In this document: positions 1 to 64,000 of the stretch, piece after piece
How the letters are laid out: each line of letters starts with the position of its first letter
How positions within the stretch are numbered: the first letter of the stretch is position 1
IMG/VR virus record: IMGVR_UViG_3300042553_000685
DNA: 64,000 nt
From: a virus
Reading direction: 5' to 3' (one strand)
Notes under the pieces: generated by a model
Told to the model about the DNA's origin: nothing
What the model saw: only the letters and a program-made list of their open reading frames with translations
Databases searched by the model: none
Position numbers and translations under genes: made by a program

Positions 1-19
1 AGTCTGTAGTCTGATAGTG

Positions 20-283
20 TTACCATGCTAATTGAGTAGGACTTATGTGAACATTAAATTCTACTACGCCGTGCTCTATTAGCATGGCGCATATATATCC
101 TATATTATCCGCTATATCATCTTCTATAGCTAGTACTGCCTCGTATGGTTCTAACTTCTCTACTATAATATTGTCCTCCCCCGCTGTCTGTAGCCAACCA
201 AAGGCATCCTCTCCTACTGTATGTGACCAATCAGACCAATCAAGGGACTGATGCTGTGAGAATGTAATTGATATATAAATCAA
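20..283 (-). CDS. hypothetical protein (87 aa)
   Basis: ORF track; 4-nt overlap with upstream same-strand ORF 280..552; no motif recognised. Confidence 0.4.
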   Translation of the reverse strand: MIYISITFSQHQSLDWSDWSHTVGEDAFGWLQTAGEDNIIVEKLEPYEAVLAIEDDIADNIGYICAMLIEHGVVEFNVHISPTQLAW

Positions 284-552
284 CGTATAACTCCTGATTT
301 CTTAAGGTAGTGTCCTAAGTAAACATATAGTAGCTTAAGGTGCTGAAGATAGGTACGGTTAACTCCGCGTAGTAATCTCTTACTTATTCTAATCCTAAGG
401 ATATCTATATCAGCTGGTGTATCTAAGTAATATAAGCGTAGGAGCTGGTGTATGTCCTCTGGCTCCAGCTCCTCTAACTTCACCTTATCTAGTGGCGCTA
501 GCTTATCTAGTAGTGTTAGCTTGTCCATGATCCATTTCCCTGGCGAGCCCAA
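280..552 (-). CDS. hypothetical protein (90 aa)
   Basis: ORF track; part of same-strand gene chain; start uncertain (alternative Met codon ending at 528). Confidence 0.4.
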   Translation of the reverse strand: MGSPGKWIMDKLTLLDKLAPLDKVKLEELEPEDIHQLLRLYYLDTPADIDILRIRISKRLLRGVNRTYLQHLKLLYVYLGHYLKKSGVIR

Positions 553-1418
553 TAATTATCTACTAATGGGGCTGTATCCCCACCGTTATTCCAGAAGTTC
601 TGCGGCATACCACTCCTATTGGGGGGTAATAATCTGGTCGCTAGACTAGAGCCTACAGGGTGCTGTAGTATATCGCTCTCTCCTGAGTGATTTATCTCGG
701 GACTGAAGCGAGAGAATAGATACTCTCCCCAAAACTCCACGGTTACGGTAGAGGGGGCCCCTAGTAATAATTCTAGTAGTTTAATACGTATAATAGGCCA
801 GTGCAATAAGAATATACCGCTGACTACCTGGGCCGGCCCATCAAGAGTCTGTAGTATCTCTACCGTGTGAGATACGGGGGGATCTACGACTACACGGGCG
901 GCCACCCTCTTACCTACATTGACTAGAGGTAGTACATAGGGTGTAGGAGGAAAGGTACCCTGCTCTTGTCCTAGTGATGGCCAATCAACGGGGCGCTGCC
1001 ATACCAGCGTATTCACACGCTTAGGTCTATAGTGCTTCTCCTGCCTATACGTATTAATACGCTTCTGCCACTGCAGGAAATCACTATCACTGGGCGGGCC
1101 CATATTATAGGGATTAGACACTGAGCCATAGTATACGTCCTCGTAGAAGGGGCGTATGAGTCTATAGTAGTGATCTGCTTCATATACACGAGAATATTGG
1201 CCCAGGCTGACCATATCTAATCGTACGAGATCTGTCTCGTTGAAGCGTATCTCGTGATATCGTCTACTATACACGCGGGCCCCCTGTGTGGTAACCTGCT
1301 GCTCTCCTACTACCCATTCCTCCTCCAATTCACTATTGAACTGCTGTATGACGGCATTAGTAGTAGTGGGGGGTGCGCTTATGGTGGCAGGCTGTGGATC
1401 TCTATTAAATGTAAGCAT
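516..1418 (-). CDS. hypothetical protein, probable baseplate/tail-tip module member (300 aa)
   Basis: Long ORF whose start abuts/overlaps the stop of the PAAR gene at 1418, suggesting co-translation; no motif recognised. Confidence 0.55.
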   Translation of the reverse strand: MLTFNRDPQPATISAPPTTTNAVIQQFNSELEEEWVVGEQQVTTQGARVYSRRYHEIRFNETDLVRLDMVSLGQYSRVYEADHYYRLIRPFYEDVYYGSVSNPYNMGPPSDSDFLQWQKRINTYRQEKHYRPKRVNTLVWQRPVDWPSLGQEQGTFPPTPYVLPLVNVGKRVAARVVVDPPVSHTVEILQTLDGPAQVVSGIFLLHWPIIRIKLLELLLGAPSTVTVEFWGEYLFSRFSPEINHSGESDILQHPVGSSLATRLLPPNRSGMPQNFWNNGGDTAPLVDNYWARQGNGSWTS

Positions 1419-1675
1419 TAGTTTATGAAGGTGTCCTCACTACCTGTTATTATAACGCCACAGAAGACCTGATCTATAATACTCACGGCGGGTATGCCAT
1501 TAATAAGTGTGCGCGGGCTACCAGTGATAGCAGGGCCCGGCACTGACATATCTCCTATTCGTATGGCGGGTCTACCATTAATCATAGTATCAGGACTACC
1601 TGTGTAGAAGGGCCCGTCGGGTATCCTGGGGCATATGCTCCTCACCATATCCCCTATCCTGCACGCTGGAAACAT
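1418..1675 (-). CDS. PAAR-repeat spike-tip protein (85 aa)
   Basis: Repeated segments GSPDTMINGRPAIRIGD and GSPRTLINGIPAV plus conserved Cys, typical of PAAR-domain proteins capping phage/T6SS spikes. Confidence 0.75.
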   Translation of the reverse strand: MFPACRIGDMVRSICPRIPDGPFYTGSPDTMINGRPAIRIGDMSVPGPAITGSPRTLINGIPAVSIIDQVFCGVIITGSEDTFIN

Positions 1676-1845
1676 CTGGTCTACTGTCCTCCTTGTGATT
1701 GCAATTAATCATCATATGATTACTGGTATCTATACTCAACTCCCCCTGACCTACACGGATTATCACTCCCTCGTAGTCTACTGTGAGATACGGGCCGGCC
1801 CATGTAAGATGGGCTCGACTCAGTAGGCGTACTAGAGCTATTAAA

Positions 1846-2208
1846 CTACTTAAGAATCGTATTAGTTTCACCATCATACTCCAATTTACCGTACGTGTGT
1901 TCTAGGGCCTGTTCTGTTACAAAGATACCCTCGTCTTCTAGTGCTTGCATTAAGACCTCCTGGTTAACCTCGGCTGAGGGGCAGTCTAGCAATTCTATCT
2001 GCTCCTGAAGCCAGTCACATCCACTCTCATCTAGGCTATTGTAAGCCATATGAGCTGCTTCTACCTGCTCGGCCTCGCTGAATAATAGGGCGATGACATC
2101 TAGAATAGCCTCAGTGGCCTCCTCATCTCTCTTGATTACTGCTGCTACTAGTAGTTGACTAGCACAGTCTTCGAGTTGTGTGTGCATATTTTTCAATGAT
2201 AATACCAT
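1846..2208 (-). CDS. hypothetical acidic protein (120 aa)
   Basis: ORF track; strongly acidic (many E/D); upstream of PAAR gene on same strand. Confidence 0.5.
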   Translation of the reverse strand: MVLSLKNMHTQLEDCASQLLVAAVIKRDEEATEAILDVIALLFSEAEQVEAAHMAYNSLDESGCDWLQEQIELLDCPSAEVNQEVLMQALEDEGIFVTEQALEHTYGKLEYDGETNTILK

Positions 2209-2235
2209 ACCTCAATCCATTCTAGACTATATTCT

Positions 2236-2949
2236 ATGTATAAAAGTAGTACCCTCGTGATATGGAGTGGCCTTTCTCTCTGGGACAGTCAACCTATAAT
2301 AGTTCTCGCCAGTGGATTCCAACGCCCCAGTATGAATCGTAAGACGGGCTTTATGATACAGACATATATTCTGCGTCAGGAGGGCTCACCTATATCTAAT
2401 ATACAGTCTGGTGCTGATAGTAGTATATGCGGTGATTGTCCCCTGCGGAAACGGGTGTGTTATGTGGATCCGCGGGCCTCTAATAACCTATGGCGTATGT
2501 GGGAACGTGGTGATCTCGATACCTGGAAGAACACTACGCTACCATTCCCCCTACGCCTGGGAGCCTATGGCGATCCAGCTATGGTGCCCCTCTCTGCCTG
2601 GCTACCTCTGATTAATAAGGCACCGGGATGGACTGGTTATACCCATCGATGGCGTGATTGTGACCCTGAGTGGCGCAACTATCTCCATGCTAGTGTAGAG
2701 TCACGTGAGGATTTAAAGCTGGCCCACTCTATGGGCTGGGCTACCTATCGGGTTGCTATAGATGGTGAGCTACCTATTAGGGGAGAGCAGGCCTGTCTCT
2801 ATTCAGTTAACGAGACTCAGTGTAGCGCGTGCCTTAAATGTAATGGTAATACAGGTAAGAACATAGTCATACCGGTACACGGCGTGGTCCATAAGATACA
2901 AGCATTTAACAAGCTTAAGCCACCTATGCCAGACCTAACTCAAGGCTAA
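2236..2949 (+). CDS. hypothetical Cys-rich protein (237 aa)
   Basis: ORF track; Cys clusters CGDCPLRKRVC and CSACLKC; strings YGDPAMVP and GYTHRW look conserved-domain-like but family not recognised. Confidence 0.55.
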   Translation: MYKSSTLVIWSGLSLWDSQPIIVLASGFQRPSMNRKTGFMIQTYILRQEGSPISNIQSGADSSICGDCPLRKRVCYVDPRASNNLWRMWERGDLDTWKNTTLPFPLRLGAYGDPAMVPLSAWLPLINKAPGWTGYTHRWRDCDPEWRNYLHASVESREDLKLAHSMGWATYRVAIDGELPIRGEQACLYSVNETQCSACLKCNGNTGKNIVIPVHGVVHKIQAFNKLKPPMPDLTQG

Positions 2950-3006
2950 TTAGTATTGATTGACAGTTAAGTGTTGCGCCCTCAATCAATCTGGTGTTTA
3001 CTACTT

Positions 3007-3948
3007 TTATGGCAAAGAGTAATTTTCAGTAATAATTGGCATCAACAGGCTGCCGCCACCAGAACCATTACTAACTACTATGTGAAAGTGATCTTCTGGT
3101 GTCGGTGAGTCTGAATTTATAATTCTTACTACACTATTCACTGCTAGATTTTGGTTACTAAATACTAAAAAGGGTCTGGCTCTTCCTAGGGGATAATTAA
3201 TGCCGTAATCGGTAGCGCCGTCATCTCTAAACATAAGATCACTAATATTGGCACCAGGAGTAGGGGTAGTACAGTTTATAGAAGTAATCGGTAATACAGA
3301 TTGAGGAGCTACAGTGCCTGGTGGTGATAGTCCAGGTAACGTCATTTCTTTCATCCTTCCGAACCCTAATCCGCTACCCAATCCACGATAAGCAGCAATG
3401 TAATCCAGTGGATAGGAATTATTGTTCCCAAAATAAGCAACTGATGCCGGATTATCGCAGTATCCGAAATAATGGAATGAAGAATTATTGCCAAAAGTAT
3501 TCAATCCAGTATTATTAATCGCAAACATAGCGATCCCTTTGCTATCCCCACAAGCGTAAAAATATCCTGACTCCGCACCATAGTTACCAAGAATTGAAGC
3601 TCTATTATCGTTAAGTTGAGTTTTTGTTTGGTAAGTGTGGCCTAAGCAGCCCCAAAAAAAGGGGTTTTGTCCAATAGTATTGCTAAAGAAGATTTGCGCC
3701 CGATATCGTCCATCATTAAAACTGTCATTGACGTTTCCTAGCTGTATTAAATCACTATCAACTGCTGGAAACCGAATATTAATCTGATTATCTGGGCTAG
3801 TCTTGACAAACCGATGAGTCGAGGTGATGCCAATGGCATCCAAAAATAAAAGAAAATCAGCCAAATTGAAGTGAACTCCGCCAGCGTCAGCGGTACGCCA
3901 GCCATAAGTTGCGAATCCGTATCTCGAGCCGACAATAGGTAACGTCAT
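3007..3948 (-). CDS. hypothetical Gly/Asn/Ser-rich protein, possibly fibre/receptor-binding-like (313 aa)
   Basis: Long ORF; AT-richer than flanks and without GGGCCC; composition resembles fibre proteins; no specific motif. Confidence 0.5.
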   Translation of the reverse strand: MTLPIVGSRYGFATYGWRTADAGGVHFNLADFLLFLDAIGITSTHRFVKTSPDNQINIRFPAVDSDLIQLGNVNDSFNDGRYRAQIFFSNTIGQNPFFWGCLGHTYQTKTQLNDNRASILGNYGAESGYFYACGDSKGIAMFAINNTGLNTFGNNSSFHYFGYCDNPASVAYFGNNNSYPLDYIAAYRGLGSGLGFGRMKEMTLPGLSPPGTVAPQSVLPITSINCTTPTPGANISDLMFRDDGATDYGINYPLGRARPFLVFSNQNLAVNSVVRIINSDSPTPEDHFHIVVSNGSGGGSLLMPIITENYSLP

Positions 3949-4031
3949 GAATTACTCCTAATTAAATTTTGTGGACAATAATTAAATTGCAGAGGAACTA
4001 CAATAAATTTGCGGGGCCGCCTCTGCCAATA

Positions 4032-4442
4032 CTATCTGTATCTCTTGTGTATATACGCCCCTATCTGGCTCATTACCGTACCTAGCGTATATGCTAGTGT
4101 CTCTTCATCATCATCTATATCTTCTCCTAGTTTAAGTAGACCCTTCAGTCTCAGATATGATGTGGCTATGTGTAGAGCCTCGTGCGCTATTATACCGGCA
4201 TCTAAGTAGGGGAGACATAACCCTACCCATCCCACTCTACTATGTATATAGCCATCTTCATTTACATTATAGTCTGGTATTACTATGGCCTTATAGTCTA
4301 CTGTATGGCCCCCTCTCTTCTGGTGCCCCCATAATAGTAGAGATCCCACGGTGTCGTGAATGCGGGCCTCATAGTAGTGACCATCTTCCTCTAACATAGA
4401 GTTGTCTCTACTCGGATATATACGGAACCTTCCTGTTATCAT
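4032..4442 (-). CDS. hypothetical protein with HExxH motif (136 aa)
   Basis: ORF track; IIAHEALHIA contains a zincin-type HExxH; 4-nt overlap with upstream endolysin gene. Confidence 0.45.
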   Translation of the reverse strand: MITGRFRIYPSRDNSMLEEDGHYYEARIHDTVGSLLLWGHQKRGGHTVDYKAIVIPDYNVNEDGYIHSRVGWVGLCLPYLDAGIIAHEALHIATSYLRLKGLLKLGEDIDDDEETLAYTLGTVMSQIGAYIHKRYR

Positions 4443-5194
4443 GTCAGCACCGCCTGTATTCTCTTCCAGTGCTCTAGTCTATCTGATAACCCTATCAGCC
4501 CGCCATTGATACGTCGTGTTACCTGCCTGAATGCGTTTATATCATTCTTGTCTGCTATTTCATTTAGCCCCCGTGTTCTCCAGTAGTGCGCTGCTATGCG
4601 TGCTGAGTTGATGGGCTCCCTTGCTAGTTCTGGGTTATCTACTAGCGGTAGCCCTAGCATATTCCCCATGTTTTGGTAATTGGCCCGGCCCGTTAACTGA
4701 AATAAACCTCTACCTCTGAATCTTCGCCCATCTCCTACCTTTATATTACCGAGGTCTCTCCTGCCCTCGTATCCCCTCTGTATTGGTGTGGGCCCCCATA
4801 TCTCCTCATCGTAGCGTAGGTTCCCTGACTCGTGCATCAGCTGAGCTAAGAACATCGCCATACGCGCGGGCCCTTTTATATTACACTCCTCCATCGCTGC
4901 CATTAGAGGCCTGTAGTATCGGTCCCTATCTTTCTTAGAGGCGGGAGCTAACGCTAGATCGTACTCTCCTCTCGTCATTACTTCCTCATCTGATAGTAAT
5001 AGACGCACAGAGCCTGGTCCTATTAGGTCGGGCTCCGCTTGATTATTTGCCTTCTTCCACTCCTTCCACCTAGTCTCTGTCCTCGGCCCCATTACTCCAT
5101 CTACTACTAAACCACCTAGCTCTTGTTGTAGCTCCCGCACCTGCTGACTATTTAACTCTTGCAACCGCATTGCTCTATCAATGTTTCTTAGCAT
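4439..5194 (-). CDS. endolysin: PG-binding domain + glycoside hydrolase family 19 (chitinase-like) domain
   Basis: N-terminal LQQELGGLVVDGVMGPRTETRW (PG_binding_1-like); C-terminal FLAQLMHESGNLRY, YEGRRDLGN, GDGRRFRGRGLFQLTGRANY are GH19 signatures. Confidence 0.85.
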   Translation of the reverse strand: MLRNIDRAMRLQELNSQQVRELQQELGGLVVDGVMGPRTETRWKEWKKANNQAEPDLIGPGSVRLLLSDEEVMTRGEYDLALAPASKKDRDRYYRPLMAAMEECNIKGPARMAMFLAQLMHESGNLRYDEEIWGPTPIQRGYEGRRDLGNIKVGDGRRFRGRGLFQLTGRANYQNMGNMLGLPLVDNPELAREPINSARIAAHYWRTRGLNEIADKNDINAFRQVTRRINGGLIGLSDRLEHWKRIQAVLT

Positions 5195-5251
5195 ACTTCT
5201 ATTCGTATCAATGTGCTAATGCTCCTTGTCTTGTATGGGGAGGGGTAGGCA

Positions 5252-5878
5252 TTAGTATCTCCAGCGGGGCCCCTTCTTTCCTCCTGCTCTCCACCCCTTC
5301 GTTAACCCTAGGTGCGTGAAGCCTCTCCCACTCTGGGCCCCCCACCCCAGCGGCCCGTACCAATGCTCGTCTAACCACCTCTCGAACTCGATTAGCTCGG
5401 CGGGGTCTATGGACGCTATGTCTACCGCTAGCCCCTCTATATGCTGACTATTATCCACTCCTCCTACTGCCCTGTTAATCGCGAGGGGCCTATACCAACT
5501 CGTTACTATAATGAGCTTACCCCACTCCTCCCTTATCTTATCTAACTCCTTAGCTAGTCTCACTATATTGTCCTGGATGACCTTACTCGTTGGTATGCGC
5601 GCCGCCTGCCGCTTCGTTACCTCCCTCACAGTAAAGTACTTGCTTACCTTACTCGTCATATTTGTCCAGTCTATCTCCTCTAGTAATAGACCTATAGAAC
5701 CCGGCCCTATTAACCCCGGTTCCCCCATACCCTTACTCCTCTTCCAGTCCTCCCAGGCCTTCCTCGTCATTGGCCCCATTATTCCTGTCTGCTGTATCCC
5801 TAGCCTCCTCTGTAATTCTATTACCTGTATCTCACTCAACTTCTCTATACTAACCGCTCCCTTGATGTCCTTTAACAT
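5252..5878 (-). CDS. endolysin: PG-binding domain + peptidase M15 (D-Ala-D-Ala/L-Ala-D-Glu peptidase-like) domain
   Basis: LQRRLGIQQTGIMGPMTRKAW (PG-binding) and TSWYRPLAINRAVGGVDNSQHIEGLAVDI (M15 H..G.A.D). Start moved to the ATG at 5878, which has GGAGG 7-8 nt upstream. The longer track ORF runs into a non-coding repeat. Confidence 0.8.
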   Translation of the reverse strand: MLKDIKGAVSIEKLSEIQVIELQRRLGIQQTGIMGPMTRKAWEDWKRSKGMGEPGLIGPGSIGLLLEEIDWTNMTSKVSKYFTVREVTKRQAARIPTSKVIQDNIVRLAKELDKIREEWGKLIIVTSWYRPLAINRAVGGVDNSQHIEGLAVDIASIDPAELIEFERWLDEHWYGPLGWGAQSGRGFTHLGLTKGWRAGGKKGPRWRY

Positions 5879-5943
5879 ACCATTACCTCCTATATAACTG
5901 CTCCATACTGCCACACCTCTACAGCTTATTACTGAGCTCTTAG

Positions 5944-6113
5944 ATTCTTGATATTTGCTGGCGGTATTTTGGTCTATTATAAGGTATACCCCCTCCCCCA
6001 CCCTCCTGCTGGCGGTATTAAACTATATACGTATTAATACCTAGAGCTCCTAGATTCTGGATATTTGCTGGCGGTATTTTGGTGTATTATAGGGTATACC
6101 CCCTCCCCCACCC
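5944..6113. repeat. two ~70-bp direct repeats with 100-bp period in divergent intergenic region
   Basis: 5944-6003 and 6044-6113 are near-identical (gagctc[t/c]tagattct[t/g]gatatttgctggcggtattttggt[c/g]tattata[a/g]ggtataccccctcccccaccc); third partial copy tgctggcggtatt at 6007-6019. Confidence 0.85.
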
Positions 6114-6208
6114 AGGGGCTATCCATTTCAACTAATATAGGGATGCTCGATCCTCTTGGGTATTGGTATCACCTGCTTCAAGTAGATGGTGGTATGGCAT
6201 TAATAATA

Positions 6209-6260
6209 GGGCCTGCGGGCCCCTTTTTCCTTCTGGTGAATTTTAATCCTAGGAGGATAC
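6209..6260 (+). promoter_or_regulatory. terminator-promoter-RBS cassette copy 1
   Basis: GGGCCtgcgGGCCC hairpin, CTTTTTCCTTCTGGTGA, ATTTTAAT, CCTAGGAGG, ATG at 6261. Confidence 0.55.
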
Positions 6261-6599
6261 ATGATCTACAAACATTTGCCACGAGAATTTGACTACGCCT
6301 ACCGTGGTCATACTCACACCGACCTCGATTGGGGTCGGTGTGGCGAAGTTCTTTACGCCAGCCGCAGTCTGGCAGTGGCCAAGGACTTCGCTCGTGGAGG
6401 GCATGGGGCTGTGCTCATTCTCGCCTTCGACGGCGACGTCGAAGGCGACCGACCTTGGTGGTACGTAGAGGATGACCCCTCCTACTACGACGAAGTAGTC
6501 CTTCCGACCAGACTATGCGTCTGGTCTAAGTTAGTAATATTCGGCGGTGAGATCATCGCCGAACCAGTGATTAACTGGAACCCAGGTTATACCAAGTAA
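6261..6599 (+). CDS. early-block protein, possible small ADP-ribosyltransferase (112 aa)
   Basis: Own cassette and RBS; ordered YRG (6300-6308), LYASRSL (approx 6351-6371), YDEVVLP (approx 6486-6506) resemble R / S-x-S / E-V-V-L-P motifs of R-S-E ARTs. Confidence 0.6.
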   Translation: MIYKHLPREFDYAYRGHTHTDLDWGRCGEVLYASRSLAVAKDFARGGHGAVLILAFDGDVEGDRPWWYVEDDPSYYDEVVLPTRLCVWSKLVIFGGEIIAEPVINWNPGYTK

Positions 6600-6613
6600 C
6601 CTGGGGTAATTTA

Positions 6614-6669
6614 GGGAGTGTAATGCTCCCTTTTTCCTCGTAGTGAACCTTATCTCTAAGGAGGAGATT
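6614..6669 (+). promoter_or_regulatory. terminator-promoter-RBS cassette copy 2
   Basis: GGGAGtgtaatgCTCCC hairpin, TTTTTCCTCGTAGTGA, CTAAGGAGG, ATG at 6670. Confidence 0.5.
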
Positions 6670-6993
6670 ATGCTTTACGTTTTGAACTCTTTTCCCAATT
6701 CTTTGTACCCCACCACGCCGGGTGGGGTTATAACCAGCACTTGTATTTCAGAGGAAGAGGCCCGCGCTCTCCTCTCCATTACTGACTGGACAAGTGCTAT
6801 AGGGCACCTCTCTACGGCGGAGCTACTCTCCGCCCGTCTCGGAGTAACCGTACCCGATTCACGGGTACAGGTGCCCCCAGGGGCCGAGTATATTGTATGT
6901 TTATTTGTCAGCCCTCGGCGGCTGGCAGAAGGAGAACGATGGACGGAGGAGGATATACTCCAGTTCGACATCAACTACATCCTTGTTAAATAG
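6670..6993 (+). CDS. acrIII-1: DUF1874 / AcrIII-1-family viral ring nuclease homologue (107 aa)
   Basis: MLYVLNSFPNSL, TSAIGHLSTAELLSARLG, SRVQV..EYIVCLF..RRLAEGERWTEEDI and INYILV align along the whole length with my recollection of SIRV1 gp29/STIV B116 (YLANAFSINML, SIGHDSTIQLINSL, NRVEI, RLEEGK). Start set at the ATG at 6670 with AAGGAGG. Confidence 0.8.
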   Translation: MLYVLNSFPNSLYPTTPGGVITSTCISEEEARALLSITDWTSAIGHLSTAELLSARLGVTVPDSRVQVPPGAEYIVCLFVSPRRLAEGERWTEEDILQFDINYILVK

Positions 6994-7002
6994 TTGATAG
7001 AA

Positions 7003-7055
7003 GGGGCACAGTGCCCCCTTTTCTTCTAGTGATCTTTATACCCAAGGAGGGTATT
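7003..7055 (+). promoter_or_regulatory. terminator-promoter-RBS cassette copy 3
   Basis: GGGGCACaGTGCCCC hairpin, CTTTTCTTCTAGTGA, TCTTTATAC, CCAAGGAGG, ATG at 7056. Confidence 0.55.
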
Positions 7056-7190
7056 ATGAATACTAAACTATCAATTGTTATTGCTGTCAGTGCCGTTTTA
7101 CTAACATGCTCTGCCATCATTGGTGGAGTATACGTAGGCATTTGTCACAGTAACTACCCCGTGACGGCGTGCGAGGTAGACAAAGAGTAG
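7056..7190 (+). CDS. 44-aa single-pass membrane peptide (paralogue A)
   Basis: Below ORF-track cutoff; translated by hand MNTKLSIVIAVSAVLLTCSAIIGGVYVGICHSNYPVTACEVDKE; strong RBS; own terminator. Confidence 0.6.
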   Translation: MNTKLSIVIAVSAVLLTCSAIIGGVYVGICHSNYPVTACEVDKE

Positions 7191-7197
7191 TAGTTAA

Positions 7198-7253
7198 GGG
7201 GCCTGGGTGAGGCCCCTTTTTCCTTCTAGTGATCTATAACCCTAGGAGGGATT
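7198..7253 (+). promoter_or_regulatory. terminator-promoter-RBS cassette copy 4
   Basis: GGGGCCtgggtgaGGCCCC hairpin, TTTTTCCTTCTAGTGA, TCTATAAC, CCTAGGAGG, ATG at 7254. Confidence 0.55.
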
Positions 7254-7388
7254 ATGAAATACACATTATCTTACATAGCAGCTATTGCGGTAATTCTTGG
7301 CACATGCGGTGCCATCATTGGTGGAGTATACCATGAGGCCTGTTATGGGCCTCTACCTACCTCACTATGTAAGGTAGACAAAGAGTAG
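7254..7388 (+). CDS. 44-aa single-pass membrane peptide (paralogue B)
   Basis: Hand translation MKYTLSYIAAIAVILGTCGAIIGGVYHEACYGPLPTSLCKVDKE; shares TC.AIIGGVY and C.VDKE with paralogue A. Confidence 0.6.
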   Translation: MKYTLSYIAAIAVILGTCGAIIGGVYHEACYGPLPTSLCKVDKE

Positions 7389-7395
7389 TAGTTAA

Positions 7396-7451
7396 GGGGC
7401 CTGGGCAGGCCCCTTTTTCCTTCTAGTAGTTTATAATCCTAGGAGTACATC
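7396..7451 (+). promoter_or_regulatory. terminator-promoter-RBS cassette copy 5
   Basis: GGGGCCtgggcaGGCCCC hairpin, TTTTTCCTTCTAGTAG, TTTATAAT, CCTAGGAG, ATG at 7452. Confidence 0.55.
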
Positions 7452-7967
7452 ATGAATGGTCTACAAATGGAGAAAGTAGTGTTGCGTGTGATTGAAGAAT
7501 TAGGTTTTAAATGTCCCAAGCCCCGTGAGGTATGGGGGGAGGGTTACTTGTATAACGCCGCCCATGAGCTCGCGAATAAGCATCTAGAGCTCAACTCCCG
7601 AGGCGGTGTCCTTCGTCGTCTCGTCCCCACTGATGATTGGGGAGTCCTAGACCGGGTATACAAGGTGGACGTAATAGTCCGCCAGTATACTGGGGAATTA
7701 TGGGCTCTTCAGCTTACTACCGATGCCGAGGCGGTATATAAGAAGCTGGGCCAGCTTTATAGTACCGATAGTCTTCGTCTGGCTGTTGGCATCGCCAAGA
7801 CCTGCTTGGTGGAGATTAAACCCCCTCAGCCTACCTGGGAGGGGCTCGGCCTGACTAGCCGGGTGGACCGGGATCAAGTAGAGGAGTGCCTCTATGAAAT
7901 GTTCGAGACAGTAGAAAAGAGTGACAAGCTCTTTCACTACCAGCTAGACCTAAGCTGGTTAAAGTAA
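7452..7967 (+). CDS. hypothetical early-block protein (171 aa)
   Basis: ORF track; preceded by cassette copy 5; no motif recognised. Confidence 0.6.
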   Translation: MNGLQMEKVVLRVIEELGFKCPKPREVWGEGYLYNAAHELANKHLELNSRGGVLRRLVPTDDWGVLDRVYKVDVIVRQYTGELWALQLTTDAEAVYKKLGQLYSTDSLRLAVGIAKTCLVEIKPPQPTWEGLGLTSRVDRDQVEECLYEMFETVEKSDKLFHYQLDLSWLK

Positions 7968-8017
7968 TTTAAGAGTATAGGCAAATCCTCAGAGTAAATG
8001 GGATGCCTACGCTACCT

Positions 8018-8082
8018 GAGTGGAGTCACGGCTGTGGTTCCACTCGCTTGATTACATAGACGCTAAGTGCATCTATGTAATC
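8018..8082 (+). ncRNA. two strong hairpins in a 127-nt untranslated gap (sRNA or terminator candidate)
   Basis: GAGTGGA(8018-8024)/TCCACTC(8039-8045) and GATTACATAGA(8050-8060)/TCTATGTAATC(8072-8082), both perfect stems. Confidence 0.25.
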
Positions 8083-8094
8083 AATTAATACTCA

Positions 8095-8149
8095 GGAGGG
8101 CCCACTCCCCTTTTCTTTCTAGTGAATATTTACTCTAGGAGGTAAATCC
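8095..8149 (+). promoter_or_regulatory. terminator-promoter-RBS cassette copy 6
   Basis: GGAGggcccaCTCC, CCTTTTCTTTCTAGTGA, ATATTTACT, CTAGGAGG, ATG at 8150. Confidence 0.5.
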
Positions 8150-8299
8150 ATGTCCCCTTATCACACTTATCTTCAATTAAATCATCAAACGATTCAACTC
8201 CGGTCCGTAGATGGGCCAGCATGTCATCTAGACCTGGATGGTCACCGCTGGTATGTTCTACCAGATGGTGACTTCGAGATCATCACTCTAATAGACTAA
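8150..8299 (+). CDS. 49-aa hypothetical protein
   Basis: Hand translation MSPYHTYLQLNHQTIQLRSVDGPACHLDLDGHRWYVLPDGDFEIITLID; strong RBS; a truncated copy lies at 9133-9252. Confidence 0.55.
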   Translation: MSPYHTYLQLNHQTIQLRSVDGPACHLDLDGHRWYVLPDGDFEIITLID

Positions 8300-8306
8300 C
8301 ACTATA

Positions 8307-8361
8307 GGGGGCTATATGCTCCCCTTTTTCCTTCTGGTGAATTTTAGTCCCAGGAGGACAC
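8307..8361 (+). promoter_or_regulatory. terminator-promoter-RBS cassette copy 7
   Basis: GGGGGCtatatGCTCCCC, TTTTTCCTTCTGGTGA, ATTTTAGT, CCCAGGAGG, ATG at 8362. Confidence 0.55.
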
Positions 8362-9120
8362 ATGTACAAAATCCTAGCAACGTCAATCTACGCCGCACTA
8401 CAGGCAGCAGGCATCTACGTCCACCCAACGACGTGGGCGTTCATCTCGTACTATTTCATGGGCGGTTCCCAACCCCCAACCCTCTCTGAGGCCGACATCG
8501 CTGAGACACGCGACGCGGTAATACGAAACCTCAAGGCTCGTCTTAAGGACGAAGAAATGAGCCGCCGCTCTCTAGTTACTTTCGTGGACATAAATATAGA
8601 AAACGGTTGGTGGTCTTCTTTAAAGGGGGCCATCGGTAACTTCAACTACCGCATTTTGGCGGTAGGTCCCGACACGATTAAGGTGGAGTGTCGTGACACG
8701 TGGGACTTCAATCCCAACTCCCATTACATAGAGCTACCCTGTTCGCCTCGTTTAGCGAGTGCAATATCTTCTCTGGCTAAGAAGGTAGGTATAGAGGTCT
8801 TCTACAATAAAAATAAAAGAGAGCTAATTTTCTGTGAAAAGGATCTGGTCAAGCTCAATCCTGGTCGCGCCTTCACGACCGTGTGGAAAGTAGAGGTCCC
8901 CACAGCGGAGGTAATTCCTGAGTGGGCTACTTACTGGGAGGTGGCTACCTGGAATGAAGGTAACTATGCCTTCATTCGGCCTCTCAAGTACGTACCCTTA
9001 CCCCTCTGCCGCTACCAGCGGGGTAATGGAGTTTATGTTGGACGGGACTACCATCCCGACATCGATTACGTGTCGATGTTAGAAGCAGGTTGGGCTCCCG
9101 CTGTAGATTTACCTGAATAA
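8362..9120 (+). CDS. hypothetical early-block protein (252 aa)
   Basis: ORF track; cassette copy 7 upstream; flanked by the 49-aa gene and its truncated duplicate. Confidence 0.6.
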   Translation: MYKILATSIYAALQAAGIYVHPTTWAFISYYFMGGSQPPTLSEADIAETRDAVIRNLKARLKDEEMSRRSLVTFVDINIENGWWSSLKGAIGNFNYRILAVGPDTIKVECRDTWDFNPNSHYIELPCSPRLASAISSLAKKVGIEVFYNKNKRELIFCEKDLVKLNPGRAFTTVWKVEVPTAEVIPEWATYWEVATWNEGNYAFIRPLKYVPLPLCRYQRGNGVYVGRDYHPDIDYVSMLEAGWAPAVDLPE

Positions 9121-9132
9121 TTAAACATTTAT

Positions 9133-9252
9133 TCTAGGAGGTAAATTCAGCATCGGTCTGTAAATGGGCCGGCATGTCATCTAGACCTCAATGGTCATCG
9201 CTGGTATGTTGCACCAGATGGTGATTTGGAGATTATTACTCTAATAGGGTAA
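9133..9252 (+). pseudogene. 5'-truncated duplicate of the 8150..8299 gene
   Basis: Keeps CTAGGAGGTAAAT, then lacks ~55 nt including the ATG. 9152-9252 is ~85% identical to 8201-8299 and encodes ..VNGPACHLDLNGHRWYVAPDGDLEIITLIG. Confidence 0.6.
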
Positions 9253-9366
9253 TGCTATGGGCCCGTCTCTACTTCTTATTCAAGATAGAGGCGGGCCCCT
9301 CGTCTCTAAATGATAGCGCCTTAAAAAGAAGAGGAATGAAGTTCAGCACCTGAGTTCGTTAAGTAC

Positions 9367-9419
9367 GCCAGCAATTGGCCCCTTTTCTTTTAGTAGTCCT
9401 ATACACCCAAGTATACACA
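9367..9419 (+). promoter_or_regulatory. cassette copy 8 (degenerate, no SD)
   Basis: GCCAgcaaTTGGC, CCCTTTTCTTTTAGTAG, then 25 nt to ATG at 9420. Confidence 0.4.
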
Positions 9420-10157
9420 ATGAGAAACAACAACAACAACGACAACCAGGCCTCTAATCAAGCCTCTAACCAAGCCTCTAACTCCAAAAGCTACGTATTT
9501 ACCCTTAACGTAAGTCGCACTGCCAGCACTAAGTCTGGCGTTCTTGCTTACGTGCACAATGGTGCTATCAAGCGCCGCCTGGATGGGTCTAGCTACTGGC
9601 TGGAGTTCCGGCTGATATCCATTAAGAACGGGGAGGTACCTCTCACTACCTCCGATGGTCGTAGTTTATGTACGTCCGAGTTTGTAAAGCTTCTCTCTGG
9701 AGACGCTAGCGATGACGTGATAATGTCTGTAGAGTTATCTACAGATTTCGAAGACGGGTGGGATAGCTCGTGGGGATGTGTAAAAGTTAGCTTCAACGCA
9801 GAAGACCTCCGCGTTGGGCGCGAAACAGAGTACAAGGGCACAATAACCCAGTACCTTCACCTTGAAGGTGCGGAAATCCAACTTCATCGGGAAGTTGTCC
9901 GTCCGAAAATAGACCCGTCTATACTAGATGGGTTTGAAAGTATCGCAAAGCCTAACGTAGTAACTGCGGAACAGTTACATAGTAAAGCGGCCGCCCGCAA
10001 ACGCAAACGGGAGGCTGCTAAGGCTGCACGAGATGCTGCAGCAATAGTATCTAAGCCAGGTACTGTTGTTGAGTCAGTAGTAGCGTCTAATGATACTGAT
10101 ACTGATTGGGAAGTGCCGGCTGCCCTATCCGTCGACATCGACTATATACTTGACTAA
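9420..10157 (+). CDS. hypothetical protein with N-terminal Asn/Gln-Ala-Ser repeats and basic-then-acidic C-terminus (245 aa)
   Basis: Start set at ATG 9420 just after cassette; MRNNNNNDNQASNQASNQASN; C-terminal ARKRKREAAKAARDAAA then acidic tail. Confidence 0.6.
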   Translation: MRNNNNNDNQASNQASNQASNSKSYVFTLNVSRTASTKSGVLAYVHNGAIKRRLDGSSYWLEFRLISIKNGEVPLTTSDGRSLCTSEFVKLLSGDASDDVIMSVELSTDFEDGWDSSWGCVKVSFNAEDLRVGRETEYKGTITQYLHLEGAEIQLHREVVRPKIDPSILDGFESIAKPNVVTAEQLHSKAAARKRKREAAKAARDAAAIVSKPGTVVESVVASNDTDTDWEVPAALSVDIDYILD

Positions 10158-10162
10158 TAAAA

Positions 10163-10215
10163 GGGGCCCTGCTTGGGCCCCTTTTTCCTTTAGTGGCTAT
10201 ATATTACCACTAACC
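10163..10215 (+). promoter_or_regulatory. cassette copy 9
   Basis: GGGGCCCtgcttGGGCCCC hairpin, TTTTTCCTTTAGTGG, CTATATATT, ATG at 10216. Confidence 0.5.
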
Positions 10216-13200
10216 ATGAATACCATCAACTCTATCGTCTTCCAATCCAATGTTCTCGTAGCCTCTATCGGCGCCGTTATCGCAAACACTCGTGTTACTA
10301 CACGACGTGTAGGCCCTGGTCGCCGTGCTCAGCAGATAGCAAGCCGCCGCGCTAATCGCGTAGTACGCCGTCGCTCTCGTCGTATTGCGTCGGCTGGTCG
10401 TCCTATCCGCTCCTTACCTCAAAGCCAACGCCCCTGCGTTGTAAAATCGGCACGACGTACGCTACGTCGTGCCGCAGCTGCCACAGTCTTAGCCGCTCGC
10501 AAACCCGTGTTACGTAACCGTAACGTCGTAGACAAACTTATCTTACGACAACGTAAGGCCAAACCTATAATGCGCGCTGTCAGCGCAGTATTTGCGCGTC
10601 CCTCGCGTCCTACTAACACCGGCACCGGCACTAAAGCCGTTGCTACCGTAGTTAATAATGCTGCTGGTAGTATTATCGCTGCCCTCGACCAAGGGCGCCT
10701 AAACTATCGTGGCAACGGCCGCACATGTGTGGGCAAGAAGTACAAAACTAAAAACGCTAAAGCCGTTTTAGCGATAGCTAAAGCTGCTAAAGCTACTGAT
10801 AAAGCAGCACGCGTTAAACGCTGTATGAGCGTTGTAGTACCAGAATTACCAAGTGATGTACTGGCTTGCCGCATGAGAGTCGTAGGCAAACTATGCGGTG
10901 TGACCTTTGTACAAGGGGACATAGCGTCTTATTGTGACAATGTCGTTACTATACCTTCATTCGAAGATATATACGCGATAACTCACGAGCTTGTCCACCA
11001 CTGCCAAGCTCTAGGTCTTACTGAAGACCTAGATATAGCTCTGGTGTCTGAGGCCGCTATTGGCGCGGGCTCGGCTCAATGGCATGACACTAAATCGTTC
11101 TACGAAGGTACTGAGCATGAGAATGATGAATACGAAGCAGCTCTGCTTATGTACGACCCGGCGTTAGTGGCCCGCCTCTTATGCACTCACTACCTCATGA
11201 CCGCGTTTGTAGAAAGCGGGGCACCTGGTCCTGATGATACATGGATGGATGTGGTAGATAGTTTAGATCCTGCGATTTGTCGTGAAGTCGTAGGTCTCGA
11301 TGATCGCGTACTCGATTATAAAACCTATGGCGAATATGCTGAAGCCGTTGGATATGATGACACTAATACGTTATTAGACTGGGAATTTGTCTTTAACAAT
11401 AGTGTCAACAACGATAATGCTGTTGCGCTAACCATTCAAGCAATTGATGGTCTTATTGGTGCGGCGCCCGCAGCAGTAACTCCTACCCACCCGCTCTCTA
11501 ACATAGGAGCCCCTACTAAGGGGTTAGAGAGTGATAGCTCCTCTAACAATACCACCAACACTAGCACTACCATGAAGAGCATTATCGAGATGTTAATTCC
11601 TGACCCTAGTACTCTCGGTGGAGCCGTGTCTCCTAAGCAGGAGGCGCGCATTACGGGAGCTCGTAAAGAGTTAACCCGCTTGTTTGGGGCTAATAACTTC
11701 GACCTTCTGCCTGAAGGTCCGATTCTCTATGTCGTATCTGGTTACAACCGTATGTGTAAGAAGTTCCTTGCGCTTCTAGACCATCGGGTTGTTTACACCA
11801 CGGATTCTAAAATGAATCCTAAGGTCATTAACTTAGGTGTAACTAAGTCTATTCCCTATGAAGACGACAAGCATACCTATACTACTAAGACCGAATGCTT
11901 AGTTAGCATGTATAGTGAGCACTTCCTCACTAAATTAGCCACGTGGTCTGGTGATGACCTGGCCGCTCTTGTAGGCTGCCTGTGTATTAAACAACACCGT
12001 ATTGTTAGTGTTGAGGGCCCCTGTGTTGTCATCAAGGGTAATAACCGTAACACTACTTTCAACTTTAGTACAGGTACCGTCAATGACGGCCGTCAGAGTC
12101 GCATCGCTAATGAGCTAGTTAAAGTAGGAGGCAAAGACTACAGTGGTCGTGTAGCCCTTGTAGCGCTCTGTATGAAGGTAGTGTATAACGCTACTGGTGC
12201 GCGTGCTATCCTCAATGAGGTAACTAACCTATGGCGCGAGGACATCAACTACGGCGCTCAGCCTAAAGAGGGTCAATCTCTATTTGAGATTAATCGCTGT
12301 ATGTCCCGTCCTGTTGTTTTCAAGCCTTGGGATAAGGCCTTCCCGTTCCTGCAAGTGGAGAACGTTGGCCTCGCACCCAGCGATCTTGAATTGTCGCTCA
12401 AAGCCGGTGTCATAGCAGCACCTGATAAATACAATTCAAAATGGATCGCTGTAGGTAAGGGTGCCAAGGCCATGTTCCTCGGACTTAAGGATAGTAAGAT
12501 ATACTCCATCCATGACTTCAGCAAGCCCACTAAGGTATACAACCGTCCACCTAGCTCGGGTAAATACACCCGTGCTGAGGTGGTAGGTCGTCATGATAGC
12601 CTACTTCGCGTTGATTTAGGTGATGGTAGCTATAGTTGTGGTGGTGGCCTCTATCTACGCACCGCATTCACCAATAGCCGCTTTGGCTTTGGCAGTGGTG
12701 TTGCTGCTATACGCCGCGACCTTGAGTTCGAATACACCGTACCGAAGACCATTACTAAGGAGTTTCACGTACTCCGTATTCCTAGCGAAGTCCGCGCTCT
12801 TATGGCTGCTGATCTAGATGACCCTATGAGTAAACTCATGGAAGTCATCGAAGGCAAAATAGAGAAGGCAAAGGGGCAGGTCTATGCTCCTGGTAACCCT
12901 ATCATTAGCATTATGCGGGGCAAGTACTGCATAGTGAAGAACGAGACATTCGCGCAGGACATCCGCGTAATAGGCGGGACTGTCACGCGTAATGGCGTCG
13001 AGGGCCGCGCTGATAGCGTCACTATTCGACTTGAGACTGAGATGGTAGGGCGCGACCAAGCCCTCAAACTCCGCGGTCTAGGTAAGAAGCTTACCACTCT
13101 TCCCTATGACGTTGAGGGACTATCTCAACCCTGGGATATCATCCTAAATAACGAGACCACCAAGGGATGGCCCGCGCTCATAGAGATGTTCGCCATTGAG

Positions 13201-15297
13201 AAGAGAGGCTGCACCTATACTCCTGAGGGTGCGCTTCTCACCATCGATGCTACTGGTGAAGTTATTGATCTTATGACTAAGAGTAATACCTTTACTGAGT
13301 GGGCTCGAGCCAACAGTGTTAAAGAGGTCATCTCTTTTAATATGGCCCGCGACCTGTGGGATTCCATCTCCTCCGTAGTAACTAACGATGACATCAAGGT
13401 AATCGACATCGACGATACCAGCGTCCGTATCGAAGAAACAGTAGAGGTTATATACGGCTATCTGCCGTATGATATCGAGATAGCCACTCCTCGTGAGTCC
13501 GTAGCATTCTCCAAAATGACTATGGAACAGGTGGGTATTGTGGCTCTACAGAACCGCTCTTGGGGCGAAGCACTCATGGAGGAGGTTAAGTACGATAACG
13601 TCATGTCCATAGTTAGTATGATCACGTCTAAAAACTGTGCTGCTCACATTAACATCAGCACTACTGAGGGGCGTGACCATCTACGGAACATTATCGGCGT
13701 AGTTAACAACTACGTTTCTGATAGCACCCCCGGCAGTGACCGCAAACTGCTAGAGCGTTTTGCTACCATCTATCCAGATGGAGTGGATATCGTTGCCCAG
13801 AATAACGGTAATGAGGTCTCTCTTCATATCAATGGTAAGGCCCTAAGCGCGTTCGGTACCTTCTCTGGCGCCTCCGCTACTGGTATTATGCTAGACCTCT
13901 TGACACTGTTGGCCTACGTTACTGATGTAGGAATTGAAGACCAAAGCGGTTTGGATAGTAAAATCTACTCCATGACCGCTAAGGTCAGCCGCGGTTTACG
14001 CACATGGTGTAACACCATGGTTAAATCCAAAAGCATTCTGAAAAGTATGGCCCGCGCTGGCGATGTGGTCGTTGGTAAGGTCAAGACCAGCTATAGCCCC
14101 TTGCTCCATAGCTCTGATGGCGTGCCTGTAATTCTCATGCACCCCGATTGCCCTATGGTGCGTATGCTTGGCATCGAAGAAGGTCAGGTTATTGGGATAC
14201 AACGGACTCCTATGGGCTTCGTCCTATGCGGCCGCGTTAAGTTCTCTGCTACTGATGCCTTTATCGCACACTACACAATCAACCCTCTCCTATGGCACGC
14301 CGTTAACGAAGGCGATGCTGATGGTGACCAGTGCGGCGGCATTAATGCTCACAAGTATAGCATCGATGCTGAGAGTGCCCTCACTATCAATGCTAGTCTC
14401 ATGGGCATGGGCGGCTACTTCTACTGCTACGAAGCAGATGACCTGCCGTTCTTCGCCTTCATGAGTTATGAAGATAAGATGGGCAAGAAATCCCTCACTA
14501 AGTGGGATAAGCCTGTAGCTACTGCTATCGCTGTTGATAAGTATGTAAGCGATGCTGCTGAAGTGCACACGCATTATAAAGTAGCCGTAGGTGTCGGCTA
14601 CGGCATCTGCTCCGCACTTGCCTTCCAGACCTGGGATAGTATGTACCGCGCTAGCGGCGTCGATACCGACGCACTTAAAGCATGTGTTATCGCTTGGCGT
14701 TTCGTTTATGAAAGCATGGGTCTCGGGGGCTATACCCCTGAGGCTAAGATCTTCATGGCTACCTTAGTGCAAGCAGCTCGCGCCTGGGCTGCTGGCGTAT
14801 CTATGTATAAGTCGTTGCAAGACGGGTTATACTACTCTGCCAACTCCACTAAGCTTGCGGATACGGATCGCCAGGGAGGTAGTGTACCTCCTGCTCGGGT
14901 TATGGCTAACCTTATGCCTGCTAAACTAGCTAAGGAGCCCGCGGTAATCTACCATCTTATAAAGGCCCGCGCCCGTACTCTCACATACGGCGCTCTCGAA
15001 CGGGGCAACTTCGCTCGCAAGAGCCTTATCATGTCATCTGCCATATACGGAGCCTTCCGTCGTACTGGCCAGGGTCATGATCCTGTGGTTCCTATGACTC
15101 AGGATGACGCGGCCAGTTATGGCGCTGATGATATCGTCCCCGTTAGTGTGTTCGACATGGTAAGTGAGTTCCAACTCTCTAACTATGTCAAGAACCCTCA
15201 ACTCAAGCAGCTGTTGGAAATCGCAACTGCTGTACATCTCGATCTCGGTGACTACAAACTAGAACTCGCTGAAGCTGAAGATCATCCTGATTTCTAA
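10216..15297 (+). CDS. giant protein (1,693 aa): candidate single-polypeptide two-barrel (beta/beta-prime-like) RNA polymerase with Arg-rich N-terminus
   Basis: Uninterrupted 5-kb ORF. LKLRGLGKKLTTLPYDVEGLSQPWDIILNNE (13064-13155) resembles the beta motif K..GRHGNKG..MPYDENGTPVDIVLNP. QRTPMGF...INPLLWHAVNEGDADGDQCGGINAH (14200-14350) resembles beta-prime NRAPTLH...[20 protein letters not shown]. HELVH lies at 10984-10998. The first ~130 aa are extremely R/A-rich. Start moved to the ATG at 10216 after the cassette. Confidence 0.6.
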   Translation: MNTINSIVFQSNVLVASIGAVIANTRVTTRRVGPGRRAQQIASRRANRVVRRRSRRIASAGRPIRSLPQSQRPCVVKSARRTLRRAAAATVLAARKPVLRNRNVVDKLILRQRKAKPIMRAVSAVFARPSRPTNTGTGTKAVATVVNNAAGSIIAALDQGRLNYRGNGRTCVGKKYKTKNAKAVLAIAKAAKATDKAARVKRCMSVVVPELPSDVLACRMRVVGKLCGVTFVQGDIASYCDNVVTIPSFEDIYAITHELVHHCQALGLTEDLDIALVSEAAIGAGSAQWHDTKSFYEGTEHENDEYEAALLMYDPALVARLLCTHYLMTAFVESGAPGPDDTWMDVVDSLDPAICREVVGLDDRVLDYKTYGEYAEAVGYDDTNTLLDWEFVFNNSVNNDNAVALTIQAIDGLIGAAPAAVTPTHPLSNIGAPTKGLESDSSSNNTTNTSTTMKSIIEMLIPDPSTLGGAVSPKQEARITGARKELTRLFGANNFDLLPEGPILYVVSGYNRMCKKFLALLDHRVVYTTDSKMNPKVINLGVTKSIPYEDDKHTYTTKTECLVSMYSEHFLTKLATWSGDDLAALVGCLCIKQHRIVSVEGPCVVIKGNNRNTTFNFSTGTVNDGRQSRIANELVKVGGKDYSGRVALVALCMKVVYNATGARAILNEVTNLWREDINYGAQPKEGQSLFEINRCMSRPVVFKPWDKAFPFLQVENVGLAPSDLELSLKAGVIAAPDKYNSKWIAVGKGAKAMFLGLKDSKIYSIHDFSKPTKVYNRPPSSGKYTRAEVVGRHDSLLRVDLGDGSYSCGGGLYLRTAFTNSRFGFGSGVAAIRRDLEFEYTVPKTITKEFHVLRIPSEVRALMAADLDDPMSKLMEVIEGKIEKAKGQVYAPGNPIISIMRGKYCIVKNETFAQDIRVIGGTVTRNGVEGRADSVTIRLETEMVGRDQALKLRGLGKKLTTLPYDVEGLSQPWDIILNNETTKGWPALIEMFAIEKRGCTYTPEGALLTIDATGEVIDLMTKSNTFTEWARANSVKEVISFNMARDLWDSISSVVTNDDIKVIDIDDTSVRIEETVEVIYGYLPYDIEIATPRESVAFSKMTMEQVGIVALQNRSWGEALMEEVKYDNVMSIVSMITSKNCAAHINISTTEGRDHLRNIIGVVNNYVSDSTPGSDRKLLERFATIYPDGVDIVAQNNGNEVSLHINGKALSAFGTFSGASATGIMLDLLTLLAYVTDVGIEDQSGLDSKIYSMTAKVSRGLRTWCNTMVKSKSILKSMARAGDVVVGKVKTSYSPLLHSSDGVPVILMHPDCPMVRMLGIEEGQVIGIQRTPMGFVLCGRVKFSATDAFIAHYTINPLLWHAVNEGDADGDQCGGINAHKYSIDAESALTINASLMGMGGYFYCYEADDLPFFAFMSYEDKMGKKSLTKWDKPVATAIAVDKYVSDAAEVHTHYKVAVGVGYGICSALAFQTWDSMYRASGVDTDALKACVIAWRFVYESMGLGGYTPEAKIFMATLVQAARAWAAGVSMYKSLQDGLYYSANSTKLADTDRQGGSVPPARVMANLMPAKLAKEPAVIYHLIKARARTLTYGALERGNFARKSLIMSSAIYGAFRRTGQGHDPVVPMTQDDAASYGADDIVPVSVFDMVSEFQLSNYVKNPQLKQLLEIATAVHLDLGDYKLELAEAEDHPDF

Positions 15298-15304
15298 TTA
15301 CAAT

Positions 15305-15370
15305 GGGGTCATATGACCCCTGGGGCCACCTGGCCCCTTTTTCTTTTAGTGGAGCTCTTTACTCCATATG
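15305..15370 (+). promoter_or_regulatory. cassette copy 10, not followed by a protein gene
   Basis: Tandem hairpins GGGGTCatatGACCCC and GGGGCCacctGGCCCC, then TTTTTCTTTTAGTGG; only a 9-codon ORF follows. Confidence 0.5.
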
Positions 15371-15798
15371 ATAGGTAGTATCTGGTATTGCCCATGACAG
15401 CGAATGTTACTAGCGGCGGCTTATGCTCGTGACGGCGAATTCTATTAGCGGTGGCAATAAACTATCTGTTGGGTACTCCCTAAGCACCCAGCAAGAGCTG
15501 CGTTAGTTTCATTAGCCACTCCCTTTCAGAAGAGCTATTGTCGCGATAGCTACCATAGCTATATTAGCCACTCCCCAACGGAGGAGCTTATGGTACTCGA
15601 GCTGCGAAAGTAGCCAGTGCCACTCCCCAACAGAGGGGCTTGTGTCGCACTAGTCGTGATAACTACTATAGCTGCACTAGCTGCTCTAGCCACTCCGTTG
15701 GGGAGGGCCTATGGTACTCGAGCTGCGAAAGTAGTCGATACCACTCCCCAACGGAGGGATATAACCTCTAATTACTCATTATTACCTATTAGCTAGCC
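15371..15798 (+). repeat. non-coding hairpin-repeat region (candidate structured RNA or iteron origin)
   Basis: Five CCACTCC-N5-GGAGG-type modules start at 15516, 15568, 15620, 15690 and 15741. A 25-nt repeat tatggtactcgagctgcgaaagtag occurs at 15589 and 15710, each holding a GCUGC-GAAA-GUAGC hairpin. A 26-nt repeat occurs at 15395 and 15430. No ORF. Confidence 0.7.
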
Positions 15799-16485
15799 AT
15801 GAGAACACAACGCGCCGCCAAAACCACCGCAGGAACCACCGCCAAAACCACTACTACTCTATCCCCTATAGAAGCATTCAAAGCAGCGGTAGCAGAACCT
15901 AAACCACAGGAATCCAAAGCGCAACTGCTTTTCTCAATAGCGTTTACAACTAAGTTCCTTCCAGAACGCATGTGGAGCAAAATGTGTGCCGATGGAACCG
16001 TCCGGCTAATCGGCACAGTCGCGCGGACTAATAACATTACCCATCAGGGCAACCCAGTCAACAACGACCAGTTAGCTGGTCTCACAGTTGAAGTCCGGGT
16101 AACACCGGACCAATTTGAGATTATCACTGATGGCGCTGAAGACATGGTAGGAGGGGGCGTCTCTATCCTGTTTGAAGTAGGGGAGCCCAGCTTATCTGAA
16201 CTCACCGCAGCAAACGGTGAGGAAGTCAATAGCATTGTCTTCTACGCTAAGTCCTTATTAGGCATAGAAGTCAATCAGACTGCTATCGGCAGCCTAGGCT
16301 TTGAGACAAAGGAAAAGATGGATGACTGGTTCTTAGCAGCGCGGTCTCAGAATAATAATCGGCAGAAGCGCCGGCAGGAGGAACGTACTTCCCGACTGCA
16401 AGCTGCTCGTGCAGCAGCAGATGCAGCAAATAATAATAATACGGAGTGGGCGGCCCCTGCCGCAAGCACCAATCCTATGGAATAA
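15799..16485 (+). CDS. hypothetical protein (228 aa), Thr/Ala-rich N-terminus, basic C-terminal segment
   Basis: ORF track; RQKRRQEERTSRLQAARAAADAANNNN near C-terminus; no domain recognised. Confidence 0.55.
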   Translation: MRTQRAAKTTAGTTAKTTTTLSPIEAFKAAVAEPKPQESKAQLLFSIAFTTKFLPERMWSKMCADGTVRLIGTVARTNNITHQGNPVNNDQLAGLTVEVRVTPDQFEIITDGAEDMVGGGVSILFEVGEPSLSELTAANGEEVNSIVFYAKSLLGIEVNQTAIGSLGFETKEKMDDWFLAARSQNNNRQKRRQEERTSRLQAARAAADAANNNNTEWAAPAASTNPME

Positions 16486-16574
16486 GAATCAGCTGACCTT
16501 ATCGGAGGTCGGCTGATATACGCCTCTCTACCAGTAGAGAGGCGTATAAACCGTTCTACTACAGAGAGAAGGAA

Positions 16575-17585
16575 ATGAACGCTACACCACACACAATAAT
16601 ATCTAGACAGGGCGTCGAACAAAATAGAAGACAGTTTAAAGAACAACCCTTCGGGGAAGATTTGGGCAACGACATAACCTTAGAAATGGTTGCTATCCCA
16701 GGGGGAACTTTCCTGATGGGTTCATCGCCAAATGAGAAATATAGTTTTGATGATGAACACCCTCAACATCAAGTAAGTGTCCCACCCTTTTTCATGGGTA
16801 AATACCCCATCACTCAGGCTCAGTGGAAAGAGGTTGCCTCTCGCACAGATTTAAAAGTTGAAAGAGACCTTGATCTCAACCCAGCCTATTTTAAAGACCG
16901 TCCCGATAGTGATCGCCGCCCCGTAGAACAAGTCAACTGGTACGATGCCGTTGAATTTTGTGCGAGATTATCGATACTGACGGGAAGGGAATACCGACTA
17001 CCGAGTGAAGCGGAATGGGAATACGCTTGTCGTGCTGGAACTACTACCCCATTCTACTTTGGGGAAACCATTACAGGGGAATTGGCTAACTATGACGCCA
17101 GCGAAACAACTCCCGTGGGACAATTTACACCCAATGCCTTCGGACTGTACGATATGCACGGCAATGTCTGGGAATGGTGTGCTGATACTTGGCATGATAA
17201 CTATGACGGTGCGCCTAGTGACGGTAGTGTTTGGCTTGATAATAATCAAGAGGAAAATATTGATGGAAAGAGCAGATTCGGCACATATTCTGTCATGCGG
17301 GGCGGTTCTTGGTGCATACATCCGTCTTACTGCCGTTCCGCTTCCCGCAGCAGCCGCGATCGCCGCGACTACTTCAACCTCTACGGTTTTCGGGTAGTCT
17401 GCGTCGACCTTGATCGCGAGGGTGCTGATTCCCCTCGATTTTGGGATAAAGCTGATCGCTTGATGGTGGTGACGGTAGGAGGTGCAGCCCTAGGTGGATC
17501 GATTGCGGGAGTTTACGGTGCGGTTATTGGTGCGATATTAGCGGCGGGCTGCGGATGGTATATTACCTTTAGGAAAGCAAAATGA
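16575..17585 (+). CDS. FGE/SUMF1 (formylglycine-generating-enzyme, C-type-lectin-fold) domain protein with C-terminal Gly-zipper TM segment (336 aa)
   Basis: GGTFLMGS, HQVSVPPFFMGKYPITQAQW, PVEQVNWYDAVEFC, YRLPSEAEWEYACRAGT, FGLYDMHGNVWEWC, RGGSW, CRSA, GFRVV; tail GGAALGGSIAGVYGAVIGAILAAGCGW. Confidence 0.9.
   Translation: MNATPHTIISRQGVEQNRRQFKEQPFGEDLGNDITLEMVAIPGGTFLMGSSPNEKYSFDDEHPQHQVSVPPFFMGKYPITQAQWKEVASRTDLKVERDLDLNPAYFKDRPDSDRRPVEQVNWYDAVEFCARLSILTGREYRLPSEAEWEYACRAGTTTPFYFGETITGELANYDASETTPVGQFTPNAFGLYDMHGNVWEWCADTWHDNYDGAPSDGSVWLDNNQEENIDGKSRFGTYSVMRGGSWCIHPSYCRSASRSSRDRRDYFNLYGFRVVCVDLDREGADSPRFWDKADRLMVVTVGGAALGGSIAGVYGAVIGAILAAGCGWYITFRKAK
17295..17402 (+). other. DGR-variable-region-like 3' segment of FGE gene 1
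   Basis: RGGSW-CIHPSY-CRSA-S-R-SSRD-RR-DYFNLY-GFRVVC: conserved scaffold codons alternate with codons that differ among the three paralogues. Confidence 0.5.
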
Positions 17586-17624
17586 AAACTTTGTTATCAG
17601 CAATCAAATAATAGAGGTTATGTC

Positions 17625-17990
17625 ATGTTGTCATTTGAAGAGCTTCAGAGTAAAGCATTAGCAGAGAAACAATTGCTGTCATATGAAGAGTTTCAGAATC
17701 GGGTCTTAGAGGTATTTAATGCCTCTGAAGAAGAGTGCGATTTTTATGATTTCTCGCGTAGTTTCGTTGCAGAAATTAGTTACACTAATCGCCAGTGGTT
17801 ACAGTTTGTGATCAAGTATATCACAGACCCTGAAAACTGTTACTGTGGCCACTGGATTACCGTAAAAAGGTACGACAAGGCCTGTAAGAGTATTACTGAG
17901 TTATTGCCTCAAGCAATAGAAGTTCTTGCACAAAGAACAGAGGAAAGTATAAAAGAAGAAATTGCTGTTTTTAACCAATTAAAGAAGTAA
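17625..17990 (+). CDS. hypothetical protein (121 aa)
   Basis: ORF track; AT-rich host-like composition, follows FGE gene. Confidence 0.5.
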   Translation: MLSFEELQSKALAEKQLLSYEEFQNRVLEVFNASEEECDFYDFSRSFVAEISYTNRQWLQFVIKYITDPENCYCGHWITVKRYDKACKSITELLPQAIEVLAQRTEESIKEEIAVFNQLKK

Positions 17991-18004
17991 TTAGGGAGTA
18001 AAAA

Positions 18005-18190
18005 ATGAGCCTCTGCCTATCATGCGCCCGTCCTAAAGATAAAGACCCGTGTATGGGTCAATTCTCTGACGGGCATTACTATTGGGGAACTCCAGTAGTT
18101 CGGTCCGAATTGGAGAAGGTACCTTCTTGGGTACGGGATAAAGAAGTATATTCTGTTAAGGAGTGCAGCAGATGGGAAGAAAACCCTTAA
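18005..18190 (+). CDS. hypothetical protein (61 aa)
   Basis: ORF track; AGGGAG RBS 7 nt upstream. Confidence 0.45.
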   Translation: MSLCLSCARPKDKDPCMGQFSDGHYYWGTPVVRSELEKVPSWVRDKEVYSVKECSRWEENP

Positions 18191-18801
18191 GTGCCTTAAT
18201 AATATGTGCAATAACGGCACTCGGCGTAGCTGCATTCGCTGGCGTAGGATCTAACCTATCGAAGGCCTCGCCTTCCATATGTAGCGCTAATAATGACAAG
18301 GTAGTAGATAGAGTTAAGGTAATCACATCCACCGATCCCCTACTTGCCTCTAATAGGAGAGGCTGTTATGTATATATACCCTTAGATGGGCCCCCGCCTG
18401 AGATAGGCGAGCGGTTAACTATACGAGGGAGAATGGTGAATGGTGAGTTTAAGGGCACCTATAACCGTACTTATCTAGACTATGATAGTGATAGCAACCC
18501 TAGGCTTAAGAAGCGGTTCCTCAGAATAGAGGAGCCCTTACAAGAGACCGAACCTGGTTCTGGTTACTATCTGTTAGGTAACCTCAGCCTACGCGTCGAT
18601 GCGCTCGACGTGCGGGCCATCAATTATGCGTTACGACACGGCGGTGTCGTATACGCCATCATCGAATGGGACCAAGGTGTAGTTTATACTATGACCTTCG
18701 TTAACGAGACCGAGTTCTATGAGGCCATAAAACGTGCTAGATACACTACTCGCTCTTATACTAGGGAGGAGGCCCCCGCCCATACCAGTAGAGCTATGTG
18801 A
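18172..18801 (+). CDS. hypothetical secreted/membrane-anchored protein (209 aa)
   Basis: ATG at 18172 with AAGGAG upstream; N-terminal hydrophobic segment LSALIICAITALGVAAFAGV. Confidence 0.55.
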   Translation: MGRKPLSALIICAITALGVAAFAGVGSNLSKASPSICSANNDKVVDRVKVITSTDPLLASNRRGCYVYIPLDGPPPEIGERLTIRGRMVNGEFKGTYNRTYLDYDSDSNPRLKKRFLRIEEPLQETEPGSGYYLLGNLSLRVDALDVRAINYALRHGGVVYAIIEWDQGVVYTMTFVNETEFYEAIKRARYTTRSYTREEAPAHTSRAM

Positions 18802-19039
18802 TATAAAGCGCCATAATGGCGCCCACGTGACAATTAGGAAGGCCTGGGTTAAGAGCACTACATACTCTAACCCTCTACTACCCGACCATGCCTACGCCCT
18901 CCTATACGAGGACGTAGGCACTAGTAGGTGCAGTGTACTTATCCTGGCTAAAAGAATACGCAGCGGTAGGTTTATAGAAGTAACGGGTAACGTTAGTAAC
19001 GGCACGTTAATTAACGTTACCTTTAAAACATTACCTTAG
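18734..19039 (+). CDS. hypothetical protein (start uncertain)
   Basis: ORF track; 5' part overlaps previous gene, true start probably downstream of 18801. Confidence 0.35.
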   Translation: MLDTLLALILGRRPPPIPVELCDIKRHNGAHVTIRKAWVKSTTYSNPLLPDHAYALLYEDVGTSRCSVLILAKRIRSGRFIEVTGNVSNGTLINVTFKTLP

Positions 19040-19049
19040 GGTAAGTCAC

Positions 19050-20093
19050 ATGACAATCGTATTGGGGGCACTGGCCCTCATAGTATCTCTGATACCATAT
19101 CTCAGTATCGAGATTCTGTTGATGGCGCTTATGCCGCTTATTAGCGGCGATAACGCGATGGGCGTATTAGCTATAGTGATAATTGGCACTATCACCAGTG
19201 AGGCCCGCATGAGTAACCCGGCCTTCACTGGTATGAGGGTAGTTACCGCCACTAGCGGGTACGACGCATCGGCTTCGCTGTTAATACGCATCACCAGCCT
19301 AATTGGTGGCATAGTAGCCAGTCTAGGCATAGTAGTCATGGACCAATACCTCGGTGTATCTCATATGTGGATAACGCCATTAATGATGGTCATCTTCATA
19401 TTGGTGCAGTGTTGGGGCCGCGCCGAGATGGTAGGTCTAGCCGTGATAACGGCTATCTTCCTATGGTTCCTGCATAGTCAGCCCCACGCTACTACCATCC
19501 TGGGTATGGGGGGCTACGTTATGGCCAGCCTAATACGCCCCGCTAGGCGTAAGACTGAGGACTGTGAGACCAGCAATGCGCTGGGCATCGCTATATCACT
19601 AGGACCATTCCTGGCTATTGGGTTACCTGTAGCCGCAGCCGCCCCTGATGGTAAGACTGAATCCTATCTCGAAGCGGTAGTGCGGGGCATATCATTGGGA
19701 CTAGTCATGTTAGGTAATAGTAGTGGGCGAGATGCCATGAGTTCCTATCTGGCCCTAACGGATGTAGATCAGTTGAATTGGCCCGCCTTCGTCGGCGTAG
19801 TAGTGTTACTGACGCCCCTATTCTTATCAGCCTATTGGCTGACCATCTGGATGATAAGGAGTCCTATGTGGCAACGCTGGTTACACGCCGGCCCCACTCG
19901 CCTTATCAATCTAGGTGTAACGGCGGCCGCGCTGGTCGTGTTGATGGCATCGGCTCACGTTAGTATTCTATTCCTACCGGGGGCCGTATGTCTAGGACTG
20001 ATGTATATGGTAGGGGAGTTATCAGGAATAGATAAGATGCTACCCTTCCCCATACTAATAGTCGTCAGTTATATAAGCCAATGGGTCTCCTAG
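19050..20093 (+). CDS. polytopic integral membrane protein (347 aa)
   Basis: ORF track; about 8-10 hydrophobic segments along the sequence; family not recognised. Confidence 0.6.
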   Translation: MTIVLGALALIVSLIPYLSIEILLMALMPLISGDNAMGVLAIVIIGTITSEARMSNPAFTGMRVVTATSGYDASASLLIRITSLIGGIVASLGIVVMDQYLGVSHMWITPLMMVIFILVQCWGRAEMVGLAVITAIFLWFLHSQPHATTILGMGGYVMASLIRPARRKTEDCETSNALGIAISLGPFLAIGLPVAAAAPDGKTESYLEAVVRGISLGLVMLGNSSGRDAMSSYLALTDVDQLNWPAFVGVVVLLTPLFLSAYWLTIWMIRSPMWQRWLHAGPTRLINLGVTAAALVVLMASAHVSILFLPGAVCLGLMYMVGELSGIDKMLPFPILIVVSYISQWVS

Positions 20094-20194
20094 TGTAATA
20101 CTAGGCCCCAGTGGGGCACTAGGGGACATCGACTGCGGCCTAATCGGCGGCACTGGGTGTACCCATCCATTAACTACATACGCCGGAGAGCTAT

Positions 20195-20434
20195 ATGCCT
20201 ATAGAATTAGATGCGCGTCACGTAGCGTATCTATCACTGTTCATGTTCGCGGTGATCGTGCTGGTCATCACGCATAGTGTAGCGGTATTGCTAATCGTAG
20301 CATTCCTGGCCCGCGCGCTCTATCTATCGAGCTCCAAGCGGAGCAATGCGCGTATCATACTATCACCTAATGGTGTAGAGAGTCGAGTAGGCGGGAAGAG
20401 CTACTGGAAGATAGGGGAGGTAGGAAATGTCTAG
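20195..20434 (+). CDS. small membrane protein (79 aa)
   Basis: ORF track; hydrophobic stretch YLSLFMFAVIVLVITHSVAVLLIVAFLA. Confidence 0.5.
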   Translation: MPIELDARHVAYLSLFMFAVIVLVITHSVAVLLIVAFLARALYLSSSKRSNARIILSPNGVESRVGGKSYWKIGEVGNV

Positions 20435-20603
20435 CTACCCCATTCATCTATATAGTCTAGCCATTAAGCCGCGATATAAAGAACTAGTAGTTCTTGTATC
20501 CAAGGCATGTCTGGAGATGAAGAAGGCCCCCGCAGGGGGGACCAGCCGTCAAGTATGGCCATACTACGGAGCCCGCCGCGGAGAAGAGTGGCCGCACCAC
20601 TAA
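20427..20603 (+). CDS. hypothetical 58-aa protein
   Basis: Hand-found; ATG at 20427 with GGAGG 8 nt upstream, overlapping previous stop; MSSYPIHLYSLAIKPRYKELVVL... Confidence 0.35.
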   Translation: MSSYPIHLYSLAIKPRYKELVVLVSKACLEMKKAPAGGTSRQVWPYYGARRGEEWPHH

Positions 20604-20649
20604 GGGGCACCAGGTCCCGCCTTATCAATTAACCAACTAACGAGGTAAT

Positions 20650-21159
20650 ATGAAGCTCAGAATCAAATTGACACGTAGCAACAAGACCCAGCAAGTAACA
20701 TTTACTACTAGTCCTAAGAATGGCAACACGGTGCTAACTGGCACCGTGGTGGGGGCCAGTGATTATCAATTGAACGTGAATGGTAACCTCGTTGATGTCA
20801 GTGAGTTAGCCATTGGGCTGACTGTTAATCTAGTATTCAGACCACAAGATACTGATACTATAGCCAAGCACGTAGCTAATGGTTACCGTATCCATGGAAA
20901 TGGCAGTCCATTCATCACGATGGTGATTGAATGTCAAACTAAGAAGCCCGCAGCCGGGGGCAACATAATCATCATGGGGGACGACATTGAGTCAATTGAC
21001 TATGAAGCATGGAATGACGATACCTTCGTGAATGAGGACGAGTTAGATATGCTCTTCAATAAGAAGGCAGAAACTAAGGGAGCAAGTGGAGCAGCGCGTG
21101 AAGCAAGTGCTCCTACTTCAGGTGCTCCCAACTGTTTCAACCGTAAGGTAACTCTCTAA
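20650..21159 (+). CDS. hypothetical protein (169 aa)
   Basis: ORF track; GAGG RBS; no motif recognised. Confidence 0.55.
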   Translation: MKLRIKLTRSNKTQQVTFTTSPKNGNTVLTGTVVGASDYQLNVNGNLVDVSELAIGLTVNLVFRPQDTDTIAKHVANGYRIHGNGSPFITMVIECQTKKPAAGGNIIIMGDDIESIDYEAWNDDTFVNEDELDMLFNKKAETKGASGAAREASAPTSGAPNCFNRKVTL

Positions 21160-21259
21160 GAGAGACACTAATAGAGAGCTAGAGTAGCCTAGCTATAAAT
21201 TACACGGCCCGCGGCTACTAGCGGGCCAACCCCGCTCATACCAGAGGGCGCGTAATACA

Positions 21260-21670
21260 TTGAGTAAACTAAACACAGCACTAGAGGTAATAGCAGAATG
21301 GTTAGAGGAGTATGGCCCCGCCCATCTCCCCATTCTAATGCGATACGCCTTACTAGAGAGATACACATTAACGAAGGCCCGAGAGATGGGCCACGATATT
21401 AATATATGTACAACAGCGTTCAAGAGCCTATGGATAGAGGCCAATGATGAGGAGGTGCAGATCGCGATATTACTGGGGAGGTATCTAGAGGGAAGAGGAA
21501 GAGTAGAATACTTCCGAGAGAGGCCCGAGTTAATAGAGGCGATGGGCTACTTCATGGCCCTAGGAGACCACGAGTTTTACAGAGGACTAGACAATAAGAC
21601 AATAAATGCGGCTAGAGAGAGAGCCGCGCGGGCAAGCAGTACTAGACTAAACAAATCATATGCAAACTAA
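21260..21670 (+). CDS. hypothetical protein (136 aa, TTG start)
   Basis: ORF track; first codon is TTG; antisense ORF 21193..21444 judged spurious. Confidence 0.45.
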   Translation: MSKLNTALEVIAEWLEEYGPAHLPILMRYALLERYTLTKAREMGHDINICTTAFKSLWIEANDEEVQIAILLGRYLEGRGRVEYFRERPELIEAMGYFMALGDHEFYRGLDNKTINAARERAARASSTRLNKSYAN

Positions 21671-21905
21671 ATACACAATACGAGCAAAGGATGGTAGGTA
21701 CCTCTCTCCCATTACTAGAGAGGAAGCAGAGGAGTTACTGAAGAGCGGTCTAATTAAGAAGGATAGCGAGGACGGGTACATAATGGTAGCAGACAGCGCG
21801 TTTGCCGTCAGTCAATACGTGATATATGATTGCCAGCACTTATGTGATGATTTAATAAATAATAATAAGACAACAGCTACCGCCGAACAGCCCCGCTCCT
21901 TATAA
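21660..21905 (+). CDS. hypothetical protein (81 aa)
   Basis: ORF track; 11-nt overlap with previous gene. Confidence 0.45.
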   Translation: MQTKYTIRAKDGRYLSPITREEAEELLKSGLIKKDSEDGYIMVADSAFAVSQYVIYDCQHLCDDLINNNKTTATAEQPRSL

Positions 21906-21985
21906 GTAAACAGCCCCTATAAGGGATAGAGCCGAGAGGTAGAGGGGCCCGTCGTAATTGTGAGTACAGCCTCATAGCAACAGCG

Positions 21986-22312
21986 TCACACGTAGGCGGC
22001 CTGCTCACTCCTGAAGATATCAAGTAGGGGATCGATAGTAGATCTAAGGCCAGCCATGAGATGGCGAGCTGCATCAGTAGGTAGGCCCCGCCACCAGCGT
22101 TGCACCTTCTCCTGAGCCCAATCGAGGCCCAATCGCGTCATAGTGCACTGTAGTGTGCGCTCAAGCAGGCGGGTGAACTGAGCGAGGGGGCGTATATCAC
22201 CACTATCGGTACCGTAGTGTGCTACCCACTGAGAGGGGTCAGCGATAACCTCAGGATTCTGAGTAGCGTAGGCCAGGAGTTTATTCTCGATGGGGTTAAA
22301 TACAGAAGCCAA
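21986..22312 (-). CDS. hypothetical protein, possibly 5'-truncated by the adjacent IS (108 aa)
   Basis: ORF begins with TTG directly at the compositional break to the IS607-type element. Confidence 0.4.
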   Translation of the reverse strand: MASVFNPIENKLLAYATQNPEVIADPSQWVAHYGTDSGDIRPLAQFTRLLERTLQCTMTRLGLDWAQEKVQRWWRGLPTDAARHLMAGLRSTIDPLLDIFRSEQAAYV

Positions 22313-22365
22313 AAACCTAACTAATATTATCCAAAATTACTCATGACTTGTGCTATAATAGTTCT

Positions 22366-22974
22366 ATGAGTAAGTTAACCATATCGGAAGCCGCTAAATT
22401 GAAAGGTGTAAGCGTATCGACGTTAAGGCGTTGGGAGTCTGAAGGTAAACTAATTCCAGAACGGACTGCTAATGGGCATCGTCGTTATACAATTTCTCAG
22501 TTGCTTGGTTTAAAAGAGAATCTCTCTTATACTGTTGGCTATTGCCGTGTTTCTAGTCATGACCAAAAGAAGGATTTAGAACGTCAAAAAGAAGTTGTCG
22601 AACTGTTTTGCGCTCAAAACGGTTGGCAAGTTGAAATTATAGACGACCTAGGTTCAGGACTTAACTACAACAAAAAAGGATTAAAGCGATTAATTCGGTT
22701 GATTGTTGATAGTAAAGTAGAGAGATTAGTCTTAACTCATAAGGATAGATTACTTAGATTTGGTAGTGAATTAATCTTTAGTCTGTGTGAGCAATTCGGG
22801 ACTGAAGTTGTCATTATTAATCGAACTGAAGACAGTACATTTGAGGAGGATTTAGCACAAGATGTCTTAGAGATTATTACGGTATTTTCCGCTAGATTGT
22901 ATGGCTCTAGAAGCCATAAAAATAGAAAAATCGTAGAGGAGTTAAGAGACGTTGCTACTAGGATTCAAGACTGA
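22366..22974 (+). CDS. tnpA: IS607-type transposase TnpA (MerR-like HTH + serine recombinase)
   Basis: LTISEAAKLKGVSVSTLRRWESEGKL (HTH) and YCRVSSHDQKKDLERQ (catalytic Ser motif); start at ATG 22366. Confidence 0.9.
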   Translation: MSKLTISEAAKLKGVSVSTLRRWESEGKLIPERTANGHRRYTISQLLGLKENLSYTVGYCRVSSHDQKKDLERQKEVVELFCAQNGWQVEIIDDLGSGLNYNKKGLKRLIRLIVDSKVERLVLTHKDRLLRFGSELIFSLCEQFGTEVVIINRTEDSTFEEDLAQDVLEIITVFSARLYGSRSHKNRKIVEELRDVATRIQD

Positions 22975-24124
22975 GTTAAAACTAAATAATCAACAACGCT
23001 CATTATTAGCCCAACACGCAGGAACCGCACGTCATGCTTGGAATTGGGGTTTGGCTTTAACCAAGCAAATTTTAGACCATAATCAAGCTAACCCTGATGA
23101 AAAAATCAAGTTTCCTACGGCTATTGACCTTCACAAATGGTTGGTAGCATTGGTAAAATCAGAGCATGATTGGTATTATCAAGTGTCTAAATGCGCCCCC
23201 CAATGGGCGTTAAGAGCTTTATCCGATGCTTGGAAAAGATGCTTCAAGAAGATAGCCAAACCACCAAATTTCAAGAAGAAAGGTAAACAGGATAGTTTCA
23301 CTTTAGATGGGAGCATTAAAGTTGCTCATCAAAAGATAAAAGTTCCTGTAATTGGTTGGTTAAAAACTTACGAGCGGCTACCCTATGGATACCAGCCAAA
23401 ATCTGTCACTATTAGTAAAAAAGCTAATAGGTGGTTTATTAGTTTTAAGATGGAAGTTGAACAGCAAACAACCAATAAAACTCATGATGTAGTTGGTTGT
23501 GATCTGGGAATTAAATCTTTAGCTACTTTATCGACAGGGGAGACGTTTGAAGGCTCTAAAAGTTATCGTAAATACGAAAAACAATTAGCCAGACTTCAAT
23601 ACTTGAACCGACATAAGGTAAAAGGTTCAAATAATTGGAACAAAGCCCAACGGCAAATAGCTAAACTTCATTTTAAAATAGCTAATATCCGTAAAGATAC
23701 GTTACATAAACTCACCACTTATTTAGCCAAGAACCACGGCCAGATAGTAATTGAGGATTTAAATGTGTCTGGGATGATGGCTAATCACAAATTAGCTAAA
23801 GCCGTTCAGGATATGGGGTTTTACGAGTTCCGAAGACAACTTGATTATAAAACTCAGTTGTATGGTTCGGAATTAATCATAGCCGATAGGTGGTTTCCTA
23901 GTAGTAAAACCTGTTTTAATTGTGGGTACAAGAAAGAGTCTCTATCTTTAACTGAAAGAGTTTTTGAGTGTGAACAATGCCATGCAGTTTGCGGTCGAGA
24001 CTTGAACGCTAGTCTAAATCTAGCTTCTTTGGCGGTGAGTTCCACCGTGTCAGCTTGTGGAGTAGATAGTGCCGACACTACTACAGTGAAGCAGGAAGTT
24101 AACGTCAAATTTGCTCATGAGTAG
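22952..24124 (+). CDS. tnpB: TnpB (OrfB_IS605, RuvC-like + zinc ribbon) RNA-guided nuclease family
   Basis: GCDLGIKSLATLS, IVIEDLNVSGM, CFNCGYKKESLSLTERVFECEQCHAVCGRDLNASLNL; TTG start overlapping tnpA end. Confidence 0.9.
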   Translation: MLLGFKTELKLNNQQRSLLAQHAGTARHAWNWGLALTKQILDHNQANPDEKIKFPTAIDLHKWLVALVKSEHDWYYQVSKCAPQWALRALSDAWKRCFKKIAKPPNFKKKGKQDSFTLDGSIKVAHQKIKVPVIGWLKTYERLPYGYQPKSVTISKKANRWFISFKMEVEQQTTNKTHDVVGCDLGIKSLATLSTGETFEGSKSYRKYEKQLARLQYLNRHKVKGSNNWNKAQRQIAKLHFKIANIRKDTLHKLTTYLAKNHGQIVIEDLNVSGMMANHKLAKAVQDMGFYEFRRQLDYKTQLYGSELIIADRWFPSSKTCFNCGYKKESLSLTERVFECEQCHAVCGRDLNASLNLASLAVSSTVSACGVDSADTTTVKQEVNVKFAHE

Positions 24125-24285
24125 ATTTGAGTAGGTTTAATAGAACGGTCTTGAAACAGTGGGTCATTTGCTGTATAATTGGTTTATTGCGGGTGCGGCG
24201 CAAATGAACCTTGAAAACTCCATAGCGTATGGCCTTTACCACTGGGCGGTTCGAATTAATCTTAAACCCTACTAGGGATTGAAAC
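24125..24285 (+). ncRNA. putative omega-RNA scaffold / right-end region of the IS607-type element
   Basis: Position immediately 3' of tnpB, where TnpB guide-RNA scaffolds are encoded; ends in the repeat-like hairpin at 24249-24285. Confidence 0.35.
24249..24285 (+). CRISPR. solitary 37-nt CRISPR-repeat-like sequence
   Basis: GTTCGAATTAATCTTAAACCCTACTAGGGATTGAAAC has a GTT start, a CCCTA/TAGGG palindrome and an ATTGAAAC 3' handle. It closely resembles 37-nt repeats of cyanobacterial type I-D/III arrays as I recall them. Single copy in the window. Confidence 0.6.
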
Positions 24286-24333
24286 CTCATAAGACGGCTC
24301 AAAGTGATTCGATTCCGCTATTCTGCATACAGC
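24286..24333 (+). pseudogene. tRNA-Met 3'-half copy (anticodon loop to 3' end plus flank)
   Basis: ctcataagacggctcaaagtgattcgattccgctattctgca matches positions 32-73 of the tRNA at 25448-25520, with differences clustered in the variable loop and T-stem. No 5' half is present. Confidence 0.8.
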
Positions 24334-24724
24334 GTTAGAGCAAAACCCACAACGTCATATAAGTTAAACCTATGAGTCACTATCAAAGTACCATTCCACC
24401 CTCTGGGGCAAACCTATTAACTATTGATTGCACTCTATGCTGGCGTTACTTAGTATAGAGTATAATATTGTATATCGATAAGTTATACTTATCAATTAAC
24501 CACAGCTTCTCTCACCTCAGATAGATATGCCCATAACATACAGTTATAATATATAACAATTCAAACATAAATAATTGGGGTTTTTAATACAGCGTTGTAA
24601 ATACGGCAAATATCGCCATATTTAGCTATATTTAAACAAATATTAAGCTATCAAATGCGAGCGAAACCTAGGCAGAGAGATAGACAAGAGTGAGTAGCCA
24701 CTCAATTATTAAGGAGATATAGGC

Positions 24725-24886
24725 ATGTCAAAAACAGTATTAGCTTTATATGTGACCCTTACCGTGTTCATAGTGATTCTAATGTATATAATGATATCAA
24801 TCATATCTGCTGGAGGGCCCGCCAGCGATACATGTAGTAGAGTGTGTAGCCACTCAATTATTAAGGATATACAAGCATGTCAATAA
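24725..24886 (+). CDS. 53-aa membrane peptide (tandem paralogue 1)
   Basis: Hand translation MSKTVLALYVTLTVFIVILMYIMISIISAGGPASDTCSRV...; AAGGAG RBS; upstream leader gtagccactcaattattaagga duplicated at 24845. Confidence 0.45.
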   Translation: MSKTVLALYVTLTVFIVILMYIMISIISAGGPASDTCSRVCSHSIIKDIQACQ

Positions 24887-25089
24887 CAGTAATAGCGTTA
24901 AATGTAGTCTTTATCGTATACATAGTGTTCCTGATGTATCTAATTCCTAGAGTAGGGCCCCGCGCTAGGTGGGGCCTTGTCGCGTTAATATGCGTCATAG
25001 CGTTGGTATGGATATCGATCATGTCTAATGGAGGGCCCGCCAGTGATACATGTAGTAGAGTGTTCCACTTCTCTATATCTAGGCTATAA
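24877..25089 (+). CDS. 70-aa membrane protein (tandem paralogue 2)
   Basis: ORF track; shares leader, N-terminus MS.T.. and GGPASDTCSRV with paralogue 1. Confidence 0.5.
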   Translation: MSITVIALNVVFIVYIVFLMYLIPRVGPRARWGLVALICVIALVWISIMSNGGPASDTCSRVFHFSISRL

Positions 25090-25150
25090 CACTACTTAAT
25101 ACTTGTAGCGCGGTAGTAGTAGTAGTAGTGGTAGTGGTAGTATATAGAAC

Positions 25151-25190
25151 GAGGCCCGCGTCATAATAAGGAGGCCCGCGCCATAATAAG
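25151..25190. repeat. 2 x 20-bp tandem repeat
   Basis: gaggcccgcgtcataataag / gaggcccgcgccataataag; preceded by a (gta/gtg)n run at about 25113-25142. Confidence 0.8.
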
Positions 25191-25210
25191 GATAAGTGGA
25201 ATAGTGTAAC

Positions 25211-25233
25211 CGACTCCGCTGTCCTGCATACAG
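25211..25233 (+). pseudogene. short tRNA-Met 3'-end fragment
   Basis: cgactccgctgtcctgcatacag matches T-arm/acceptor 3' strand and the tacag flank seen at 24328-24332. Confidence 0.6.
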
Positions 25234-25266
25234 TAAACCTTATCAAGAATTAAACTCAGGAGGAAG

Positions 25267-25398
25267 ATGTTGATTTTATTGCTTTCGCGGATTGGTGGAT
25301 TAATCTTCTCTATGATTTTGCTTCACAGGCTGTTACATCACTTCTATGTAGCGGCGTGGGACAAGAATACAGATAGATTGATAAGAAAGGGTAAGTAA
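25267..25398 (+). CDS. 43-aa membrane peptide
   Basis: Hand translation MLILLLSRIGGLIFSMILLHRLLHHFYVAAWDKNTDRLIRKGK; CAGGAGGAAG RBS. Confidence 0.45.
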   Translation: MLILLLSRIGGLIFSMILLHRLLHHFYVAAWDKNTDRLIRKGK

Positions 25399-25447
25399 CA
25401 ACATACTAGATATAACGCGGCCCCCCCCAATTAGGGCCGCACCACAA

Positions 25448-25520
25448 GCAGGATTGGCCGATAGGTGGAGGCACCGTCCTCATAAGACGGCTTAGAGCGG
25501 TTCGATTCCGCTATCCTGCA
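25448..25520 (+). tRNA. tRNA-Met (anticodon CAT; could alternatively be a lysidine-type tRNA-Ile2)
   Basis: Hand-folded cloverleaf. Acceptor GCAGGAT/ATCCTGC is perfect; D arm is GCCG..AGGC; anticodon stem is CCGTC/GACGG with loop CTCATAA; T arm is AGCGG-TTCGATT-CCGCT; discriminator A; no encoded CCA. Confidence 0.85.
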
Positions 25521-25574
25521 TTCAGTAATATAAGGGGCCCCCCTATTAGAAATACCATAATACTAAGGAGAGCT

Positions 25575-25865
25575 ATGAAAGTATTAACCTCTTACGTCTT
25601 ATATCCATCACCAGACGAGCAGATCAACATTAAGAGGTATGCGTGCTTTGTGAAGCATATCATCAGTGTAGAGATTGATATGGTAATGTGGCCCAATAAT
25701 AGGGCCCGCAGTGTCCAGCTGATGAGATACCTGTTCGACACACTGAAGCTACAGTATACAGAACACGAGGATGGGTTTATGATCAGATTGCATAAGTTAG
25801 TATATACTGATGGCTCTACAGCACTAATAGTGCCAACGGCATATACAGACAAACTACTACGTTAA
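25575..25865 (+). CDS. hypothetical protein (96 aa)
   Basis: ORF track; AAGGAG RBS. Confidence 0.5.
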   Translation: MKVLTSYVLYPSPDEQINIKRYACFVKHIISVEIDMVMWPNNRARSVQLMRYLFDTLKLQYTEHEDGFMIRLHKLVYTDGSTALIVPTAYTDKLLR

Positions 25866-25998
25866 TCAGACACGTGTATACAGCGCAGCGTAATGTATCA
25901 CTAGGGGCCCGCCTCACTCTCAACTACATACAGCTCTAATAGACATAGTCTATTATTGATATACCTCTCTGTCAGCAGAGAAGTATATCAATAGCTAA

Positions 25999-26937
25999 TC
26001 AGCTCCATAAGCGAGGTAGCATCTCCTTGCACTTATGTATATACCAGTGGCCTTCAGGAGGAGTGTTATCTAATGCTTCCTGGAATAACATATCGCGTAA
26101 CCCTTGTACAGACATAAATGAAACAGGCTCGTGCAATAAACGTTGTGCTTGAGGGGTAATGCTGGGCCCCACAAATATAAACTCAACTGGTGTATCAAAG
26201 TGGTTATTGGCTAGTTCTATATAACCCTTATCAGCTATAGTAGATACTACGTCCTCTACGCCAATAGGGTTAATCTTAATCTCAATGACCTGTGTCTTAC
26301 CATTGCTAGAACGGCATAGGTCAAAGCGACGAGTGCGGGCCCGACTCTCTAGTGTGTTGATTACTGTTAACTCCCTAGTGAAGGGGTTAGTAGTATAACT
26401 AGCTAATAATACTAGATCCATCTGTAACTCAAGCTCAGAGTTATAGGTGGGGCCCGTCTCTACGTTACGTATAGATGTAGCTCGTGGTGCAGGTGCTGTC
26501 TTAGTTCCCTCTACACGAGAGAGAGCGGGGCCCAGCCTAATATTATTATGGAGGGCTATACGTCCATAAGCCGCTGTCCAATTACATACCCATAAGTGAT
26601 TATTATAGTAATTGACATCGTAATAAGTACATAGTGCTCTTTGAAATGGTTTAATAGCTAAGGCATCTAGTTTAATCAAACGCGGTTTAGGTAGGCCAGG
26701 TCTATCTGCCCAGGTGCGTACAATAGGGTTAAATAAGTTCCTGACATTGCTAGTCGACATCTTGAGTCTTTGCGCTATTTCAGGCATTAAGAAGTAAGCA
26801 TCTTTACCGTCTCTATCAGGTACCCAGGTGAGTTGGTATTCATCAACCCAATGAACTAATTGATCTAGTATGGGGCCCGCGCAATTAGGGTATTCTTTAA
26901 GTATGGCCGTAGATAAATCTGGCAGTGCAGCTGGCAT
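25999..26937 (-). CDS. hypothetical protein (312 aa), possible PD-(D/E)xK-like nuclease C-terminal half
   Basis: ORF track; FDLCRSSNGKTQVIEIK resembles a D...E.K nuclease core; weak. Confidence 0.5.
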   Translation of the reverse strand: MPAALPDLSTAILKEYPNCAGPILDQLVHWVDEYQLTWVPDRDGKDAYFLMPEIAQRLKMSTSNVRNLFNPIVRTWADRPGLPKPRLIKLDALAIKPFQRALCTYYDVNYYNNHLWVCNWTAAYGRIALHNNIRLGPALSRVEGTKTAPAPRATSIRNVETGPTYNSELELQMDLVLLASYTTNPFTRELTVINTLESRARTRRFDLCRSSNGKTQVIEIKINPIGVEDVVSTIADKGYIELANNHFDTPVEFIFVGPSITPQAQRLLHEPVSFMSVQGLRDMLFQEALDNTPPEGHWYIHKCKEMLPRLWS

Positions 26938-26980
26938 ATTTGAATCCTAAAGTAATTATTCTAATAATAACACACAACTA

Positions 26981-27014
26981 TTAATAGCACACAAGTCAAT
27001 TTGTGTGCTATTAA
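26981..27014 (-). terminator. hairpin terminator downstream of 27043..27285
   Basis: Perfect 14-bp arms TTAATAGCACACAA / TTGTGTGCTATTAA with 6-nt loop. Confidence 0.55.
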
Positions 27015-27042
27015 TTAAACAAATAGTTACTATACAATCTTT

Positions 27043-27285
27043 CTATGCGGCTGTATGATTGGCATTCATTATACTAAGCATTTTATCTGCTTCTAGAATA
27101 TCACTCTGCTGCTCGCTGTTTAGAAGCATGAGGTAATCAGTATTCATCTGTCTAGCCCACCTCTTTACCAGTGATGCGGGTATCGTTACAGAGCCGTCAC
27201 TATTTACTATAGATTTTGAAAAGAGATAGCGCATCCACCTTGACCAAGCTTCGTGGGCATATTCTGCAAGTTTTTCTCTGAGCAC
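27043..27285 (-). CDS. hypothetical protein (80 aa, GTG start)
   Basis: ORF track; GGAG RBS upstream of GTG. Confidence 0.5.
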   Translation of the reverse strand: MLREKLAEYAHEAWSRWMRYLFSKSIVNSDGSVTIPASLVKRWARQMNTDYLMLLNSEQQSDILEADKMLSIMNANHTAA

Positions 27286-27331
27286 AGATAATCTCCGAAG
27301 ATTAAATCAATTAATAATCCACAAATAATTA

Positions 27332-27363
27332 TAATAGCATACAAGCTAGCTTGTATGCTATTA
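27332..27363 (-). terminator. hairpin terminator downstream of 27392..27574, sequence-related to 26981-27014
   Basis: Palindrome TAATAGCATACAAGC-TA-GCTTGTATGCTATTA; shares TAATAGCAYACAAG with the other terminator. Confidence 0.55.
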
Positions 27364-27391
27364 ATATATTGCCGTTAATATCAATGTGTCA

Positions 27392-27574
27392 CTAGTCTCC
27401 TAATCCAGTATACGCTTTTCTTTCTGCTTTATCAAGCTCGTCAGTTAATAATTTAATATGAGACTTTAACTCATACACTTCATCTTCTAAAGCTTTAATT
27501 CTCTCCACTTCAGTCATATTGGTGATTACGACACTGTCATTAGAGTCAGAAACAACATAAGCTTTTAGCGACAT
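27392..27574 (-). CDS. hypothetical coiled-coil protein (60 aa)
   Basis: ORF track; AGAGG RBS; heptad-like EVERIKALEDEVYELKSHIKLLTDELDKAE. Confidence 0.5.
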   Translation of the reverse strand: MSLKAYVVSDSNDSVVITNMTEVERIKALEDEVYELKSHIKLLTDELDKAERKAYTGLGD

Positions 27575-27754
27575 AATTACCTCTTGGCTTTACTATATTC
27601 TATCAATAATAAATTAGTTTTAACTACAATAGTGAGCATCTATTATTTTCTTTACTACAAACTAAAAAAAATCAAGACAGCGCCATACAAATGTACTGTT
27701 CTTTTAAAAAAAGGACAACTTTAAAAATAACCACCCTAGTTGCGCTGATTAATT

Positions 27755-27904
27755 ATGAACATCATTCTTAATGTTATTTTATCTATTGTAGTATTCACAA
27801 TACTTGTACTAATTGTTGCTTTTATTATGGTTTATACAATTAGTTTTTTTGATGGGTTTATTAAAGCTCTTAAAGATTTTGTCAATACTCGAAAAAATAA
27901 ATAA
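27755..27904 (+). CDS. 49-aa membrane peptide
   Basis: Hand translation MNIILNVILSIVVFTILVLIVAFIMVYTISFFDGFIKALKDFVNTRKNK. Confidence 0.35.
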   Translation: MNIILNVILSIVVFTILVLIVAFIMVYTISFFDGFIKALKDFVNTRKNK

Positions 27905-27993
27905 TATAATCCCTCTCTAGAATAATTTGCTGATACTCAAGAGAGGAACTATACGCTAAGTCAATTAATCAGTGGCAAGATTTTGCCACTCTC

Positions 27994-28482
27994 TCAAGAG
28001 ATTAGAATATCAATAAAGTGACTAGGTAGGTTACAGATCTGAGCATACCCAGCCCATTGACTTTTATGCTCCGGCGCGATGTTAGGAGTAGCCAGGCTCC
28101 AAACCATTGCAAAAGATTCTGCCCGCCCCAGACTTGCTTGAGATAGAGCTACTTGTAGACTCCCTGCAAGTAATGGATTTAAAGGAAGCAATTGCTGATA
28201 GAATTGGTTGAACTCGGCATCTACTAATATTAGCCGGGCAAATTCTACCCAATCAGGAGTAGGAATAGAAGGGGGAATTAATTCTAAACTAAATTCCAAT
28301 CCGTTCCAGTTTAATTGATGAGTAGTTGGGTCATAATCCGGTTCTTCGACTGCAAAATAGCCAGCATCGGCTATCTCTTCAGCGGTGTAATTTCCCCCAG
28401 TACGGGAGAACCCATCACTGAGAAAAATTCTATCGGGTAGTTGTTGAGGGTATTGCCCTCTTAAGGAATACAGAGTAGTCAT
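27994..28482 (-). CDS. hypothetical protein of tail-fibre module (162 aa)
   Basis: ORF track; last gene of minus-strand fibre operon (possible fibre chaperone by position only). Confidence 0.5.
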   Translation of the reverse strand: MTTLYSLRGQYPQQLPDRIFLSDGFSRTGGNYTAEEIADAGYFAVEEPDYDPTTHQLNWNGLEFSLELIPPSIPTPDWVEFARLILVDAEFNQFYQQLLPLNPLLAGSLQVALSQASLGRAESFAMVWSLATPNIAPEHKSQWAGYAQICNLPSHFIDILIS

Positions 28483-28490
28483 AGTTGCAA

Positions 28491-29243
28491 TTAGCTCATA
28501 TAAGTGTCGGTTTCAGGATTAAAGTTTGTTAGATACCGAGCAGCTTTAGTGACTCGGAAATTGTCGATATTGGCACCCCAGCAATAACCTGTAGAGAAAT
28601 AAATTCCAATATTATAAAAAGTTTGAGTATAATTAATGGCATTAGTGGCTTGATTGATTAAGGCTCCATTTAAATATAATCTTGATTGGTTAGCTCCCGT
28701 GCCCTGACGAACATAAGCAAGGTGAAACCAACTACCGAGAGGAATTGTCGCTATATTACTAGCATTAGATAATTGTAACAAATTACTAGAAACAAACAAA
28801 ATAGAAGTAAAAGTGCTATTACTTGTACCAAATGATAGAAGTCCGTGACTAGAGCGAGAGGTGGCGGCAAATAGCCACATCTCAATAGTAAAATTCCCAG
28901 TTCCCAATGCTAAATTAGGGTGATTGACACTTAAATACCCGTTTGTATCAGGAAACAAGCCAGAAGCAGCTCCGTATTTAGATCGAGTGGTACTCGTTGT
29001 TACCCCCGTGGTTCCCAGTCGCGAAACTGGTAGTAACAGTGGACCACTGTCAGCAAACACGATCCCATTGTTTGCGCCATCAAATCGAAGATCGCAAACA
29101 ACACTATTAATGAAAGGATCATTAGATCGAATCCAAAGATTTCGCCTTTGCCGATTATAAACATCAAGAACACTCCAATTCCCTGGTCTATTGGCTCCAT
29201 CCCAAGGGGGTTGAGAGCCCATGAAGCCACCTTCACGTGTCAT
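28491..29243 (-). CDS. LamG / concanavalin-A-like lectin domain protein (tail-fibre/receptor-binding candidate)
   Basis: DLRFDGANNGIVFADSG, GNFTIEMWLF, WFHLAYVRQG, SRLYLNGALI, IDNFRVT match Laminin_G_3-type domains; start set at ATGA overlap with upstream gene. Confidence 0.7.
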   Translation of the reverse strand: MTREGGFMGSQPPWDGANRPGNWSVLDVYNRQRRNLWIRSNDPFINSVVCDLRFDGANNGIVFADSGPLLLPVSRLGTTGVTTSTTRSKYGAASGLFPDTNGYLSVNHPNLALGTGNFTIEMWLFAATSRSSHGLLSFGTSNSTFTSILFVSSNLLQLSNASNIATIPLGSWFHLAYVRQGTGANQSRLYLNGALINQATNAINYTQTFYNIGIYFSTGYCWGANIDNFRVTKAARYLTNFNPETDTYMS

Positions 29244-29563
29244 AAAAACTCCGTACAACCTATTAACATATCCATTACATTAGGGGCAGAAGCTGAAGCC
29301 CTTAACTTCTGATTCGGCTTGACGATAATAGGGCTAGAAATAGGAACAAAACTAGACCCAACTGGGATAGGTATCGTAAAGCTAATGAAACACAAAATCG
29401 TGTTTTCGCTATTAGTTAAAACCAGATTTAAGTCGGTTGCCGTCGACGCCCTATTACAACAAAGAATTGAGAAGACAGATACGACTGATACGCCGCTAGG
29501 AGGGACGTACACATCCTGAAAGGATGTCGTCAGTCCTGAAAAAGTAGCGTTATTTAGTGCCAT
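29240..29563 (-). CDS. hypothetical tail-fibre-module protein (107 aa)
   Basis: ORF track; tightly packed in operon. Confidence 0.5.
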   Translation of the reverse strand: MALNNATFSGLTTSFQDVYVPPSGVSVVSVFSILCCNRASTATDLNLVLTNSENTILCFISFTIPIPVGSSFVPISSPIIVKPNQKLRASASAPNVMDMLIGCTEFL

Positions 29564-29566
29564 TTA

Positions 29567-29794
29567 TTATCCTAATCCTATAGCTAGGAGGTACTCGTAA
29601 GTAGCCAGAGAGGTAATTTCAGAGCCGCCGCCGCCGCCGCCCCCATTCTCTTGATTTATAGGATAAGCTACGCTTCCCGTGGCATCTGACGCGTAAATCG
29701 TAAACCCAGCTCCTACCCGTACGAAGTATATGGCATTAGGTGTGAGAGTAGCAGGCAGGCCTCCTGTTACTTTTTGAGGGTGAAAAACTACCAT
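29567..29794 (-). CDS. hypothetical protein with poly-Gly tract (75 aa)
   Basis: ORF track; ENGGGGGGSE encoded by (GCC)n run at about 29626-29643. Confidence 0.45.
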   Translation of the reverse strand: MVVFHPQKVTGGLPATLTPNAIYFVRVGAGFTIYASDATGSVAYPINQENGGGGGGGSEITSLATYEYLLAIGLG

Positions 29795-30366
29795 GCGATG
29801 GGCCCCTCCCAGCCAATTTTGGGCAAGGCATTATTATAGGTAAAAAGTCCGTCAGCATTTTCTCCTATTTTATTAAGTTGGCTCAAATTCCCATTGTGAA
29901 CGTGGCTATTAGATACTGCCGTATCGATAGCACTAGGAGAGCTAATAGGCCTTCCCTGAATATTAGCCCACTGGAGAATTAGATCGAGTGATTCCGCTTC
30001 ACTTATTTTAATCCAAGAAGTTGTAGAAAATCGATAGATATAAGTGGCTGCGCCGCTTGCCACAGTGGCATCGCCAGTTGCGTCTAGTACCAGAACCTGA
30101 GTATTCTCAGTTGGAGATAGGGCATTTCTAGCTGCTATATTAGCTACAATCGGCATTTCACCAGCTAATCCAGAAATTGAAGCATCGATTAATGCCTGAA
30201 TATCTACATCTGTCAATAGTCGCTTTAGAGCAGTCCCAGAAGTATTGCTTACATATATTTCAATATAGTTCGGTTTGCCCTGAGGCGCAACAAAAAATAC
30301 AGCGTTACCCTCGCAGGGTAGCGATGGGACTGCAGTTAATTTAGAGGGCTTAAAAGTTGTACTCAT
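29788..30366 (-). CDS. hypothetical tail-fibre-module protein (192 aa)
   Basis: ORF track; start set at ATG 30366 just after upstream stop. Confidence 0.5.
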   Translation of the reverse strand: MSTTFKPSKLTAVPSLPCEGNAVFFVAPQGKPNYIEIYVSNTSGTALKRLLTDVDIQALIDASISGLAGEMPIVANIAARNALSPTENTQVLVLDATGDATVASGAATYIYRFSTTSWIKISEAESLDLILQWANIQGRPISSPSAIDTAVSNSHVHNGNLSQLNKIGENADGLFTYNNALPKIGWEGPIAW

Positions 30367-30370
30367 ATTT

Positions 30371-30847
30371 TTACCAGTCTGTAACAATCCATTGTTGTTT
30401 TAGGCTATCGAGCCATTCTTGCTCCGTGCCAATAAAACTATTGTTCAAGGCTACTTGATAAGCGGATAGCCCAATAGGGCCCTGTAGTTGTCCACCATTA
30501 ATCCACGCTATACCCGACCAAGTGTAAAGAATACCTTGAATTAGGTAACCATGTCCTATAGAGGGGTTAGTAGGCAGATCGCCTATAGAATTAAGATTAC
30601 CTTTAATTAATAGAGGCGGGCCAGGCGGGCCAGGAAATCCAGGAGGAACATCTTTAAGCACTAATGCACTTAGGCGCTGTTCTCCTTGAAGACTACCTAT
30701 CTTGTCGCGTATACCAATAGCACTGGCAGCCTCTGATAGATTACCTCCACCTATGGCGATGAGGTCGCTGGGCGTATCCGTTATTATTAAACTGGTCTGA
30801 CCCGAATCCGGGATTACTAGAGTAATTGGTGGGCTCATGAGAGACAT
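30371..30847 (-). CDS. tail-fibre-like protein with short collagen-like motif (158 aa)
   Basis: ORF track; PPGFPGPPGPP; first gene of the minus-strand fibre operon. Confidence 0.5.
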   Translation of the reverse strand: MSLMSPPITLVIPDSGQTSLIITDTPSDLIAIGGGNLSEAASAIGIRDKIGSLQGEQRLSALVLKDVPPGFPGPPGPPLLIKGNLNSIGDLPTNPSIGHGYLIQGILYTWSGIAWINGGQLQGPIGLSAYQVALNNSFIGTEQEWLDSLKQQWIVTDW

Positions 30848-31209
30848 CGTTGATTATAATTTACACATACAGGATTAGGCAGGCACTAGGCAGGCATGCA
30901 CTAACTAAAACTATGCGTGGCTAGTTTTATAGCAAAGGCTATTCACACAAAACACAGTCATATTATGACTGACGTTCTAGATTACATCACTATCTATGTT
31001 TCATAGCTAGTTATAATTCCTGCGGAAGGTTTATCTTGTGGCATCCACGACACACTCTACAGCGTGACGGCTTTAGTTGATTTGTCTCTAGAGTTGCCGA
31101 CGGCGAAAGAGATATACAATGTTTACAAAAACAATAACGCCCATTTCAGCGTAGAGGTTATAAAAAGTGGCTATCACTTTTACAGCATTTGGTAACAAGC
31201 AATTAAGTC

Positions 31210-31233
31210 AAAACGGGAATAATTTCCCGTTTT
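31210..31233. terminator. bidirectional intrinsic terminator-like hairpin
   Basis: AAAACGGGAA-taat-TTCCCGTTTT, perfect 10-bp arms with A-tract and T-tract. Confidence 0.55.
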
Positions 31234-31260
31234 ATGTTAACACTAGCATTAACAAAGATT

Positions 31261-31752
31261 ATGAACATATACAAAAGATTGGGCGCAAAAACGGTATCTT
31301 TGGCTAATATGTGGAACGCAAAACCTCCGTTTATCGGGGAAGACGGTAATCCCTGTGAAGAAACTGTAAAATGGGCATTAAACAAACAAGGTTTTGTCGA
31401 TACAGATAATATTAAGTTTGATTCTTGCTGTTATTTAAAAGATGCCTGGACGGATTCTGTTGTCGCTGTCGTTCCTGCTACAGCTACTAGAAATGAAGAA
31501 ACGATCTACTTGCATCCTAGTCTTAGCGGTATCTTAGGGGAGTTTTACGCTGAATGTTGCCGGGTCGATAGTCAAGAAATTATTATCGGACCATATCAAC
31601 CACATCAAATAGAAAAAGCTTTTGATGACTGCATAAAAAAGCGCAAGATGTACTTGAGTACATCAAAAGTAAGTGTATTTATACCAAAGGTGCTAATCTT
31701 GATAAAAGATTTACTTTTTTACATGATGATGGCTGGTATTGCGATGGTATAA
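31261..31752 (+). CDS. hypothetical protein (163 aa)
   Basis: ORF track; start moved to Met at 31261 because 31234 abuts the terminator hairpin. Confidence 0.5.
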   Translation: MNIYKRLGAKTVSLANMWNAKPPFIGEDGNPCEETVKWALNKQGFVDTDNIKFDSCCYLKDAWTDSVVAVVPATATRNEETIYLHPSLSGILGEFYAECCRVDSQEIIIGPYQPHQIEKAFDDCIKKRKMYLSTSKVSVFIPKVLILIKDLLFYMMMAGIAMV

Positions 31753-32089
31753 AAGTTGTTTTTTTGCCTGTTAGTTTTAATTGTCTTCCAGCAATTAAAG
31801 GATTTTTCTATTTACCTCAAGAGTGATTTGCAACTTTATAATCTTAATTATGTTTCTTAGATAAGAAGATTTTGAAGTTTTAAAATCTTCTGTCTTAAAT
31901 ATTGTTAAGTTACAAGATCACTCTCTATCAGGCGTACCGCTGACAAGAATAGCTTTAATCTGTGATAAGCATCCTGAGATAATCAAAAAGCAAGGGATTA
32001 ACAGAAATAATTCTCTCAAATAGTTGATATTTCTGGGAGAATATTGTAAGACAGGATCAAGTAAACAAACACACAAGAGGTAACAAGAC

Positions 32090-33136
32090 ATGACTTCTAT
32101 TAATTTTTACGAAAGAACGGCGCTTATCAAGCGTATCGAAAACAATCTCAATAAAATTAACCAAAGATATTTTGACAAAAGCCACGTGATATTATCAGTG
32201 ACTGATAACGGTGATTACCTCACTGTTAAAAAACAAGGTGTTTACTTAGCAGATTATGACACTCAAAAGCTTTTTGACGCTCTAGAAAATTTTATTGAAG
32301 AAGTTCGGGAGCTTCTTAGTTTTCCTTACGACCTATGGGACTATTTAGATTATTGCAGGTACACGCCAGAAGATCAAAACTCTGACAACTTAAGCAAATT
32401 AGTTGAGGAACTAGAAACAAAAAATGAAATTCTGGAGAAAAAAAATCAAGAATTAGAACAGAGCAAAGAATACAACGAAGCATGGATTGACAACTTAAAA
32501 CAAAAGGTTCACGATTTAGAATCCTCAGTTTGGCTACTGCAACAGGAAAATAAGCGACTAAAAAATCAATCAGAGTTAGGAGTAAAAATGACAATTACAA
32601 TGGTAAAGATACCAGCAAGTCAAGAAATTAAAAGTTTTAGAATTGGCAAATATCCAGTGACTCAGGAACAGTATCAGGCGGTAATGGGAGTTAATCCTTC
32701 CCATTTTCAAGGCAATCCTCAGAATCCAGTGGAAAGTGTTAGTTATGATGATGCTCAAGCTTTTTGTGAAAAACTAAGTCAGATAACAGGGAAAAATTAT
32801 CGCTTACCCACAGTATCAGAATGGGAGTATGCCTGTCGAGCAGGTACAGTTACTGGGTATTATTTCGGAGATGATTATCATCAGTTAAGAGATTACGCTT
32901 GGTATTTTGATAATTCTCAGGGAACAACCCATCCTGTAGGATTAAAGCTACCCAATGCCTGGGGACTGTACGATATGCACGGTAACGTCTGGGAATGGTG
33001 TCAAAAGGATTTTCATCTGCGGGGCGGTTCCTGGGGCAGCCTTTCTACTTTCTGCCGTTCCGCGTTTCGCTACAGCAGCCTTCGCCGCGACGACCGCACC
33101 GTCGTTAGCGGTTTTCGGGTAGTCTGTGACAATTAG
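32090..33136 (+). CDS. coiled-coil + FGE/SUMF1-domain protein (348 aa)
   Basis: N-terminal heptad-rich region (ELETKNEILEKKNQELEQSKE); C-terminal GKYPVTQEQYQAVMG, PVESVSYDDAQAFC, YRLPTVSEWEYACRAGT, WGLYDMHGNVWEWC, RGGSW, CRSA, GFRVVC. Confidence 0.9.
   Translation: MTSINFYERTALIKRIENNLNKINQRYFDKSHVILSVTDNGDYLTVKKQGVYLADYDTQKLFDALENFIEEVRELLSFPYDLWDYLDYCRYTPEDQNSDNLSKLVEELETKNEILEKKNQELEQSKEYNEAWIDNLKQKVHDLESSVWLLQQENKRLKNQSELGVKMTITMVKIPASQEIKSFRIGKYPVTQEQYQAVMGVNPSHFQGNPQNPVESVSYDDAQAFCEKLSQITGKNYRLPTVSEWEYACRAGTVTGYYFGDDYHQLRDYAWYFDNSQGTTHPVGLKLPNAWGLYDMHGNVWEWCQKDFHLRGGSWGSLSTFCRSAFRYSSLRRDDRTVVSGFRVVCDN
33017..33128 (+). other. DGR-variable-region-like 3' segment of FGE gene 2
   Basis: RGGSW-GSLSTF-CRSA-F-R-YSSL-RR-DDRTVVS-GFRVVC; I count only about 10 adenines in ~110 nt in an otherwise A/T-rich gene. 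Confidence 0.55.
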
Positions 33137-33153
33137 TTACTAATCATTTAATT

Positions 33154-33180
33154 ATCAGTTATCAGTTATCAGTTATTAGT
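33154..33180. repeat. STRR-like heptamer tandem repeat (ATCAGTT)3+
   Basis: atcagtt x3 perfect at 33154-33174, then a degenerate unit; intergenic. Confidence 0.8.
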
Positions 33181-33205
33181 GTTCACTCATTATTTAGGAG
33201 TAAAA

Positions 33206-33427
33206 ATGAAGATTCGTATTGAAGGTATTTGTGAGTGCAGTAAAGTCGGTATAATTATCGACTCAAAATATATACTGTACGTGGCTTATATTTACGAAGA
33301 TGTATTGCCTTCGCGACAGTTGGATACGGAAAATCAGTACTATGTAGTTTTTGATCCTATTATTCAACTGCAGCCAATTACAACTACGCTTCAGTTATCA
33401 CCTGAATTGCGTCAATGGAACAGTTGA
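33206..33427 (+). CDS. hypothetical protein (73 aa)
   Basis: Start set at ATG 33206 after TTAGGAGTAAAA RBS. Confidence 0.5.
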   Translation: MKIRIEGICECSKVGIIIDSKYILYVAYIYEDVLPSRQLDTENQYYVVFDPIIQLQPITTTLQLSPELRQWNS

Positions 33428-33430
33428 TTT

Positions 33431-33451
33431 ATCAGTTATCAGCTATCAGTA
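33431..33451. repeat. STRR-like heptamer repeat
   Basis: atcagtt atcagct atcagta; intergenic. Confidence 0.75.
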
Positions 33452-33476
33452 AACAAAATAACTTAGGAGTAAAGCA

Positions 33477-33716
33477 ATGACAATGATAGACATAGGACAA
33501 TTTGCTAAGATTGAGATAAACTGGTACGAAACAAAGTCATATCCGTTTCGATATTCAGAAGGCATTCACTATTTTATCCAAAAGGATCAGGGATGGATAG
33601 TAGATGAAATCGCTAAATGGGTAAGAGAAACTCATTTTAAAAAAGACTTTCCCTCGGTTATCGATTGGAAGTTAAAAGTAACTTATCAAAACTCTAAAGA
33701 TAGGATTCCGTGGTAG
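33477..33716 (+). CDS. hypothetical protein (79 aa)
   Basis: ORF track; TTAGGAGTAAAG RBS. Confidence 0.5.
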   Translation: MTMIDIGQFAKIEINWYETKSYPFRYSEGIHYFIQKDQGWIVDEIAKWVRETHFKKDFPSVIDWKLKVTYQNSKDRIPW

Positions 33717-33782
33717 AATCCAAGTCATTCAACTACACTAACCTGCGAGAATCGCCAAAATGCCGCGTTTAAATTTAGCTTT

Positions 33783-33950
33783 ATGACAGTATTTCCAAAT
33801 ACTGATATTGAGTTATATTACGATGGTGGCCGTATAGATGAAGTTGACTTTTGTTTATTTGATATAGCCGACCCTTCTAAAACGGAATTAATGCTTGAAG
33901 AAGAATGGGTGTATTTACTTGGCGCCGCATCTTTCTTATTTGGTAGGTAA
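33783..33950 (+). CDS. hypothetical 55-aa protein
   Basis: Hand translation MTVFPNTDIELYYDGGRIDEVDFCLFDIADPSKTELMLEEEWVYLLGAASFLFGR. Confidence 0.35.
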   Translation: MTVFPNTDIELYYDGGRIDEVDFCLFDIADPSKTELMLEEEWVYLLGAASFLFGR

Positions 33951-33956
33951 TCAATT

Positions 33957-33970
33957 ACCAGTTATCAGTT
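33957..33970. repeat. STRR-like heptamer repeat (2 units)
   Basis: accagtt atcagtt; intergenic. Confidence 0.6.
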
Positions 33971-33994
33971 AGTAATCCTTAATCAAACAAAAAA

Positions 33995-34534
33995 ATGAAA
34001 CCTTTGCATAAACTGGGTAAATATCACAATCTAGAGAAGCTAAACAAAATAGCAACCGATTCTTGTTTTACTGATAAGTTTCCTACAAAACATAATTATG
34101 TAAACCCTCTCTATAATGAGTACGATTACTCTTATACTTTATGGGCTACTCTGGGAGTAGAATGGCACGTCGACGACATTTATAAAGATAAAAAATACTC
34201 AATTATTTTAGTCGTCGAAAGTGCCAATTATGAACTTTACGCATCATCAGTAAATAATAAAAAAATAGAAAAACTTTTAAAAACAGATTGCGACACCACT
34301 TTTAGGAGTATGGATGAGCGAATAGATAATCTGTTAGTTCGCAGAAAAAACACTCAAAGGCTAATATTAAAAGCAGGGGATATTTTGCTGTTAGATATTT
34401 CATTCTACCATAAACTAGAAAATACAAGGAAAACAGAAAACCCTTTTATCTTTATTAGCTTAGACATTGATTTTATCCCAAAGATCAAAGAAGCGGTCAA
34501 GGTTGTCAATTATTTTGTTTACGATTTTTTGTAA
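33995..34534 (+). CDS. hypothetical protein, possible 2OG-Fe(II) oxygenase/cupin-like (179 aa)
   Basis: WHVDD (HxD) and later GDILLLDISFYHKLEN (distal His) in typical order; weak. Confidence 0.5.
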   Translation: MKPLHKLGKYHNLEKLNKIATDSCFTDKFPTKHNYVNPLYNEYDYSYTLWATLGVEWHVDDIYKDKKYSIILVVESANYELYASSVNNKKIEKLLKTDCDTTFRSMDERIDNLLVRRKNTQRLILKAGDILLLDISFYHKLENTRKTENPFIFISLDIDFIPKIKEAVKVVNYFVYDFL

Positions 34535-34542
34535 TCACCCTA

Positions 34543-34794
34543 ATGAGTTGGAAAAAATCAATGAGCCAAAAAATTCACTATTACGCACGCACAGAACATC
34601 AGATTCCACTGATGTCAAATAAGTTAACAGATACAGTCGGTAATTTAGTTTTTCCTTTTTCTGATAAAGAAGAGCAATTAGAATTTTTTGGTCAGATGCT
34701 TGAAGAGCTATTAACCATATCATCTGTAGCAAGATATACACCAGAAGGTACTGCATTAGAAACAATTAAAGCCTTGCTGTCTGAGTTAGGTTAG
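34543..34794 (+). CDS. hypothetical protein (83 aa)
   Basis: ORF track; antisense ORF 34535..34765 judged spurious. Confidence 0.45.
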   Translation: MSWKKSMSQKIHYYARTEHQIPLMSNKLTDTVGNLVFPFSDKEEQLEFFGQMLEELLTISSVARYTPEGTALETIKALLSELG

Positions 34795-34839
34795 TGCGAA
34801 ATAAGCAATCAGTTCTTGTAATTAATCAGGAGTAAACCA

Positions 34840-35491
34840 ATGAACATTAAACCGCAACTTAAAAGCAGTATTCGGCTATTTTTAGAAGGTTCAGAAGATG
34901 GGCTCCAGCGCCTAGTATATTTACGTCAATCGGGGGAATTGCAGGACCTTCTCAATGAACTTAAACCAGACGATATACCCGAAATTGTTGTCACAAAAGC
35001 AGAGTTCACTACAGATGCAAAAGTTAAAGTCGAGTTCACTACAGATGCAAAAGATTGAAAAAGCTGAATTAATTAAGGCAATTCGAGAAGGAACAATCGA
35101 TAAGACAACTCTACAACAAGTTGATTTAAGTGGGGCTGACCTGATTAAGGTTGACCTGATTAAGGCTGATCTGAGTGGGGCGGACCTGAGAGAAGCTAAA
35201 CTGAGTGAAGCTATCCTGAGTGAAGCTGACTTGAGTGAAGCTGACCTGATTAAGGCTATCCTGAGTGATGCTATCCTGAATGATGCTATCTTGAGTTGGG
35301 CTGATCTGAGTTGGGCTATCCTAAGTGGGGCTGACTTGAATGCAGCTATTCTGATTGAGGCTAACCTAAAAGGGGCTGACCTGAGTAAAGCTAACCTGAG
35401 AGGGGCTGACATTGAAGACGCTATCTTTATCAATGCAACGGGGATCACCCCTGAACAAGAACAGGATTTAATTCGACAAGGAGTAGATTAA
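34840..35491 (+). pseudogene. frameshifted paralogue of the pentapeptide-repeat gene at 56991..57947
   Basis: 34840..35058 encodes the shared N-domain (SIRLFLEGSEDG.Q.L..L.QSGELQ.LLNELK). 34955..35491, in another frame, encodes IEKAELIKAIREGTIDKTTLQQV plus A(D/N)LxG repeats. Relative to the paralogue there is a 30-bp tandem duplication (35002-35061) and a 2-nt deficit before the TGA at 35056. Confidence 0.65.
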
Positions 35492-35551
35492 TGACTAATG
35501 GCATTAAGACAAAGTAACCAAGATGCTTTTGACCTTTTTGCATCAATAATG

Positions 35552-35975
35552 ATGGATCAAGCAGATGAAATAAAAAAAGGACACTCAAATCTATCAAATA
35601 CTAATTGATTCAAGCTATGATGAGTTGCCAAGAGAAGTCAAACACTACGTCAACCGATTAGTAACTAAAATATCGAAAAAACCTTTTGTACTTTCAATAC
35701 TAAAAGGATTCCATAGTAGCGCAATCAAATCAAACGACGTAGATGTACTTTTAAGCGGTGCGTTTATTGACTATGATCCATTTAAAAGAGCAGGATGTTT
35801 TTGGTACTTAAAAATCAAGATATTTCTGTTTGTCTTTTCGCTACTAACAGGTGTGACAATACCTAAGCTTCTCAAAGAAAACTTTTGTCTTTTTCTGCGA
35901 TCTGTTGTTATAGTTAGTTACCTTGTAAAGGAGGGTTATGTCAATGAATCTCCCTATTATTGGGACTACGAATAA
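35552..35975 (+). pseudogene. membrane protein paralogue of 36015..36416, disrupted by 1-nt indel in an A7 run
   Basis: The ATG at 35552 opens MDQADEIKK, then stops. Shifting one base in aaaaaaa (35572-35578) joins it to DTQIYQILIDSSYDELPREVKHYVNRLV, which is collinear with the neighbour's N-terminus. Confidence 0.55.
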
Positions 35976-36014
35976 AGTAAGAAGCTAAAAATAACCTAAA
36001 ACAGGAGTAAACCA

Positions 36015-36416
36015 ATGGATATTCGACGCGCAATATTAGTTAGAGAACAATACAATAGTTTACCTATCGAAGCTAAACAATACGTTGATGCTTTAGTATT
36101 AGAAGCAAAACAGAATCCTAAGTCAAAATACTTAGAACACTTCTATAAAGCCGCAATTAAAGACAATGTAATGGATACATACATACAATTAAAATACAAT
36201 GATGTTAATGATGATAATGATGTCAAAATAGATTGGATTTCGTTTGTAGCTTTTAAAGCTTGGTTACTTATTGTCACATTTTTAACAGGCGTTTCTACCC
36301 CTAAAGAGTTGAAAAAAGATGCTAACTTATTTATGCTTTCTATAGCTATAGCCTCTAATTTCGTAGTAGAGGGAGACTATAAAGAAAGATACCATGCACT
36401 AACTTACAATTTCTAA
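36015..36416 (+). CDS. hypothetical membrane protein (133 aa)
   Basis: ORF track; CAGGAGTAAACC RBS; C-terminal TM WLLIVTFLTGVSTP. Confidence 0.55.
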   Translation: MDIRRAILVREQYNSLPIEAKQYVDALVLEAKQNPKSKYLEHFYKAAIKDNVMDTYIQLKYNDVNDDNDVKIDWISFVAFKAWLLIVTFLTGVSTPKELKKDANLFMLSIAIASNFVVEGDYKERYHALTYNF

Positions 36417-37099
36417 TGTACCTAGCTAAAACATTGCAGATCTCCAATATTATATGGGGAGCTACAGACTACCAGTTCTTATCATTATACAAACCTACCC
36501 CTGAGGAGGGAGGACGCTTTATCCAACTCTGGTTCGAGGATATGGAGCCCCACATTAACTATACGCGGTTACATGCTAGAATGAGTGGTGGTCAGGATAA
36601 CTCTAATAAATACTACCTAACTAATGTGCTCGAGTTAGGTATAACCGCATGGGGGGCCGACTTCTATAACGATAAGAATTCAGTGGACCAATGGCGTATT
36701 CACTACTATAGCCCTACTATACGCCGCCTTGTTGAGAGCACCCCTCTACGTATGCCGGGGGGTAATCTACGCTATTATTGCCAGCTGGCTATGATAGCTA
36801 ACTCTGAATCCGTTAAAGGAGTATGGGCCCGTCGCACTCAGCATTATCGGCGCGATAGTTACCAGCGCCATAACCATGGTGAGTTCGGTATGACTAAGGA
36901 GGAGATGCAATTAGTAGTAGAGAATATAGAACCTATACTCGAGACGGGCCTGTTGATAAAGTGGGGCGATTACTACTATTGGCCCGGCGCACGAACACGA
37001 CACTTATTACTTAATAGCAATAAGGAGCTCCACATCATGGGCAGTGATGCTCTCGAGATAGGCAGACTTAAACAAGGGAGGAGACAAAATGCAGGATAA
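36416..37099 (+). CDS. hypothetical protein (227 aa)
   Basis: ORF track; TAATG overlap with previous gene; composition switches back to backbone type here. Confidence 0.55.
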   Translation: MYLAKTLQISNIIWGATDYQFLSLYKPTPEEGGRFIQLWFEDMEPHINYTRLHARMSGGQDNSNKYYLTNVLELGITAWGADFYNDKNSVDQWRIHYYSPTIRRLVESTPLRMPGGNLRYYCQLAMIANSESVKGVWARRTQHYRRDSYQRHNHGEFGMTKEEMQLVVENIEPILETGLLIKWGDYYYWPGARTRHLLLNSNKELHIMGSDALEIGRLKQGRRQNAG

Positions 37100-37496
37100 C
37101 GCGATTGATATCGTGAAGACGTGGGCCTATCAGAATCTAGGTCTAGATTCCAATAATAAATTTATTGAAGTTCATGTCAATCGATCTAGTTACGTAGTAA
37201 TCAACAATACTAGAGAAGACCGTCCTGATGATAATGATGGTGATATGTACTTCCTATCATATATCTATTATAATGTAGATGTCTCTATCTTCCTAGCCAC
37301 TAATGGAGATGTAATTGTCGCTCGTGATAGAGTCGATGAAGAAGGTGACCCCTCTATATTAATCGGCAGTATAAACGATATTGTAGATGGTAAGTCTCTC
37401 TCCCCTGCAAGCCATATTCTCAAAGATCACCATGACCTCATAACAGATAAAGATTACCATGACCCCAGAACAGATTCAGAGATTACGCGACAATAA
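37089..37496 (+). CDS. hypothetical acidic protein (135 aa)
   Basis: ORF track; overlaps previous gene by 11 nt. Confidence 0.5.
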   Translation: MQDNAIDIVKTWAYQNLGLDSNNKFIEVHVNRSSYVVINNTREDRPDDNDGDMYFLSYIYYNVDVSIFLATNGDVIVARDRVDEEGDPSILIGSINDIVDGKSLSPASHILKDHHDLITDKDYHDPRTDSEITRQ

Positions 37497-37707
37497 TTGG
37501 ATCCTAGATGACCTCCAGGGCGTATCAGATAAAGAACTCGATTGGATACAGAGCGTATTAGCCCTTCGAGAATACTACGAGGAGACTGGTAGAGAGTTAA
37601 CCCAGAGCAATATAGACTGGATTAACACCTTCCTCCTCTCTAACTACGACGAGGGCGTCGTTGATCCGCCTCCCGAGCAGCCCGAGCTGCCTCAGGAACA
37701 AACTTAG
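37459..37707 (+). CDS. hypothetical protein (82 aa)
   Basis: ORF track; 3' end overlaps convergent ORF 37640..37876 by 68 nt. Confidence 0.45.
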   Translation: MTPEQIQRLRDNNWILDDLQGVSDKELDWIQSVLALREYYEETGRELTQSNIDWINTFLLSNYDEGVVDPPPEQPELPQEQT

Positions 37708-37876
37708 CGGCCTTGTTAATAACACGGGCCCTCTCCTGCTTAGATAGATTCCCATGGCCCCGCAGTTTAAGAGCACTCAATGCACTGCGCTTATCGAATA
37801 TAGGGAATCTATCCCCTACTGTACCATACTCGGCCCGCGCTTCTGCCGTTACATTGCCCTTCTTAGTTCTCTTCAT
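37640..37876 (-). CDS. hypothetical basic protein (78 aa)
   Basis: ORF track; lone minus-strand ORF, Lys/Arg-rich. Confidence 0.4.
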   Translation of the reverse strand: MKRTKKGNVTAEARAEYGTVGDRFPIFDKRSALSALKLRGHGNLSKQERARVINKAAKFVPEAARAAREADQRRPRRS

Positions 37877-38031
37877 ATATGTTGTTGACTAGATATGGTT
37901 ATGCTGACAGATGGGCGGGCCCTAATAGTAAACCTTCAACTAATAAATTTATACGATATCATCCAGCGTCTAGTAGAATTATCTTGTTTAAATTGCTAGA
38001 TCGTGCTAAAATTAAAGTAAGTGGAGAATTT

Positions 38032-39504
38032 ATGCCGTACATCCAAACTAATCTAAAACTCACTATTAGTCAGTATCACTATCTGCGCGAGCTAACAGCT
38101 GGTATGGATAGTGATAGTCGGCGTTTATTCATCCACACGTTTTTGTGTCAGCGCCAGATACGTGCTAAGTCTGATTACCATGCGTGGAAGGGAGTACCGT
38201 TGCCTCGTAAGAGCTTCATTCACGTCTACTGTAGAAACTATAGCTGGGAGAGCGTAGAGGCGTTTATGACGCGGGCCCCCTACTACGCTAAGGAGGGAAT
38301 CTGCTTCCGCTACCGTATTCACGAGCACATCATCGATACCTTCATCGAGAAGGGAGAGGATTTACTATTGAGCCCCTCTCGACTACAGGATCAGTGGTTC
38401 GTTGATGTAGATGGCCGCCCGCTTCCTAAGCTCAATAGGCCGCTTAGTAGTGCTCCGCCAACACAGGTTGACTTGGGCTATGGCATCGCGTGGCTTATTC
38501 GACAACGAGATAGGATAGAGCGTACTCGCGATAGCCTGAGTGATGCTGAGCTGGCTAGTAAACGGGCCCGCTACCTTCACAACCTGAACTGCTATCAGGG
38601 TATACTCGAGCGCGTGACTAGTATCGACTACACGAAACGTCAGGCAGAGTATTCGCAGGAGCTGACCCAGCCTCACGAGGGGCTTCGCGTGTATGAGAAG
38701 GGGGGCGGCCTCCAGGGTGCTAGTCGGAACTTCAGAGAGGTGCTGCTAATATCCAGCCCTGTCATCAACTACGATGTCGTCAAGTGCCACGCGACGATTG
38801 CCCATCATGAGATGGAGAAGCTAGGTATTAGTTCCCATCTGGATGAGATGCTATCGGGCCGTGTGAGTTCCCCTGACCCCCTACTATCCGTAGGCACTGT
38901 GAAAACAGCTGTGTTAGCAGTAATCAATGGGGCCCGACTCGTTAAGCGTCTCAGTAACCGCTTCACTATACCGCGCTTAGTACTAGAAGAACCGCTCCTA
39001 GCTGATAAGGATGTACCCACTAAGGCGCAGGCCCTCGCTAGCTTAGTAAGATACCTTAAAGGCATAGCTACCAGCATAGCGAAGTGGTCTAAACTGATTC
39101 CCAAGCATGAGAAGATAGCGGCAATATCAGCACTGTTACAACGCATAGAGGTAGACAGCCTACGAGATATCCACGACCTCGCATCTAATAACCAACACGA
39201 CGGAGCCCTAATTCACAACTCCATCGACATCAACGAGGTAGAATCGGGCTACCTACTAGTGCAACCCAAACCCATCTCCACACCAGACCCAGAGGTGTCG
39301 GTTACCGTGTGCGGACACCAGATCGAGATGATACCATTCAACGCAGAGTGTGCCAACATCGCGGACATCATCATGGGCGCGGGTACCCGGCTCCAGGCCA
39401 CAACAGGATACGGAAACTGGGCCCCCACCCCCCATAAGAATACCATTAGTAGATCAGATAGCAGCGCTGATACATCGAATCTCAGCGCTGATGATAGTAA
39501 TTAA
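38032..39504 (+). CDS. hypothetical protein with family-A-polymerase-like palm motif candidates (490 aa)
   Basis: Start at ATG 38032 (GGAGAA RBS). VINYDVVKCHATIAHH (38764-38810), VKTAVLAVINGA (38891-38940) and NQHDGALIH (39187-39220) resemble PolA motifs A, B and C in order and spacing; motif-level only. Confidence 0.55.
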   Translation: MPYIQTNLKLTISQYHYLRELTAGMDSDSRRLFIHTFLCQRQIRAKSDYHAWKGVPLPRKSFIHVYCRNYSWESVEAFMTRAPYYAKEGICFRYRIHEHIIDTFIEKGEDLLLSPSRLQDQWFVDVDGRPLPKLNRPLSSAPPTQVDLGYGIAWLIRQRDRIERTRDSLSDAELASKRARYLHNLNCYQGILERVTSIDYTKRQAEYSQELTQPHEGLRVYEKGGGLQGASRNFREVLLISSPVINYDVVKCHATIAHHEMEKLGISSHLDEMLSGRVSSPDPLLSVGTVKTAVLAVINGARLVKRLSNRFTIPRLVLEEPLLADKDVPTKAQALASLVRYLKGIATSIAKWSKLIPKHEKIAAISALLQRIEVDSLRDIHDLASNNQHDGALIHNSIDINEVESGYLLVQPKPISTPDPEVSVTVCGHQIEMIPFNAECANIADIIMGAGTRLQATTGYGNWAPTPHKNTISRSDSSADTSNLSADDSN

Positions 39505-40093
39505 TACCCGTACAAGGGAGACGTGTGCCTTGATTCAACAATACAATAACTTGCCCATAGAATTCATAGAAAGCTATGTTAGCGCTAGGGATGTTCTCAG
39601 AGCTCTCAATCTCTCTGACGATGCTCTAGAACAGGTCACTAGTCATAACAAGCTTATGAAGAACTCAACAATGGTGCTAGAACCAGCTGGTGTATATCAG
39701 CTGGTTCTTATCAATGATGAGATAGACTTCTGGGACTGGTACAGTGACGAAGCGCTAGCTGTTGCTAAGGAGTCGATGTTGCGTATGAGTAATTACATGA
39801 AGGCTCGGCGTATCCTCAAGGATATTATGGATGCCCCCGATGCTGTCGATAAGCTGCCCCGCATAGTTAATCAACTAATCGCAGCACGAGAGTATAAGAG
39901 TGATATATCTAAATATGATGCCGAACTGTCTGTATGGCAGCAGATAATAGATAAGTTAAAGGAGCGCGGCCATCCTCATCCTCGACTCTTTCTATCTACG
40001 TTCCCTGATATACACGTCAATATAAAGTCTGAGGTTATGTACGAGGACGCGTTAACAGTATGCTACGAGATAGCAGGAGAATACATTGCTTGA
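39491..40093 (+). CDS. hypothetical protein (200 aa)
   Basis: ORF track trimmed to ATG 39491; N-terminal QQYNNLPIEFIESYV motif shared with 36015 and 35552 genes. Confidence 0.5.
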   Translation: MIVINTRTRETCALIQQYNNLPIEFIESYVSARDVLRALNLSDDALEQVTSHNKLMKNSTMVLEPAGVYQLVLINDEIDFWDWYSDEALAVAKESMLRMSNYMKARRILKDIMDAPDAVDKLPRIVNQLIAAREYKSDISKYDAELSVWQQIIDKLKERGHPHPRLFLSTFPDIHVNIKSEVMYEDALTVCYEIAGEYIA

Positions 40094-40577
40094 GACTGTA
40101 TTGGCGCTGCCCGCCATTAGACAAGATAGAACAGCGTTACCCTTTGTCTTCCCAGAGTTATCCCTCTATACTCTCCTGAGTATAGAAGATGTCATTCCTG
40201 ACATCACTATTAACGTAGTGGCTACTAGTCCGTGGGCCCAGGGCACACACTATGGCACTATGTATTGGACTGTTCTAGTAGTGCGTTATCAGAACAGTCC
40301 CTTCTTAGTAGTGGGCCGTCGTTACGTGACAGATGGGCTTAACCCTAACGAAACGGCCCTCCGCTACGTAATAGACCAGGACCTCTATCGTACGGCTATC
40401 AACTACGCACTACAGCAGGAGACAGAGGAGGTAGTCTTTACTAATAAGGAGCGGCCCCTCGATAAAGAGAAGGCCCAGGCCTTTCATCGCATCGGGAGTG
40501 AGATACGCTTTATAGAGGCTGATGCCCTCAGCTGCACTATTGGGGACATCAATACATTACTTGATATATTATTATGA
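40086..40577 (+). CDS. hypothetical protein (163 aa, TTG start)
   Basis: ORF track; overlaps both neighbours by a few nt. Confidence 0.5.
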   Translation: MLETVLALPAIRQDRTALPFVFPELSLYTLLSIEDVIPDITINVVATSPWAQGTHYGTMYWTVLVVRYQNSPFLVVGRRYVTDGLNPNETALRYVIDQDLYRTAINYALQQETEEVVFTNKERPLDKEKAQAFHRIGSEIRFIEADALSCTIGDINTLLDILL

Positions 40578-41461
40578 AACATTTAGTTAATCCAGATTCA
40601 GTTAAACCGTTGCAAAAGTTAGAATTGTTATCATTTAACTTTGAGGTGGTGCAAGTAAATGAGAAGGGTGAGCAAATTAACAAAGAGTCAAAGCAGTCCC
40701 AATATTTCAGCCAAGATTTAGACAACGACATCACCTTAGAAATGGTTGCCATCCCAGAGGGAACTTTCCTGATGGGTTCACCACAAGACGAAAAAGATAG
40801 TTACGATGATGAACGTCCTCAACATGAGGTTAACGTCCCCACCTTTTTCATGGGCAAGTATCCCATCACCCAAACACAGTGGAGAGCGATTGCCGCAACC
40901 GCTAAAATAGACATCGACCTAGAGACAAACCCTTCTGAATTCAAAGGGGATGAGCTACCCGTAGAAAGTGTCAACTGGTATCAAGCAACGGAATTTTGTA
41001 AACGACTATCAAGAGAAACAAAACGGGAGTATCGACTACCGAGTGAGGCGGAATGGGAGTACGCTTGTCGTGCTGGAACCACCACCCCATTTTACTTTGG
41101 GGAAACCATTACGGGGGAATTGGCTAACTACAATACTAACAAAACCTACGTCGAGGAATATCGAAACGAAACAACTCCCGTGGGACAATTTCCCCCAAAC
41201 GCTTTTGGACTGTACGATATGTACGGCAATGTCTGGGAATGGTGCGCCGATACTTGGCACGATAACTATGACGGGGCGCCGACGGATGGCAGTGCTTGGA
41301 TAGAAAATGGGGATGATAATCGTTCTCCTCTGCGGGGCGGGGCTTGGTACACCTTTCCGTATCGCTGCCGTTCTGCTCACCGCAACATCGACGCCCGCCG
41401 CTACAGCCGCAGCTTCCTTTACGGTTTTCGGGTGGTGTGCAGTGCTGAAAGGACTCTGTAG
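40574..41461 (+). CDS. FGE/SUMF1-domain protein (295 aa), close paralogue of 16575..17585
   Basis: DNDITLEMVAIPEGTFLMGS, HEVNVPTFFMGKYPITQTQW, YRLPSEAEWEYACRAGTTTPFYFGETITGELANY, FGLYDMYGNVWEWCADTWHDNYDGAP, RGGAW, CRSA, GFRVVC; ATGA overlap with upstream backbone gene. Confidence 0.9.
   Translation: MKHLVNPDSVKPLQKLELLSFNFEVVQVNEKGEQINKESKQSQYFSQDLDNDITLEMVAIPEGTFLMGSPQDEKDSYDDERPQHEVNVPTFFMGKYPITQTQWRAIAATAKIDIDLETNPSEFKGDELPVESVNWYQATEFCKRLSRETKREYRLPSEAEWEYACRAGTTTPFYFGETITGELANYNTNKTYVEEYRNETTPVGQFPPNAFGLYDMYGNVWEWCADTWHDNYDGAPTDGSAWIENGDDNRSPLRGGAWYTFPYRCRSAHRNIDARRYSRSFLYGFRVVCSAERTL
41329..41440 (+). other. DGR-variable-region-like 3' segment of FGE gene 3
   Basis: RGGAW-YTFPYR-CRSA-H-R-NIDA-RR-YSRSFLY-GFRVVC; diverges from gene 1 only at the interleaved codons while flanking DNA is roughly 90% identical by eye. 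Confidence 0.5.
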
Positions 41462-41512
41462 CAAAAAGGAATTCAACTTAGTGCTAGCAGACTTGCAAAA
41501 ATTAGGTGGCCG

Positions 41513-41734
41513 ATGCCCTCAGCTGCGCCACTGATACTTGATTTGTTAGATATGCAAACTGTGATTAAAGCCATGCAAGAAATATACCATAGGTATCCAG
41601 ATATAGAGCCTCGTATTAAGAAGAGCGACTATGCTATGTTATCTTATATATTGTGTGTAATTATGTACAATGTAGATGATGTTCCTAGACATATTGGTAA
41701 CTATCTAAGGAGTTTACGTTATACAGCAGATTGA
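41513..41734 (+). CDS. hypothetical protein (73 aa)
   Basis: ORF track. Confidence 0.4.
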   Translation: MPSAAPLILDLLDMQTVIKAMQEIYHRYPDIEPRIKKSDYAMLSYILCVIMYNVDDVPRHIGNYLRSLRYTAD

Positions 41735-41831
41735 CCAATTATTTACTTTGAATGTAGGGGTTATATATACGTTTAATATTGCAAGTGAACTATTCGCTTT
41801 GCGTTCTTATATATGCCTGTCTATATCATAT

Positions 41832-41898
41832 AACCTCTAGCAATCAATGATTAAGTCGACCTTCAATCCGTTAGCTTAATCATTGATTGCTAGAGGTT
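41832..41898. repeat. perfect 24-bp inverted repeat with 19-nt loop
   Basis: AACCTCTAGCAATCAATGATTAAG (41832-41855) / CTTAATCATTGATTGCTAGAGGTT (41875-41898), intergenic. Confidence 0.9.
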
Positions 41899-42001
41899 AA
41901 CTGTGCAGTCAGCCGGGGGGCGTTAGTCAAATTAATATTAACCTCACTATCAAACAACTTTCTAGGGTACACAAGATTAATCACACAATTGGAGTATAGC
42001 C

Positions 42002-43153
42002 ATGATTAACATGAAGGCTCACACCGTATATATGGTCGTGAGGCCATATTCACAAAAGAAGAAGATATTAATGAGGGCCGCTCAGGAAGTAGGGGCCCTT
42101 TATGTAGAGAGCCCTCATCTACTAGAGAATACGATATCGTATCCTAGCTCTCTCTCAGCGCACCACGTGCTAGTAGAAATTAAGAATCAAGAAGAGGCCG
42201 ATCAGGTTATAATGATGGCGGGCTGCCATCACTACGGCGTAGGAGAAATACTATTCAATGCCGAGAGCAGCGTAGGAGCTGAGCTCAGTCATCTTATAGA
42301 ACGGCAGGAAGATATAGCGCTTAGTGTAGAGCAAGTGCCTCACTACACTATGAATGATGAGGCCCTAGTAGTAGGGGATATTCATGGTTGTTACGGCCAT
42401 CTGCGTGCGCTACTTAGAAAGGCGGGCTTCTTATTTGCAGGGGATGAGATTACTCATTACCCCATGCAATTAGTGCTCAATGGAGACCTAGTGAATAAGG
42501 GCCCCAGCTCTGCTGACGTTATTAGATTCGTGTACTCTAACCTAGGTCACCCTGACTTCAAGGTCGTACTAGGTAATCACGAGCTCTATATTATGCAGCA
42601 CATAGATGATGAGAAGCCTATTAGTCGCTACTTCGATTATCTCACTACAGTTAATAGTAATCGCATGCAGCGTAATATGTTCACTGAGATATATAGGAAG
42701 AGTGTGCCCTACCTCGTATCCCATAGTCGTACCTCTGCTGTTCACCACTCTCCTTGCGACTATAAGTATGTAGGTAAGTCTGACCCTATCTCTATACAGA
42801 AGCAGATTCACCTACCCAGTATTCGAGGTCAGGCCAATAAGCAGAATACCAGCGTAGATGAAATACTATATCCGTACTTCAATGGCCAGCCGAACTGGCC
42901 ATTAGTTGTTAATGGTCATGTCACTACTAAGCACCCGCTACTAATTAATAACCGCGCTATGATTGATACAGGCGCCTTCCTAGGCTGTTATCTAACAGCA
43001 GCTCATGTCATGGGCTCTACCTGTCAATTCATATCCACAGAGAATGTGAACTCCGCGCGTAATACTATGCGCCTTAATCCCATTGCGTCTGCAATACAGG
43101 ATGCAAGTAGCGTTAGAAGAAACGTGCCTCATTTGGTTAAGGCTTCAGCCTAG
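42002..43153 (+). CDS. PPP-family (calcineurin-like, lambda-phosphatase/ApaH-like) metallophosphatase with extra N-terminal domain (383 aa)
   Basis: VVGDIHGCYGHL (GDxHG), LNGDLVNKGP (GDxVxRG-like), VLGNHELY (GNHE). Confidence 0.8.
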   Translation: MINMKAHTVYMVVRPYSQKKKILMRAAQEVGALYVESPHLLENTISYPSSLSAHHVLVEIKNQEEADQVIMMAGCHHYGVGEILFNAESSVGAELSHLIERQEDIALSVEQVPHYTMNDEALVVGDIHGCYGHLRALLRKAGFLFAGDEITHYPMQLVLNGDLVNKGPSSADVIRFVYSNLGHPDFKVVLGNHELYIMQHIDDEKPISRYFDYLTTVNSNRMQRNMFTEIYRKSVPYLVSHSRTSAVHHSPCDYKYVGKSDPISIQKQIHLPSIRGQANKQNTSVDEILYPYFNGQPNWPLVVNGHVTTKHPLLINNRAMIDTGAFLGCYLTAAHVMGSTCQFISTENVNSARNTMRLNPIASAIQDASSVRRNVPHLVKASA

Positions 43154-43171
43154 TCGCGTACGTTGTTACCG

Positions 43172-43198
43172 ATAACCCCGCACGGAACGCGGGGTTAT
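43172..43198 (+). terminator. hairpin terminator after phosphatase gene
   Basis: ATAACCCCGC / GCGGGGTTAT 10-bp stem, 7-nt loop. Confidence 0.55.
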
Positions 43199-43312
43199 TA
43201 ACTTATTGTGCAACATTTAACCTTCTTAAACTTATCCATTACCGAGTAAATATATATTAGGTATGGCATCACCAGTAATGGTGAAGGCCATTGCCTGCAA
43301 AGCACAAAGCAT

Positions 43313-43498
43313 ATGAATAATCAAACACCTATCGAGAGTTTCTCTTTAGCGAATATTAAATTTGACTATAATGCAGAACCAATCTGGGAATTAGCGGCTC
43401 GACTTTCTGCTAAAATTCCCAATGAAGAATGGGCAAAACTACCAAAAGATTTAGCCCAAAACTTTGATCATTATCAACAACAACAGGATCAAAAATGA
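43313..43498 (+). CDS. hypothetical protein (61 aa)
   Basis: ORF track; ATGA overlap with downstream antirepressor gene. Confidence 0.5.
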   Translation: MNNQTPIESFSLANIKFDYNAEPIWELAARLSAKIPNEEWAKLPKDLAQNFDHYQQQQDQK

Positions 43499-44307
43499 GA
43501 TGCACCCAGACTCAATTATCTACCTTTAACTTTAACAACCAAGAAATCCGCGTTATAATCATTGATAATGAGCCTTGGTTTATAGCAGCCGACGTTTGCG
43601 CTGTTCTCGAACACACTAATACGTCAGTAGCTCTACTTCGGTTAAAGGTGTATGAAAAACAATTAGTTGACCCTAAACAATACTTAGGGTCAGTCTCAAA
43701 TCAATATATATCAGCCATTTCAGAATCTGGCTTATATAGATTAGTACTCAGCAGCCGCAAACCACAGGCAGAGTTATTTCAAGACTGGGTAGTACAAGAA
43801 GTACTACCTACCATTCGCAAGACTGGCCGCTATTCTGTTAGTGATTTCAAGATACCTACTACTTATGGTGAGGCCTTACTCGAAGCGGGGCGCCTGGCCT
43901 TAGAATTAGAACAAACTAATGCCACCTTAGAACAAGTTAATGCTACCTTAGAAGAACAAGCCCCACTAATTAAATTAGCAGAGACGTTGACAGTCAAAGA
44001 CGTTGATGCTGTCCTAATAGGAGATTTGGCTAAAGCTTATGGTGTAGGTCGTACAACGTTCTTCGATATGTTGCGTGACATTCGCTTTATTATGATGATG
44101 CCAAGTCGGCTACCCTATCAGCGACATGTATTAGCTGCCAGAGCAGAGGTGTTCCGCAAAGAGCGCCTCCATCAACCTGGTATCTTTGATAGCGTTACTG
44201 TTATAACGGCTAAAGGTCAGTTATACATAGCGAAGAAGTTAAAGCAACTAGAATGTGCTAAGTTAGTAGAATCGCAACTAGAAGCCGCGTACGAGCTTGT
44301 AGAATAA
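43495..44307 (+). CDS. phage antirepressor (Bro-N domain + KilAC-like C-terminal domain)
   Basis: FNFNNQEIRVIIIDNEPWFIAADVCAVLEH, SESGLYRLVLSSRKPQAELFQDWVVQEVLPTIRKTGRY (Bro-N); C-terminal LAKAYGVGRTTFFDMLRD. Confidence 0.8.
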   Translation: MRCTQTQLSTFNFNNQEIRVIIIDNEPWFIAADVCAVLEHTNTSVALLRLKVYEKQLVDPKQYLGSVSNQYISAISESGLYRLVLSSRKPQAELFQDWVVQEVLPTIRKTGRYSVSDFKIPTTYGEALLEAGRLALELEQTNATLEQVNATLEEQAPLIKLAETLTVKDVDAVLIGDLAKAYGVGRTTFFDMLRDIRFIMMMPSRLPYQRHVLAARAEVFRKERLHQPGIFDSVTVITAKGQLYIAKKLKQLECAKLVESQLEAAYELVE

Positions 44308-44338
44308 TACTGTTCTCGTAAACCACAATTACAACTTA

Positions 44339-44641
44339 TTGACTATGACTATTATGAAACTCATTAATTATCTATTGGAAAAACTCGGCAAGGTACAGTT
44401 CCGTACACTGCTTGTAGCTATCGGCTTATTATTGGCCTATAGTCTGGCGGTTATTATTGGTCGTCTTGTTTACGCAGCGGGGGTGTTGGGCCTCGGCGAT
44501 GTGCTCTGTATGTTGGGCCTCTATCACGCGTGGCGGGCTATCGCAGACCTCGTACCATCAGTTACTCAATTATTAGTTAGTCCACCGACTAATCCACCGA
44601 CTTCTATTAATCTCGAAACTGAAGGACTAGGCAATAAGTAA
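44339..44641 (+). CDS. small membrane protein (about 95-100 aa; start among TTG 44339, ATG 44345, ATG 44354)
   Basis: ORF track; two hydrophobic segments. Confidence 0.5.
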   Translation: MTMTIMKLINYLLEKLGKVQFRTLLVAIGLLLAYSLAVIIGRLVYAAGVLGLGDVLCMLGLYHAWRAIADLVPSVTQLLVSPPTNPPTSINLETEGLGNK

Positions 44642-44754
44642 CAACTGGTCCAGCACCTAATTAAGAGCACCGTAAGCCTAGTTAGGAAATCGCCCACATA
44701 ATGCCATGCTCACGGCCATAGTAATTTACTTAGGTAGGAGAGCATAATTATTTG

Positions 44755-44854
44755 TAGGATAGGTTAGCGGTAGCGTAACCCACACGAGTGTTGGGCTTCA
44801 TGCCTCAACCGTTCGGCTGAGGTCACGGTTGAAGCCCAACCTATGTTTATCCTA
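44755..44854 (+). ncRNA. ~100-nt extended imperfect hairpin (ncRNA or regulatory element candidate)
   Basis: Nested stems: TAGGAT/ATCCTA, ATAGGTT/AACCTAT, GTTGGGCTTCA (44790-44800)/TGAAGCCCAAC (44830-44840), GCCTCA/TGAGGT. Confidence 0.3.
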
Positions 44855-44898
44855 TATTTAATTCTGGCTACCTAATTAATCACATTAAGTAAATAAGT

Positions 44899-45060
44899 AT
44901 GGCTAAGTTCAATTCAGATACAGCGTCTAGTATGGGGCGCCGCGGTGGTGAGAAGACAGCTCAGAATAAAGAGCACATGAGAGAGATAGGTCGTCGGGGC
45001 GGACTGAAGGCCCAACAGCGGCTCGCTGAGAAGAAACAGCAGCGTCCATTAGATGACTAG
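44899..45060 (+). CDS. 53-aa KGG-repeat-like small protein (general-stress-protein-like)
   Basis: Hand translation MAKFNSDTASSMGRRGGEKTAQNKEHMREIGRRGGLKAQQRLAEKKQQRPLDD; two RRGG(E/L)K units resemble KGG stress-protein repeats. Confidence 0.45.
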   Translation: MAKFNSDTASSMGRRGGEKTAQNKEHMREIGRRGGLKAQQRLAEKKQQRPLDD

Positions 45061-45732
45061 TAGATTATAGGTCACTATATTAACTATATCATTCACCTGC
45101 GTGGTATCCATAGCTGTACCCCCCTCCCCTATGAAGTGGACGCTAATGAGAGCTATAGGGCTATCATCATCCAATAATAGTTGCTGATATAAATGTCGCA
45201 CTCCTATTATATCTAGATGAGCCCGCTGCTTAAAGCTAAGTAGTATAGAGTTAGCATCAGTCTTCATAAAGGATCGGGTACTAGCGTGTTGCACTAAAGT
45301 AGGTAGGTCATAGCAATGGTCGCTAATTAATACCTGTCTATAGAGATTAGCTATACTGCTAATCCCGGGGGCCAGACTCTCATGAGTACACGTCATCTTG
45401 AGGAACTTAAGACCAGATATACTGCGACCAGGATTATGGAACTGGTGGAGTAAGACTCTATCGGCCGCCGTTGTAATCCGTATCTGGTTGAGTAGATCAA
45501 GGATATAAATGTCTTTATCTATAGTGCTAACATGGCGTATCAGATCTTGTATAGCGTACCTGCGCTCTATCTGATTGCGGAATATCCATCGCCCAATAAA
45601 GATTATAATAAATAGAGTCAGACTAAACGTGTTCTGCCATAGGAAATCAGTGACCTGCGGTAGAGCTTCCTTAACCAGAGTGTGCGGAGCTAAATGAATA
45701 GTGTAGGCCTTATCATTCTGTGGTACATTCAT
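45049..45732 (-). CDS. membrane-anchored hypothetical protein (227 aa), possibly GAF-like
   Basis: ORF track; one TM (FSLTLFIIIFIGRWIF); cytoplasmic part with DRVLLHQF; weak. Confidence 0.5.
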   Translation of the reverse strand: MNVPQNDKAYTIHLAPHTLVKEALPQVTDFLWQNTFSLTLFIIIFIGRWIFRNQIERRYAIQDLIRHVSTIDKDIYILDLLNQIRITTAADRVLLHQFHNPGRSISGLKFLKMTCTHESLAPGISSIANLYRQVLISDHCYDLPTLVQHASTRSFMKTDANSILLSFKQRAHLDIIGVRHLYQQLLLDDDSPIALISVHFIGEGGTAMDTTQVNDIVNIVTYNLLVI

Positions 45733-45824
45733 GTTTGATGGGGCATTCCTCAGGCCTTTAAGTACATCCTTAAGTTAGTGTTTAGGTGCTTCTAGTTTTA
45801 TATTTATTCACGAGGACTTTGTAG

Positions 45825-47300
45825 GTGAATTATAATTATGATAGTCAATTAGGGCTTGCCTGTATTACTGATACTGAGCGCAATATTAAGGTATTCTGTC
45901 CTGTGGCCCGCCCAGGGCAGAGGTATGAGGCCACTATAGCCTATACTATGGCACGATATTCTCGCAGTGCTGAGTCAGTAGAGAATCTACTCAATGAGGC
46001 GCGGGGAGTAGATGCAGATAAACGTCTTCATAATATATTCTATAATTATGGTCACGGTAGTGTACAGGGCCTGGCCATGTTATCAGTGTGCTTTGAAGGT
46101 ATTCCCCTATGGTTTGCCTTCTATCTGTTCAATACTATGCCTCTAGGAGCAGGGCAGGAACGCAGTACTCGTTATCAGAAGATGGGCGATTACTATAGAG
46201 TCGGTAATGAGTCCTATGACGAGTCAATGGAATATCTATTCAGTGCATATGAGGAACTCTATGAGCCCACTCGAGAGGTATTGGCCCGCGCTTACGACGT
46301 AGACATGAGCGATAAACGCCAGGTACAGGCGCTGGATGCCCGTACGCTGGACTGTACGCGTTATCTATTACCTATGGGAGCCCGCACTAGTCTGGGTATC
46401 ACATCGGATGCCGAGACGTGGAGTCGATTCATCAGTGACCTACTGAGTAATCAAATTAACTCGGGGCCCGATGAGTTATACAGTGCCATTGGGCACATGC
46501 TGAAGCAACTACTGGGTGGTTGTCCTGAGCTAGAGGCCCAGGGCTACGTAGCAGGTGCCCCTGGGCTCATACGTCATGCAGAGGCACGGCATGACCTAAG
46601 CGTTAGTCTAGGTAACATGGCGCGGGCAGCTCAGTCATCTCTCACTGTTAATATGAGAGATGAATATTATCGCTCAAAGCTAGTAATTGTACAGGAGCAA
46701 GACCGCGATATCGTTGGTAACCTCGCCCTATTACTTCAGAATGATGTGTACCGGCCAGCCCTAGTCCTATCTACTGGTAGAAGACTATTAGCTACGCTGC
46801 AAGAGGAGTTGACTACGTGGCGGCATTACGATAGACTACCTACTCAGTTCAATGCCCCGCATATGTACATGAGTGGTTATATGGATGTAGGTGCGGCCCG
46901 CGACTTCAATCGCCATCGCAGTATATGGCGGTACTTTCCTGCTCTAACTAATGTAGAGCTATTACGGGGAGATACTGGTTATACTCTACCACTCTATGTA
47001 GAGCACCTCCCTATAGCTGAGCGTTATAGAGAGGTGCTGGATAAGTATTACGAGACACTAGGCGGCCCTGCTATACAGTACCGTATACCACTAGCCCATA
47101 ATATACGATACTGTATAGGTGGCACACATAAGCATATGGCCTATGTGTGCCAGCTTCGCTCTCGAGTAGGGGGGCATATTAACTATCGTGTGATAGCTAA
47201 TGAGTGGGCCAATAGTATAGCTGAGGTTAATCCACTATTCGACCTTACTCACATCATACGTGTAGTCGAGAATGGCCGAGATGAGTTCCTGAGTCGTTAG
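45825..47300 (+). CDS. thyX: ThyX-like (flavin-dependent thymidylate synthase family) protein, unusually long and degenerate (491 aa, GTG start)
   Basis: TMARYSRS, YGHGSVQGLAML..FEGIP, GQERSTRYQK (S.RY) in the N-terminal half and NRHRSIWRY (RHR) in the C-terminal half. Confidence 0.55.
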   Translation: MNYNYDSQLGLACITDTERNIKVFCPVARPGQRYEATIAYTMARYSRSAESVENLLNEARGVDADKRLHNIFYNYGHGSVQGLAMLSVCFEGIPLWFAFYLFNTMPLGAGQERSTRYQKMGDYYRVGNESYDESMEYLFSAYEELYEPTREVLARAYDVDMSDKRQVQALDARTLDCTRYLLPMGARTSLGITSDAETWSRFISDLLSNQINSGPDELYSAIGHMLKQLLGGCPELEAQGYVAGAPGLIRHAEARHDLSVSLGNMARAAQSSLTVNMRDEYYRSKLVIVQEQDRDIVGNLALLLQNDVYRPALVLSTGRRLLATLQEELTTWRHYDRLPTQFNAPHMYMSGYMDVGAARDFNRHRSIWRYFPALTNVELLRGDTGYTLPLYVEHLPIAERYREVLDKYYETLGGPAIQYRIPLAHNIRYCIGGTHKHMAYVCQLRSRVGGHINYRVIANEWANSIAEVNPLFDLTHIIRVVENGRDEFLSR

Positions 47301-48208
47301 GCCGCGCGTATTATGAATGAGTAGTTGATGCCGATATTAGGCCATATCCAGGATGTTAAATCAGGGACGCTGAAGAGAGTAGTATCAGGACAAAAATCCC
47401 CCCTAGTACCTGTCAACGAGAATAGCAATGGGTATTGCGTCTTGCTGATACACCGCCCATCGCATGGTATCCAATTAGTAGGGTAGCTAGGGACGGGTGA
47501 TTGCATAACAGGCCATATGATTATAGAACCTATTGCAAGGCCCGCCTGGCTGAAGCTATCCGCTATTTTCTGATTAACCCAGTCTACTCGAGCTATACTG
47601 TCATTAGTAGTGGGCGATACAGTACGGGGGTTACCCGTTAGGAAAGGACTATCTATATTAGCCTTAGTGTTCGATAGATTAGTTACTTGTGTCTGTAGAC
47701 TACCTACAGTATTCTGTAATGCTACTATCTTGGGTATCTCTAGATTGAGCTTGTCATTTAAAGCGCTGACTGTGGCATTGATGGTGGCTATCTGAGCAGT
47801 TAGTTGATTACTCAATGTAGTAAATTGAGACTGTAGACCACTGATGGCAGTTGTGTTAGTATCGCAGCATGTCTGTAGGTTCTTAATTATAGTTAGCTCA
47901 CCTACGACAGCAGCTAGGTTATTAATTAGATCATTGACTAACTGCTGTATGTTCTCAATGATCCGCCGTAGCTCACCGTCACCGAATAGATCGTCGCGTA
48001 ATTCCTCTAGTTCATTCTCTAGAGTGGCTATATCAGCCAGCATGTCGGCAATAAACGCAAACGCCCGCACTGTGTCAGATAGATCGTATATAGTATTGGC
48101 GGCCTGTGTTCCCGTATGATTGGCGCGATTAGCAGCCTCTAGAAAGTTATTGTCGAGTTCAGCACAAGTAAGAGGACTTCCCTTACTCACCGATAGTATA
48201 ATTGGCAT
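47297..48208 (-). CDS. tail-fibre protein with coiled-coil shaft and C-terminal phage tail-collar domain (303 aa)
   Basis: Long heptad-rich middle; C-terminal IIWPVMQSPVPSYPTNWIPCDGRCISKTQYPLLFSLTG...FSVPDL matches Phage_Tail_Collar. Confidence 0.75.
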   Translation of the reverse strand: MPIILSVSKGSPLTCAELDNNFLEAANRANHTGTQAANTIYDLSDTVRAFAFIADMLADIATLENELEELRDDLFGDGELRRIIENIQQLVNDLINNLAAVVGELTIIKNLQTCCDTNTTAISGLQSQFTTLSNQLTAQIATINATVSALNDKLNLEIPKIVALQNTVGSLQTQVTNLSNTKANIDSPFLTGNPRTVSPTTNDSIARVDWVNQKIADSFSQAGLAIGSIIIWPVMQSPVPSYPTNWIPCDGRCISKTQYPLLFSLTGTRGDFCPDTTLFSVPDLTSWIWPNIGINYSFIIRAA

Positions 48209-48283
48209 AGAATTGTAGCTAGTGGTTAATTTGGTTATACTATCGGTGTATGGCGTTCTGTAAGCATTAGAAAGGAGATATCA

Positions 48284-48508
48284 GTGAGTAGCGAAATGTG
48301 GCATATGGATATAGCAAATCCCTATCAGGTGCCAATTACTATATATAGTGATTGGCACCACCTAAATGATATAGTCCTTAGGCCTAATAGTGGTCTAAGG
48401 ACTAGCTACGAGATAGAGGATGGATACGAGTTATATATTAGTCGGCTCTATCGAGTTAAGCCTAATGAGGCGCCTAGATTGTACGTTGGATACCGCATAA
48501 AGGATTAA
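48284..48508 (+). CDS. hypothetical protein (74 aa, GTG start)
   Basis: ORF track; AAGGAG RBS. Confidence 0.45.
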   Translation: MSSEMWHMDIANPYQVPITIYSDWHHLNDIVLRPNSGLRTSYEIEDGYELYISRLYRVKPNEAPRLYVGYRIKD

Positions 48509-48512
48509 ATTA

Positions 48513-48872
48513 ATGCATTATACAGTTGAATTTAGTGGTACACGTGGTAGATTGTATACACAGCTCTCTGCTAGTTACACATTTGCAGATACCACGCTGC
48601 CCCGCACCATTACTCTAACCCTAAGCCCCGGCGCAGAAGTATCGATTGATCTAATCGATATTACTGCGCTACAGGTAATAGGTCTCTCGTGTGAGACAGG
48701 TTCTGTTAACCTCAGTGTTATCAATAATGGTAGCTCTATTATTAATCTACCAAAAGTAGTAGCTGGCTCCTATCACTTTAATAATGTAAACATAGTCGAT
48801 GCTAAGATAGAATTAGAAGCCGTAGGCACTGCGCCCGTACCGCTACAGTTAGTATACGCCGGCGTGGCATGA
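48513..48872 (+). CDS. hypothetical protein (119 aa)
   Basis: ORF track. Confidence 0.5.
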   Translation: MHYTVEFSGTRGRLYTQLSASYTFADTTLPRTITLTLSPGAEVSIDLIDITALQVIGLSCETGSVNLSVINNGSSIINLPKVVAGSYHFNNVNIVDAKIELEAVGTAPVPLQLVYAGVA

Positions 48873-49447
48873 CCTGTCCACTAAAGTGGCAGCAGGCCTG
48901 CCGTAATCTGGATATAGCATGTCATAAATGTAGAGCTGAGATAGGAGAGGGTGAGCTGGCCTATTTACCACTGGCTGGTAGCCCCTCTATTAAGAGTCAC
49001 CCCGCATATGAGAAGCCCCCTCCGCCCCCTCGCAAGCAGACTAACACTGCATCGCAGCAGACTAACACTGCATCGAAGATAGGACGCGCTACTGAAAGAC
49101 GCGTATTACGGAATCTAGGTGCAAGAACAACAGTGGCCAGTGGAGCCATCTTCGGAGACGGGGATGGCTCTATTGTTATAGATGGGGAGACCTGGCGTAT
49201 AGAACATAAGACACGGGTGGCCCGGCGTAATACACTAGGCCCTACTGAAGATGAGTGGGCTACTGCTCAGGCGCAGGGGTGCCGCCTATTCATCACTACT
49301 CATAATAATCGAAGTGTCGTTACCATGGATATAGCTGATCTCAAGAGCCTAGTCGTATTGCCACCCGAGTTTACGGAGGGCGTTAACGAAGAAGCGGGGG
49401 GCCCAGCTCACTCGAGCGATGCCGAAGTCGCGGGGCAGCTCGAGTAG
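48869..49447 (+). CDS. zinc-finger + Hjc/PD-(D/E)xK-like nuclease (Holliday-junction-resolvase-like) candidate (192 aa)
   Basis: N-terminal CRNLDIACHKC; C-terminal GRATERRVLRNLGARTTVASGAIFGDGDG...WRIEHK resembles archaeal Hjc-type G..ER.....G......SG...D....E.K. Confidence 0.5.
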   Translation: MTCPLKWQQACRNLDIACHKCRAEIGEGELAYLPLAGSPSIKSHPAYEKPPPPPRKQTNTASQQTNTASKIGRATERRVLRNLGARTTVASGAIFGDGDGSIVIDGETWRIEHKTRVARRNTLGPTEDEWATAQAQGCRLFITTHNNRSVVTMDIADLKSLVVLPPEFTEGVNEEAGGPAHSSDAEVAGQLE

Positions 49448-49639
49448 CACATTCACTGCCTCCACCTGTAGACCGAGTGTAGCGAAGGTGCGTTCGATGC
49501 TCAACTTAACAATACTTACAAAGTACGCGATGGGGTTCTTAACGAGGCGCCCTTGCCGGTTGAATGGAATAGTCTTACCATGGAGAACACGGCTACCGCA
49601 CTCACTACGGATTGCCTGAGCCACAAGGCAATTCTCCAT
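49349..49639 (-). pseudogene. possible decayed tyrosine-recombinase C-terminal fragment (very tentative)
   Basis: HGKTIPFNRQ and SIERTFATLGLQVEAVNVLLELPRDFGIARV loosely parallel K..R.vPl and hxLRHTFAT.L...G......LLGH....T..Y, but the catalytic positions are substituted. Overlaps the 3' end of the plus-strand gene. Confidence 0.2.
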
Positions 49640-49737
49640 CGGCGAGACTCATTCCTAGTAGTCTTTTTTCTACTTAAACATCCCCAAAAGTCGCTAAGTG
49701 TGTTACACTATAGTCAGATACAAACTTTTAACCACAA

Positions 49738-50364
49738 ATGAAGTATGTCACGCCGAAAGAGGCCGCCCAAAACCTCGGGGTCAGCGTCTCCTCCCTCAGA
49801 AGGTGGGAAGCTGAAGGAAAAGTCAAAAGCATCCGAACACCCGGAGGGCAACGCCGTTACTGCATTGAAGAGTACGAGTCGGAAGGTAAGTCCATTGTCT
49901 GTTACGCAAGGGTTTCCACCCACGGACAAAAAGACGACCTCGAAAGACAAGCTGAATTTCTACGCTCAAAGTATCCTCGGGCTGAAATTATCACAGAAAT
50001 TGGAAGCGGACTCAATTTTAAACGGAAGCGGTTCCTCTCTATTTTGGAGCGAATATATCAAAGAGATGTCGGCTTGCTTGCCGTTGCCTACCCTGACAGA
50101 CTCGCTCGATTTGGGTTCCCACTTATTGAGTGGATTTGTCAGCAGAGTGAGTGCAAACTCGTGGTTCTCAATGAATCTAAACTCTCTCCCCACGAAGAAC
50201 TCGTTCAAGATATTCTGTCCATCCTCCACTGTTTCTCTACTAGGCTTTACGGATTGCGAAAATACCAAAAGCAAACCGAAAAAGCCCTTCAAGAAGAATC
50301 CCCGCAACAAGTCGAAGAAGGAAAAACCCAACAGTGTCTTGAAGATCAGGGTCTTTCCATCTAG
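49738..50364 (+). CDS. tnpA: IS607-type TnpA (HTH + serine recombinase)
   Basis: VTPKEAAQNLGVSVSSLRRWEAEGKV and CYARVSTHGQKDDLERQ. Confidence 0.9.
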   Translation: MKYVTPKEAAQNLGVSVSSLRRWEAEGKVKSIRTPGGQRRYCIEEYESEGKSIVCYARVSTHGQKDDLERQAEFLRSKYPRAEIITEIGSGLNFKRKRFLSILERIYQRDVGLLAVAYPDRLARFGFPLIEWICQQSECKLVVLNESKLSPHEELVQDILSILHCFSTRLYGLRKYQKQTEKALQEESPQQVEEGKTQQCLEDQGLSI

Positions 50365-51472
50365 GGAGTTGCATCAAGTCTGGAAACAATGGTTGGCAGC
50401 TTATCGATGGATCTACAACCAAACGATTAATTTACTTTGCCAAGGTGCCAAACCTAATATCTATGATATGCAAGCCGAGCTTCGGGATTTAGCCAAGCCC
50501 GAATGGGTTAAAACCTTACCCGGACACCAGTTACAAGAAGCCGTTGCGGATGCTTGTGACGCGCATCGACAGGCTATTGCTAACAAGGGTTCCGCTCACT
50601 TAAAGTCATGCCGAGCAACGTCGCAAGTCATCAAATTCAAGGCGGGAAATTTCAAAAAGGGGACGTGGTATCCTTTACTTACCAAAGGATTATTTTTTAC
50701 GTCCCCCCAAGAAATTCCTTCTCATTGCGATTATGGCACTCAGTTGGTTTACACTCGGCGGCAATGGTTTGCCTGCTTTCCTGTGTTAAAACCAATTGAG
50801 TTGACCAGTGAAAATCGAGTTATTGCTCTAGACCCAGGAGTAAGAACCTTTTTAACTGGTTATGACGGAGAAACTGTTTTAGAAGTTGGCGGGAAAGACA
50901 TCGGAGCAATACATCGTCTTTGCCTGCATCTCGACCAACTCTGCTCTCGGATTAGCACGTCTAAATCAAAACGTCAGCGTTACAAAATGCGTCGGGCCGC
51001 TAGTCAGCTTCGGGGTCGGATTAAAAACTTAATCAAAGACCTTCACGCTAAAACTGCGTCGTTTTTGGTTCAGCATTACAAGCTTATCTTTTTGCCCACT
51101 TTTGAGACGGGCCAAATGGTCTCAAAATCCACCCGGAAGCTCAACAAGAAGTCGGCACGGAATCTCCTAACATGGAGTCACTACCGATTCGCTCAACACT
51201 TACAGCAAACAGCAGATAGGCATGGTGTTTTAGTGATTCGTTGCAACGAGTCCTATACATCCAAAACCTGTCCCGAGTGCGGGCATATTCACGAAAAACT
51301 GGGTGGTTCCAAGGTCTTTAAGTGTCCTCATTGTGGATATCAAGCGCCACGAGATTGGCACGGCGCACGAAATATTATGTTTCGTGCTTTGCAGGCAACA
51401 GCCGTTATCTTTCGAGATGATGCCGTACTTTTTCAAGGTTTGAGTAGCGATACTCAACTTTGTTTAGGTTAA
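50339..51472 (+). CDS. tnpB: TnpB (start uncertain, proposed TTG at 50339)
   Basis: LKIRVFPSRELHQVWKQWLAAYRWIYNQ, ALDPGVRTFLTG, IFLPTFETGQM, CPECGHIHEKLGGSKVFKCPHCGYQAPRDWHGARNI; the track ORF from 49745 is an out-of-frame read-through of tnpA. Confidence 0.8.
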   Translation: MKIRVFPSRELHQVWKQWLAAYRWIYNQTINLLCQGAKPNIYDMQAELRDLAKPEWVKTLPGHQLQEAVADACDAHRQAIANKGSAHLKSCRATSQVIKFKAGNFKKGTWYPLLTKGLFFTSPQEIPSHCDYGTQLVYTRRQWFACFPVLKPIELTSENRVIALDPGVRTFLTGYDGETVLEVGGKDIGAIHRLCLHLDQLCSRISTSKSKRQRYKMRRAASQLRGRIKNLIKDLHAKTASFLVQHYKLIFLPTFETGQMVSKSTRKLNKKSARNLLTWSHYRFAQHLQQTADRHGVLVIRCNESYTSKTCPECGHIHEKLGGSKVFKCPHCGYQAPRDWHGARNIMFRALQATAVIFRDDAVLFQGLSSDTQLCLG

Positions 51473-51690
51473 ATGTTGCACACAATAGGTCTAGCGCACC
51501 AACGTAACGGAGGATGTTTCCCTCCGTCCTACTCGCTGGCGGCGTCCACTAGAGTCAGAATTAACCTACCGCGCTTGACGTAACCGATGTCAAGTCTTGT
51601 ACATTTAGCCCTATCTTGTTTACTTGAAATGTCGGTTTGAAGGCTCTCGGTTTTACCGATGAGATGAAAAGCCGACCAGTATAGAACGGC
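51473..51690 (+). ncRNA. putative omega-RNA/right-end region of IS607 element B, and/or left end of the neighbouring IS605-type element
   Basis: Structured: ACGGAGG/CCTCCGT hairpin (about 51518-51540) and nested hairpin GTCGGTTT...AAAGCCGAC (about 51632-51677). Confidence 0.3.
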
Positions 51691-51699
51691 GAAGCACGA

Positions 51700-52119
51700 T
51701 TAATATTCTGGGGAGTCTTGGCTCTCCACATATTTTTTAAGTTGATCTATCGTAACGCCACCACAACTAGCCACAAAGTAAGCTCCTGTCCATAATACTC
51801 TCTTGTCTTTCCAGTAAATCTTCTTTAAATGGTCACTGTAGTTATCCCACAAAAGCTTGCTTGAAGTAGATTTCAAATTAGCAATTAACCCGCTTAGTAA
51901 TTTATGGGGGGGATAAGTTAAAAGAATGTGGACATGGTCAGACTCACCGCTAAACTCTACGATACTGGCATCCCATTTATCAGCAATAGACTTAAAAGCC
52001 TCATTTAAGAACTCTAAATGTTCTTTCTTGAATACTTTTCTCCGATATTTAGTCACCAACACTATATGAACAGTAAGATTAAACGTAGCCCTGCGGGTCT
52101 TAAAGTAATTGGGTTCCAT
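51700..52119 (-). CDS. tnpA: IS200/IS605 Y1 (HUH) transposase TnpA
   Basis: LTVHIVLVTKYRRKVF, SDHVHILL (HUH), TGAYFVASCGGVT (catalytic Tyr region); start set at MEPNYFK (52119). Confidence 0.9.
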   Translation of the reverse strand: MEPNYFKTRRATFNLTVHIVLVTKYRRKVFKKEHLEFLNEAFKSIADKWDASIVEFSGESDHVHILLTYPPHKLLSGLIANLKSTSSKLLWDNYSDHLKKIYWKDKRVLWTGAYFVASCGGVTIDQLKKYVESQDSPEY

Positions 52120-52184
52120 GCCTATTGACAACTTGTACGGTGAGATGATATAGTGATAACATAACACATTGAGAGGTCGGGTCA

Positions 52185-53366
52185 ATGCGAGTCATAGAGT
52201 TTAAGGTTAAAGTTACACAACAACAACAAATAGCTATCTTAGAAGCTATTAGAATAGGACAGTTCATTCGGAATAAGTGCATTAGACTCTGGATGGATTC
52301 TCACAGAGAAGATAAGGTAAATTATGCTTCTTTTTGCAAATTTGTAACAACGTTGAGTAATGATTCAGACACTCCGTTTGTAGGTAATCTTAACTCTATG
52401 GCTCGTCAAGCTAGTGCCGAAAGAGCTTGGTTTGCTATATCTCGTTTCTATGACAATTGTAAGAAAGGTTTAGCTCAAAAAGGCTACCCTAAATTCAAGA
52501 AGTTCTCAAGGTCTGTGGAGTACAAAACTTCTGGCTGGAAACTGTTAGAAGATAAAAAGTCTATCCACATAACAGATAAAACTGGAATTGGTAAGTTAAA
52601 GCTAGTTGGCTCTTATAATCGTGAAATTCTAGATAAGCCCCTAATCAAAAGAGTTAGGCTTATTAAAAGGGCTGACGGATTCTATTGTCAATTTGTCTTA
52701 GACCTTGAACGAGTAGAACTGCTTAATTCTACAGGAAAGGAAGTAGGGATTGATTTAGGTTTAAACCATTTCTTGACCGACTCTAATGGGGATAAAATTG
52801 ATAACCCTCGTTTCCTCCGTAAAGCCGAAAAACGACTGAAAAAGGCACAGCGTAAACTCTCCAAAAAGAAAAAGGGAAGCCAAAAAAGGTTAAAGCAGAA
52901 ATCTAAAGTAGCCCGCCTTCATTTAAAAGTTTCTAGACAACGTAAAGATTTTGCCGTTAAGACAGCAAAAGCGTTAATCCAATCTAACGATTTGGTAGTC
53001 TATGAGGATTTGAAGGTTTCTAATATGGTGAAAAACAGAAAACTTGCGAAATCAATTTCTGATGCAAGTTGGTCAATGTTCACCGATTGGTTAGACTACT
53101 TTGGAAAAATACACGGGAAGTTTGTGGTAGCGGTAAATCCACAATATACAAGTCAAGAGTGTTCTAATTGTGGTTCGATTGTCAAGAAAACATTGTCTGT
53201 AAGAACTCATATATGTTCTTGTGGTTGTGTTCTGGACAGAGATGAAAATGCCGCTATCAACATACTTCAAAAAGCAAGTACTGTCGGGCGGACAGAAATT
53301 CAAGCCCTCGGACAGACTACCCACTGTCTATTAGGTGAAAGCTTAATAGATAAGGTAACTGGATGA
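52185..53366 (+). CDS. tnpB: TnpB (IS605 OrfB family)
   Basis: GIDLGLNHFLTDS, VVYEDLKVSNM, NPQYTSQECSNCGSIVKKTLSVRTHICSCGCVLDRDENAAINI. Confidence 0.9.
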   Translation: MRVIEFKVKVTQQQQIAILEAIRIGQFIRNKCIRLWMDSHREDKVNYASFCKFVTTLSNDSDTPFVGNLNSMARQASAERAWFAISRFYDNCKKGLAQKGYPKFKKFSRSVEYKTSGWKLLEDKKSIHITDKTGIGKLKLVGSYNREILDKPLIKRVRLIKRADGFYCQFVLDLERVELLNSTGKEVGIDLGLNHFLTDSNGDKIDNPRFLRKAEKRLKKAQRKLSKKKKGSQKRLKQKSKVARLHLKVSRQRKDFAVKTAKALIQSNDLVVYEDLKVSNMVKNRKLAKSISDASWSMFTDWLDYFGKIHGKFVVAVNPQYTSQECSNCGSIVKKTLSVRTHICSCGCVLDRDENAAINILQKASTVGRTEIQALGQTTHCLLGESLIDKVTG

Positions 53367-53640
53367 ACAGGGAATCCCTCGCTTTTAGCGATGGGAGCGT
53401 CAATCAGTATTACTACTTAGCGGGGCACGGCGTGCGGAGGTGAAGCGTATGGGTTTACCCTGTTCCGCTCGAACTTCACGGCTCACTGTGTCTTTTAGTT
53501 TATAGATACCGGTCCCTCTCTGATGCCTACATCAATCAACTGATTAAGGCAAATGAGAGGGCGGTAAATAGGAGGTCATCGGTACCGCCGATAGGCGGTT
53601 TAAGGAACCTTAGCCATTCCTTCTACTATTATAGCACAGG
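53367..53640 (+). ncRNA. putative omega-RNA scaffold / right end of the IS605-type element
   Basis: Begins GGGAATCCCTCGCTTTTAGCGATGGGAGCGTCAAT (53370-53404), a hairpin directly after the tnpB stop; further stems downstream. Confidence 0.45.
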
Positions 53641-53728
53641 TTTTTAATTCTGGTGTAAAATATTTATCAGGCGGGGCCCCCTCTCAAATAAAGGGGGCTT
53701 CTCTACCACAAATACACAGGAGATAGCT

Positions 53729-53890
53729 ATGGAAGAGATTACCATAATTGAATTTTTAATTAATTCAATTAAAGAAGAAAAACCTTTGTATAGTAATGAA
53801 CAATGCTTAAATGTAGCTCTAGAGATAATCACAGCTAACTTTCCCATTTGTGCATCAAAATATTTCAAAGAAGAACCGTGGAAACTATAA
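53729..53890 (+). CDS. hypothetical 53-aa protein
   Basis: Hand translation MEEITIIEFLINSIKEEKPLYSNEQCLNVALEIITANFPICASKYFKEEPWKL; CAGGAG RBS; preferred over antisense ORF 53644..53973. Confidence 0.4.
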   Translation: MEEITIIEFLINSIKEEKPLYSNEQCLNVALEIITANFPICASKYFKEEPWKL

Positions 53891-53914
53891 CAACGGGGGT
53901 GGCCCCGTATTTTT

Positions 53915-55951
53915 ATGATTACTACAATTGATTTCCGTGATATCCAGGCTGCATGTATTAGGCAGTTAGACAATATGTGTAAGGATAAGCAGCCTTTATT
54001 TGTTGTCGACGTACCAGGAGATGTGCTCTGGCAGACCTACCTCGATGCCTTTCCCGCACACGAGCGACAGGCACATAACTGTATGGCCTGCCGACAATTC
54101 ATTAAGAAGGCGGGGGGCCTCGTTAAACCAGATGAGAATTATAATCTCATCAGTATGTGGAATGTAACTGTACCAGGTTACTTACAGGGAGTAGTTGATA
54201 AGCTCAATGCTCTAGTGACAGGAGCCAGCATTCGAGACACGTTCTTATTAAATCGTAGTGAATTGACCGTAGGGCACGCAAGTGACTTGCAGCGTCTAGA
54301 GGATGGCAGCACTATTAAGTGGCACCATCTATACTATAAGTTTCCTACGACCTATGCCTCCAATGATGCACATAGTGATCAGAGCGTTGCTCGTAATAAG
54401 AAGGCGGGCCTCAAGAGAGATCTAGAAGTTATCTCTATTGACTCAGTGAAAACTGTTCTCGAACTTATCAATCAAGGCATCTTATATCGCGGTAATGAGT
54501 TTAAGCTGCAGTTAACTAACTTTCTTGCCCTACAAGAGGCCAATCGCCAGAATCGCCTGCGTAATCCTAATTTTACTAAGGAGCAGCATGAAACCTTCTG
54601 CTGGGTCATGTCTGCTAAATTTAGCCATATCCGCAATACAGCCATCGGTACTCTGCTGACTGATATTAGTGAGGGACGCGATCTAGATAAGGCTGTTATA
54701 TCTTATGAGAGTAAGGTGGCTCCCGAGAACTATCGTCGTCCTACTGCCATCGTTACTGAAAATATGAAGGCTAGAGCCCGGGCTGACTTTCTCGCTATGG
54801 GCTTCAGTCAATCTAGTCTAGAACGTCGTCAGGCCACTATCGATGATGTCCCTATTGATCAGTGGTTATATGTTGATAGACTACCAAAAAGAATATACGA
54901 GACTGACTTCTTCGACAATATGCTTGTAGTCTCTCGCCCGCCTACGACTCCGCAGAATATTAGCTTCAGCGAGTTCCTTAGCAGCGTAGTGCCCCATATC
55001 ACATCTATGGAGATCCTATTTGAAGATGAGCTGATAAATAATTTAGTTACTATGACAGCTCCTGTAGATACGGATACCCCTAGCTTCTTCCAGTGGCCTA
55101 ATGGTATGGGCTGGAGCTACAATAATCAGTTAGCTGATAGTAGTCGTCAGCGTGTCAAGGCTGCTGGCGGTAAGATAGACGGGGCCCTGTGCTGCCGATT
55201 GATGTGGTATAATACTGATGACTTAGACCTTCATCTCGAGTGGAACGGCAATAGAATCTACTATGGAAGTAAGAAGGCCTGTGGCGGTGAGCTTGATGTA
55301 GATGCTAACGCCAGTACTTCTTCTCTAACTAATACCCCCGTTGAGAATATAGCATTTGCCAATAAGGCACCTAATGCTGAGTATCTATTGTCTGTTAATC
55401 AGTTTAATAGACGTAGTAGCGTTGATATCGGCTTCCAGGTGGACATCGAGACAGAGGGGGGCCAGTTCTACACCTTCACGTATAAAACCCTGATGCCTAC
55501 TGGAAAAACTGTAAACGTAGCTCGCTTCAGTATGGTTAATGGCGTGCTAAAATTAGATACAGATAGTGACTTACTTAAACCATCTAGTGCTACAGGCCGC
55601 TCTCTTACTACGTGGGGTATGGGCACTAATCAGTGGCAGAAGGTCCGTCTCATTACTACCAGTCCTAATCACTGGGGGGATACACAGCGCGGTAACCTAC
55701 ACTTCTTTATCTTCTTAGATAAGGCTGTACCCGAGGGGCCCATCCGTCCCTTCTTTAATGAATTTATTCGTGCTGATCTACTACTAGATCACAAGCGCGT
55801 GTTCGAGTTACTAGGTAGCATGGTACCAGTCAACAGTACGCCTAATGGACTTGCTGGCCTAGGCTTCTCTAGCACCACTCGCGCTAGTTTTACATGCCGC
55901 GTGGGGGGGGATAGCCCCACACGTAAACGTATTTTCAAAGTCACATTCTAG
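53915..55951 (+). CDS. large hypothetical protein (678 aa)
   Basis: ORF track; HNCMACRQFIKKAGGL near N-terminus; C-terminal beta-rich domain (RLMWYNTDDLDLHLEW); family not recognised. Confidence 0.65.
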   Translation: MITTIDFRDIQAACIRQLDNMCKDKQPLFVVDVPGDVLWQTYLDAFPAHERQAHNCMACRQFIKKAGGLVKPDENYNLISMWNVTVPGYLQGVVDKLNALVTGASIRDTFLLNRSELTVGHASDLQRLEDGSTIKWHHLYYKFPTTYASNDAHSDQSVARNKKAGLKRDLEVISIDSVKTVLELINQGILYRGNEFKLQLTNFLALQEANRQNRLRNPNFTKEQHETFCWVMSAKFSHIRNTAIGTLLTDISEGRDLDKAVISYESKVAPENYRRPTAIVTENMKARARADFLAMGFSQSSLERRQATIDDVPIDQWLYVDRLPKRIYETDFFDNMLVVSRPPTTPQNISFSEFLSSVVPHITSMEILFEDELINNLVTMTAPVDTDTPSFFQWPNGMGWSYNNQLADSSRQRVKAAGGKIDGALCCRLMWYNTDDLDLHLEWNGNRIYYGSKKACGGELDVDANASTSSLTNTPVENIAFANKAPNAEYLLSVNQFNRRSSVDIGFQVDIETEGGQFYTFTYKTLMPTGKTVNVARFSMVNGVLKLDTDSDLLKPSSATGRSLTTWGMGTNQWQKVRLITTSPNHWGDTQRGNLHFFIFLDKAVPEGPIRPFFNEFIRADLLLDHKRVFELLGSMVPVNSTPNGLAGLGFSSTTRASFTCRVGGDSPTRKRIFKVTF

Positions 55952-55958
55952 AGGAACT

Positions 55959-56372
55959 ATGGAACTCAATATCATTATTGGTGCTCTCGTTGGTCGGTAC
56001 CGCTTTCCCTCTGTTAGCGGTGACCTCACGCTTGAAGATTTATTCTGCCTTAACCTCAGGTCTAGATCAGCCAATACACCCTCTCTTAATAATGTTGCTA
56101 TTGAGCTTAACAAGCGTATCATAGCCTGCGGTGGCGTAGACTTCGTCGATGATAGCAACGAGATTATTATCTTACAAAGAAAGCTCGACATAGTCAAATT
56201 TGTCATTGCTCATGTTAAGAATCGTGCTGAGGCCACTAAGCAGGCTCTCGCTAGAGAAGAGAATCGGCAGAACTTACTGGCCCTCATTGAGCGTAAGAAG
56301 AATGATCTCCTCGCTGAAGAGAGTATCGAAGAATTAGAGCAGCGCCTCGCTGCCCTACAGAAGCCAAAGTAA
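55959..56372 (+). CDS. hypothetical coiled-coil protein (137 aa)
   Basis: ORF track; GAGGA RBS. Confidence 0.55.
   Translation: MELNIIIGALVGRYRFPSVSGDLTLEDLFCLNLRSRSANTPSLNNVAIELNKRIIACGGVDFVDDSNEIIILQRKLDIVKFVIAHVKNRAEATKQALAREENRQNLLALIERKKNDLLAEESIEELEQRLAALQKPK
56335..56372 (+). repeat. 38-nt direct repeat, copy 1 (3' end of 55959..56372)
   Basis: tagagcagcgcctcgctgccctacagaagccaaagtaa; 35/38 identical to 56807-56844. Confidence 0.85.
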
Positions 56373-56382
56373 TAGCTAAAGG

Positions 56383-56406
56383 ATGGGGTTTCAGCCCCAT
56401 TTTTCT
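56383..56406 (+). terminator. intrinsic terminator
   Basis: ATGGGG-tttcag-CCCCAT followed by TTTTCT. Confidence 0.6.
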
Positions 56407-56407
56407 G

Positions 56408-56809
56408 ATGATTAACGACAAACCACACTGGTACACAACAGAGTACCTCAACAGATTTAATATTCAACTACTAACAGAGTCCGATAAGTCCGAGGCAGAA
56501 GAAGATACGGTCATCTTCCACGGACCCTTTAAGACAGTAGAAGAAGCTATAGAGTTTGAGAAAGAAGTGCCTTATTGTACTTGGACTTGGGAGGAAGAGG
56601 GGACGACTTGGGAGGAAGAAGGGGCTTGGAATACCTCATGTGCCAACCAGTTTGTCGTTAACAACGGCACCCCTTCAGAGAACGGTATGGTTTACTGTTG
56701 TTACTGCGGTCGAAAGCTAAAGGAGGCCCGCCAGACGTCTGGAGGAGAGTGGTCTGAAGAAGATGACAATAACATTCACCTAGCTTTAAAGTTACTAACC
56801 AACACCTAG
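56408..56809 (+). CDS. hypothetical protein with C-terminal zinc-ribbon-like Cys pairs (133 aa)
   Basis: ORF track; SCANQF...YCCYCGRKL; bracketed by the 38-nt direct repeats. Confidence 0.5.
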   Translation: MINDKPHWYTTEYLNRFNIQLLTESDKSEAEEDTVIFHGPFKTVEEAIEFEKEVPYCTWTWEEEGTTWEEEGAWNTSCANQFVVNNGTPSENGMVYCCYCGRKLKEARQTSGGEWSEEDDNNIHLALKLLTNT

Positions 56810-56844
56810 AGTAGCGCCTCGCTGCCCTATAGAAGCCAAGGTAA
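56807..56844 (+). repeat. 38-nt direct repeat, copy 2
   Basis: tagagtagcgcctcgctgccctatagaagccaaggtaa. Confidence 0.85.
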
Positions 56845-56857
56845 GGTTAATTAATTG

Positions 56858-56877
56858 AGCCCAGCTCGAGCTGGGCT
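56858..56877. terminator. perfect 20-bp palindrome / hairpin
   Basis: AGCCCAGCTCGAGCTGGGCT. Confidence 0.5.
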
Positions 56878-56990
56878 AGAAACAGGAGCAGCACCGTCTA
56901 GATATTCCTCCCCTAGATGATGAATTTTTCAAGAATGCTAAACTGGTCAAACCAAATATACAAACAGAAGGCGATACAATCAAACCTATT

Positions 56991-57947
56991 ATGAAACTTA
57001 AAGGCAGTATTCGGTTATTTTTAGAAGGTTCAGAAGATGGATTCCAGCACCTAACAGATTTACATCAATCAGGGGAATTGCAGGCCCTCCTCAATGAACT
57101 TAAATCAGGAGTCGAGTTCACTACAGATGCAAAAGTTATTGAAAAAGTCGAATTAATTAAGGCAATTCGAGAAGGAACAATAGATAAAACAACTCTACAA
57201 CAAGTTAATTTGAGTGGGGCTGATCTGAGTGGGGCTGACCTGAGTGAGGCTGACCTGAGTGGAGCTTTCCTGAGAGAGGCTAACCTAAGTGGGGTTAACC
57301 TGAGTGGGGCTTACCTGAGTAGGGCTACTCTAAGTGGGGCTAACCTGAGTGGGGTTAACCTGAGTGGGGCTAACCTGAGTGGGGCTTACCTGAGTAAAGC
57401 TGACCTGAGTGGGGCTTACCTGAGTAAAGCTGACCTGAGGGGGGCTTTCCTAAGGGGGACTAACTTGAGAGAGGCTACTTTGAGTGAGGCTGACCTGAGT
57501 GGGGCTTGCCTGAGTGGGGCTGATCTGAGTGAGGCTTGCCTGAGTGGGGCTGATCTGAGTGAGGCTGACCTGAAGGGGGCTTTCCTAAGGGGGACTTACC
57601 TGAGAGAGGCTAACCTGAGTGGGGCTAACCTGAGTGGGGCTTGCCTGAGTGGGGCTGATCTGAGTGAGGCTTGCCTGAGTGGGGCTGATCTGAGTGAGGC
57701 TGACCTGAAGGGGGCTTTCCTAAGGGGGACTTACCTGAGAGAGGCTAACCTGAGTGGGGCTAACCTGAGTGGGGCTATTCTGAGTGGGGCTATTCTGAGA
57801 GGGGCTATCCTGAGAGAGGCTAACCTGAGAAGGGCTAACCTGAGAAGGGCTAACGTTAAAAACGCTATTTTTCCCGATGCAACGGGTATCACCCCTGAAC
57901 AAAAACAGGATTTAATTCGACGAGGGGCAATTTTTGCAGAGATTTAA
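56991..57947 (+). CDS. pentapeptide-repeat protein (318 aa)
   Basis: About 40 consecutive A(D/N)L(S/R)xA-type pentapeptides; N-domain shared with 34840 gene. Confidence 0.9.
   Translation: MKLKGSIRLFLEGSEDGFQHLTDLHQSGELQALLNELKSGVEFTTDAKVIEKVELIKAIREGTIDKTTLQQVNLSGADLSGADLSEADLSGAFLREANLSGVNLSGAYLSRATLSGANLSGVNLSGANLSGAYLSKADLSGAYLSKADLRGAFLRGTNLREATLSEADLSGACLSGADLSEACLSGADLSEADLKGAFLRGTYLREANLSGANLSGACLSGADLSEACLSGADLSEADLKGAFLRGTYLREANLSGANLSGAILSGAILRGAILREANLRRANLRRANVKNAIFPDATGITPEQKQDLIRRGAIFAEI
57501..57770 (+). repeat. perfect 135-bp tandem duplication inside the pentapeptide gene
   Basis: 57501-57635 and 57636-57770 read identically (45 codons each). Confidence 0.85.
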
Positions 57948-58057
57948 GTAGGGTTGGCTGAATAAATGTGTATAGACAAGGTAAGGGGTTTAGCGGCCTG
58001 TTTGACCAAGCAGCTGCAGGATTTTCAAGCTGGTGGCTCAAAAATCTTGTATCTTAA

Positions 58058-58186
58058 CCAACGGTCGCCCCCATACTTAATGTCTCTCTAAGTTTTATTG
58101 GTAAATGGAAAACTCAGTTTGAAGACCGAGGTATCCCTAGATTAAAATTATCATATCAAGGAACATCATGGAAAATTTGGGTCTGA
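58058..58186 (+). pseudogene. remnant of an IS630/Tc1-like transposase N-terminal HTH (about 42 codons)
   Basis: Frame translation PTVAPILNVSLSFIGKWKTQFEDRGIPRLKLSYQGTSWKIWV resembles the ..VS.s.v.kW...f...G...Lk....G N-termini of IS630-family transposases; bounded by stops. Confidence 0.35.
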
Positions 58187-58746
58187 AACCCCGTCCGTTT
58201 TACGGCGGTGAGGATGTCAAGGAAGAATTAAAGGCAATTTATAATGACAGGGTTGTATACGGACTAACTGATAACAGTAATGTGTATATCGACGCTGTGT
58301 CCTTAAAGGAGGTGCTTGATTGTAGTATTTACTCAGAGCTCATGAAGTCAAATAGACTATGGGTATCAGCAGATGATCTAGCTGTAATTCTAGAGGATAA
58401 TAATTGCCCTACGAATGATTTCGAGAAGTGGTTGATATCTATCCGCAACATGGACTTTGAAACCTACACATTAACTTACATCAATGATAAAAAGGTATAC
58501 TACAGATACGAGGGGCAGGAGCCAGTATTCTCCTTAAATAGTATCGTAGCCACTCATTATAATAGTAATGTTCGTTTTACTGACTGGCGAAATGGGGATA
58601 CGTATGAGTATAAGCCTGATGATAGTCGTGTGAGGTGGGTCTCTGCAGATGTAGCTCTTGAGTTGGCCCGCATGGTCGATTCTACGTTAGGCATCTGGCT
58701 GGAAGGATGTATCGGCGTTATGAGGAAAACCCCGTTTGATCTGTAG
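58168..58746 (+). CDS. hypothetical protein with two WVSAD-type (antirepressor/KilA-like) segments (192 aa; start uncertain)
   Basis: ORF track; RLWVSADDLAVILE and VRWVSADVALELARMV; the 5' end overlaps an IS remnant and a hairpin module. Confidence 0.5.
   Translation: MENLGLKPRPFYGGEDVKEELKAIYNDRVVYGLTDNSNVYIDAVSLKEVLDCSIYSELMKSNRLWVSADDLAVILEDNNCPTNDFEKWLISIRNMDFETYTLTYINDKKVYYRYEGQEPVFSLNSIVATHYNSNVRFTDWRNGDTYEYKPDDSRVRWVSADVALELARMVDSTLGIWLEGCIGVMRKTPFDL
58185..58221 (+). repeat. omega-RNA-5'-hairpin-like module, copy 1
   Basis: GAAACCCCGTCCGTTTTACGGCGGTGAGGATGTCAAG; same architecture as 53370-53404. Confidence 0.6.
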
Positions 58747-58783
58747 GGAATCGCCGTCCGTTTACGGCAGCGATGATATCAAG
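58746..58783 (+). repeat. omega-RNA-5'-hairpin-like module, copy 2
   Basis: GGGAATCGCCGTCCGTTTACGGCAGCGATGATATCAAG, directly after the stop of 58168..58746. Confidence 0.6.
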
Positions 58784-58870
58784 TGGTTTAATAAAGTCTT
58801 GATTCTATCCACATAAAGAATAATGGTTAATGGTAGGCTCTTCACTCCATAACCTGTAATCTAATAAACC

Positions 58871-59365
58871 ATGCCTAACATAAGAACTTACATCTTTAAT
58901 AGTACCGTAATACGGGTAATCATCAAATGTAAGCAACCCTGGTTTGTAAAGGACGACATACTAAATGTATTAGGCCTCCGTAGCACAGAGGCGCTAAATC
59001 CTAAGGAGTGTGCTACCTTTACTATTACTGATACTAGTGGTGCAAGGGATATACCTGTTATATCTCTGCCTGCTGTATATAGGCTTATCCATATACATAA
59101 GATAGATAAGACGAATAACCTTGCTCTGTTCCTGCGCCGCATAGAAGACATGGTGGTAGGGGACATGGTATTATCTGACGTCGTGCCTATTTATAAGACC
59201 ATTAGCTTATCTAGGTATCGGCGTCGCCCTTGTATTTATCTTGAGACTATTTTAATCCTTCTGATTACTATAGTTATATCGAGTTTACTCACGCCGCATA
59301 AACATACAATGATACGTGTACTTGATGCTATGTTGTTTGGAGATACGGTAGAGGCCCACAATTAG
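58871..59365 (+). CDS. Bro-N-domain protein with C-terminal TM segment (164 aa)
   Basis: IFNSTVIRVIIKCKQPWFVKDDILNVLGL...ISLPAVYRLIH resembles Bro-N; TM ILILLITIVISSLL. Confidence 0.6.
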   Translation: MPNIRTYIFNSTVIRVIIKCKQPWFVKDDILNVLGLRSTEALNPKECATFTITDTSGARDIPVISLPAVYRLIHIHKIDKTNNLALFLRRIEDMVVGDMVLSDVVPIYKTISLSRYRRRPCIYLETILILLITIVISSLLTPHKHTMIRVLDAMLFGDTVEAHN

Positions 59366-59448
59366 ATATAGAGCCCCGCGCGTTCCCTGGCTATACGATT
59401 AGTCTTGCAGCGCGCGTGAGCGGAGTGTTAATTTATTGAGATATAAAT

Positions 59449-60507
59449 ATGGCTAAGAATGAGATATCAGAGCAACTTAAGCTTGCTCGAAAGCTAGATA
59501 CTGAGCTTAGAGCAAAGTGTTCTAATTACATGGGGGGCCTTGGCTCTACTAGTTCTATCGAGCCTACTACTTTTATACCCAGTGGTATATTCTCATTGGA
59601 CTATGTATTAGGAGGTGGGTGGCCCGTAGGTAAAATAGTAGAGATTGCAGGTGAGACTAGTGTGGGTAAGACCACACTTATGAAACAGTGCGTTAGTCTA
59701 TTACAGGCTAAGGGATACATGGCAGCGTGGTTAGATCACGAGAAGTCATTCGAGGTTGGTTATGCTCGGATGATGGGTATGAAGATGGACCAGATAGCCA
59801 TGTTCCGCCCCGATACAGGAGAGGAGGGTATGGATAGTCTTATTACTCTATTAGACAGTGGTCTAGTCAAGATAGTCGTTATTGATTCAGTAGCGAATAT
59901 GATAGGGGCTGTTGAGATGGAGAAGGGCTCTGCTGATGCTACTGTTGCTCAATTGGCCCGCCTGCTTAGTAAGAAACTACCTCAAGTAGTTAATGCTGCT
60001 AATAAGACTGGTGCTATCGTAGTGTTGATTAATCAGTATCGCACTAAGGTAGGTAGTTATGGGGCCCCCGTCGGCTCCACTGGTGGTAAGGCCCTGGCCT
60101 ATAATGCTGCCGTACAACTGCGGCTAGGACGAGGAGATCCCCTTAAACAGCGGGGCGTTATAACTGGTATGACTATTACAGTCAAGAACACTAAGAATAG
60201 AGTAGCTATTCCCTTTCGTGAGGCAGAGTTAGATTTACTATTACCCTATACAGGCCCCAATGGGGATCTACTGGCGGGCGTGGATCTAGTGGGCGACATT
60301 GTACGTCAGGCTGTTAAGACTGGTATAGTTACTCGTAGTGGGGCCTTCTATACCCTACCTGATGGTTCTAAGTTCCAGGGCCTAGCAGCAGTTCGTGCTG
60401 GTATTAACCAGAGTATGCTAGATTCTATTTACAGTCAGTTGTCGGAGTACCAAGACAACGCAGCAGGTGATGACACCAAAGAAACAATTAACGACGAGCA
60501 TGTATGA
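59449..60507 (+). CDS. recA: RecA-family recombinase
   Basis: IVEIAGETSVGKTTLMKQ (Walker A), VVIDSVANM (Walker B), LINQYRTKVGSYGAPVGSTGGKALAYNAAVQLRLGRG parallels E. coli RecA FINQIRMKIG...TTGGNALKFYASVRLDIRR. Confidence 0.9.
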   Translation: MAKNEISEQLKLARKLDTELRAKCSNYMGGLGSTSSIEPTTFIPSGIFSLDYVLGGGWPVGKIVEIAGETSVGKTTLMKQCVSLLQAKGYMAAWLDHEKSFEVGYARMMGMKMDQIAMFRPDTGEEGMDSLITLLDSGLVKIVVIDSVANMIGAVEMEKGSADATVAQLARLLSKKLPQVVNAANKTGAIVVLINQYRTKVGSYGAPVGSTGGKALAYNAAVQLRLGRGDPLKQRGVITGMTITVKNTKNRVAIPFREAELDLLLPYTGPNGDLLAGVDLVGDIVRQAVKTGIVTRSGAFYTLPDGSKFQGLAAVRAGINQSMLDSIYSQLSEYQDNAAGDDTKETINDEHV

Positions 60508-60935
60508 CAAACAAGACAACACAACCTCAGTATAAGGTGACACCACCGAATCAGAAACAATTAGCGAATATGACGTTATCGGAGTTGACAAGCAGTATAG
60601 CTAGTCTCAAGCAGGCTCTGCAAGTTATTAGTGAGTATATGAATAAGCATCTTAAGGATGCGGGCTATACGCCCCAGCAATCTAGGAATGACATTTTCTA
60701 TAGTGCCACGCGCCATACTGATGGGCATAGTGATATAGGCAGTGATGTTAGTATGGGGGTTAACAATAATTATACTCCTACTGGTGCTCCAGCTCTATTT
60801 GATGGACGACTAGCTATCGTAGATAGCACACTAGAGGACGAGTTCCGTAGAGAAGTAGATCTGTCTACTGAGGAGTTTGCAGAAGAGCAAGAACGGCTCG
60901 ATCTATTAAATAGCATAAGAAGCAGCCAGCAATAA
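60504..60935 (+). CDS. hypothetical protein (143 aa)
   Basis: ORF track; ATGA overlap with recA. Confidence 0.5.
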   Translation: MTNKTTQPQYKVTPPNQKQLANMTLSELTSSIASLKQALQVISEYMNKHLKDAGYTPQQSRNDIFYSATRHTDGHSDIGSDVSMGVNNNYTPTGAPALFDGRLAIVDSTLEDEFRREVDLSTEEFAEEQERLDLLNSIRSSQQ

Positions 60936-60939
60936 TAAT

Positions 60940-63900
60940 ATGCAAATCAACGTTATACACACAGATGGTACTCGTACCCCCTATGATGCCAATCGCGCTA
61001 TCGAGGTAATTAACTGGGCCTGCGAGGGCCTAGAGGTAGATCCCGATAAGTTATCTCGGCGACTTAGTCGTCGCTTTAATGATGATATCACTACAGAAGC
61101 GATACAGAATGGTCTGATTAGATCAGCAGCTGAATTAGCCGACTTGAATTACCCTGATTGGCTGAAGGTCAGTGGTCGTCTTCGTATGTGGGATTGGCGG
61201 CGTAAGGTTAAGGCCCGCCGCGGCTATCTCTATGGTAATTATCCAGTGGCCTTCGAGTACCTGAGGTCTGAGGGCCTCTATGAAGGAGACCTAATAAAGA
61301 ACTTCTTAGACTTGTATAGTACTGATGACATTGCTGAAGCCGGCACCTGGATAGACCCAGAGCGCGATATGCGCTTTGATATAAGCGGCGCTGATCTTCT
61401 CGTCTCGCGCTATCTACTAGAGGGTGAGTTACTACAGGAGATGTGGCTAACACAAGCATTACTCCTCAGTATGCTGGAGCCCGCCCACGAGCGTATGGCC
61501 TTTGCTCATAAGACCTATGACCTACTCAGCCTCGGTAAGATCAGCCTGGCCACTCCTCTTATGAGTAATCTACGTCAGGCCGATGGTAGCCTCAGTAGTT
61601 GTCATATAATCGATATCGATGATAGTCGCGAGAGTATCTTCGATAATATCAAGCAGCTAGCAGCAATGAGTGCTAATGGCGGTGGGGTGGGCATACGCAT
61701 TAGTAAGGTGCGGGCCCGCGGTAGTCGTATTCGTAAGAAGAAGGGCGCCAGTGGTGGCGTATGCCCTTGGATTAAGATTATCAATGCTACCATCGTCGCT
61801 ACTAATCAACGCGGTGTACGCGCAGGGGCCTGTACCGTAGGTATAGACGTATGGCATGCTGACCTCCTTGAGTACATGGATCTGCGGGGCGATGCTGGTA
61901 GTGAGCATACGAAGGCTCGTGATATCCTGCTGCAATTCATTATCTCTGATGAGTTCATGCGTCGAGTAATTCTCGATGAGGACTGGTACCTAGTGTGCCC
62001 TACTGAAATCAAGAATGTATTTGGATATCAATTAGCCGATATGTACGGTGATGAATTTACCAATGCCTATCACGCCATCGAAACATATATCAACTCCTCC
62101 GCTCCTCCGCTCGACGTAGTTAAGAGGGTCAGCGCTAAGGCTATATGGAAGAAGATGCTGATGCTCCTACTTGAGACAGGTACTCCTTATGTGGCCTTTA
62201 AAGACCGCATTAATGCGCTTAACCCTAACAAGCATGAAGGTATCATCGGTGGAGTAAATCTATGCGTAGCCCCTGAGACACTTCTTTTGACTGATCGGGG
62301 CCACCTACCTATCGCTACCCTAGCAGGGCAGGTAGTCAACGCTTGGAACGGTAGTGAGTGGAGTGAGGTAACGGTACGCCAGACAGGAGAGAATCAGCCC
62401 CTTCTACGAGTCCACTTCAGTAATGGAGAGACGCTCGACTGTACCTACTACCATAAGTTCCACGTACAGCGTCGTAATGGGGTAGATATTGTCGAGGCCC
62501 GCGATCTCGAGATAGGTGATAAGCTTATTAATTTCGATTTGCCAGTTCTATCCTCTGATAACGATGTTGATTTCCTTATATCAAAACTAGGTGACGATAA
62601 GGAAGAGTTACTATCTTACATCGCATATCTTCGTAATCCTAAGGTAGCGGTATACGATTACGTGAAGCAGACCTGTCAGAAGCCCTCATTATATTGCCCT
62701 GATGATTTAACTGTTCCCATTAATGGTTATACTATTCAGACCCGATTAGAGTGGTTGGCTAGGCTGCTTGATTCTAATGGTACTTATAATAGCTTCCAAA
62801 CCTTCAAAATAACGCATACCAGTAAGCCCTTCCTATTACAAGTGCGGCTCATGCTACAGACGCTTGGAGTGGACTCTAAGGTTTTCCCCCGGTATAAAGG
62901 GCTTCGGGCGTATCGTCAGGAGAAGTTCTGCCTATTAATTGATAGGTATGGAGTATATCAGTTATCCCAACTAGGCCTACGAACTAATCGCCTTCAGTGG
63001 ATGGCTAAAAAACCTAAGTATGACAATACTGATCACATTACTATCAAGAAGGTAGAACTCACTGGTCGTCGTGATAATACGTACTGCGCTCACGAACCTA
63101 AGCGTAACCTGCTCATGTTCAATGGAGTGCTTACAGGCAATTGCGTCGAGTCATATAGTTTATTCAATAGCAGCTACTCACATTGCTGTATGCTTCTGTC
63201 GTTAGTACTACCTCGTATTGCTGACGATGAGATGGCTGATGTTAGCCGTATGGCTGTTCGTCTATTAGATGCCGCGTGTGATCTTACTACTAGCCCTACT
63301 CCTGAGGCTCGCGCTCATGTGAGCCGCTATCGTACCATAGGCGTAGGTGTCATGGGGCTGGCTGACTGGTTAGCCATTAGGCACCTTAAGTATCAGGATC
63401 TCGATGTCATAGAAAGACTATTCGAAGACATCTGCTTCTATACTACTCAGGCTAGTGTAGAACTAGCAGAGGAGCGCGGGGCTTATCCTGCATTCCCTGG
63501 TAGTGAGTGGAGTAAGGGCCTTATCCTGGGTGGTCGTGATAAGGAGTGGGTGAGAGATAATAGCACCGACCCCGAGAGATGGTATGCCCTCATGGAGCGT
63601 TTAGTCGTATCGGGTATTCGTAATTCTCACATCCTGGCTACTGCTCCTAACTCCAGCACCTCGTTGGTACAGGGCACCACGGCTTCCTTCTTACCTGTCT
63701 TCTCTCGTCTTACCATTGATAAGAATGGGGCTGGTATTAATACCATTGTCCCACTCTATATCAAGGAGGCATTTCACTTTTATCAGGAGAGCCGCCATAC
63801 TCATCCCAGTGTCGTAGTCTCTGCTGCAGCAGTTATTCAGAAATGGATAGATACTGGTCTTAGCACTGAGTTGTTATTCAATTTCAATGAACACGCCTAT

Positions 63901-64000
63901 GGCCTCGACATCGTAGCCACTGCTAAGGATCTAAATGATGTCTATCTGCAGGCGTGGCGTGAGGGCCTCAAGACATTATATTACGTGCGGAGTATATGGC
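60940..64000 (+). CDS. nrdA: class I ribonucleotide reductase alpha subunit (NrdA-like), intein-containing, 3' end beyond window
   Basis: Hand translation. The N-terminus VIHTDGTRTPYDANRAIEVINWACEGL parallels E. coli NrdA. Also GGGVGIRISKVRARGS, RGVRAGACTV, TGTPYVAFKDRINALNPN, GGVNL|C, RTIGVGVMGLADWL, ATAPNSSTSL, KTLYYVRS. Absent from the ORF track because it is open at the window end. Confidence 0.9.
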   Translation, partial: MQINVIHTDGTRTPYDANRAIEVINWACEGLEVDPDKLSRRLSRRFNDDITTEAIQNGLIRSAAELADLNYPDWLKVSGRLRMWDWRRKVKARRGYLYGNYPVAFEYLRSEGLYEGDLIKNFLDLYSTDDIAEAGTWIDPERDMRFDISGADLLVSRYLLEGELLQEMWLTQALLLSMLEPAHERMAFAHKTYDLLSLGKISLATPLMSNLRQADGSLSSCHIIDIDDSRESIFDNIKQLAAMSANGGGVGIRISKVRARGSRIRKKKGASGGVCPWIKIINATIVATNQRGVRAGACTVGIDVWHADLLEYMDLRGDAGSEHTKARDILLQFIISDEFMRRVILDEDWYLVCPTEIKNVFGYQLADMYGDEFTNAYHAIETYINSSAPPLDVVKRVSAKAIWKKMLMLLLETGTPYVAFKDRINALNPNKHEGIIGGVNLCVAPETLLLTDRGHLPIATLAGQVVNAWNGSEWSEVTVRQTGENQPLLRVHFSNGETLDCTYYHKFHVQRRNGVDIVEARDLEIGDKLINFDLPVLSSDNDVDFLISKLGDDKEELLSYIAYLRNPKVAVYDYVKQTCQKPSLYCPDDLTVPINGYTIQTRLEWLARLLDSNGTYNSFQTFKITHTSKPFLLQVRLMLQTLGVDSKVFPRYKGLRAYRQEKFCLLIDRYGVYQLSQLGLRTNRLQWMAKKPKYDNTDHITIKKVELTGRRDNTYCAHEPKRNLLMFNGVLTGNCVESYSLFNSSYSHCCMLLSLVLPRIADDEMADVSRMAVRLLDAACDLTTSPTPEARAHVSRYRTIGVGVMGLADWLAIRHLKYQDLDVIERLFEDICFYTTQASVELAEERGAYPAFPGSEWSKGLILGGRDKEWVRDNSTDPERWYALMERLVVSGIRNSHILATAPNSSTSLVQGTTASFLPVFSRLTIDKNGAGINTIVPLYIKEAFHFYQESRHTHPSVVVSAAAVIQKWIDTGLSTELLFNFNEHAYGLDIVATAKDLNDVYLQAWREGLKTLYYVRSIW
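62263..63141 (+). mobile_element. intein (293 aa) with LAGLIDADG homing-endonuclease domain, inserted at the NLC active-site motif
   Basis: The extein reads GGVNL / CVESYS (NLCxE). The insert starts CVAPETLLLTD and ends VLTGN followed by Cys. LEWLARLLDSNGTY is a LAGLIDADG block. Confidence 0.8.

What the first reader, a model, noticed from the sequence alone, without database searches (positions are those of the whole stretch)
17295..17402. 3' ends of all three FGE-domain genes have the architecture of DGR variable regions
Aligning the three paralogues gives RGGSW-CIHPSY-CRSA-S-R-SSRD-RR-DYFNLY-GFRVVC, RGGSW-GSLSTF-CRSA-F-R-YSSL-RR-DDRTVVS-GFRVVC and RGGAW-YTFPYR-CRSA-H-R-NIDA-RR-YSRSFLY-GFRVVC. 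Invariant scaffold codons alternate with blocks of codons that differ completely. Within the variable codons some bases stay fixed, for example the third position of tgc/ggc/tac and of tac/ttc/cgc. That is the pattern expected if only template adenines (AAC/AAT-type codons) are mutagenised. FGE-type C-type-lectin folds with exactly this C-terminal GGSW...CRSA...GFRV layout are the classic targets of diversity-generating retroelements, as in Treponema TvpA and many cyanobacterial DGR targets. I see no template repeat, Avd or reverse transcriptase in this window. The genes would therefore be remote targets of a DGR elsewhere in the phage or in the host, or fossils of one.
Basis: partly seen in the sequence, partly recalled or inferred. 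Interest (0 to 1): 0.8.

Follow-up and report, generated by a model that had tools for sequence, protein, structure and literature searches.

The report
Phage genes rewritten by host retroelement
Three genes of this Microcystis phage end in hypervariable cassettes that match, at every base except the adenines, the mutagenic templates of diversity-generating retroelements carried by the host's plasmids and chromosomes and not by the phage, so a host mutagenesis machine appears to be rewriting virus genes.

Summary
The window is a Fukuivirus (Ma-LMM01/MaMV-like Microcystis phage). It has three FGE-sulfatase/C-type-lectin genes, and each ends in a roughly 105-108 nt cassette: 17297-17401, 33019-33126 and 41332-41439. 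Across 46 unique phage cassettes of one length class, template-adenine positions have 1.68 bits of entropy and the other positions 0.41. Third codon positions stay C or T while positions 1 and 2 vary freely. I found no RT, Avd or template repeat in the window, in two complete relatives (Ma-LMM01, MaMV-CH02), or in 101 related viral contigs. The templates sit in Microcystis DGR cassettes (target, bAvd, RT, TR), for example on plasmid p1FD4 of M. aeruginosa FD4. FGE2 differs from that TR at 19/28 adenines and 2/72 other bases. FGE1 differs from a 95-class TR at 19/30 and 2/67, and FGE3 at 18/30 and 6/70. Relatives whose flanks are 99-100% identical carry different FGE1 cassettes, and three of them differ from the FD4 TR only at adenines (0/72 elsewhere). 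Best reading: the host DGR rewrites phage genes in trans. The Ma-LMM01 orthologue of FGE1, gp062, is an early host-takeover gene. I found no published description. This is a new variant of a known kind, of high interest, and it rests on computation only.

The parts
16575..17585 (+). FGE1: a 336-aa FGE-sulfatase/C-type-lectin-fold gene. It is the orthologue of Ma-LMM01 gp062, which is an early host-takeover gene.
   Evidence: Pfam PF03781, E 9e-56. It is 78% identical to LMM01 gp062 and MaMV-CH02 73L. gp062 is in the early class (PMC5780444).
17297..17401 (+). VR1: a 105-nt variable region (95-nt class between anchors) running GCGGGGCGG...GGTTTTCGGGTAGTCTG.
   Evidence: Against TR-95 of Microcystis DGR contig L238, 19/30 template adenines are changed and 2/67 other bases when the last 6 nt are excluded. 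Relatives with 99-100% identical flanks carry other cassettes at this locus.
17402..17585 (+). A C-terminal extension of FGE1 beyond the VR, 61 codons including the Cys codon that straddles the VR end. It contains a hydrophobic Gly-rich helix, LGGSIAGVYGAVIGAILAA.
   Evidence: Kyte-Doolittle 19-residue maximum is 1.81. The extension is absent from the LMM01 and CH02 orthologues.
32090..33136 (+). FGE2: a 348-aa protein with an N-terminal extension of about 170 aa followed by an FGE domain.
   Evidence: Pfam PF03781, E 1.9e-36. It is related to LMM01 gp037.
33019..33126 (+). VR2: a 108-nt variable region (98-nt class).
   Evidence: Against the TR of plasmid p1FD4 (L241), 19/28 adenines are changed and 2/72 other bases. 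Against the L235 TR, 20/30 and 2/78, Fisher p 1.9e-12.
40574..41461 (+). FGE3: a 295-aa FGE-domain gene that is 57% identical to the free-standing FGE gene next to the host TR.
   Evidence: Pfam PF03781, E 6.5e-59. Alignment with L241:7377-8309 and L234:476-1423.
41332..41439 (+). VR3: a 108-nt variable region (98-nt class). Its 3' end GGTTTTCGGGTGGTGTG is identical to that of TR-98a and TR-95.
   Evidence: Against the L234 TR, 18/30 adenines are changed and 6/78 other bases, Fisher p 3.6e-8.
41440..41461 (+). A host-like 3' flank of VR3, CAGTGCTGAAAGGACTCTGTAG. It resembles the stretch that host VRs share with their TR beyond the cassette.
   Evidence: Compare host L238 GGTGCTGGGAGGACTCTGTAA. 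FGE1 and FGE2 lack this stretch.

Best explanation
The 3' ends of the three FGE-type genes are genuine DGR variable regions. The rest of the retroelement (reverse transcriptase, bAvd and template repeat) is not in the phage. It is in Microcystis host cells, on plasmids such as p1FD4 and in chromosomal cassettes arranged target-bAvd-RT-TR.

Proposed mechanism: in an infected DGR-positive cell, the host RT-Avd complex copies TR RNA into adenine-mutagenised cDNA. That cDNA replaces the homologous cassette in replicating phage DNA. The only guide is the short non-adenine arms shared with the TR: GCGGGGCGGTTCYTGG at the 5' end and GGTTTTCGGGTAGTCTG at the 3' end. Different host DGR lineages, with TR classes of 95, 98 and probably 101 nt, can rewrite the same phage locus.

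The proteins are lectin-fold binding modules without effector domains. They are homologous to the DGR-diversified sensor ends of the host's MoxR/VMAP, NACHT/CHAT, caspase and TIR conflict proteins. At least the FGE1 orthologue is expressed early. I therefore infer a host-takeover or anti-defence binding role, for example as a sensor decoy.

Shown: the VR-TR relationship, the location of RT, Avd and TR in the host, their absence from the phage genomes examined, and the turnover of the cassette within the phage lineage. Inferred: retrohoming into phage DNA during infection, and the function of the proteins.
For: 1. Template match. The window VRs differ from Microcystis TRs at 18-20 of about 30 adenines and at 2-6 of about 70-78 other bases.
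2. Perfect cases. FGE1 orthologues on phage contigs L099, L100 and L108 differ from the p1FD4 TR at 12-13 of 28 adenines and at 0 of 72 other bases. Six of 67 unique phage VRs have zero non-adenine mismatches and 24 have two or fewer. Pooled, 57% of adenine sites are changed against 8.3% of other sites.
3. Turnover inside the phage lineage. L029, L099 and L108 are 100% identical to the window over the 400 nt upstream of VR1 and 97-99% identical downstream. L099 is collinear with window 8214-21989 at 95% identity. Their VRs nevertheless differ and belong to another length class. Proteins P0174-P0188 share 93-100% identical bodies but carry at least 10 different VRs in 3 length classes.
4. Host location. 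The RT (PF00078, IGNLTSQ...YVDD) belongs to a cluster named 'MULTISPECIES RNA-directed DNA polymerase [Microcystis]' that includes strain FD4. bAvd (PF22296), the TR and FGE targets fused to MoxR/VMAP, NACHT/CHAT and caspase domains lie together on p1FD4 and next to PBP1.
5. Absence from phage. There is no RT or Avd by tblastn and no extra scaffold copy in the window, in complete Ma-LMM01 and MaMV-CH02, or in 101 viral loci. The RT regex has a positive control: it found 12 RTs in bacterial loci. A TR probe found nothing in IMG/VR. The closest RT in IMG/VR is 47% identical. Microcystis phages do not appear in the breakdown of 172 phage records that match the RT.
6. gp062 is one of 10 early genes of Ma-LMM01 (PMC5780444).
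Against: 1. No experiment or read-level data show mutagenesis of phage DNA.
2. Only 64 kb of this phage is available, so a DGR elsewhere in its own genome is excluded only by analogy with relatives.
3. FGE1 and FGE2 lack the longer 3' homology (GTATTCGGGAGAACTCT) and the CT-rich tract that follow every host VR. No hairpin follows any VR. The cis signals known to be needed for homing in Bordetella phage BPP-1 are therefore not evident.
4. Each window VR carries 2-6 non-adenine mismatches, so none of the sampled TRs is its exact last template.
5. FGE2's VR is identical in a phage that is about 5% diverged (L096). Five MaMV isolates give identical tblastn identity values for this gene. Rewriting is therefore infrequent at some loci.
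6. Some variant pairs share the 3' half of the cassette and differ in the 5' half. That pattern fits recombination better than 3'-anchored homing.
7. The host sample is small, so import of host VRs by recombination is not excluded.
Confidence: 0.7

Rival explanations
1. Imported diversity. The cassettes were mutagenised in host genes by the host DGR. They reached the phage by gene capture or by short-tract homologous recombination with host paralogues. No cDNA ever homes into phage DNA.
For: Microcystis chromosomes carry many paralogous VR genes with the same DNA scaffold. The phage FGE bodies are 57-79% identical to host genes. FGE copy number and gene bodies are mosaic among phages. The phage VRs lack the host's extended 3' homology. 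Some variants look recombinant.
Against: None of 79 phage VRs is identical to any of 60 host VRs, and the nearest pair differs at 10 positions. The replaced tract coincides exactly with the TR-homologous cassette, while the 400 nt upstream stay 100% identical. Several phage VRs are perfect adenine-only derivatives of a TR. The recombination arms would be only about 16-18 nt long.
Confidence: 0.17
2. Fossil targets. The genes were acquired once with their VRs, and the cassettes now only drift. The diversity seen is old.
For: FGE3 has 6 non-adenine mismatches. Many phage VRs have 5-23 and contain non-NNC codons, for example GGSWYYDPKICRSANRD(K/R)IIP..., which is conserved across many contigs. 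The Mic1 siphophage copy is decayed. The LMM01 host strain lineage NIES-843 has no DGR RT (PMC8934634).
Against: Cassette replacement, including a change of length class, has occurred between phages with 99-100% identical flanks. Some VRs have zero non-adenine mismatches. Third positions remain fixed while positions 1 and 2 are saturated.
Confidence: 0.06
3. The phage carries its own DGR (RT, Avd and TR) outside the 64-kb window.
For: About 100 kb or more of this phage's genome is unseen. Phage-encoded DGRs are common in general: 172 phage records match the RT.
Against: Complete Ma-LMM01 and MaMV-CH02 have no RT, Avd or TR. No Microcystis phage appears among the RT hits listed. Among 2.9 million IMG/VR contigs there were 0 TR hits and no close RT. 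None of the 127 scaffold matches in viral contigs is adenine-rich.
Confidence: 0.05
4. There is no retroelement involved. Ordinary diversifying selection acts on a binding surface and produces the pattern.
For: The FGE/lectin fold tolerates variation in this loop region.
Against: Third codon positions are the most conserved and positions 1 and 2 the most variable, which is the reverse of normal evolution. The variable sites coincide with the adenines of an independently found template. Synonymous sites of the scaffold codons are identical between paralogues that are 41% identical as proteins.
Confidence: 0.01

Closest known systems
Cyanobacterial DGRs with remote targets, and clade-5 DGRs that diversify putative antigen sensors (Vallota-Eastman 2020, PMC7517822; Dore 2024, PMC10907252)
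   Same: They share the same RT type (IGNLTSQ...YVDD; 70-87% identical to RTs named from Nostoc, Crocosphaera and Floridanema), bAvd, AAC/AAT-rich TRs, and an FGE/CLec C-terminal VR with the RGGSW...CRSA...GFRVVC scaffold. Their targets are fused to NACHT/CHAT, caspase, MoxR/VMAP and TIR domains. One TR acts in trans on several remote VRs that match it at all non-adenine sites.
   Different: In the described cases the remote targets sit in the same cellular genome. Here the matching VRs sit in the genome of a virus that infects the cell, in effector-less genes, one of which is expressed early. Microcystis is not named as a DGR carrier in either paper.
Bordetella phage BPP-1 DGR (Mtd tropism switching)
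   Same: A phage gene whose 3' VR is rewritten by adenine-mutagenised cDNA, in a C-type-lectin-fold binding protein.
   Different: BPP-1 encodes its own RT, Avd and TR beside the target. Its target is a late tail-fibre receptor-binding protein. Its VR ends in a GC-rich IMH followed by a hairpin. Here the phage has no RT, Avd or TR, the FGE1 orthologue is an early gene, and I detected no hairpin or extended IMH.
Treponema denticola TvpA (PDB 2Y3C)
   Same: An FGE-type C-type-lectin fold with a C-terminal DGR VR. FGE1 matches it at E 3e-20 over residues 136-276.
   Different: TvpA is a cellular surface lipoprotein that is diversified in cis by its own DGR.
Formylglycine-generating enzymes and PvdO (PF03781 enzymes)
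   Same: The same Pfam domain. The best PDB sequence matches are PvdO 5HHA (E 4e-40) and FGE 6S07.
   Different: From my own knowledge of human FGE, the first catalytic cysteine of the Cys pair falls in the region that is a hypervariable codon here (C, G, Y, A, V, F or S among orthologues). An enzymatic FGE role is therefore unlikely. The GenBank label 'kinase' for gp062 and gp037 reflects only similarity to the sensor end of kinase-FGE fusions.

Membership tests
Diversity-generating retroelement (complete element) | A DGR-clade reverse transcriptase encoded with the target | tested here: not met
   tblastn with the Microcystis DGR RT gives no hit at E<=10 in the window or in complete Ma-LMM01 and MaMV-CH02, and only chance-level hits (E 6-8, 27% identity) in the 101 viral loci. 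The motif regex found none there, although it found 12 RTs in bacterial loci. The RT is present in the host: PF00078, with the named Microcystis cluster.
Diversity-generating retroelement (complete element) | A template repeat near-identical to the VR, with differences confined to template adenines | tested here: met
   The TR is on host DNA, not on phage DNA. FGE2 shows 19/28 adenines changed against 2/72 other bases, FGE1 19/30 against 2/67, and FGE3 18/30 against 6/70. The orthologues on L099, L100 and L108 show 12-13/28 against 0/72.
Diversity-generating retroelement (complete element) | An Avd accessory protein | tested here: not met
   The phage has no Avd homologue. bAvd (PF22296) lies beside the host RT, and NCBI annotates 'diversity-generating retroelement protein Avd' on p1FD4.
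DGR target (variable protein) | A VR at the 3' end of an ORF, within a C-type-lectin/FGE fold | tested here: met
   PF03781 covers each protein to within a few residues of GFRVVC. There is a sequence match to TvpA. FGE1 departs from the rule by carrying 61 further codons after the VR.
DGR target (variable protein) | The AAC/AAT codon signature: positions 1 and 2 variable, position 3 fixed | tested here: met
   Per-codon base counts over 41 unique VRs. Entropy is 1.68 bits at adenine sites against 0.41 bits at other sites.
DGR target (variable protein) | An IMH-type 3' boundary and a downstream hairpin or cruciform, as in BPP-1 | tested here: not met
   There is no inverted repeat within 115 nt after any VR. 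Folding z-scores range from -0.98 to +1.89 for the phage and host flanks. Homology to the TR ends at GTAGTCTG[C/T] in FGE1 and FGE2, whereas host VRs share a further 17 nt. Whether this DGR clade needs such signals is unknown.
DGR target (variable protein) | Ongoing diversification | tested here: inconclusive
   Comparative evidence is strong for the FGE1 locus: different VRs with 99-100% identical flanks, and at least 10 alleles. FGE2's VR is unchanged in a relative that is 5% diverged. No read-level or experimental data are available.
Formylglycine-generating enzyme (catalytic) | A conserved catalytic cysteine pair in the C-terminal region | tested here: not met
   The first position after GGSW is hypervariable among orthologues. 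The location of the catalytic pair is recalled from human FGE and was not verified with a tool.
Fukuivirus (Ma-LMM01-like Microcystis myophage) | Collinear nucleotide similarity to the type genomes | tested here: met
   Window 15000-22000 is 77% covered at 91.8% identity by MaMV-CH02, and 75% covered at 82.8% identity by Ma-LMM01.

The most novel reading that the evidence does not exclude
A lytic cyanophage keeps a family of early-expressed lectin-fold 'sensor-only' genes whose binding sites are continually re-randomised by the DGR of whichever host it infects. This would be cross-genome mutagenic retrohoming from cell to virus. The proteins would act as decoys or antagonists of the host's own DGR-diversified immune sensors (MoxR/VMAP, NACHT/CHAT, caspase, TIR). 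Both sides of a host-virus conflict would then draw their variation from one retroelement.
Probability: 0.3. Interest if true: 0.95.

Novelty: new variant of a known kind. Interest (0 to 1): 0.82.

Why it matters
DGRs are understood as self-contained elements that diversify genes of the genome that carries them. If this reading is right, the target and the machinery sit in two different organisms that are in conflict. That would have several consequences.

1. Lytic phages could acquire targeted hypervariation without paying for an RT.
2. DGR surveys that require an RT on the same contig would miss such targets systematically.
3. The disputed function of cyanobacterial DGR targets (regulation versus immunity) would become testable. 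A phage places sensor-domain homologues in a family that includes an early host-takeover gene, which points to a conflict role.
4. Microcystis blooms and their Ma-LMM01-type phages are ecologically important and already cultured. A passage experiment on DGR-positive and DGR-negative hosts is therefore feasible.

Tried and rejected
- I looked for a fourth scaffold copy (a TR) in the window, Ma-LMM01 and MaMV-CH02 with word-7 blastn. Only VRs and one FGE pseudogene fragment appeared (LMM01 28962-29141, 24% A, not a template).
- I scanned 1.3 Mb of phage loci for AAY-rich windows. The hits were Asn/Gln-rich coding regions, not TRs.
- An RT motif regex and tblastn with RT and Avd found nothing in phage DNA. 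The short 'Avd_L232' hits are out-of-frame overlaps with VRs.
- Hairpin and IMH search: there are no inverted repeats and no significant folding downstream of phage or host VRs.
- I considered that the RT-TR metagenome contigs might be viral. I rejected this. L232 is flanked by PBP1 and Dam. L234 is identical in length and TR position to a contig of a Microcystis MAG and carries host-type genes. L241 is plasmid p1FD4 with ParA, DnaB, toxin-antitoxin and IS genes.
- I considered that contigs L099, L100 and L108 might be host DNA. I rejected this because they are collinear with the window over 12-14 kb.
- The apparent 86% upstream identity of L096 with an identical VR2 came from a divergent N-terminal region. 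The FGE domain, the VR and the downstream flank are 95.6% identical.
- Literature searches for Microcystis DGRs, for DGRs in cyanophages, and for host-to-phage trans targets found no description.
Full report
**What the window is.** Window 15000-22000 matches nine Fukuivirus records. MaMV-CH02 is 91.8% identical over 77% of that stretch and Ma-LMM01 is 82.8% identical. The sequence is therefore part of a Ma-LMM01/MaMV-type Microcystis myophage with a genome of about 160-180 kb.

**The observation.**
- Three + strand ORFs carry a full FGE-sulfatase domain (PF03781): FGE1 16575-17585, FGE2 32090-33136 and FGE3 40574-41461.
RGGSW, CRSA, R, RR and GFRVVC are invariant, and the blocks between are unrelated.
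- At DNA level the cassettes are 17297-17401, 33019-33126 and 41332-41439.
- FGE1 and FGE2 are 41% identical as proteins, yet their cassette DNA is 77% identical, down to the choice among six arginine codons.
- The variable codons are NNC or NNT, so the third position is the conserved one.
- The orthologues in Ma-LMM01 (gp062) and MaMV-CH02 (73L) have the same scaffold with different variable residues.

**Population evidence.**
- A gapped scaffold pattern (GGCGGTTCYTGG N60-90 GGTTTTCGGGT) found 101 stretches in IMG/VR, giving 127 cassettes of which 66 are unique.
- In the 41 unique cassettes of the 98-nt class, positions 1 and 2 of every variable codon carry all four bases. Position 3 is C or T in 83-98% of sequences at each variable codon.
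- From these counts I predicted a template of the form GGSW-NNNPNN-CRSA-N-R-NNNN-RR-DN-R-NNNN-GFR.
- Entropy later measured at true template-adenine sites is 1.68 bits, against 0.41 bits at other sites (p = 5e-15).

**No DGR machinery in the phage.**
- Word-7 blastn finds only the VRs themselves, plus one decayed FGE fragment in Ma-LMM01, in the window and in the complete Ma-LMM01 and MaMV-CH02 genomes.
- Neither genome annotates an RT.
- A DGR RT motif regex finds nothing in these genomes or in the 101 viral loci. The same regex finds 12 RTs in bacterial loci, which serves as a positive control.
- tblastn with the Microcystis DGR RT and Avd gives no significant hit.
- A TR-specific probe gives 0 hits in IMG/VR.
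- The closest RT in IMG/VR is 47% identical.
- Of 172 phage records that match the RT, the ten commonest organism names do not include Microcystis.

**Where the template is.**
- The same scaffold pattern hit at least 120 stretches in bacterial genomes, mostly cyanobacteria. Many were Microcystis chromosomes, each with several VR genes. Many non-Microcystis loci showed classic VR+TR pairs about 200-300 nt apart.
- One adenine-rich copy lay in a Microcystis MAG at L169:201-298. It reads GGSWYNNPNNCRSAYRNNNNRRDNRNNNNGFR, close to the predicted template.
- A TR probe on metagenome contigs returned seven loci. They contain an RT immediately followed by the TR, with FGE targets on either side.
- Pfam confirms RVT_1 and bAvd. 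It also shows that the targets are FGE domains fused to CHAT+NB-ARC/NACHT or to a caspase domain, and that the flank includes PBP1 and Dam.
- The RT's 90% cluster is named 'MULTISPECIES: RNA-directed DNA polymerase [Microcystis]'. It includes M. aeruginosa FD4 and M. panniformis. A second lineage (RT of 360 aa, 74% identical) is named Microcystis sp. LE18-22.4A.
- In FD4 the cassette sits on the circular 43.6-kb plasmid p1FD4 in the order VMAP/MoxR, FGE target, Avd, PIN, RT, TR, FGE311. NCBI annotates Avd there as a DGR protein.

**The TR-VR test.**

| Window VR | Template | Adenines changed | Other bases changed | Fisher p |
|---|---|---|---|---|
| FGE2 | L235 TR | 20/30 | 2/78 | 1.9e-12 |
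| FGE2 | p1FD4 TR | 19/28 | 2/72 | not computed |
| FGE1 (95 class) | TR-95 of L238 | 19/30 | 4/75 | 7.8e-10 |
| FGE3 | TR-98a | 18/30 | 6/78 | 3.6e-8 |

- Two of FGE1's four non-adenine mismatches lie in the terminal GTAGTCTG. With the last 6 nt excluded, the count is 2/67.
- Over 67 unique phage VRs, 57% of adenine sites differ from the best TR, against 8.3% of other sites. Six VRs have no non-adenine mismatch and 24 have two or fewer. Others are clearly decayed, with 10-23 non-adenine mismatches.

**Diversification happened inside the phage lineage.**
- Contigs L029, L099 and L108 are 100% identical to the window over the 400 nt upstream of VR1. L100, L090 and L109 are 99.0-99.8% identical there. 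The 300 nt downstream are 95-99% identical.
- L099 is collinear with window 8214-21989 at 95% identity, so these are phage contigs.
- Their VR1 alleles differ from the window's and from one another. They belong to the 98-nt class, whereas the window's allele belongs to the 95-nt class.
- L099, L100 and L108 differ from the p1FD4 TR only at adenines (0/72 non-adenine).
- A protein search with the non-VR part of FGE1 returned many 90%-identity clusters whose bodies are 93-100% identical. They carry at least 10 different VRs in three length classes. One cluster (P0182) has the window's allele.
- No phage VR equals any of 60 Microcystis VRs sampled.
- The same phage locus has therefore received cassettes from at least two host TR lineages.

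**Mechanism, and what is inferred.**
- Shown: the phage VRs are adenine-mutagenised copies of TRs that reside, with RT and Avd, in Microcystis replicons. The phage genomes examined lack these parts. The cassette has been replaced between near-identical phages.
- Inferred: host DGR cDNA made in an infected cell replaces the phage cassette.
- The only homology available at FGE1 and FGE2 is about 16 nt at the 5' end and about 17 nt at the 3' end.
- Host VRs share a further 17 nt with the TR and are followed by a CT-rich tract. FGE1 and FGE2 lack both, and FGE3 keeps a host-like remnant.
- No hairpin follows any VR.
- I cannot test here how cDNA would integrate with such short arms. Annealing at replication forks or phage recombination functions are possibilities.
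- Short-tract recombination with host VR genes remains the main rival.

**Function.**
- In Ma-LMM01, gp062 (the FGE1 orthologue) is one of only ten early, host-takeover genes. gp037 (the FGE2 type) falls in a separate small expression cluster (PMC5780444).
- The phage proteins are lectin-fold modules without the NTPase, caspase or TIR effector parts of their host homologues.
- Those host proteins belong to the class proposed to be DGR-diversified antigen sensors of conflict systems (PMC10907252).
- From this I infer a binding role in takeover or anti-defence, possibly as decoys. This is speculation.
- An enzymatic FGE role is unlikely, because a position expected to hold a catalytic cysteine is hypervariable. 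The location of that cysteine is from my recollection of human FGE.

**Novelty.**
- The searchable literature describes trans-acting DGRs on remote targets within one genome (PMC7517822, PMC10907252) and phage-encoded DGRs.
- I found no description of Microcystis DGRs or of a cellular DGR templating VRs in a phage genome.
- I therefore rate this as a new variant of a known kind. It rests on comparative sequence evidence only.

Noticed in passing
window 22348-24124: An IS607-type element: a MerR-HTH/resolvase serine recombinase (22348-22974) overlaps a TnpB (OrfB_IS605 plus Cas12f-like TNB, 22952-24124). Ma-LMM01 has similar transposase pairs at other genome positions.
   Followed up: partly
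window 17402-17990; L002:3423-3887: FGE1 continues 61 codons past its VR into a hydrophobic Gly-rich helix. The gp061/72L gene that follows the orthologue in Ma-LMM01 and MaMV-CH02 is absent here. Residues of about 30-55 of gp061 (INATPHVITIVSKQGVQQDSKKQF) resemble the N-terminus of window FGE1 (MNATPHTIISRQGVEQNRRQF), which suggests a local rearrangement.
   Followed up: partly
window about 33150-33185: A short run of ATCAGTT heptamer repeats lies immediately downstream of the FGE2 stop codon.
   Followed up: no
L003 (Ma-LMM01) 28962-29141: A decayed fragment of a further FGE gene, including a partial VR scaffold, lies upstream of gp037. FGE copy number ranges from 2 (Ma-LMM01) through 3 (the window) and 4 (MaMV-CH02) to 4-6 tandem copies on IMG/VR contigs L031, L032 and L058.
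   Followed up: partly
L251:1123-1698 (Microcystis siphophage Mic1, gene Mic1_45): An unrelated Microcystis phage also carries an FGE-only gene, annotated 'serine/threonine kinase', with the same scaffold (RGGSF...CRSA.R...GFRIVC). It contains non-NNC codons and so is probably a decayed VR.
   Followed up: partly
L248 (plasmid p1FD4) 8834-11319 and 25692-36198: The plasmid holds a second FGE target plus Avd with no adjacent RT, flanked by IS elements. The complete DGR sits next to MoxR, a SAV_2336-N-domain protein and a TIR protein, which is a conflict-system context.
   Followed up: no
L241:3402-3471, L241:8272-8341, L238:2532-2601 and other host VR ends: Every Microcystis VR is followed by about 17 nt shared with the TR (GTATTCGGGAGAACTCT) and then by a conserved CT-rich tract (CCCTTTTTCCTTTTTCCCC...). 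This may be a target-recognition feature of this DGR clade. It is absent after the phage VRs.
   Followed up: partly
L112-L231 (e.g. L192 Nitrosomonas, L176 Zoogloea, L129/L145 Competibacteraceae, L154/L155 Planctomycetota): The exact DNA anchors of this cassette occur in distant phyla, often as VR+TR pairs. This suggests wide horizontal spread of one DGR lineage together with its template.
   Followed up: no
window 16897-17296 versus L029, L099, L108: The 400 nt upstream of VR1 are 100% identical between the window and contigs that are otherwise only about 94-96% identical to it. This could reflect a local sweep or recombination around the FGE1 body.
   Followed up: no
L246:4531-4639: One host target VR is 109 nt long instead of 108, and the frameshift destroys GFRVVC. 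It is a naturally inactivated DGR target.
   Followed up: no
window 9375-10157: This ORF starts with an Asn/Gln-rich low-complexity stretch (MRNNNNNDNQASNQASNQ...). It scored as AAY-rich in the TR scan but is coding sequence and unrelated to the DGR.
   Followed up: yes

Follow-up and report, generated by a model that had tools for sequence, protein, structure and literature searches.

The three FGE-domain genes described here probably end in genuine variable regions (VRs) of the kind targeted by diversity-generating retroelements (DGRs), with a template repeat (TR) of the host Microcystis as their template and the host reverse transcriptase (RT) and Avd as the machinery that rewrites the phage gene. 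The window, by which we mean the entire 64-kb stretch of DNA that was analysed, belongs to a Ma-LMM01/MaMV-type Microcystis phage (Fukuivirus). Within otherwise identical phage DNA, exactly the VR block has been replaced recently and repeatedly in the first of these genes (FGE1) and, less cleanly, in the lineage of the third (FGE3). Rewriting of these two in trans by host DGRs is the most likely explanation, and the second gene (FGE2) may be a frozen copy. Because the VRs match a TR found only in the host chromosome, the phage appears to have its gene diversified by host machinery. The targets are in the phage and the machinery has been found only in the host, which agrees with an earlier proposal that the genes are remote targets of a DGR located elsewhere, in the phage or in the host: TR, RT and Avd are all present in Microcystis and were not found in the phages of this family.

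Table 1. Positions of the FGE-domain genes and their variable regions within the window.
Feature	Positions	Strand	Description
FGE1	16575..17585	+	336 aa; Pfam FGE-sulfatase PF03781, E = 9e-56; FGE-sulfatase/CLec domain at residues 37-275
FGE1 VR	17298..17402	+	RGGSW to GFRVVC; hypervariable core 17313-17383; 6-codon allele with type-B-like scaffold markers
FGE1 VR 3' anchor GGTTTTCGGGTAGTCTGCGT	17385..17404	+	last stretch in common with host TRs; all FGE1 alleles identical from here on
FGE1 C-terminal extension	17403..17582	+	phage-specific; Gly/Ala-rich hydrophobic segment (translation)
FGE2	32090..33136	+	348 aa; PF03781, E = 1.9e-36; N-terminally shortened FGE domain at residues 175-345
FGE2 VR	33020..33127	+	7-codon allele, type A
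FGE3	40574..41461	+	295 aa, FGE domain only; PF03781, E = 6.5e-59
FGE3 VR	41333..41440	+	7-codon allele, type B
FGE3 VR IMH-like 3' end	41441..41461	+	AGT GCT GAA AGG ACT CTG TAG; compared with host VR/TR ends

The three paralogues share only 41-65% protein identity, and in each of them the PF03781 match reaches GFRVVC, from which the stop codon is 2, 6 or 60 codons away. The VR of FGE1, FGE2 and FGE3 alike is therefore located at the 3' end of the ORF and within a C-type-lectin/FGE-type fold. The suggestion that these are FGE-type C-type-lectin targets resembling TvpA of Treponema is borne out by the presence of PF03781 in all three and by a sequence match between TvpA (PDB 2y3c) and FGE3 (E = 2e-21); as far as sequence can establish it, the fold assignment is secure. 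Outside the domain, the phage proteins differ from one another. FGE1, which is syntenic with gp062 of Ma-LMM01 and likewise in MaMV, continues after the domain into a hydrophobic C-terminal tail, a putative membrane anchor judging by its composition. This extension has no equivalent in the host VR genes, as these stop ~7 codons past GFRVVC. FGE2 has a coiled-coil-like N-terminus, and the closest host relative of FGE3, at 64% amino-acid identity, is encoded by a Microcystis MAG. The host targets typically carry signalling domains at the N-terminus, which the phage proteins lack. HMMER aligns the FGE loop LCHESYC onto the first variable block of the VR, which indicates that the catalytic-cysteine loop, positioned after GGSF or GGSW, is itself the hypermutated segment; in other FGE1 alleles the same loop reads GNNPTF, ANNPNL or GDIPDL. 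Enzymatic FGE activity seems unlikely for the phage proteins. Public records label the orthologues of LMM01, MaMV and Mic1 as well as phrog_18508 as protein kinases. We rejected this identity, as Pfam yields significant matches only to FGE-sulfatase in the three window proteins. The label probably originates from host kinase-FGE fusion proteins, and its use for these phage genes seems mistaken.

The VRs themselves are built from two kinds of codons. Scaffold codons (CGG GGC GGT TCY TGG, TGC CGT TCC GC, CGC CGC GAC and GGT TTT CGG GT) are near-identical across the paralogues, synonymous sites included, and the codons between these blocks are NNC/NNT with a constant third base. The same pattern recurs in the orthologues from LMM01, the MaMV isolates and the 107-kb IMG/VR record G001. 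The preliminary description had drawn attention to these features, and on translation its three quoted peptide strings proved exact, its interval 17295-17402 in FGE1 running from the Met codon before RGGSW through the Cys of GFRVVC; the constant third base that it noticed within variable codons is confirmed at the nucleotide level. It had further ascribed the pattern to mutagenesis restricted to the adenines of a template. The host TRs found in Microcystis genomes G006, G007, G015 and G016 carry AAC/AAT at every variable codon, just as that idea requires, and mismatches between these TRs and the phage VRs concentrate on adenines. Compared with its best host TR, FGE1 mismatches at 19/30 adenines and 4/72 other positions (Fisher P = 1.4e-9), and FGE3 at 18/30 and 6/75, respectively (P = 6e-8). 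For FGE2 and the TR of G016 the figures are 19/29 and 2/76 (P = 9e-12), such that 97% of the non-adenine sites in the FGE2 VR scaffold agree with the TR, as against an identity of no more than 78% between the remaining domain and any host gene. Almost all mismatches fall on TR adenines, and this restriction is far beyond chance. For host VRs that share a cassette region with a TR, non-adenine mismatches number 0-1.

A search of host genomes for a matching template with A at the variable positions, beside a DGR RT and an Avd gene, had been proposed, and it returned precisely such an arrangement. Host cassettes are ordered as target gene, bAvd, RT, TR and second target. On contig 2 of G016, the gene directly 5' of the TR encodes a 352-aa RVT_1 protein, and the same region has bAvd (PF22296), two FGE targets and an IS between Avd and RT. 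Among TR-bearing metagenome contigs, RT is present in 10/10 and Avd in 9/10, so that the host TR adjoins a DGR-type RT and Avd. None of the 10 carries a phage backbone; their phage similarity consists of the FGE gene and, in one contig, a short match in a transposase region. Within the genus the element is patchy, with a full-length DGR RT in only 5/17 Microcystis species representatives, and a published survey reports only group II intron RTs for strain NIES-843 (PMC8934634). The TR pattern search was empty for MAG G002, which encodes the closest host homologue, and the TRs surfaced in the genus-wide search. The sole RT of this MAG is a 618-aa open frame, which its length would place with the group II intron type.

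The phage sequences yielded none of this machinery. As the preliminary description had stated for the window, tblastn with the host DGR RT and Avd finds nothing significant in its 64 kb, and a scaffold regular expression returns only the three VRs and no TR. Neither G001 nor any of seven complete related phage genomes has an RVT_1 match; G001, LMM01 and DL01 contain no extra TR-like copy; and two TR patterns have zero exact matches among 2.9 million IMG/VR contigs. In the sequences searched, RT, TR and Avd do not reside on the replicon of the VRs. A DGR encoded elsewhere in the genome of this phage is nevertheless conceivable, since the genome is probably 160-180 kb long and the window covers 64 kb of it, and phage-encoded DGRs such as that of BPP-1 are the classical case. 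Given the empty searches of complete relatives and the ten TR-bearing contigs devoid of phage backbone, we regard this scenario as extremely unlikely.

FGE1 orthologues occur on other phage contigs. Orthologues L283-L286 are 100% identical to the window over 16655-17287, except for two bins at 91-98% in L285 and L286, and L287 and L302 are 85-100% identical up to ~16955 and 100% identical from 17015. In all of these relatives, the ~300 nt downstream of the VR are mostly 97-100% identical, with one bin (17447-17504) at 91-98%. The VR between these flanks is only 71-81% identical to that of the window. Five distinct FGE1 alleles can be recognized, and 3/5 are perfect at all non-adenine positions of a host TR: L283, L284 and L286 have 0/76 non-adenine mismatches to the G016 TR and 12-13 adenine mismatches. 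The window allele bears the markers and the length of another host TR type, indicating that at least two host templates have served to rewrite a single phage gene. The scaffold markers of the phage alleles come in two sets (TCC...GGC/CCT/GCG ATT vs TCT...TAC/CCA/GCT TAC), alongside the difference between 6 and 7 codons. Contigs from three independent lake metagenome runs (X2, X3 and X4) show no more than 2 differences in the flanks and have 17313-17383 swapped for 74 letters or 17317-17382 for 69 letters, both forms being present in X2. Another lake metagenome, X1, contains 96% of the sampled words of the query and may be the source sample of the window. In an RNA run (X18), contigs of the FGE1 gene end at the VR borders, which is no proof that the gene is transcribed, since such libraries may also contain DNA. 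FGE3 orthologues have flanks that are 90-100% identical and VRs that are only 60-78% identical, the latter falling into two length classes that correspond to the 6- and 7-codon host TRs. Hypervariation confined to the VR, a check put forward earlier, is accordingly seen in FGE1 and the FGE3 lineage, but not in FGE2 or in the gp062 orthologue of six isolates.

For FGE2, the sampled contigs show no VR-restricted variation, as the FGE module is a different one in some of them and the VR is identical in the others. Among phage contigs its N-terminal part is 95-100% conserved and its FGE module ~75% identical, which points to exchange of the module. Six Chinese isolates share one and the same VR in the gp062 orthologue, with 7 non-adenine changes, arguing that there is no turnover of this VR in those isolates. 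In copies of the gp037 type and in Mic1 gp45, either non-adenine changes number 6-14 or some codons fall outside the AAY repertoire.

A further distinction between the genes lies at their 3' ends, where an IMH-like end had been anticipated. This was found in FGE3 as a VR-type end with three changes, but FGE1 and FGE2 are without a host-type end. The host IMH pair consists of ...GGGAGGACTCTG in the VR vs ...GGGATTACTCTT in the TR. The FGE3 end is of the host VR type (AGG...CTG) and not of the TR type (ATT...CTT). The window copy has three G>A changes, and most FGE3 orthologues in phages retain the exact host form, GGT GCT GGG AGG ACT CTG TAG, through the stop codon. After the last variable codon, FGE1 shares 20 nt with the host and FGE2 shares 17 nt, the host-type VR end past GTAGTCTG(CG) being missing in both. 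For FGE2, TR homology stops at GTAGTCTG, hence the lack of a host-type 3' end, and it is this lack together with the absence of sampled variation that suggests FGE2 may be frozen. For FGE1, homology to host VRs and TRs stops at the anchor GGTTTTCGGGTAGTCTGCGT and the ORF runs on into the tail, which makes the anchor a candidate IMH equivalent. The other expected element, a downstream hairpin, did not materialize: no hairpin or cruciform downstream of any phage or host VR folds better than shuffled sequence (z -0.75 to +1.1). Since the host's own cis targets also lack one, a hairpin does not discriminate here.

Based upon these observations, a sequence of events can be proposed. During replication of the phage in a DGR-positive strain, the host RT and Avd would copy the TR RNA into cDNA with adenine-specific errors. 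This cDNA would then replace the homologous block in the phage, with the scaffold segments CGGGGCGGTTC as its 5' boundary and GGTTTTCGGGT as its 3' boundary. About 17-18 AAY-type codons on the ligand-binding face of the C-type-lectin fold would thereby be rewritten, and the scaffold would be reset to the TR sequence. Retrohoming into the DNA of the infecting phage, as opposed to recombination with host alleles that had already been diversified, is our inferred route for this replacement, and the principal rival deserves careful consideration. According to this rival, the blocks are exchanged by recombination or gene conversion with host VR paralogues, co-infecting phages or paralogues of the same phage, and the host DGR generates the diversity without ever touching phage DNA. 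The adenine pattern would look the same if the exchanged alleles, from the host or from co-infecting phages, had been diversified by a DGR beforehand. Donors exist, as each host genome has 3-12 matches to a query spanning the FGE2 domain and VR, implying that many host paralogues share the scaffold, and the exchange of the whole FGE2 module indicates that recombination is active at these loci. Some alleles are also mosaic, with patches of shared non-template codons: L283 and L285 have common mutated 3' codons and different middles, and the alleles of the L130 group and G001 have their 5' half in common. Such mosaics are predicted by recombination and not by the canonical 3'-to-5' conversion model, and they count against retrohoming in trans. 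A patch ("ACT TTC ... TTT") shared by the L283 FGE1 allele and the FGE2 gene of the window was considered as ectopic conversion between paralogues and set aside, as ~0.6 chance matches are expected by a rough estimate. Despite these points, recombination would have to place its crossovers repeatedly inside the 11-19-nt scaffold segments bounding the VR, even though host genes match the upstream sequence at only 75-83% identity and the downstream sequence is phage-specific. No conversion tract enters the flanks in six FGE1 alleles and three metagenomes, and no phage allele is identical to any sampled host VR in what is a thin sample. We consequently view recombination as an unlikely, albeit serious, explanation.

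The remaining possibilities account for less of the data. The genes could be fossils, captured with an already diversified VR and never rewritten since, with their differences due to separate captures and ordinary mutation. This option had been raised at the outset and is the better fit for FGE2, with its lost host-type end and lack of sampled variation, for the gp062 and gp037 orthologues of LMM01/MaMV and for Mic1 gp45, given their non-adenine changes. It does not fit FGE1 or the FGE3 lineage. Five FGE1 alleles from two template types lie between an upstream stretch with hundreds of bases of complete identity and near-identical downstream sequence, two alleles occur within one sample, and FGE3 orthologues with common phage-specific flanks have VRs of different length classes. 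The FGE1 alleles and the block replacement in metagenomes refute fossils as a general explanation, which we judge quite improbable. Ordinary diversifying selection, in which point mutations alter a binding loop and a retroelement plays no part, might be entertained because the binding-site loops of phage proteins are often hypervariable. However, it leaves unexplained the fixed third positions and the identical synonymous scaffold sites at 41% protein identity, the confinement of changes to template adenines (P down to 9e-12), and the replacement of 20-30 bases as a block, with an altered codon number and flanks free of substitutions. Adenine restriction and block replacement refute this reading, to which we attach practically no credence.

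When host-directed retrohoming is compared with known systems, the closest phage parallel is Bordetella phage BPP-1, in which the phage gene mtd likewise encodes a CLec-fold protein with a C-terminal VR that is rewritten at template adenines. In BPP-1, TR, Avd and RT lie beside the target on the phage itself, whereas the phage sequences searched here have none of the three. In addition, the BPP-1 VR diversifies a receptor-binding tail fibre, while the FGE genes lie outside any recognisable tail module and have no detectable downstream hairpin. Work by Guo et al. in 2011 on BPP-1 reportedly found that DGR components act in trans on a target with the right 3' element. TvpA of Treponema denticola has in common with the FGE proteins an FGE-type CLec fold and a C-terminal VR; unlike them, it is a bacterial lipoprotein diversified by the DGR of its own genome. 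Cyanobacterial DGRs with remote CLec/FGE variable proteins have been described (Vallota-Eastman et al. 2020, PMC7517822), and that article reports several features also found here, namely an FGE-sulfatase/CLec fold, a VR at the extreme 3' end, a cassette of AAY-rich TR, RT and Avd, multiple remote targets with a common scaffold, and transposases near the cassette. The remote targets described there are in the DGR's own genome, whereas those described here are on a virulent-type myophage that infects a DGR-bearing genus; the searched text of the article mentions Microcystis only in regard to orthocaspases. Conflict systems of multicellular bacteria include putative antigen sensors that are diversified by DGRs, and in these a hypermutated CLec domain is reported to be joined to a signalling or effector module (Dore et al. 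2024, PMC10907252; Kaur et al. 2020, PMC7159879). The phage copies, by contrast, are confined to the CLec module, with either a hydrophobic tail or a coiled coil added. No link between Ma-LMM01-type phages, or any cyanophage, and targeting by a host DGR appears in the literature searched.

We lean towards a broader interpretation in which a chromosomal host DGR retrohomes mutagenically into an infecting phage, providing it with a hypervariable binder for which it has no RT, TR or Avd of its own, and in which the phage proteins are stripped-down host sensor domains that could serve as decoys or competitors. Probably, the FGE proteins are binders or decoys that originate from the DGR-diversified sensors of the host minus their signalling domains; a specific role as decoy or counter-sensor is speculation on our part. 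To our knowledge, DGRs are regarded as self-contained, with RT, template and targets in one genome, be it that of a phage or a cell. If host DGRs do write into phage DNA, targeted hypermutation crosses the boundary between virus and host. In that case, the diversity of a phage gene would be a record of recent hosts, its repertoire being set by the last host strain, and the "orphan" VR-like genes of viral metagenomes would have to be re-read as trans targets. Bloom-forming Microcystis and the isolated Ma-LMM01/MaMV phages would likewise constitute a tractable system for the ligands of cyanobacterial DGR-diversified FGE/CLec proteins.

The window is 86-89% identical to the Fukuivirus Microcystis myophages (Ma-LMM01, MaMV-DC, MaMV-DH01, MaMV-DL01/02 and MaMV-CH01/02), with about 50-70% of the 24-kb query aligned, and its nearest record among those searched is G001, a 107-kb IMG/VR contig. 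The three FGE genes, for which the peptides and coordinates of the preliminary description proved exact, encode proteins of just 41-65% identity, and their last ~105 nt follow a common scaffold, the same even at synonymous sites, that is broken up by codons of the form NNC or NNT. The orthologues of LMM01, DL01 and G001 are likewise conserved up to RGGSW and then enter a scrambled block.

Coordinates of the FGE genes and of other features in the window and in related records
Feature	Coordinates	Strand	Observation
FGE1	16575-17585	+	Pfam FGE-sulfatase match
FGE1 variable region, first block	17313-17333		C-I-H-P-S-Y-C, aligned with the LCHESYC loop of bacterial FGE
FGE2	32090-33136	+	Pfam FGE-sulfatase match
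FGE2 module boundary	32575-32600		N-terminal region 95-100% conserved among phage contigs, FGE domain about 75%
TTATCAG heptamer, four copies	33152-33180		Immediately 3' of the FGE2 stop; on other phage contigs, FGE2-type genes are followed by related TCAG-rich repeats
FGE3	40574-41461	+	Pfam FGE-sulfatase match
FGE3 central stretch	40896-41049		51-66% identical to orthologues; flanks there >90%
IS607-like pair	22348-24124	+	ORF 1 (208 aa, MerR-HTH and serine resolvase domain) overlaps ORF 2 (390 aa, TnpB/OrfB_IS605 with Cas12f-like TNB domain); related transposases annotated in the matching region of MaMV-DH01
tRNA-Met (CAT) gene	25448-25520	+	Syntenic counterpart in Ma-LMM01
15-nt-period arrays, up to 43 copies	34955-35491; 56991-57947	+	Within ORFs that, from the periodicity, we take to encode pentapeptide-repeat proteins
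DDE transposase (DDE_Tnp_4/DDE_Tnp_1)	11143-12033 of L116 (contig 2 of host genome G016)		Between bAvd and RT
Mic1 gp45	50768-51343 of record L128		FGE-only gene; variable region recognisable, heavily decayed

The preliminary description had read the variable codons as products of mutagenesis at template adenines and had proposed searching hosts for a matching template, which does exist in Microcystis beside a reverse transcriptase (RT) and Avd. A protein-guided scan of species-representative genomes identified the closest cellular relative of FGE3 (64% amino-acid identity) in a Microcystis MAG carrying six copies resembling the variable region (VR), with the same scaffold and the shared 3' end GFRVVCGAGRTL-stop; a pattern search of this MAG found no template repeat (TR). 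A search of 17 Microcystis species representatives, requiring the scaffold and AAY at four of the variable codons, gave candidates in four genomes; read in frame, these have AAC or AAT at every variable codon and are textbook TRs. These host TRs comprise two main scaffold types, A and B, with length variants of 6 and 7 codons. The host genome G016 encodes a 352-aa RVT_1 protein immediately 5' of its TR, within a diversity-generating retroelement (DGR) cassette that also includes bAvd, an IS insertion and a pair of FGE-domain targets, whose VRs depart from the TR at adenines only. Two PIN-domain ORFs neighbour this cassette. A full-length copy of the G016-type RT is present in 5 of the 17 representatives, and TR-bearing metagenome contigs encode RT in 10/10 cases and Avd in 9/10; these contigs resemble the phage in the FGE gene alone, except that one of them also has a single short match in a transposase region.

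When the window VRs are compared with their best host TRs, mismatches concentrate on template adenines in all three genes: 19/30 adenines versus 4/72 other positions for FGE1 (P = 1.4e-9, one-sided Fisher), 19/29 versus 2/76 for FGE2 (P = 9e-12), and 18/30 versus 6/75 for FGE3 (P = 6e-8). Two of the four non-adenine mismatches of FGE1 fall in the 3' anchor GTA GTC, where resident phage bases are kept relative to the type-B template, so that the rewritten tract has its 3' junction within GGTTTTCGGGT. At non-adenine sites, the FGE2 VR is 97% TR-like; homology between the two ends at GTAGTCTG, and the FGE domain outside the VR has at most 78% identity to any gene of the 17 host genomes. A TR-like VR within such a divergent domain is the signature of template-driven homogenisation.

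For FGE1, it is evident that rewriting of the block in phages is ongoing or very recent. The gene, including its phage-specific hydrophobic tail, is present on six IMG/VR contigs. Across 16655-17287, L283-L286 show 100% identity to the window except for two bins of 91-98% (L285, L286); L287 and L302 reach 85-100% as far as about 16955 and 100% from 17015 onward; for ~300 nt downstream of the VR, all six are mostly 97-100% identical (91-98% in bin 17447-17504). Within 17298-17402, the six are only 71-81% identical to the window. Their alleles are 7-codon and type A, with 0/76 non-adenine mismatches and 12-13 adenine changes relative to the G016 TR in L283, L284 and L286, while the allele of the window has 6 codons and type-B markers. 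It follows that a single phage gene was overwritten from two or more different host templates, its flanks unchanged. The population variation that had been expected within the variable block is found independently in three lake metagenomes (different studies and years), whose contigs match the FGE1 flanks with at most 2 differences and carry either 74 letters in place of 17313-17383 or 69 letters for 17317-17382; one lake run contains both forms.

Among 13 contigs with FGE3 orthologues, identity is 90-100% in the flanks, including phage-specific sequence past the stop codon, and 60-78% in the VRs. In many, the VRs agree in their 5' half and diverge in their 3' half, the end at which, according to the BPP-1 literature, DGR conversions are expected to start. 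Two VR length classes correspond to two host TR lengths, and most contigs retain the host VR-type 3' element, GGT GCT GGG AGG ACT CTG, without change. The window copy, identical to that of the phage contig L129, may be decaying, given three G>A changes in this element and its six non-adenine mismatches. For FGE2, the sampled contigs exhibited no VR-restricted variation, and one has a VR identical to that of FGE2; compared with other contigs, the FGE module as a whole is exchanged behind a conserved N-terminal region. The module boundaries within FGE2 and FGE3 indicate that recombination moves not only VRs but also entire domain segments. Further relatives resemble fossils. In six Chinese isolates (MaMV-DC, DH01, DL01/02 and CH01/02; records L121-L127), the gp062-orthologue VR is base-for-base the same and has 7 non-adenine changes; an ATG codon and a TAC replacing scaffold CGC are among its changes that are beyond the ability of a DGR. 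The gp037-type copies have 6-14 non-adenine changes, and in the VR of Mic1 gp45 some codons fall outside the AAY repertoire. Of the remote targets or fossils originally proposed, the former, with a host DGR, is the probable reading for FGE1, and the latter fits these relatives better. As Mic1 is an unrelated siphophage, its FGE gene implies that Microcystis phages captured the host module more than once.

The best-supported reading, which we consider probable, attributes the rewriting to host DGRs that act on phage DNA in trans (trans retrohoming), as would occur upon infection of a DGR-positive strain. Such action would account for the precise tract boundaries, the perfect scaffold reset to the host TR, the template-type switch, the lack of RT or TR in any phage sequence searched, and the VR stasis in phage lineages grown on other strains. 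Action in trans on targets that carry the appropriate 3' element was reportedly established for BPP-1 by Guo et al. in 2011. A phage-borne DGR located outside the window seems highly improbable. RVT_1 was not found in G001 or seven complete genomes (LMM01, DL01, DH01, CH01, CH02, DC and Mic1), VR BLAST of G001, LMM01 and DL01 matched solely FGE genes, and two TR-specific patterns had 0 exact matches among 2.9 million IMG/VR contigs. Within the window, neither the host RT nor the host Avd gave a tblastn match, as the preliminary description had claimed.

Recombination with already diversified host or phage alleles, the main rival, would result in the same adenine pattern and is favored by mosaic alleles: the L283 and L285 VRs have the mutated 3' codons TAC TTC CTT in common and differ in the middle. 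Canonical DGR conversion starts at the 3' end and would not yield this arrangement, which points to patchy repair or to recombination among alleles. However, recombination as the general explanation needs crossovers repeatedly inside 11-19-nt segments, and no tract extends into the flanks; we regard it as rather unlikely. That all of these VRs are pure fossils, without later rewriting, is excluded for FGE1 and is improbable overall.

The three window proteins consist of an FGE/CLec module without signalling domains, extended by a Gly/Ala-rich hydrophobic tail in FGE1 and a coiled-coil-like N-terminus in FGE2. Despite public "kinase" labels, Pfam detected no kinase domain in them, and the same label on MaMV gp062 orthologues is without domain support. 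Since HMMER aligns the first variable block of the VR with the loop that bears the catalytic Cys in true FGEs, enzymatic FGE activity is unlikely. The resemblance of the window FGE1 block to that loop probably arose by chance through mutagenesis, because other alleles of the gene read GNNPTF, ANNPNL and GDIPDL. By analogy with TvpA and with host targets, which join the module to signalling domains such as GUN4 (cf. PMC7517822), the phage proteins probably serve to bind ligands variably; that they act as decoys or counter-sensors is speculation.

All parts of the system are of known kinds, namely a CLec/FGE VR, an AAY-rich TR, RT and Avd. Remote DGR targets are known inside single cyanobacterial genomes (PMC7517822), whereas here the targets are on a phage and the DGR is in the host. 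We found no description of a DGR split over the virus-host boundary in the literature searched, and its interest is high, as phage isolates and Microcystis strains already available allow a direct test.

Follow-up and report, generated by a model that had tools for sequence, protein, structure and literature searches.

Lectin-fold FGE-sulfatase genes of a Microcystis myophage end in variable regions that match the template of a diversity-generating retroelement of the host

The window analysed here is a stretch of 64,000 nucleotides of viral DNA (IMG/VR record IMGVR_UViG_3300042553_000685), which is identified by megablast as belonging to a Microcystis myophage of the genus Fukuivirus. It is similar to Ma-LMM01 and MaMV-DC, sharing ~91% identity across most of 24 kb with Ma-LMM01, MaMV-DC and MaMV-DL01/DL02/CH01/CH02/DH01. 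The freshwater blooms formed by Microcystis are toxic, and phages of this genus are under study as a means to control them. According to Pfam, three plus-strand genes of the window (A, B and C) encode the FGE-sulfatase domain (PF03781) with its C-type-lectin-like fold, and each of them contains a variable region:

16575..17585, plus strand: gene A, FGE-sulfatase (C-type-lectin-like), 336 aa, seen as an ORF with PF03781 at residues 37-275 (E 9e-56)
17298..17402, plus strand: variable region of gene A, 35 codons, RGGSW...GFRVVC, based on codon layout and the match to the Microcystis template TR_G007
17403..17585, plus strand: hydrophobic C-terminal tail of gene A, 3' of the variable region, with the translation GGAALGGSIAGVYGAVIGAILAAGCGWYITFRKAK
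32090..33136, plus strand: gene B, FGE-sulfatase, 348 aa, with the FGE domain at residues 175-345 (Pfam E 1.9e-36)
33020..33127, plus strand: variable region of gene B, based on codon layout and the match to the host template TR_G016
40574..41461, plus strand: gene C, FGE-sulfatase, 295 aa (Pfam E 6.5e-59)
41333..41440, plus strand: variable region of gene C, based on codon layout and the match to the host template TR_G006

Two ORFs overlapping gene A (16998-17321, minus strand; 17005-17397, plus strand) are probably not genes. Orthologues and paralogues of the FGE genes are found in Ma-LMM01, MaMV-DC and MaMV-DL01, among them LMM01 gp037 and MaMV-DC gp040 as orthologues of gene B, while gene C shares 99% identity with an IMG/VR contig (L133) carrying an identical variable region. 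In MaMV-DL01, three FGE paralogues (45L, 46L and 47L) lie in tandem with one variable region apiece, where the scaffold of 46L is interrupted by indels and that of 47L reads RSGSW/GFRVAE. A 42-bp tandem repeat array of ~7 copies (Ma-LMM01 43271-43551) adjoins the FGE orthologue gp062/gp063.

All three variable regions are C-terminal and share the arrangement RGG[SA]W - six variable codons - CRSA - x - R - variable block - GFRVVC, in which a constant scaffold (RGG.W, CRSA, R, RR, GFRVVC) is interleaved with variable blocks. The variable codons are mostly NNC or NNT, with the variation at the first two codon positions. A variable region placed at the 3' end of a gene with a C-type-lectin/FGE domain is what is expected of a target of a diversity-generating retroelement (DGR), and the proposal of an initial annotation that all three FGE genes end in DGR-type variable regions is confirmed by the codon layout, by the match to a host template repeat (TR) and by the differences at adenine sites described below. 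The three aligned protein strings given there are correct, and the interval 17295-17402 proposed for gene A has the right end but starts one codon early, the true start being 17298. Gene A lacks one Asn codon of the template in its variable region, while its relatives are full length.

An alignment of 11 such phage proteins shows highly conserved bodies and a hypervariable segment that runs from RGGSW to GFRV. Two orthologues, LMM01 gp062 and MaMV-DC gp063, were compared codon by codon; codon positions 1/2/3 differ at 10/5/19 sites over the 170 codons of the body and at 9/8/4 sites over the 25 codons of the variable region. The difference rate is thus 28% in the variable region versus 6.7% in the body (Fisher p = 3.6e-7), and the codon-position pattern of the variable region is the reverse of that of the body (p = 0.011), which, as read from these sequences, is the signature expected of adenine mutagenesis. 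The fixed third positions that had been taken to indicate mutagenesis of template adenines only are borne out both by this pair and by near-identical genes differing on TR adenines.

None of the machinery of a DGR is found with these genes. A gapless adenine-tolerant scan with all three variable regions detected no TR in the window, and no reverse transcriptase (RT) or Avd is present among the ORFs checked, which encode TnpB, a resolvase and others instead, so that the earlier statement that the window lacks TR, RT and Avd holds. Several TnpB/IS605-IS607 elements are present in the window, and the annotated genes outside the FGE loci include:

22348-24124, plus strand: IS607-type element, serine resolvase with TnpB
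45825-47300, plus strand: ThyX
47297-48208, minus strand: tail-collar-domain protein
49745-51472, plus strand: TnpB RNA-guided endonuclease gene
52185-53366, plus strand: a further TnpB RNA-guided endonuclease gene
56991-57947, plus strand: pentapeptide-repeat protein
59449-60507, plus strand: RecA

The complete genomes of MaMV-DL01, Ma-LMM01 and MaMV-DC contain neither RVT_1 nor Avd, and a 107-kb virus fragment (G001) is likewise devoid of RVT_1; in these genomes and the fragment the only copies of the TR scaffold are the known variable regions. Nor does the TR core occur in any of the 2.9 million virus contigs of IMG/VR. A phage-encoded DGR of the BPP-1 type, comprising RT, Avd and TR, is therefore lacking in the three complete relatives, and the cognate RT and Avd are located in the host rather than in the genome of their putative phage targets, with which they would share a cell only during infection.

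A degenerate pattern made from the phage scaffold was used to scan 17 Microcystis genomes from GTDB, each of which contains 1-8 FGE variable regions. TRs rich in Asn codons were detected in G006, G007, G015 and G016, and these are exactly the four of the 17 genomes that hold the TR core. A DGR cassette comprising RT, Avd, TR and FGE target genes is present in G015, G016 and G006, while G007 also has the TR. The view of the initial annotation, in which the FGE genes are remote targets of a DGR located in another part of the phage genome or in the host, is thus supported. The search that it proposed for a template in both succeeded in the host, where the Microcystis TR is accompanied by RT and Avd, and failed in the phage (the three complete relatives and IMG/VR). 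The host RT is a protein of 352 aa with an RVT_1 domain, whose best NCBIfam match, a group II RT, is non-specific, and the Avd proteins (113-117 aa) match NCBIfam DivGenRetAVD (E 2.7e-39) and Pfam bAvd (E 4.6e-22). The template encodes RGGSW-(G/Y)NNPNN-CRSA-YRNNNNRRDNRNNNN-GFRVV, and host variable regions show 0 non-adenine mismatches to their cognate TR. The TRs (L129-L132) vary between Microcystis strains at several positions, chiefly in the 3' tail (G006/G007 versus G015/G016). A further TR-like sequence in G015 (C132:30922-30956), with 2 mismatches to the TR core, suggests that this genome may hold a second TR or DGR copy. The sole RT of the Microcystis MAG G002 was rejected as a DGR RT, as it is of the group-II-intron type with an HNH domain and has no nearby TR. 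In G012 there are ~24 RVT_1 matches, mostly group II intron RTs of ~600 aa.

In GTDB genomes, gene C is related mostly to FGE proteins of cyanobacteria, and several of these loci contain a TR and a variable region that agree over 96 nt at every non-adenine site (Anabaena, Oculatellaceae, Synechococcales, a cyanobacterial MAG and Cytophagia). The C-terminal layout RGGSW...CRSA...GFR is thus a recurrent target of cyanobacterial DGRs, in line with the initial annotation, and DGRs with lectin-domain targets and remote targets have been described in cyanobacteria by Vallota-Eastman et al. 2020 (PMC7517822).

The phage variable regions match the Microcystis template closely outside its adenines, with 0-4 non-adenine mismatches to a real TR for several of them, as is characteristic of DGR targets. 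Two IMG/VR relatives of gene A (L147 and L149) show 0 non-adenine mismatches over 111 nt, the variable region of Ma-LMM01 shows 3 over 111 nt, that of gene B shows 4 over 111 nt (to TR_G016, where shuffled TRs give at least 18), and that of gene A shows 4 when one 3-nt gap is allowed (to TR_G007). Against TR_G006, the variable region of gene C has 6 non-adenine mismatches in its core, rising to 11 over 125 nt (permutation p < 0.0005). As a control, the codons of the TR variable blocks were permuted 2,000 times, and the shuffled TRs matched the phage variable regions with a minimum of 17-20 mismatches. Since this is far worse than the real TR, the match between phage and host TR is position-specific and not a matter of composition, and coincidence of codon usage is ruled out as its cause. 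The bodies of the phage lectins share only ~55-60% protein identity with the host target proteins, and the near-template variable regions must therefore be much younger than the bodies and have been rewritten repeatedly. The phage variable regions also have a GC-rich GGTTTTCGGGTAGTCTGC end in common with the host TR. However, the last ~15 nt of the 3' homology between host TR and host variable regions are absent from the phage, and these may contain the IMH-type priming site. The homing competence of the phage variable regions is thus uncertain, and this is the main weak point of a model of homing in trans.

Diversification continues in natural populations. IMG/VR relatives of gene A with the same hydrophobic tail differ from it at 2-3 of 738 nt in the body and at 22-29 positions in the variable region. 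Among phage genes that are 99.3-99.7% identical in the body, the differences in the variable region fall mostly on TR adenines, at codon positions 1-2 (of AAY), as is typical of DGR targets. The contigs L148 and L150, with 0.7% body divergence, differ in the variable region at 13 first and second codon positions, of which 11 are on TR adenines where 27% would be expected (binomial p = 2.5e-5); between L148 and L149 all 11 of 11 differences are on TR adenines, and pairwise binomial p values go down to 5.6e-7. Gene A is present in 20 lake-water metagenome runs, and in Logan contigs from two of them (X5 and X9) its body differs at 1-2 sites over ~580 nt, while the core from 17313/17316 to 17383/17384 is swapped for 69-74 different letters. 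As the same body occurs with different variable regions both in IMG/VR and in the lake contigs, the variable regions keep changing while the surrounding genes are fixed. The hypervariation at these codons that had been suggested as a check on the DGR reading is therefore found in both data sets.

Given the template match and the distribution of differences on its adenines, the host DGR is very probably the source of the diversity of the phage variable regions. How this diversity reaches the phage is less certain. The phage genes may be remote targets of the Microcystis DGR, most likely rewritten directly in phage DNA during infection, a reading that we favour over its rivals but consider evenly poised between acceptance and rejection; the more general statement, that a cellular DGR writes hypermutated lectin variable regions directly into infecting phage genomes, is put forward slightly more tentatively still. 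In this mechanism the host DGR (RT, Avd and TR), which diversifies the host's own FGE/C-type-lectin genes, could use the phage lectin genes as targets because their 3' ends carry the same short scaffold. The TR RNA of the host would be reverse-transcribed by the host RT and Avd with errors at adenines, in an infected cell this mutagenized cDNA would be written in trans into the variable region of the phage gene, which is the inferred step, and the progeny phages would receive new lectin variants. Action in trans on phage DNA is mechanistically possible, as an engineered BPP-1 DGR can act in trans to diversify a gene of a replicating phage, with only 3' elements (IMH and hairpin) being required for target recognition in that DGR (PMC3240598). 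Apart from the missing 3' homology, direct homing in trans is opposed by the presence of the TR in only 4 of the 17 Microcystis genomes, by sequence common to the gene-A lineage and a host target gene that extends upstream of the 5' boundary of the TR, and by the one-codon deletion in the variable region of gene A, an indel which adenine mutagenesis cannot make.

The same upstream sequence gives some support to capture by recombination, in which the host DGR would diversify host genes only and the phage would take its variable regions from host variable-protein genes by homologous recombination. This would use the common scaffold flanks of ~15-20 nt and, for gene A, the longer upstream block: the gene-A lineage shares with the host gene G016b a block of ~50 nt and a 'ATTCTGTCATGCGGGGCGG' junction upstream of the TR boundary. 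The phage also encodes a RecA (59449-60507), and the 3' tail of gene C (to 41461) is similar to the 3' tails of the host TR and variable region of G006. Nevertheless, no phage variable region is identical to any host one in the genomes examined, the flanks in common with host genes are short, and the exact variable-region core of gene A has no match in JGI metagenomes, a result that weighs against capture in one reading and is neutral on a shared host allele in another. Capture is accordingly rated as rather unlikely, though the main competitor. It is still less probable that a DGR with a near-identical TR on some other element, such as a phage, satellite or plasmid co-infecting Microcystis, writes the phage variable regions. 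More than 100 kb of the phage genome lies outside the 64-kb window and could accommodate such a DGR, but the TR is located in Microcystis genomes, its core is absent from IMG/VR, and MaMV-DL01, Ma-LMM01 and MaMV-DC contain no RVT_1, Avd or extra TR copy. A single acquisition of host-diversified genes followed by neutral divergence of the variable regions would agree with phage lectin bodies that are old and divergent from the host genes. It fails to explain variable regions that are near-template despite ~40% protein divergence of the bodies, and near-identical phage genes that differ mostly in the variable region, at TR adenines. This explanation is highly improbable and is refuted by the population data, and the option that the genes are fossils of a DGR, which the initial annotation had left standing, is rejected because phage genomes that are near-identical continue to differ in these regions.

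The known DGRs occur in phages that bear the cassette themselves and in bacteria that use it on genes of their own. Mtd of Bordetella phage BPP-1 resembles the proteins described here in being phage-encoded, in its lectin fold and in its adenine-mutagenized variable region, but BPP-1 has its own RT, Avd and TR, whereas the Microcystis phage has none of them and the template is host-encoded. The cyanobacterial lectin/FGE targets described previously (PMC7517822) likewise have a C-terminal variable region with non-adenine homology to the TR and include remote targets without a nearby RT, and their DGRs have an RT of the same cyanobacterial clade with Avd as the Microcystis DGR; those targets sit in the cyanobacterial genome, whereas here a lytic phage that lacks such machinery encodes them and the host carries the template. 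Trans-acting DGRs of Thiohalocapsa PB-PSB1 (bioRxiv 10.1101/2023.09.22.558884) show a distant TR that is matched at all non-adenine sites and a target diversified in trans, but inside one genome, while the action proposed here would start in the genome of a host and reach that of a virus. Lectin targets and remote targets of DGRs in cyanobacteria, as well as action in trans inside a single genome, are already known, and lectin genes of a lytic phage that are apparently templated and renewed by a host DGR, with no machinery of their own, are not described in the literature searched.

A host DGR template as the source of the diversity of virus genes would extend the trans action of DGRs across the host-virus boundary. 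If the proposed mechanism is true, lytic cyanophages use, or undergo, the targeted hypermutation of their host and thereby obtain diverse lectin proteins. A cellular hypermutation system may thus help to make variants of a phage protein, which bears on the arms races between hosts and phages.

In TvpA of Treponema denticola, itself the target of a DGR, the variable region occupies the C-terminal portion of a lectin-like fold, and its variable residues are reported as a ligand-binding surface. The closest solved relatives of gene A in a phmmer search of the PDB are PvdO, FGE enzymes and TvpA, the last of which (PDB 2y3c) is matched at residues 136-276, variable region included, with an E value of 3e-20, a sequence match that supports the analogy drawn earlier between the phage proteins and TvpA. 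Gene A resembles TvpA in its FGE-like C-type-lectin fold and C-terminal variable region, but the DGR of TvpA is in its own genome, while the protein of gene A belongs to a phage and its template to another organism. The structures of its homologues TvpA and FGE place the phage variable region in the same C-terminal segment of the lectin fold that is variable in TvpA, and by homology a binding surface that varies is probably made up of its variable residues. A role as antigen sensors within defence systems has recently been proposed for lectins diversified by cyanobacterial DGRs (Doré et al., bioRxiv 2023), which adds to the relevance for arms races, and it may be speculated that the phage lectins engage or mimic these DGR-diversified sensor proteins of the host. 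The hydrophobic tail of gene A is retained in its IMG/VR relatives (L147-L150) and absent from the host variable proteins, and, as judged from its translation, is possibly a membrane anchor.
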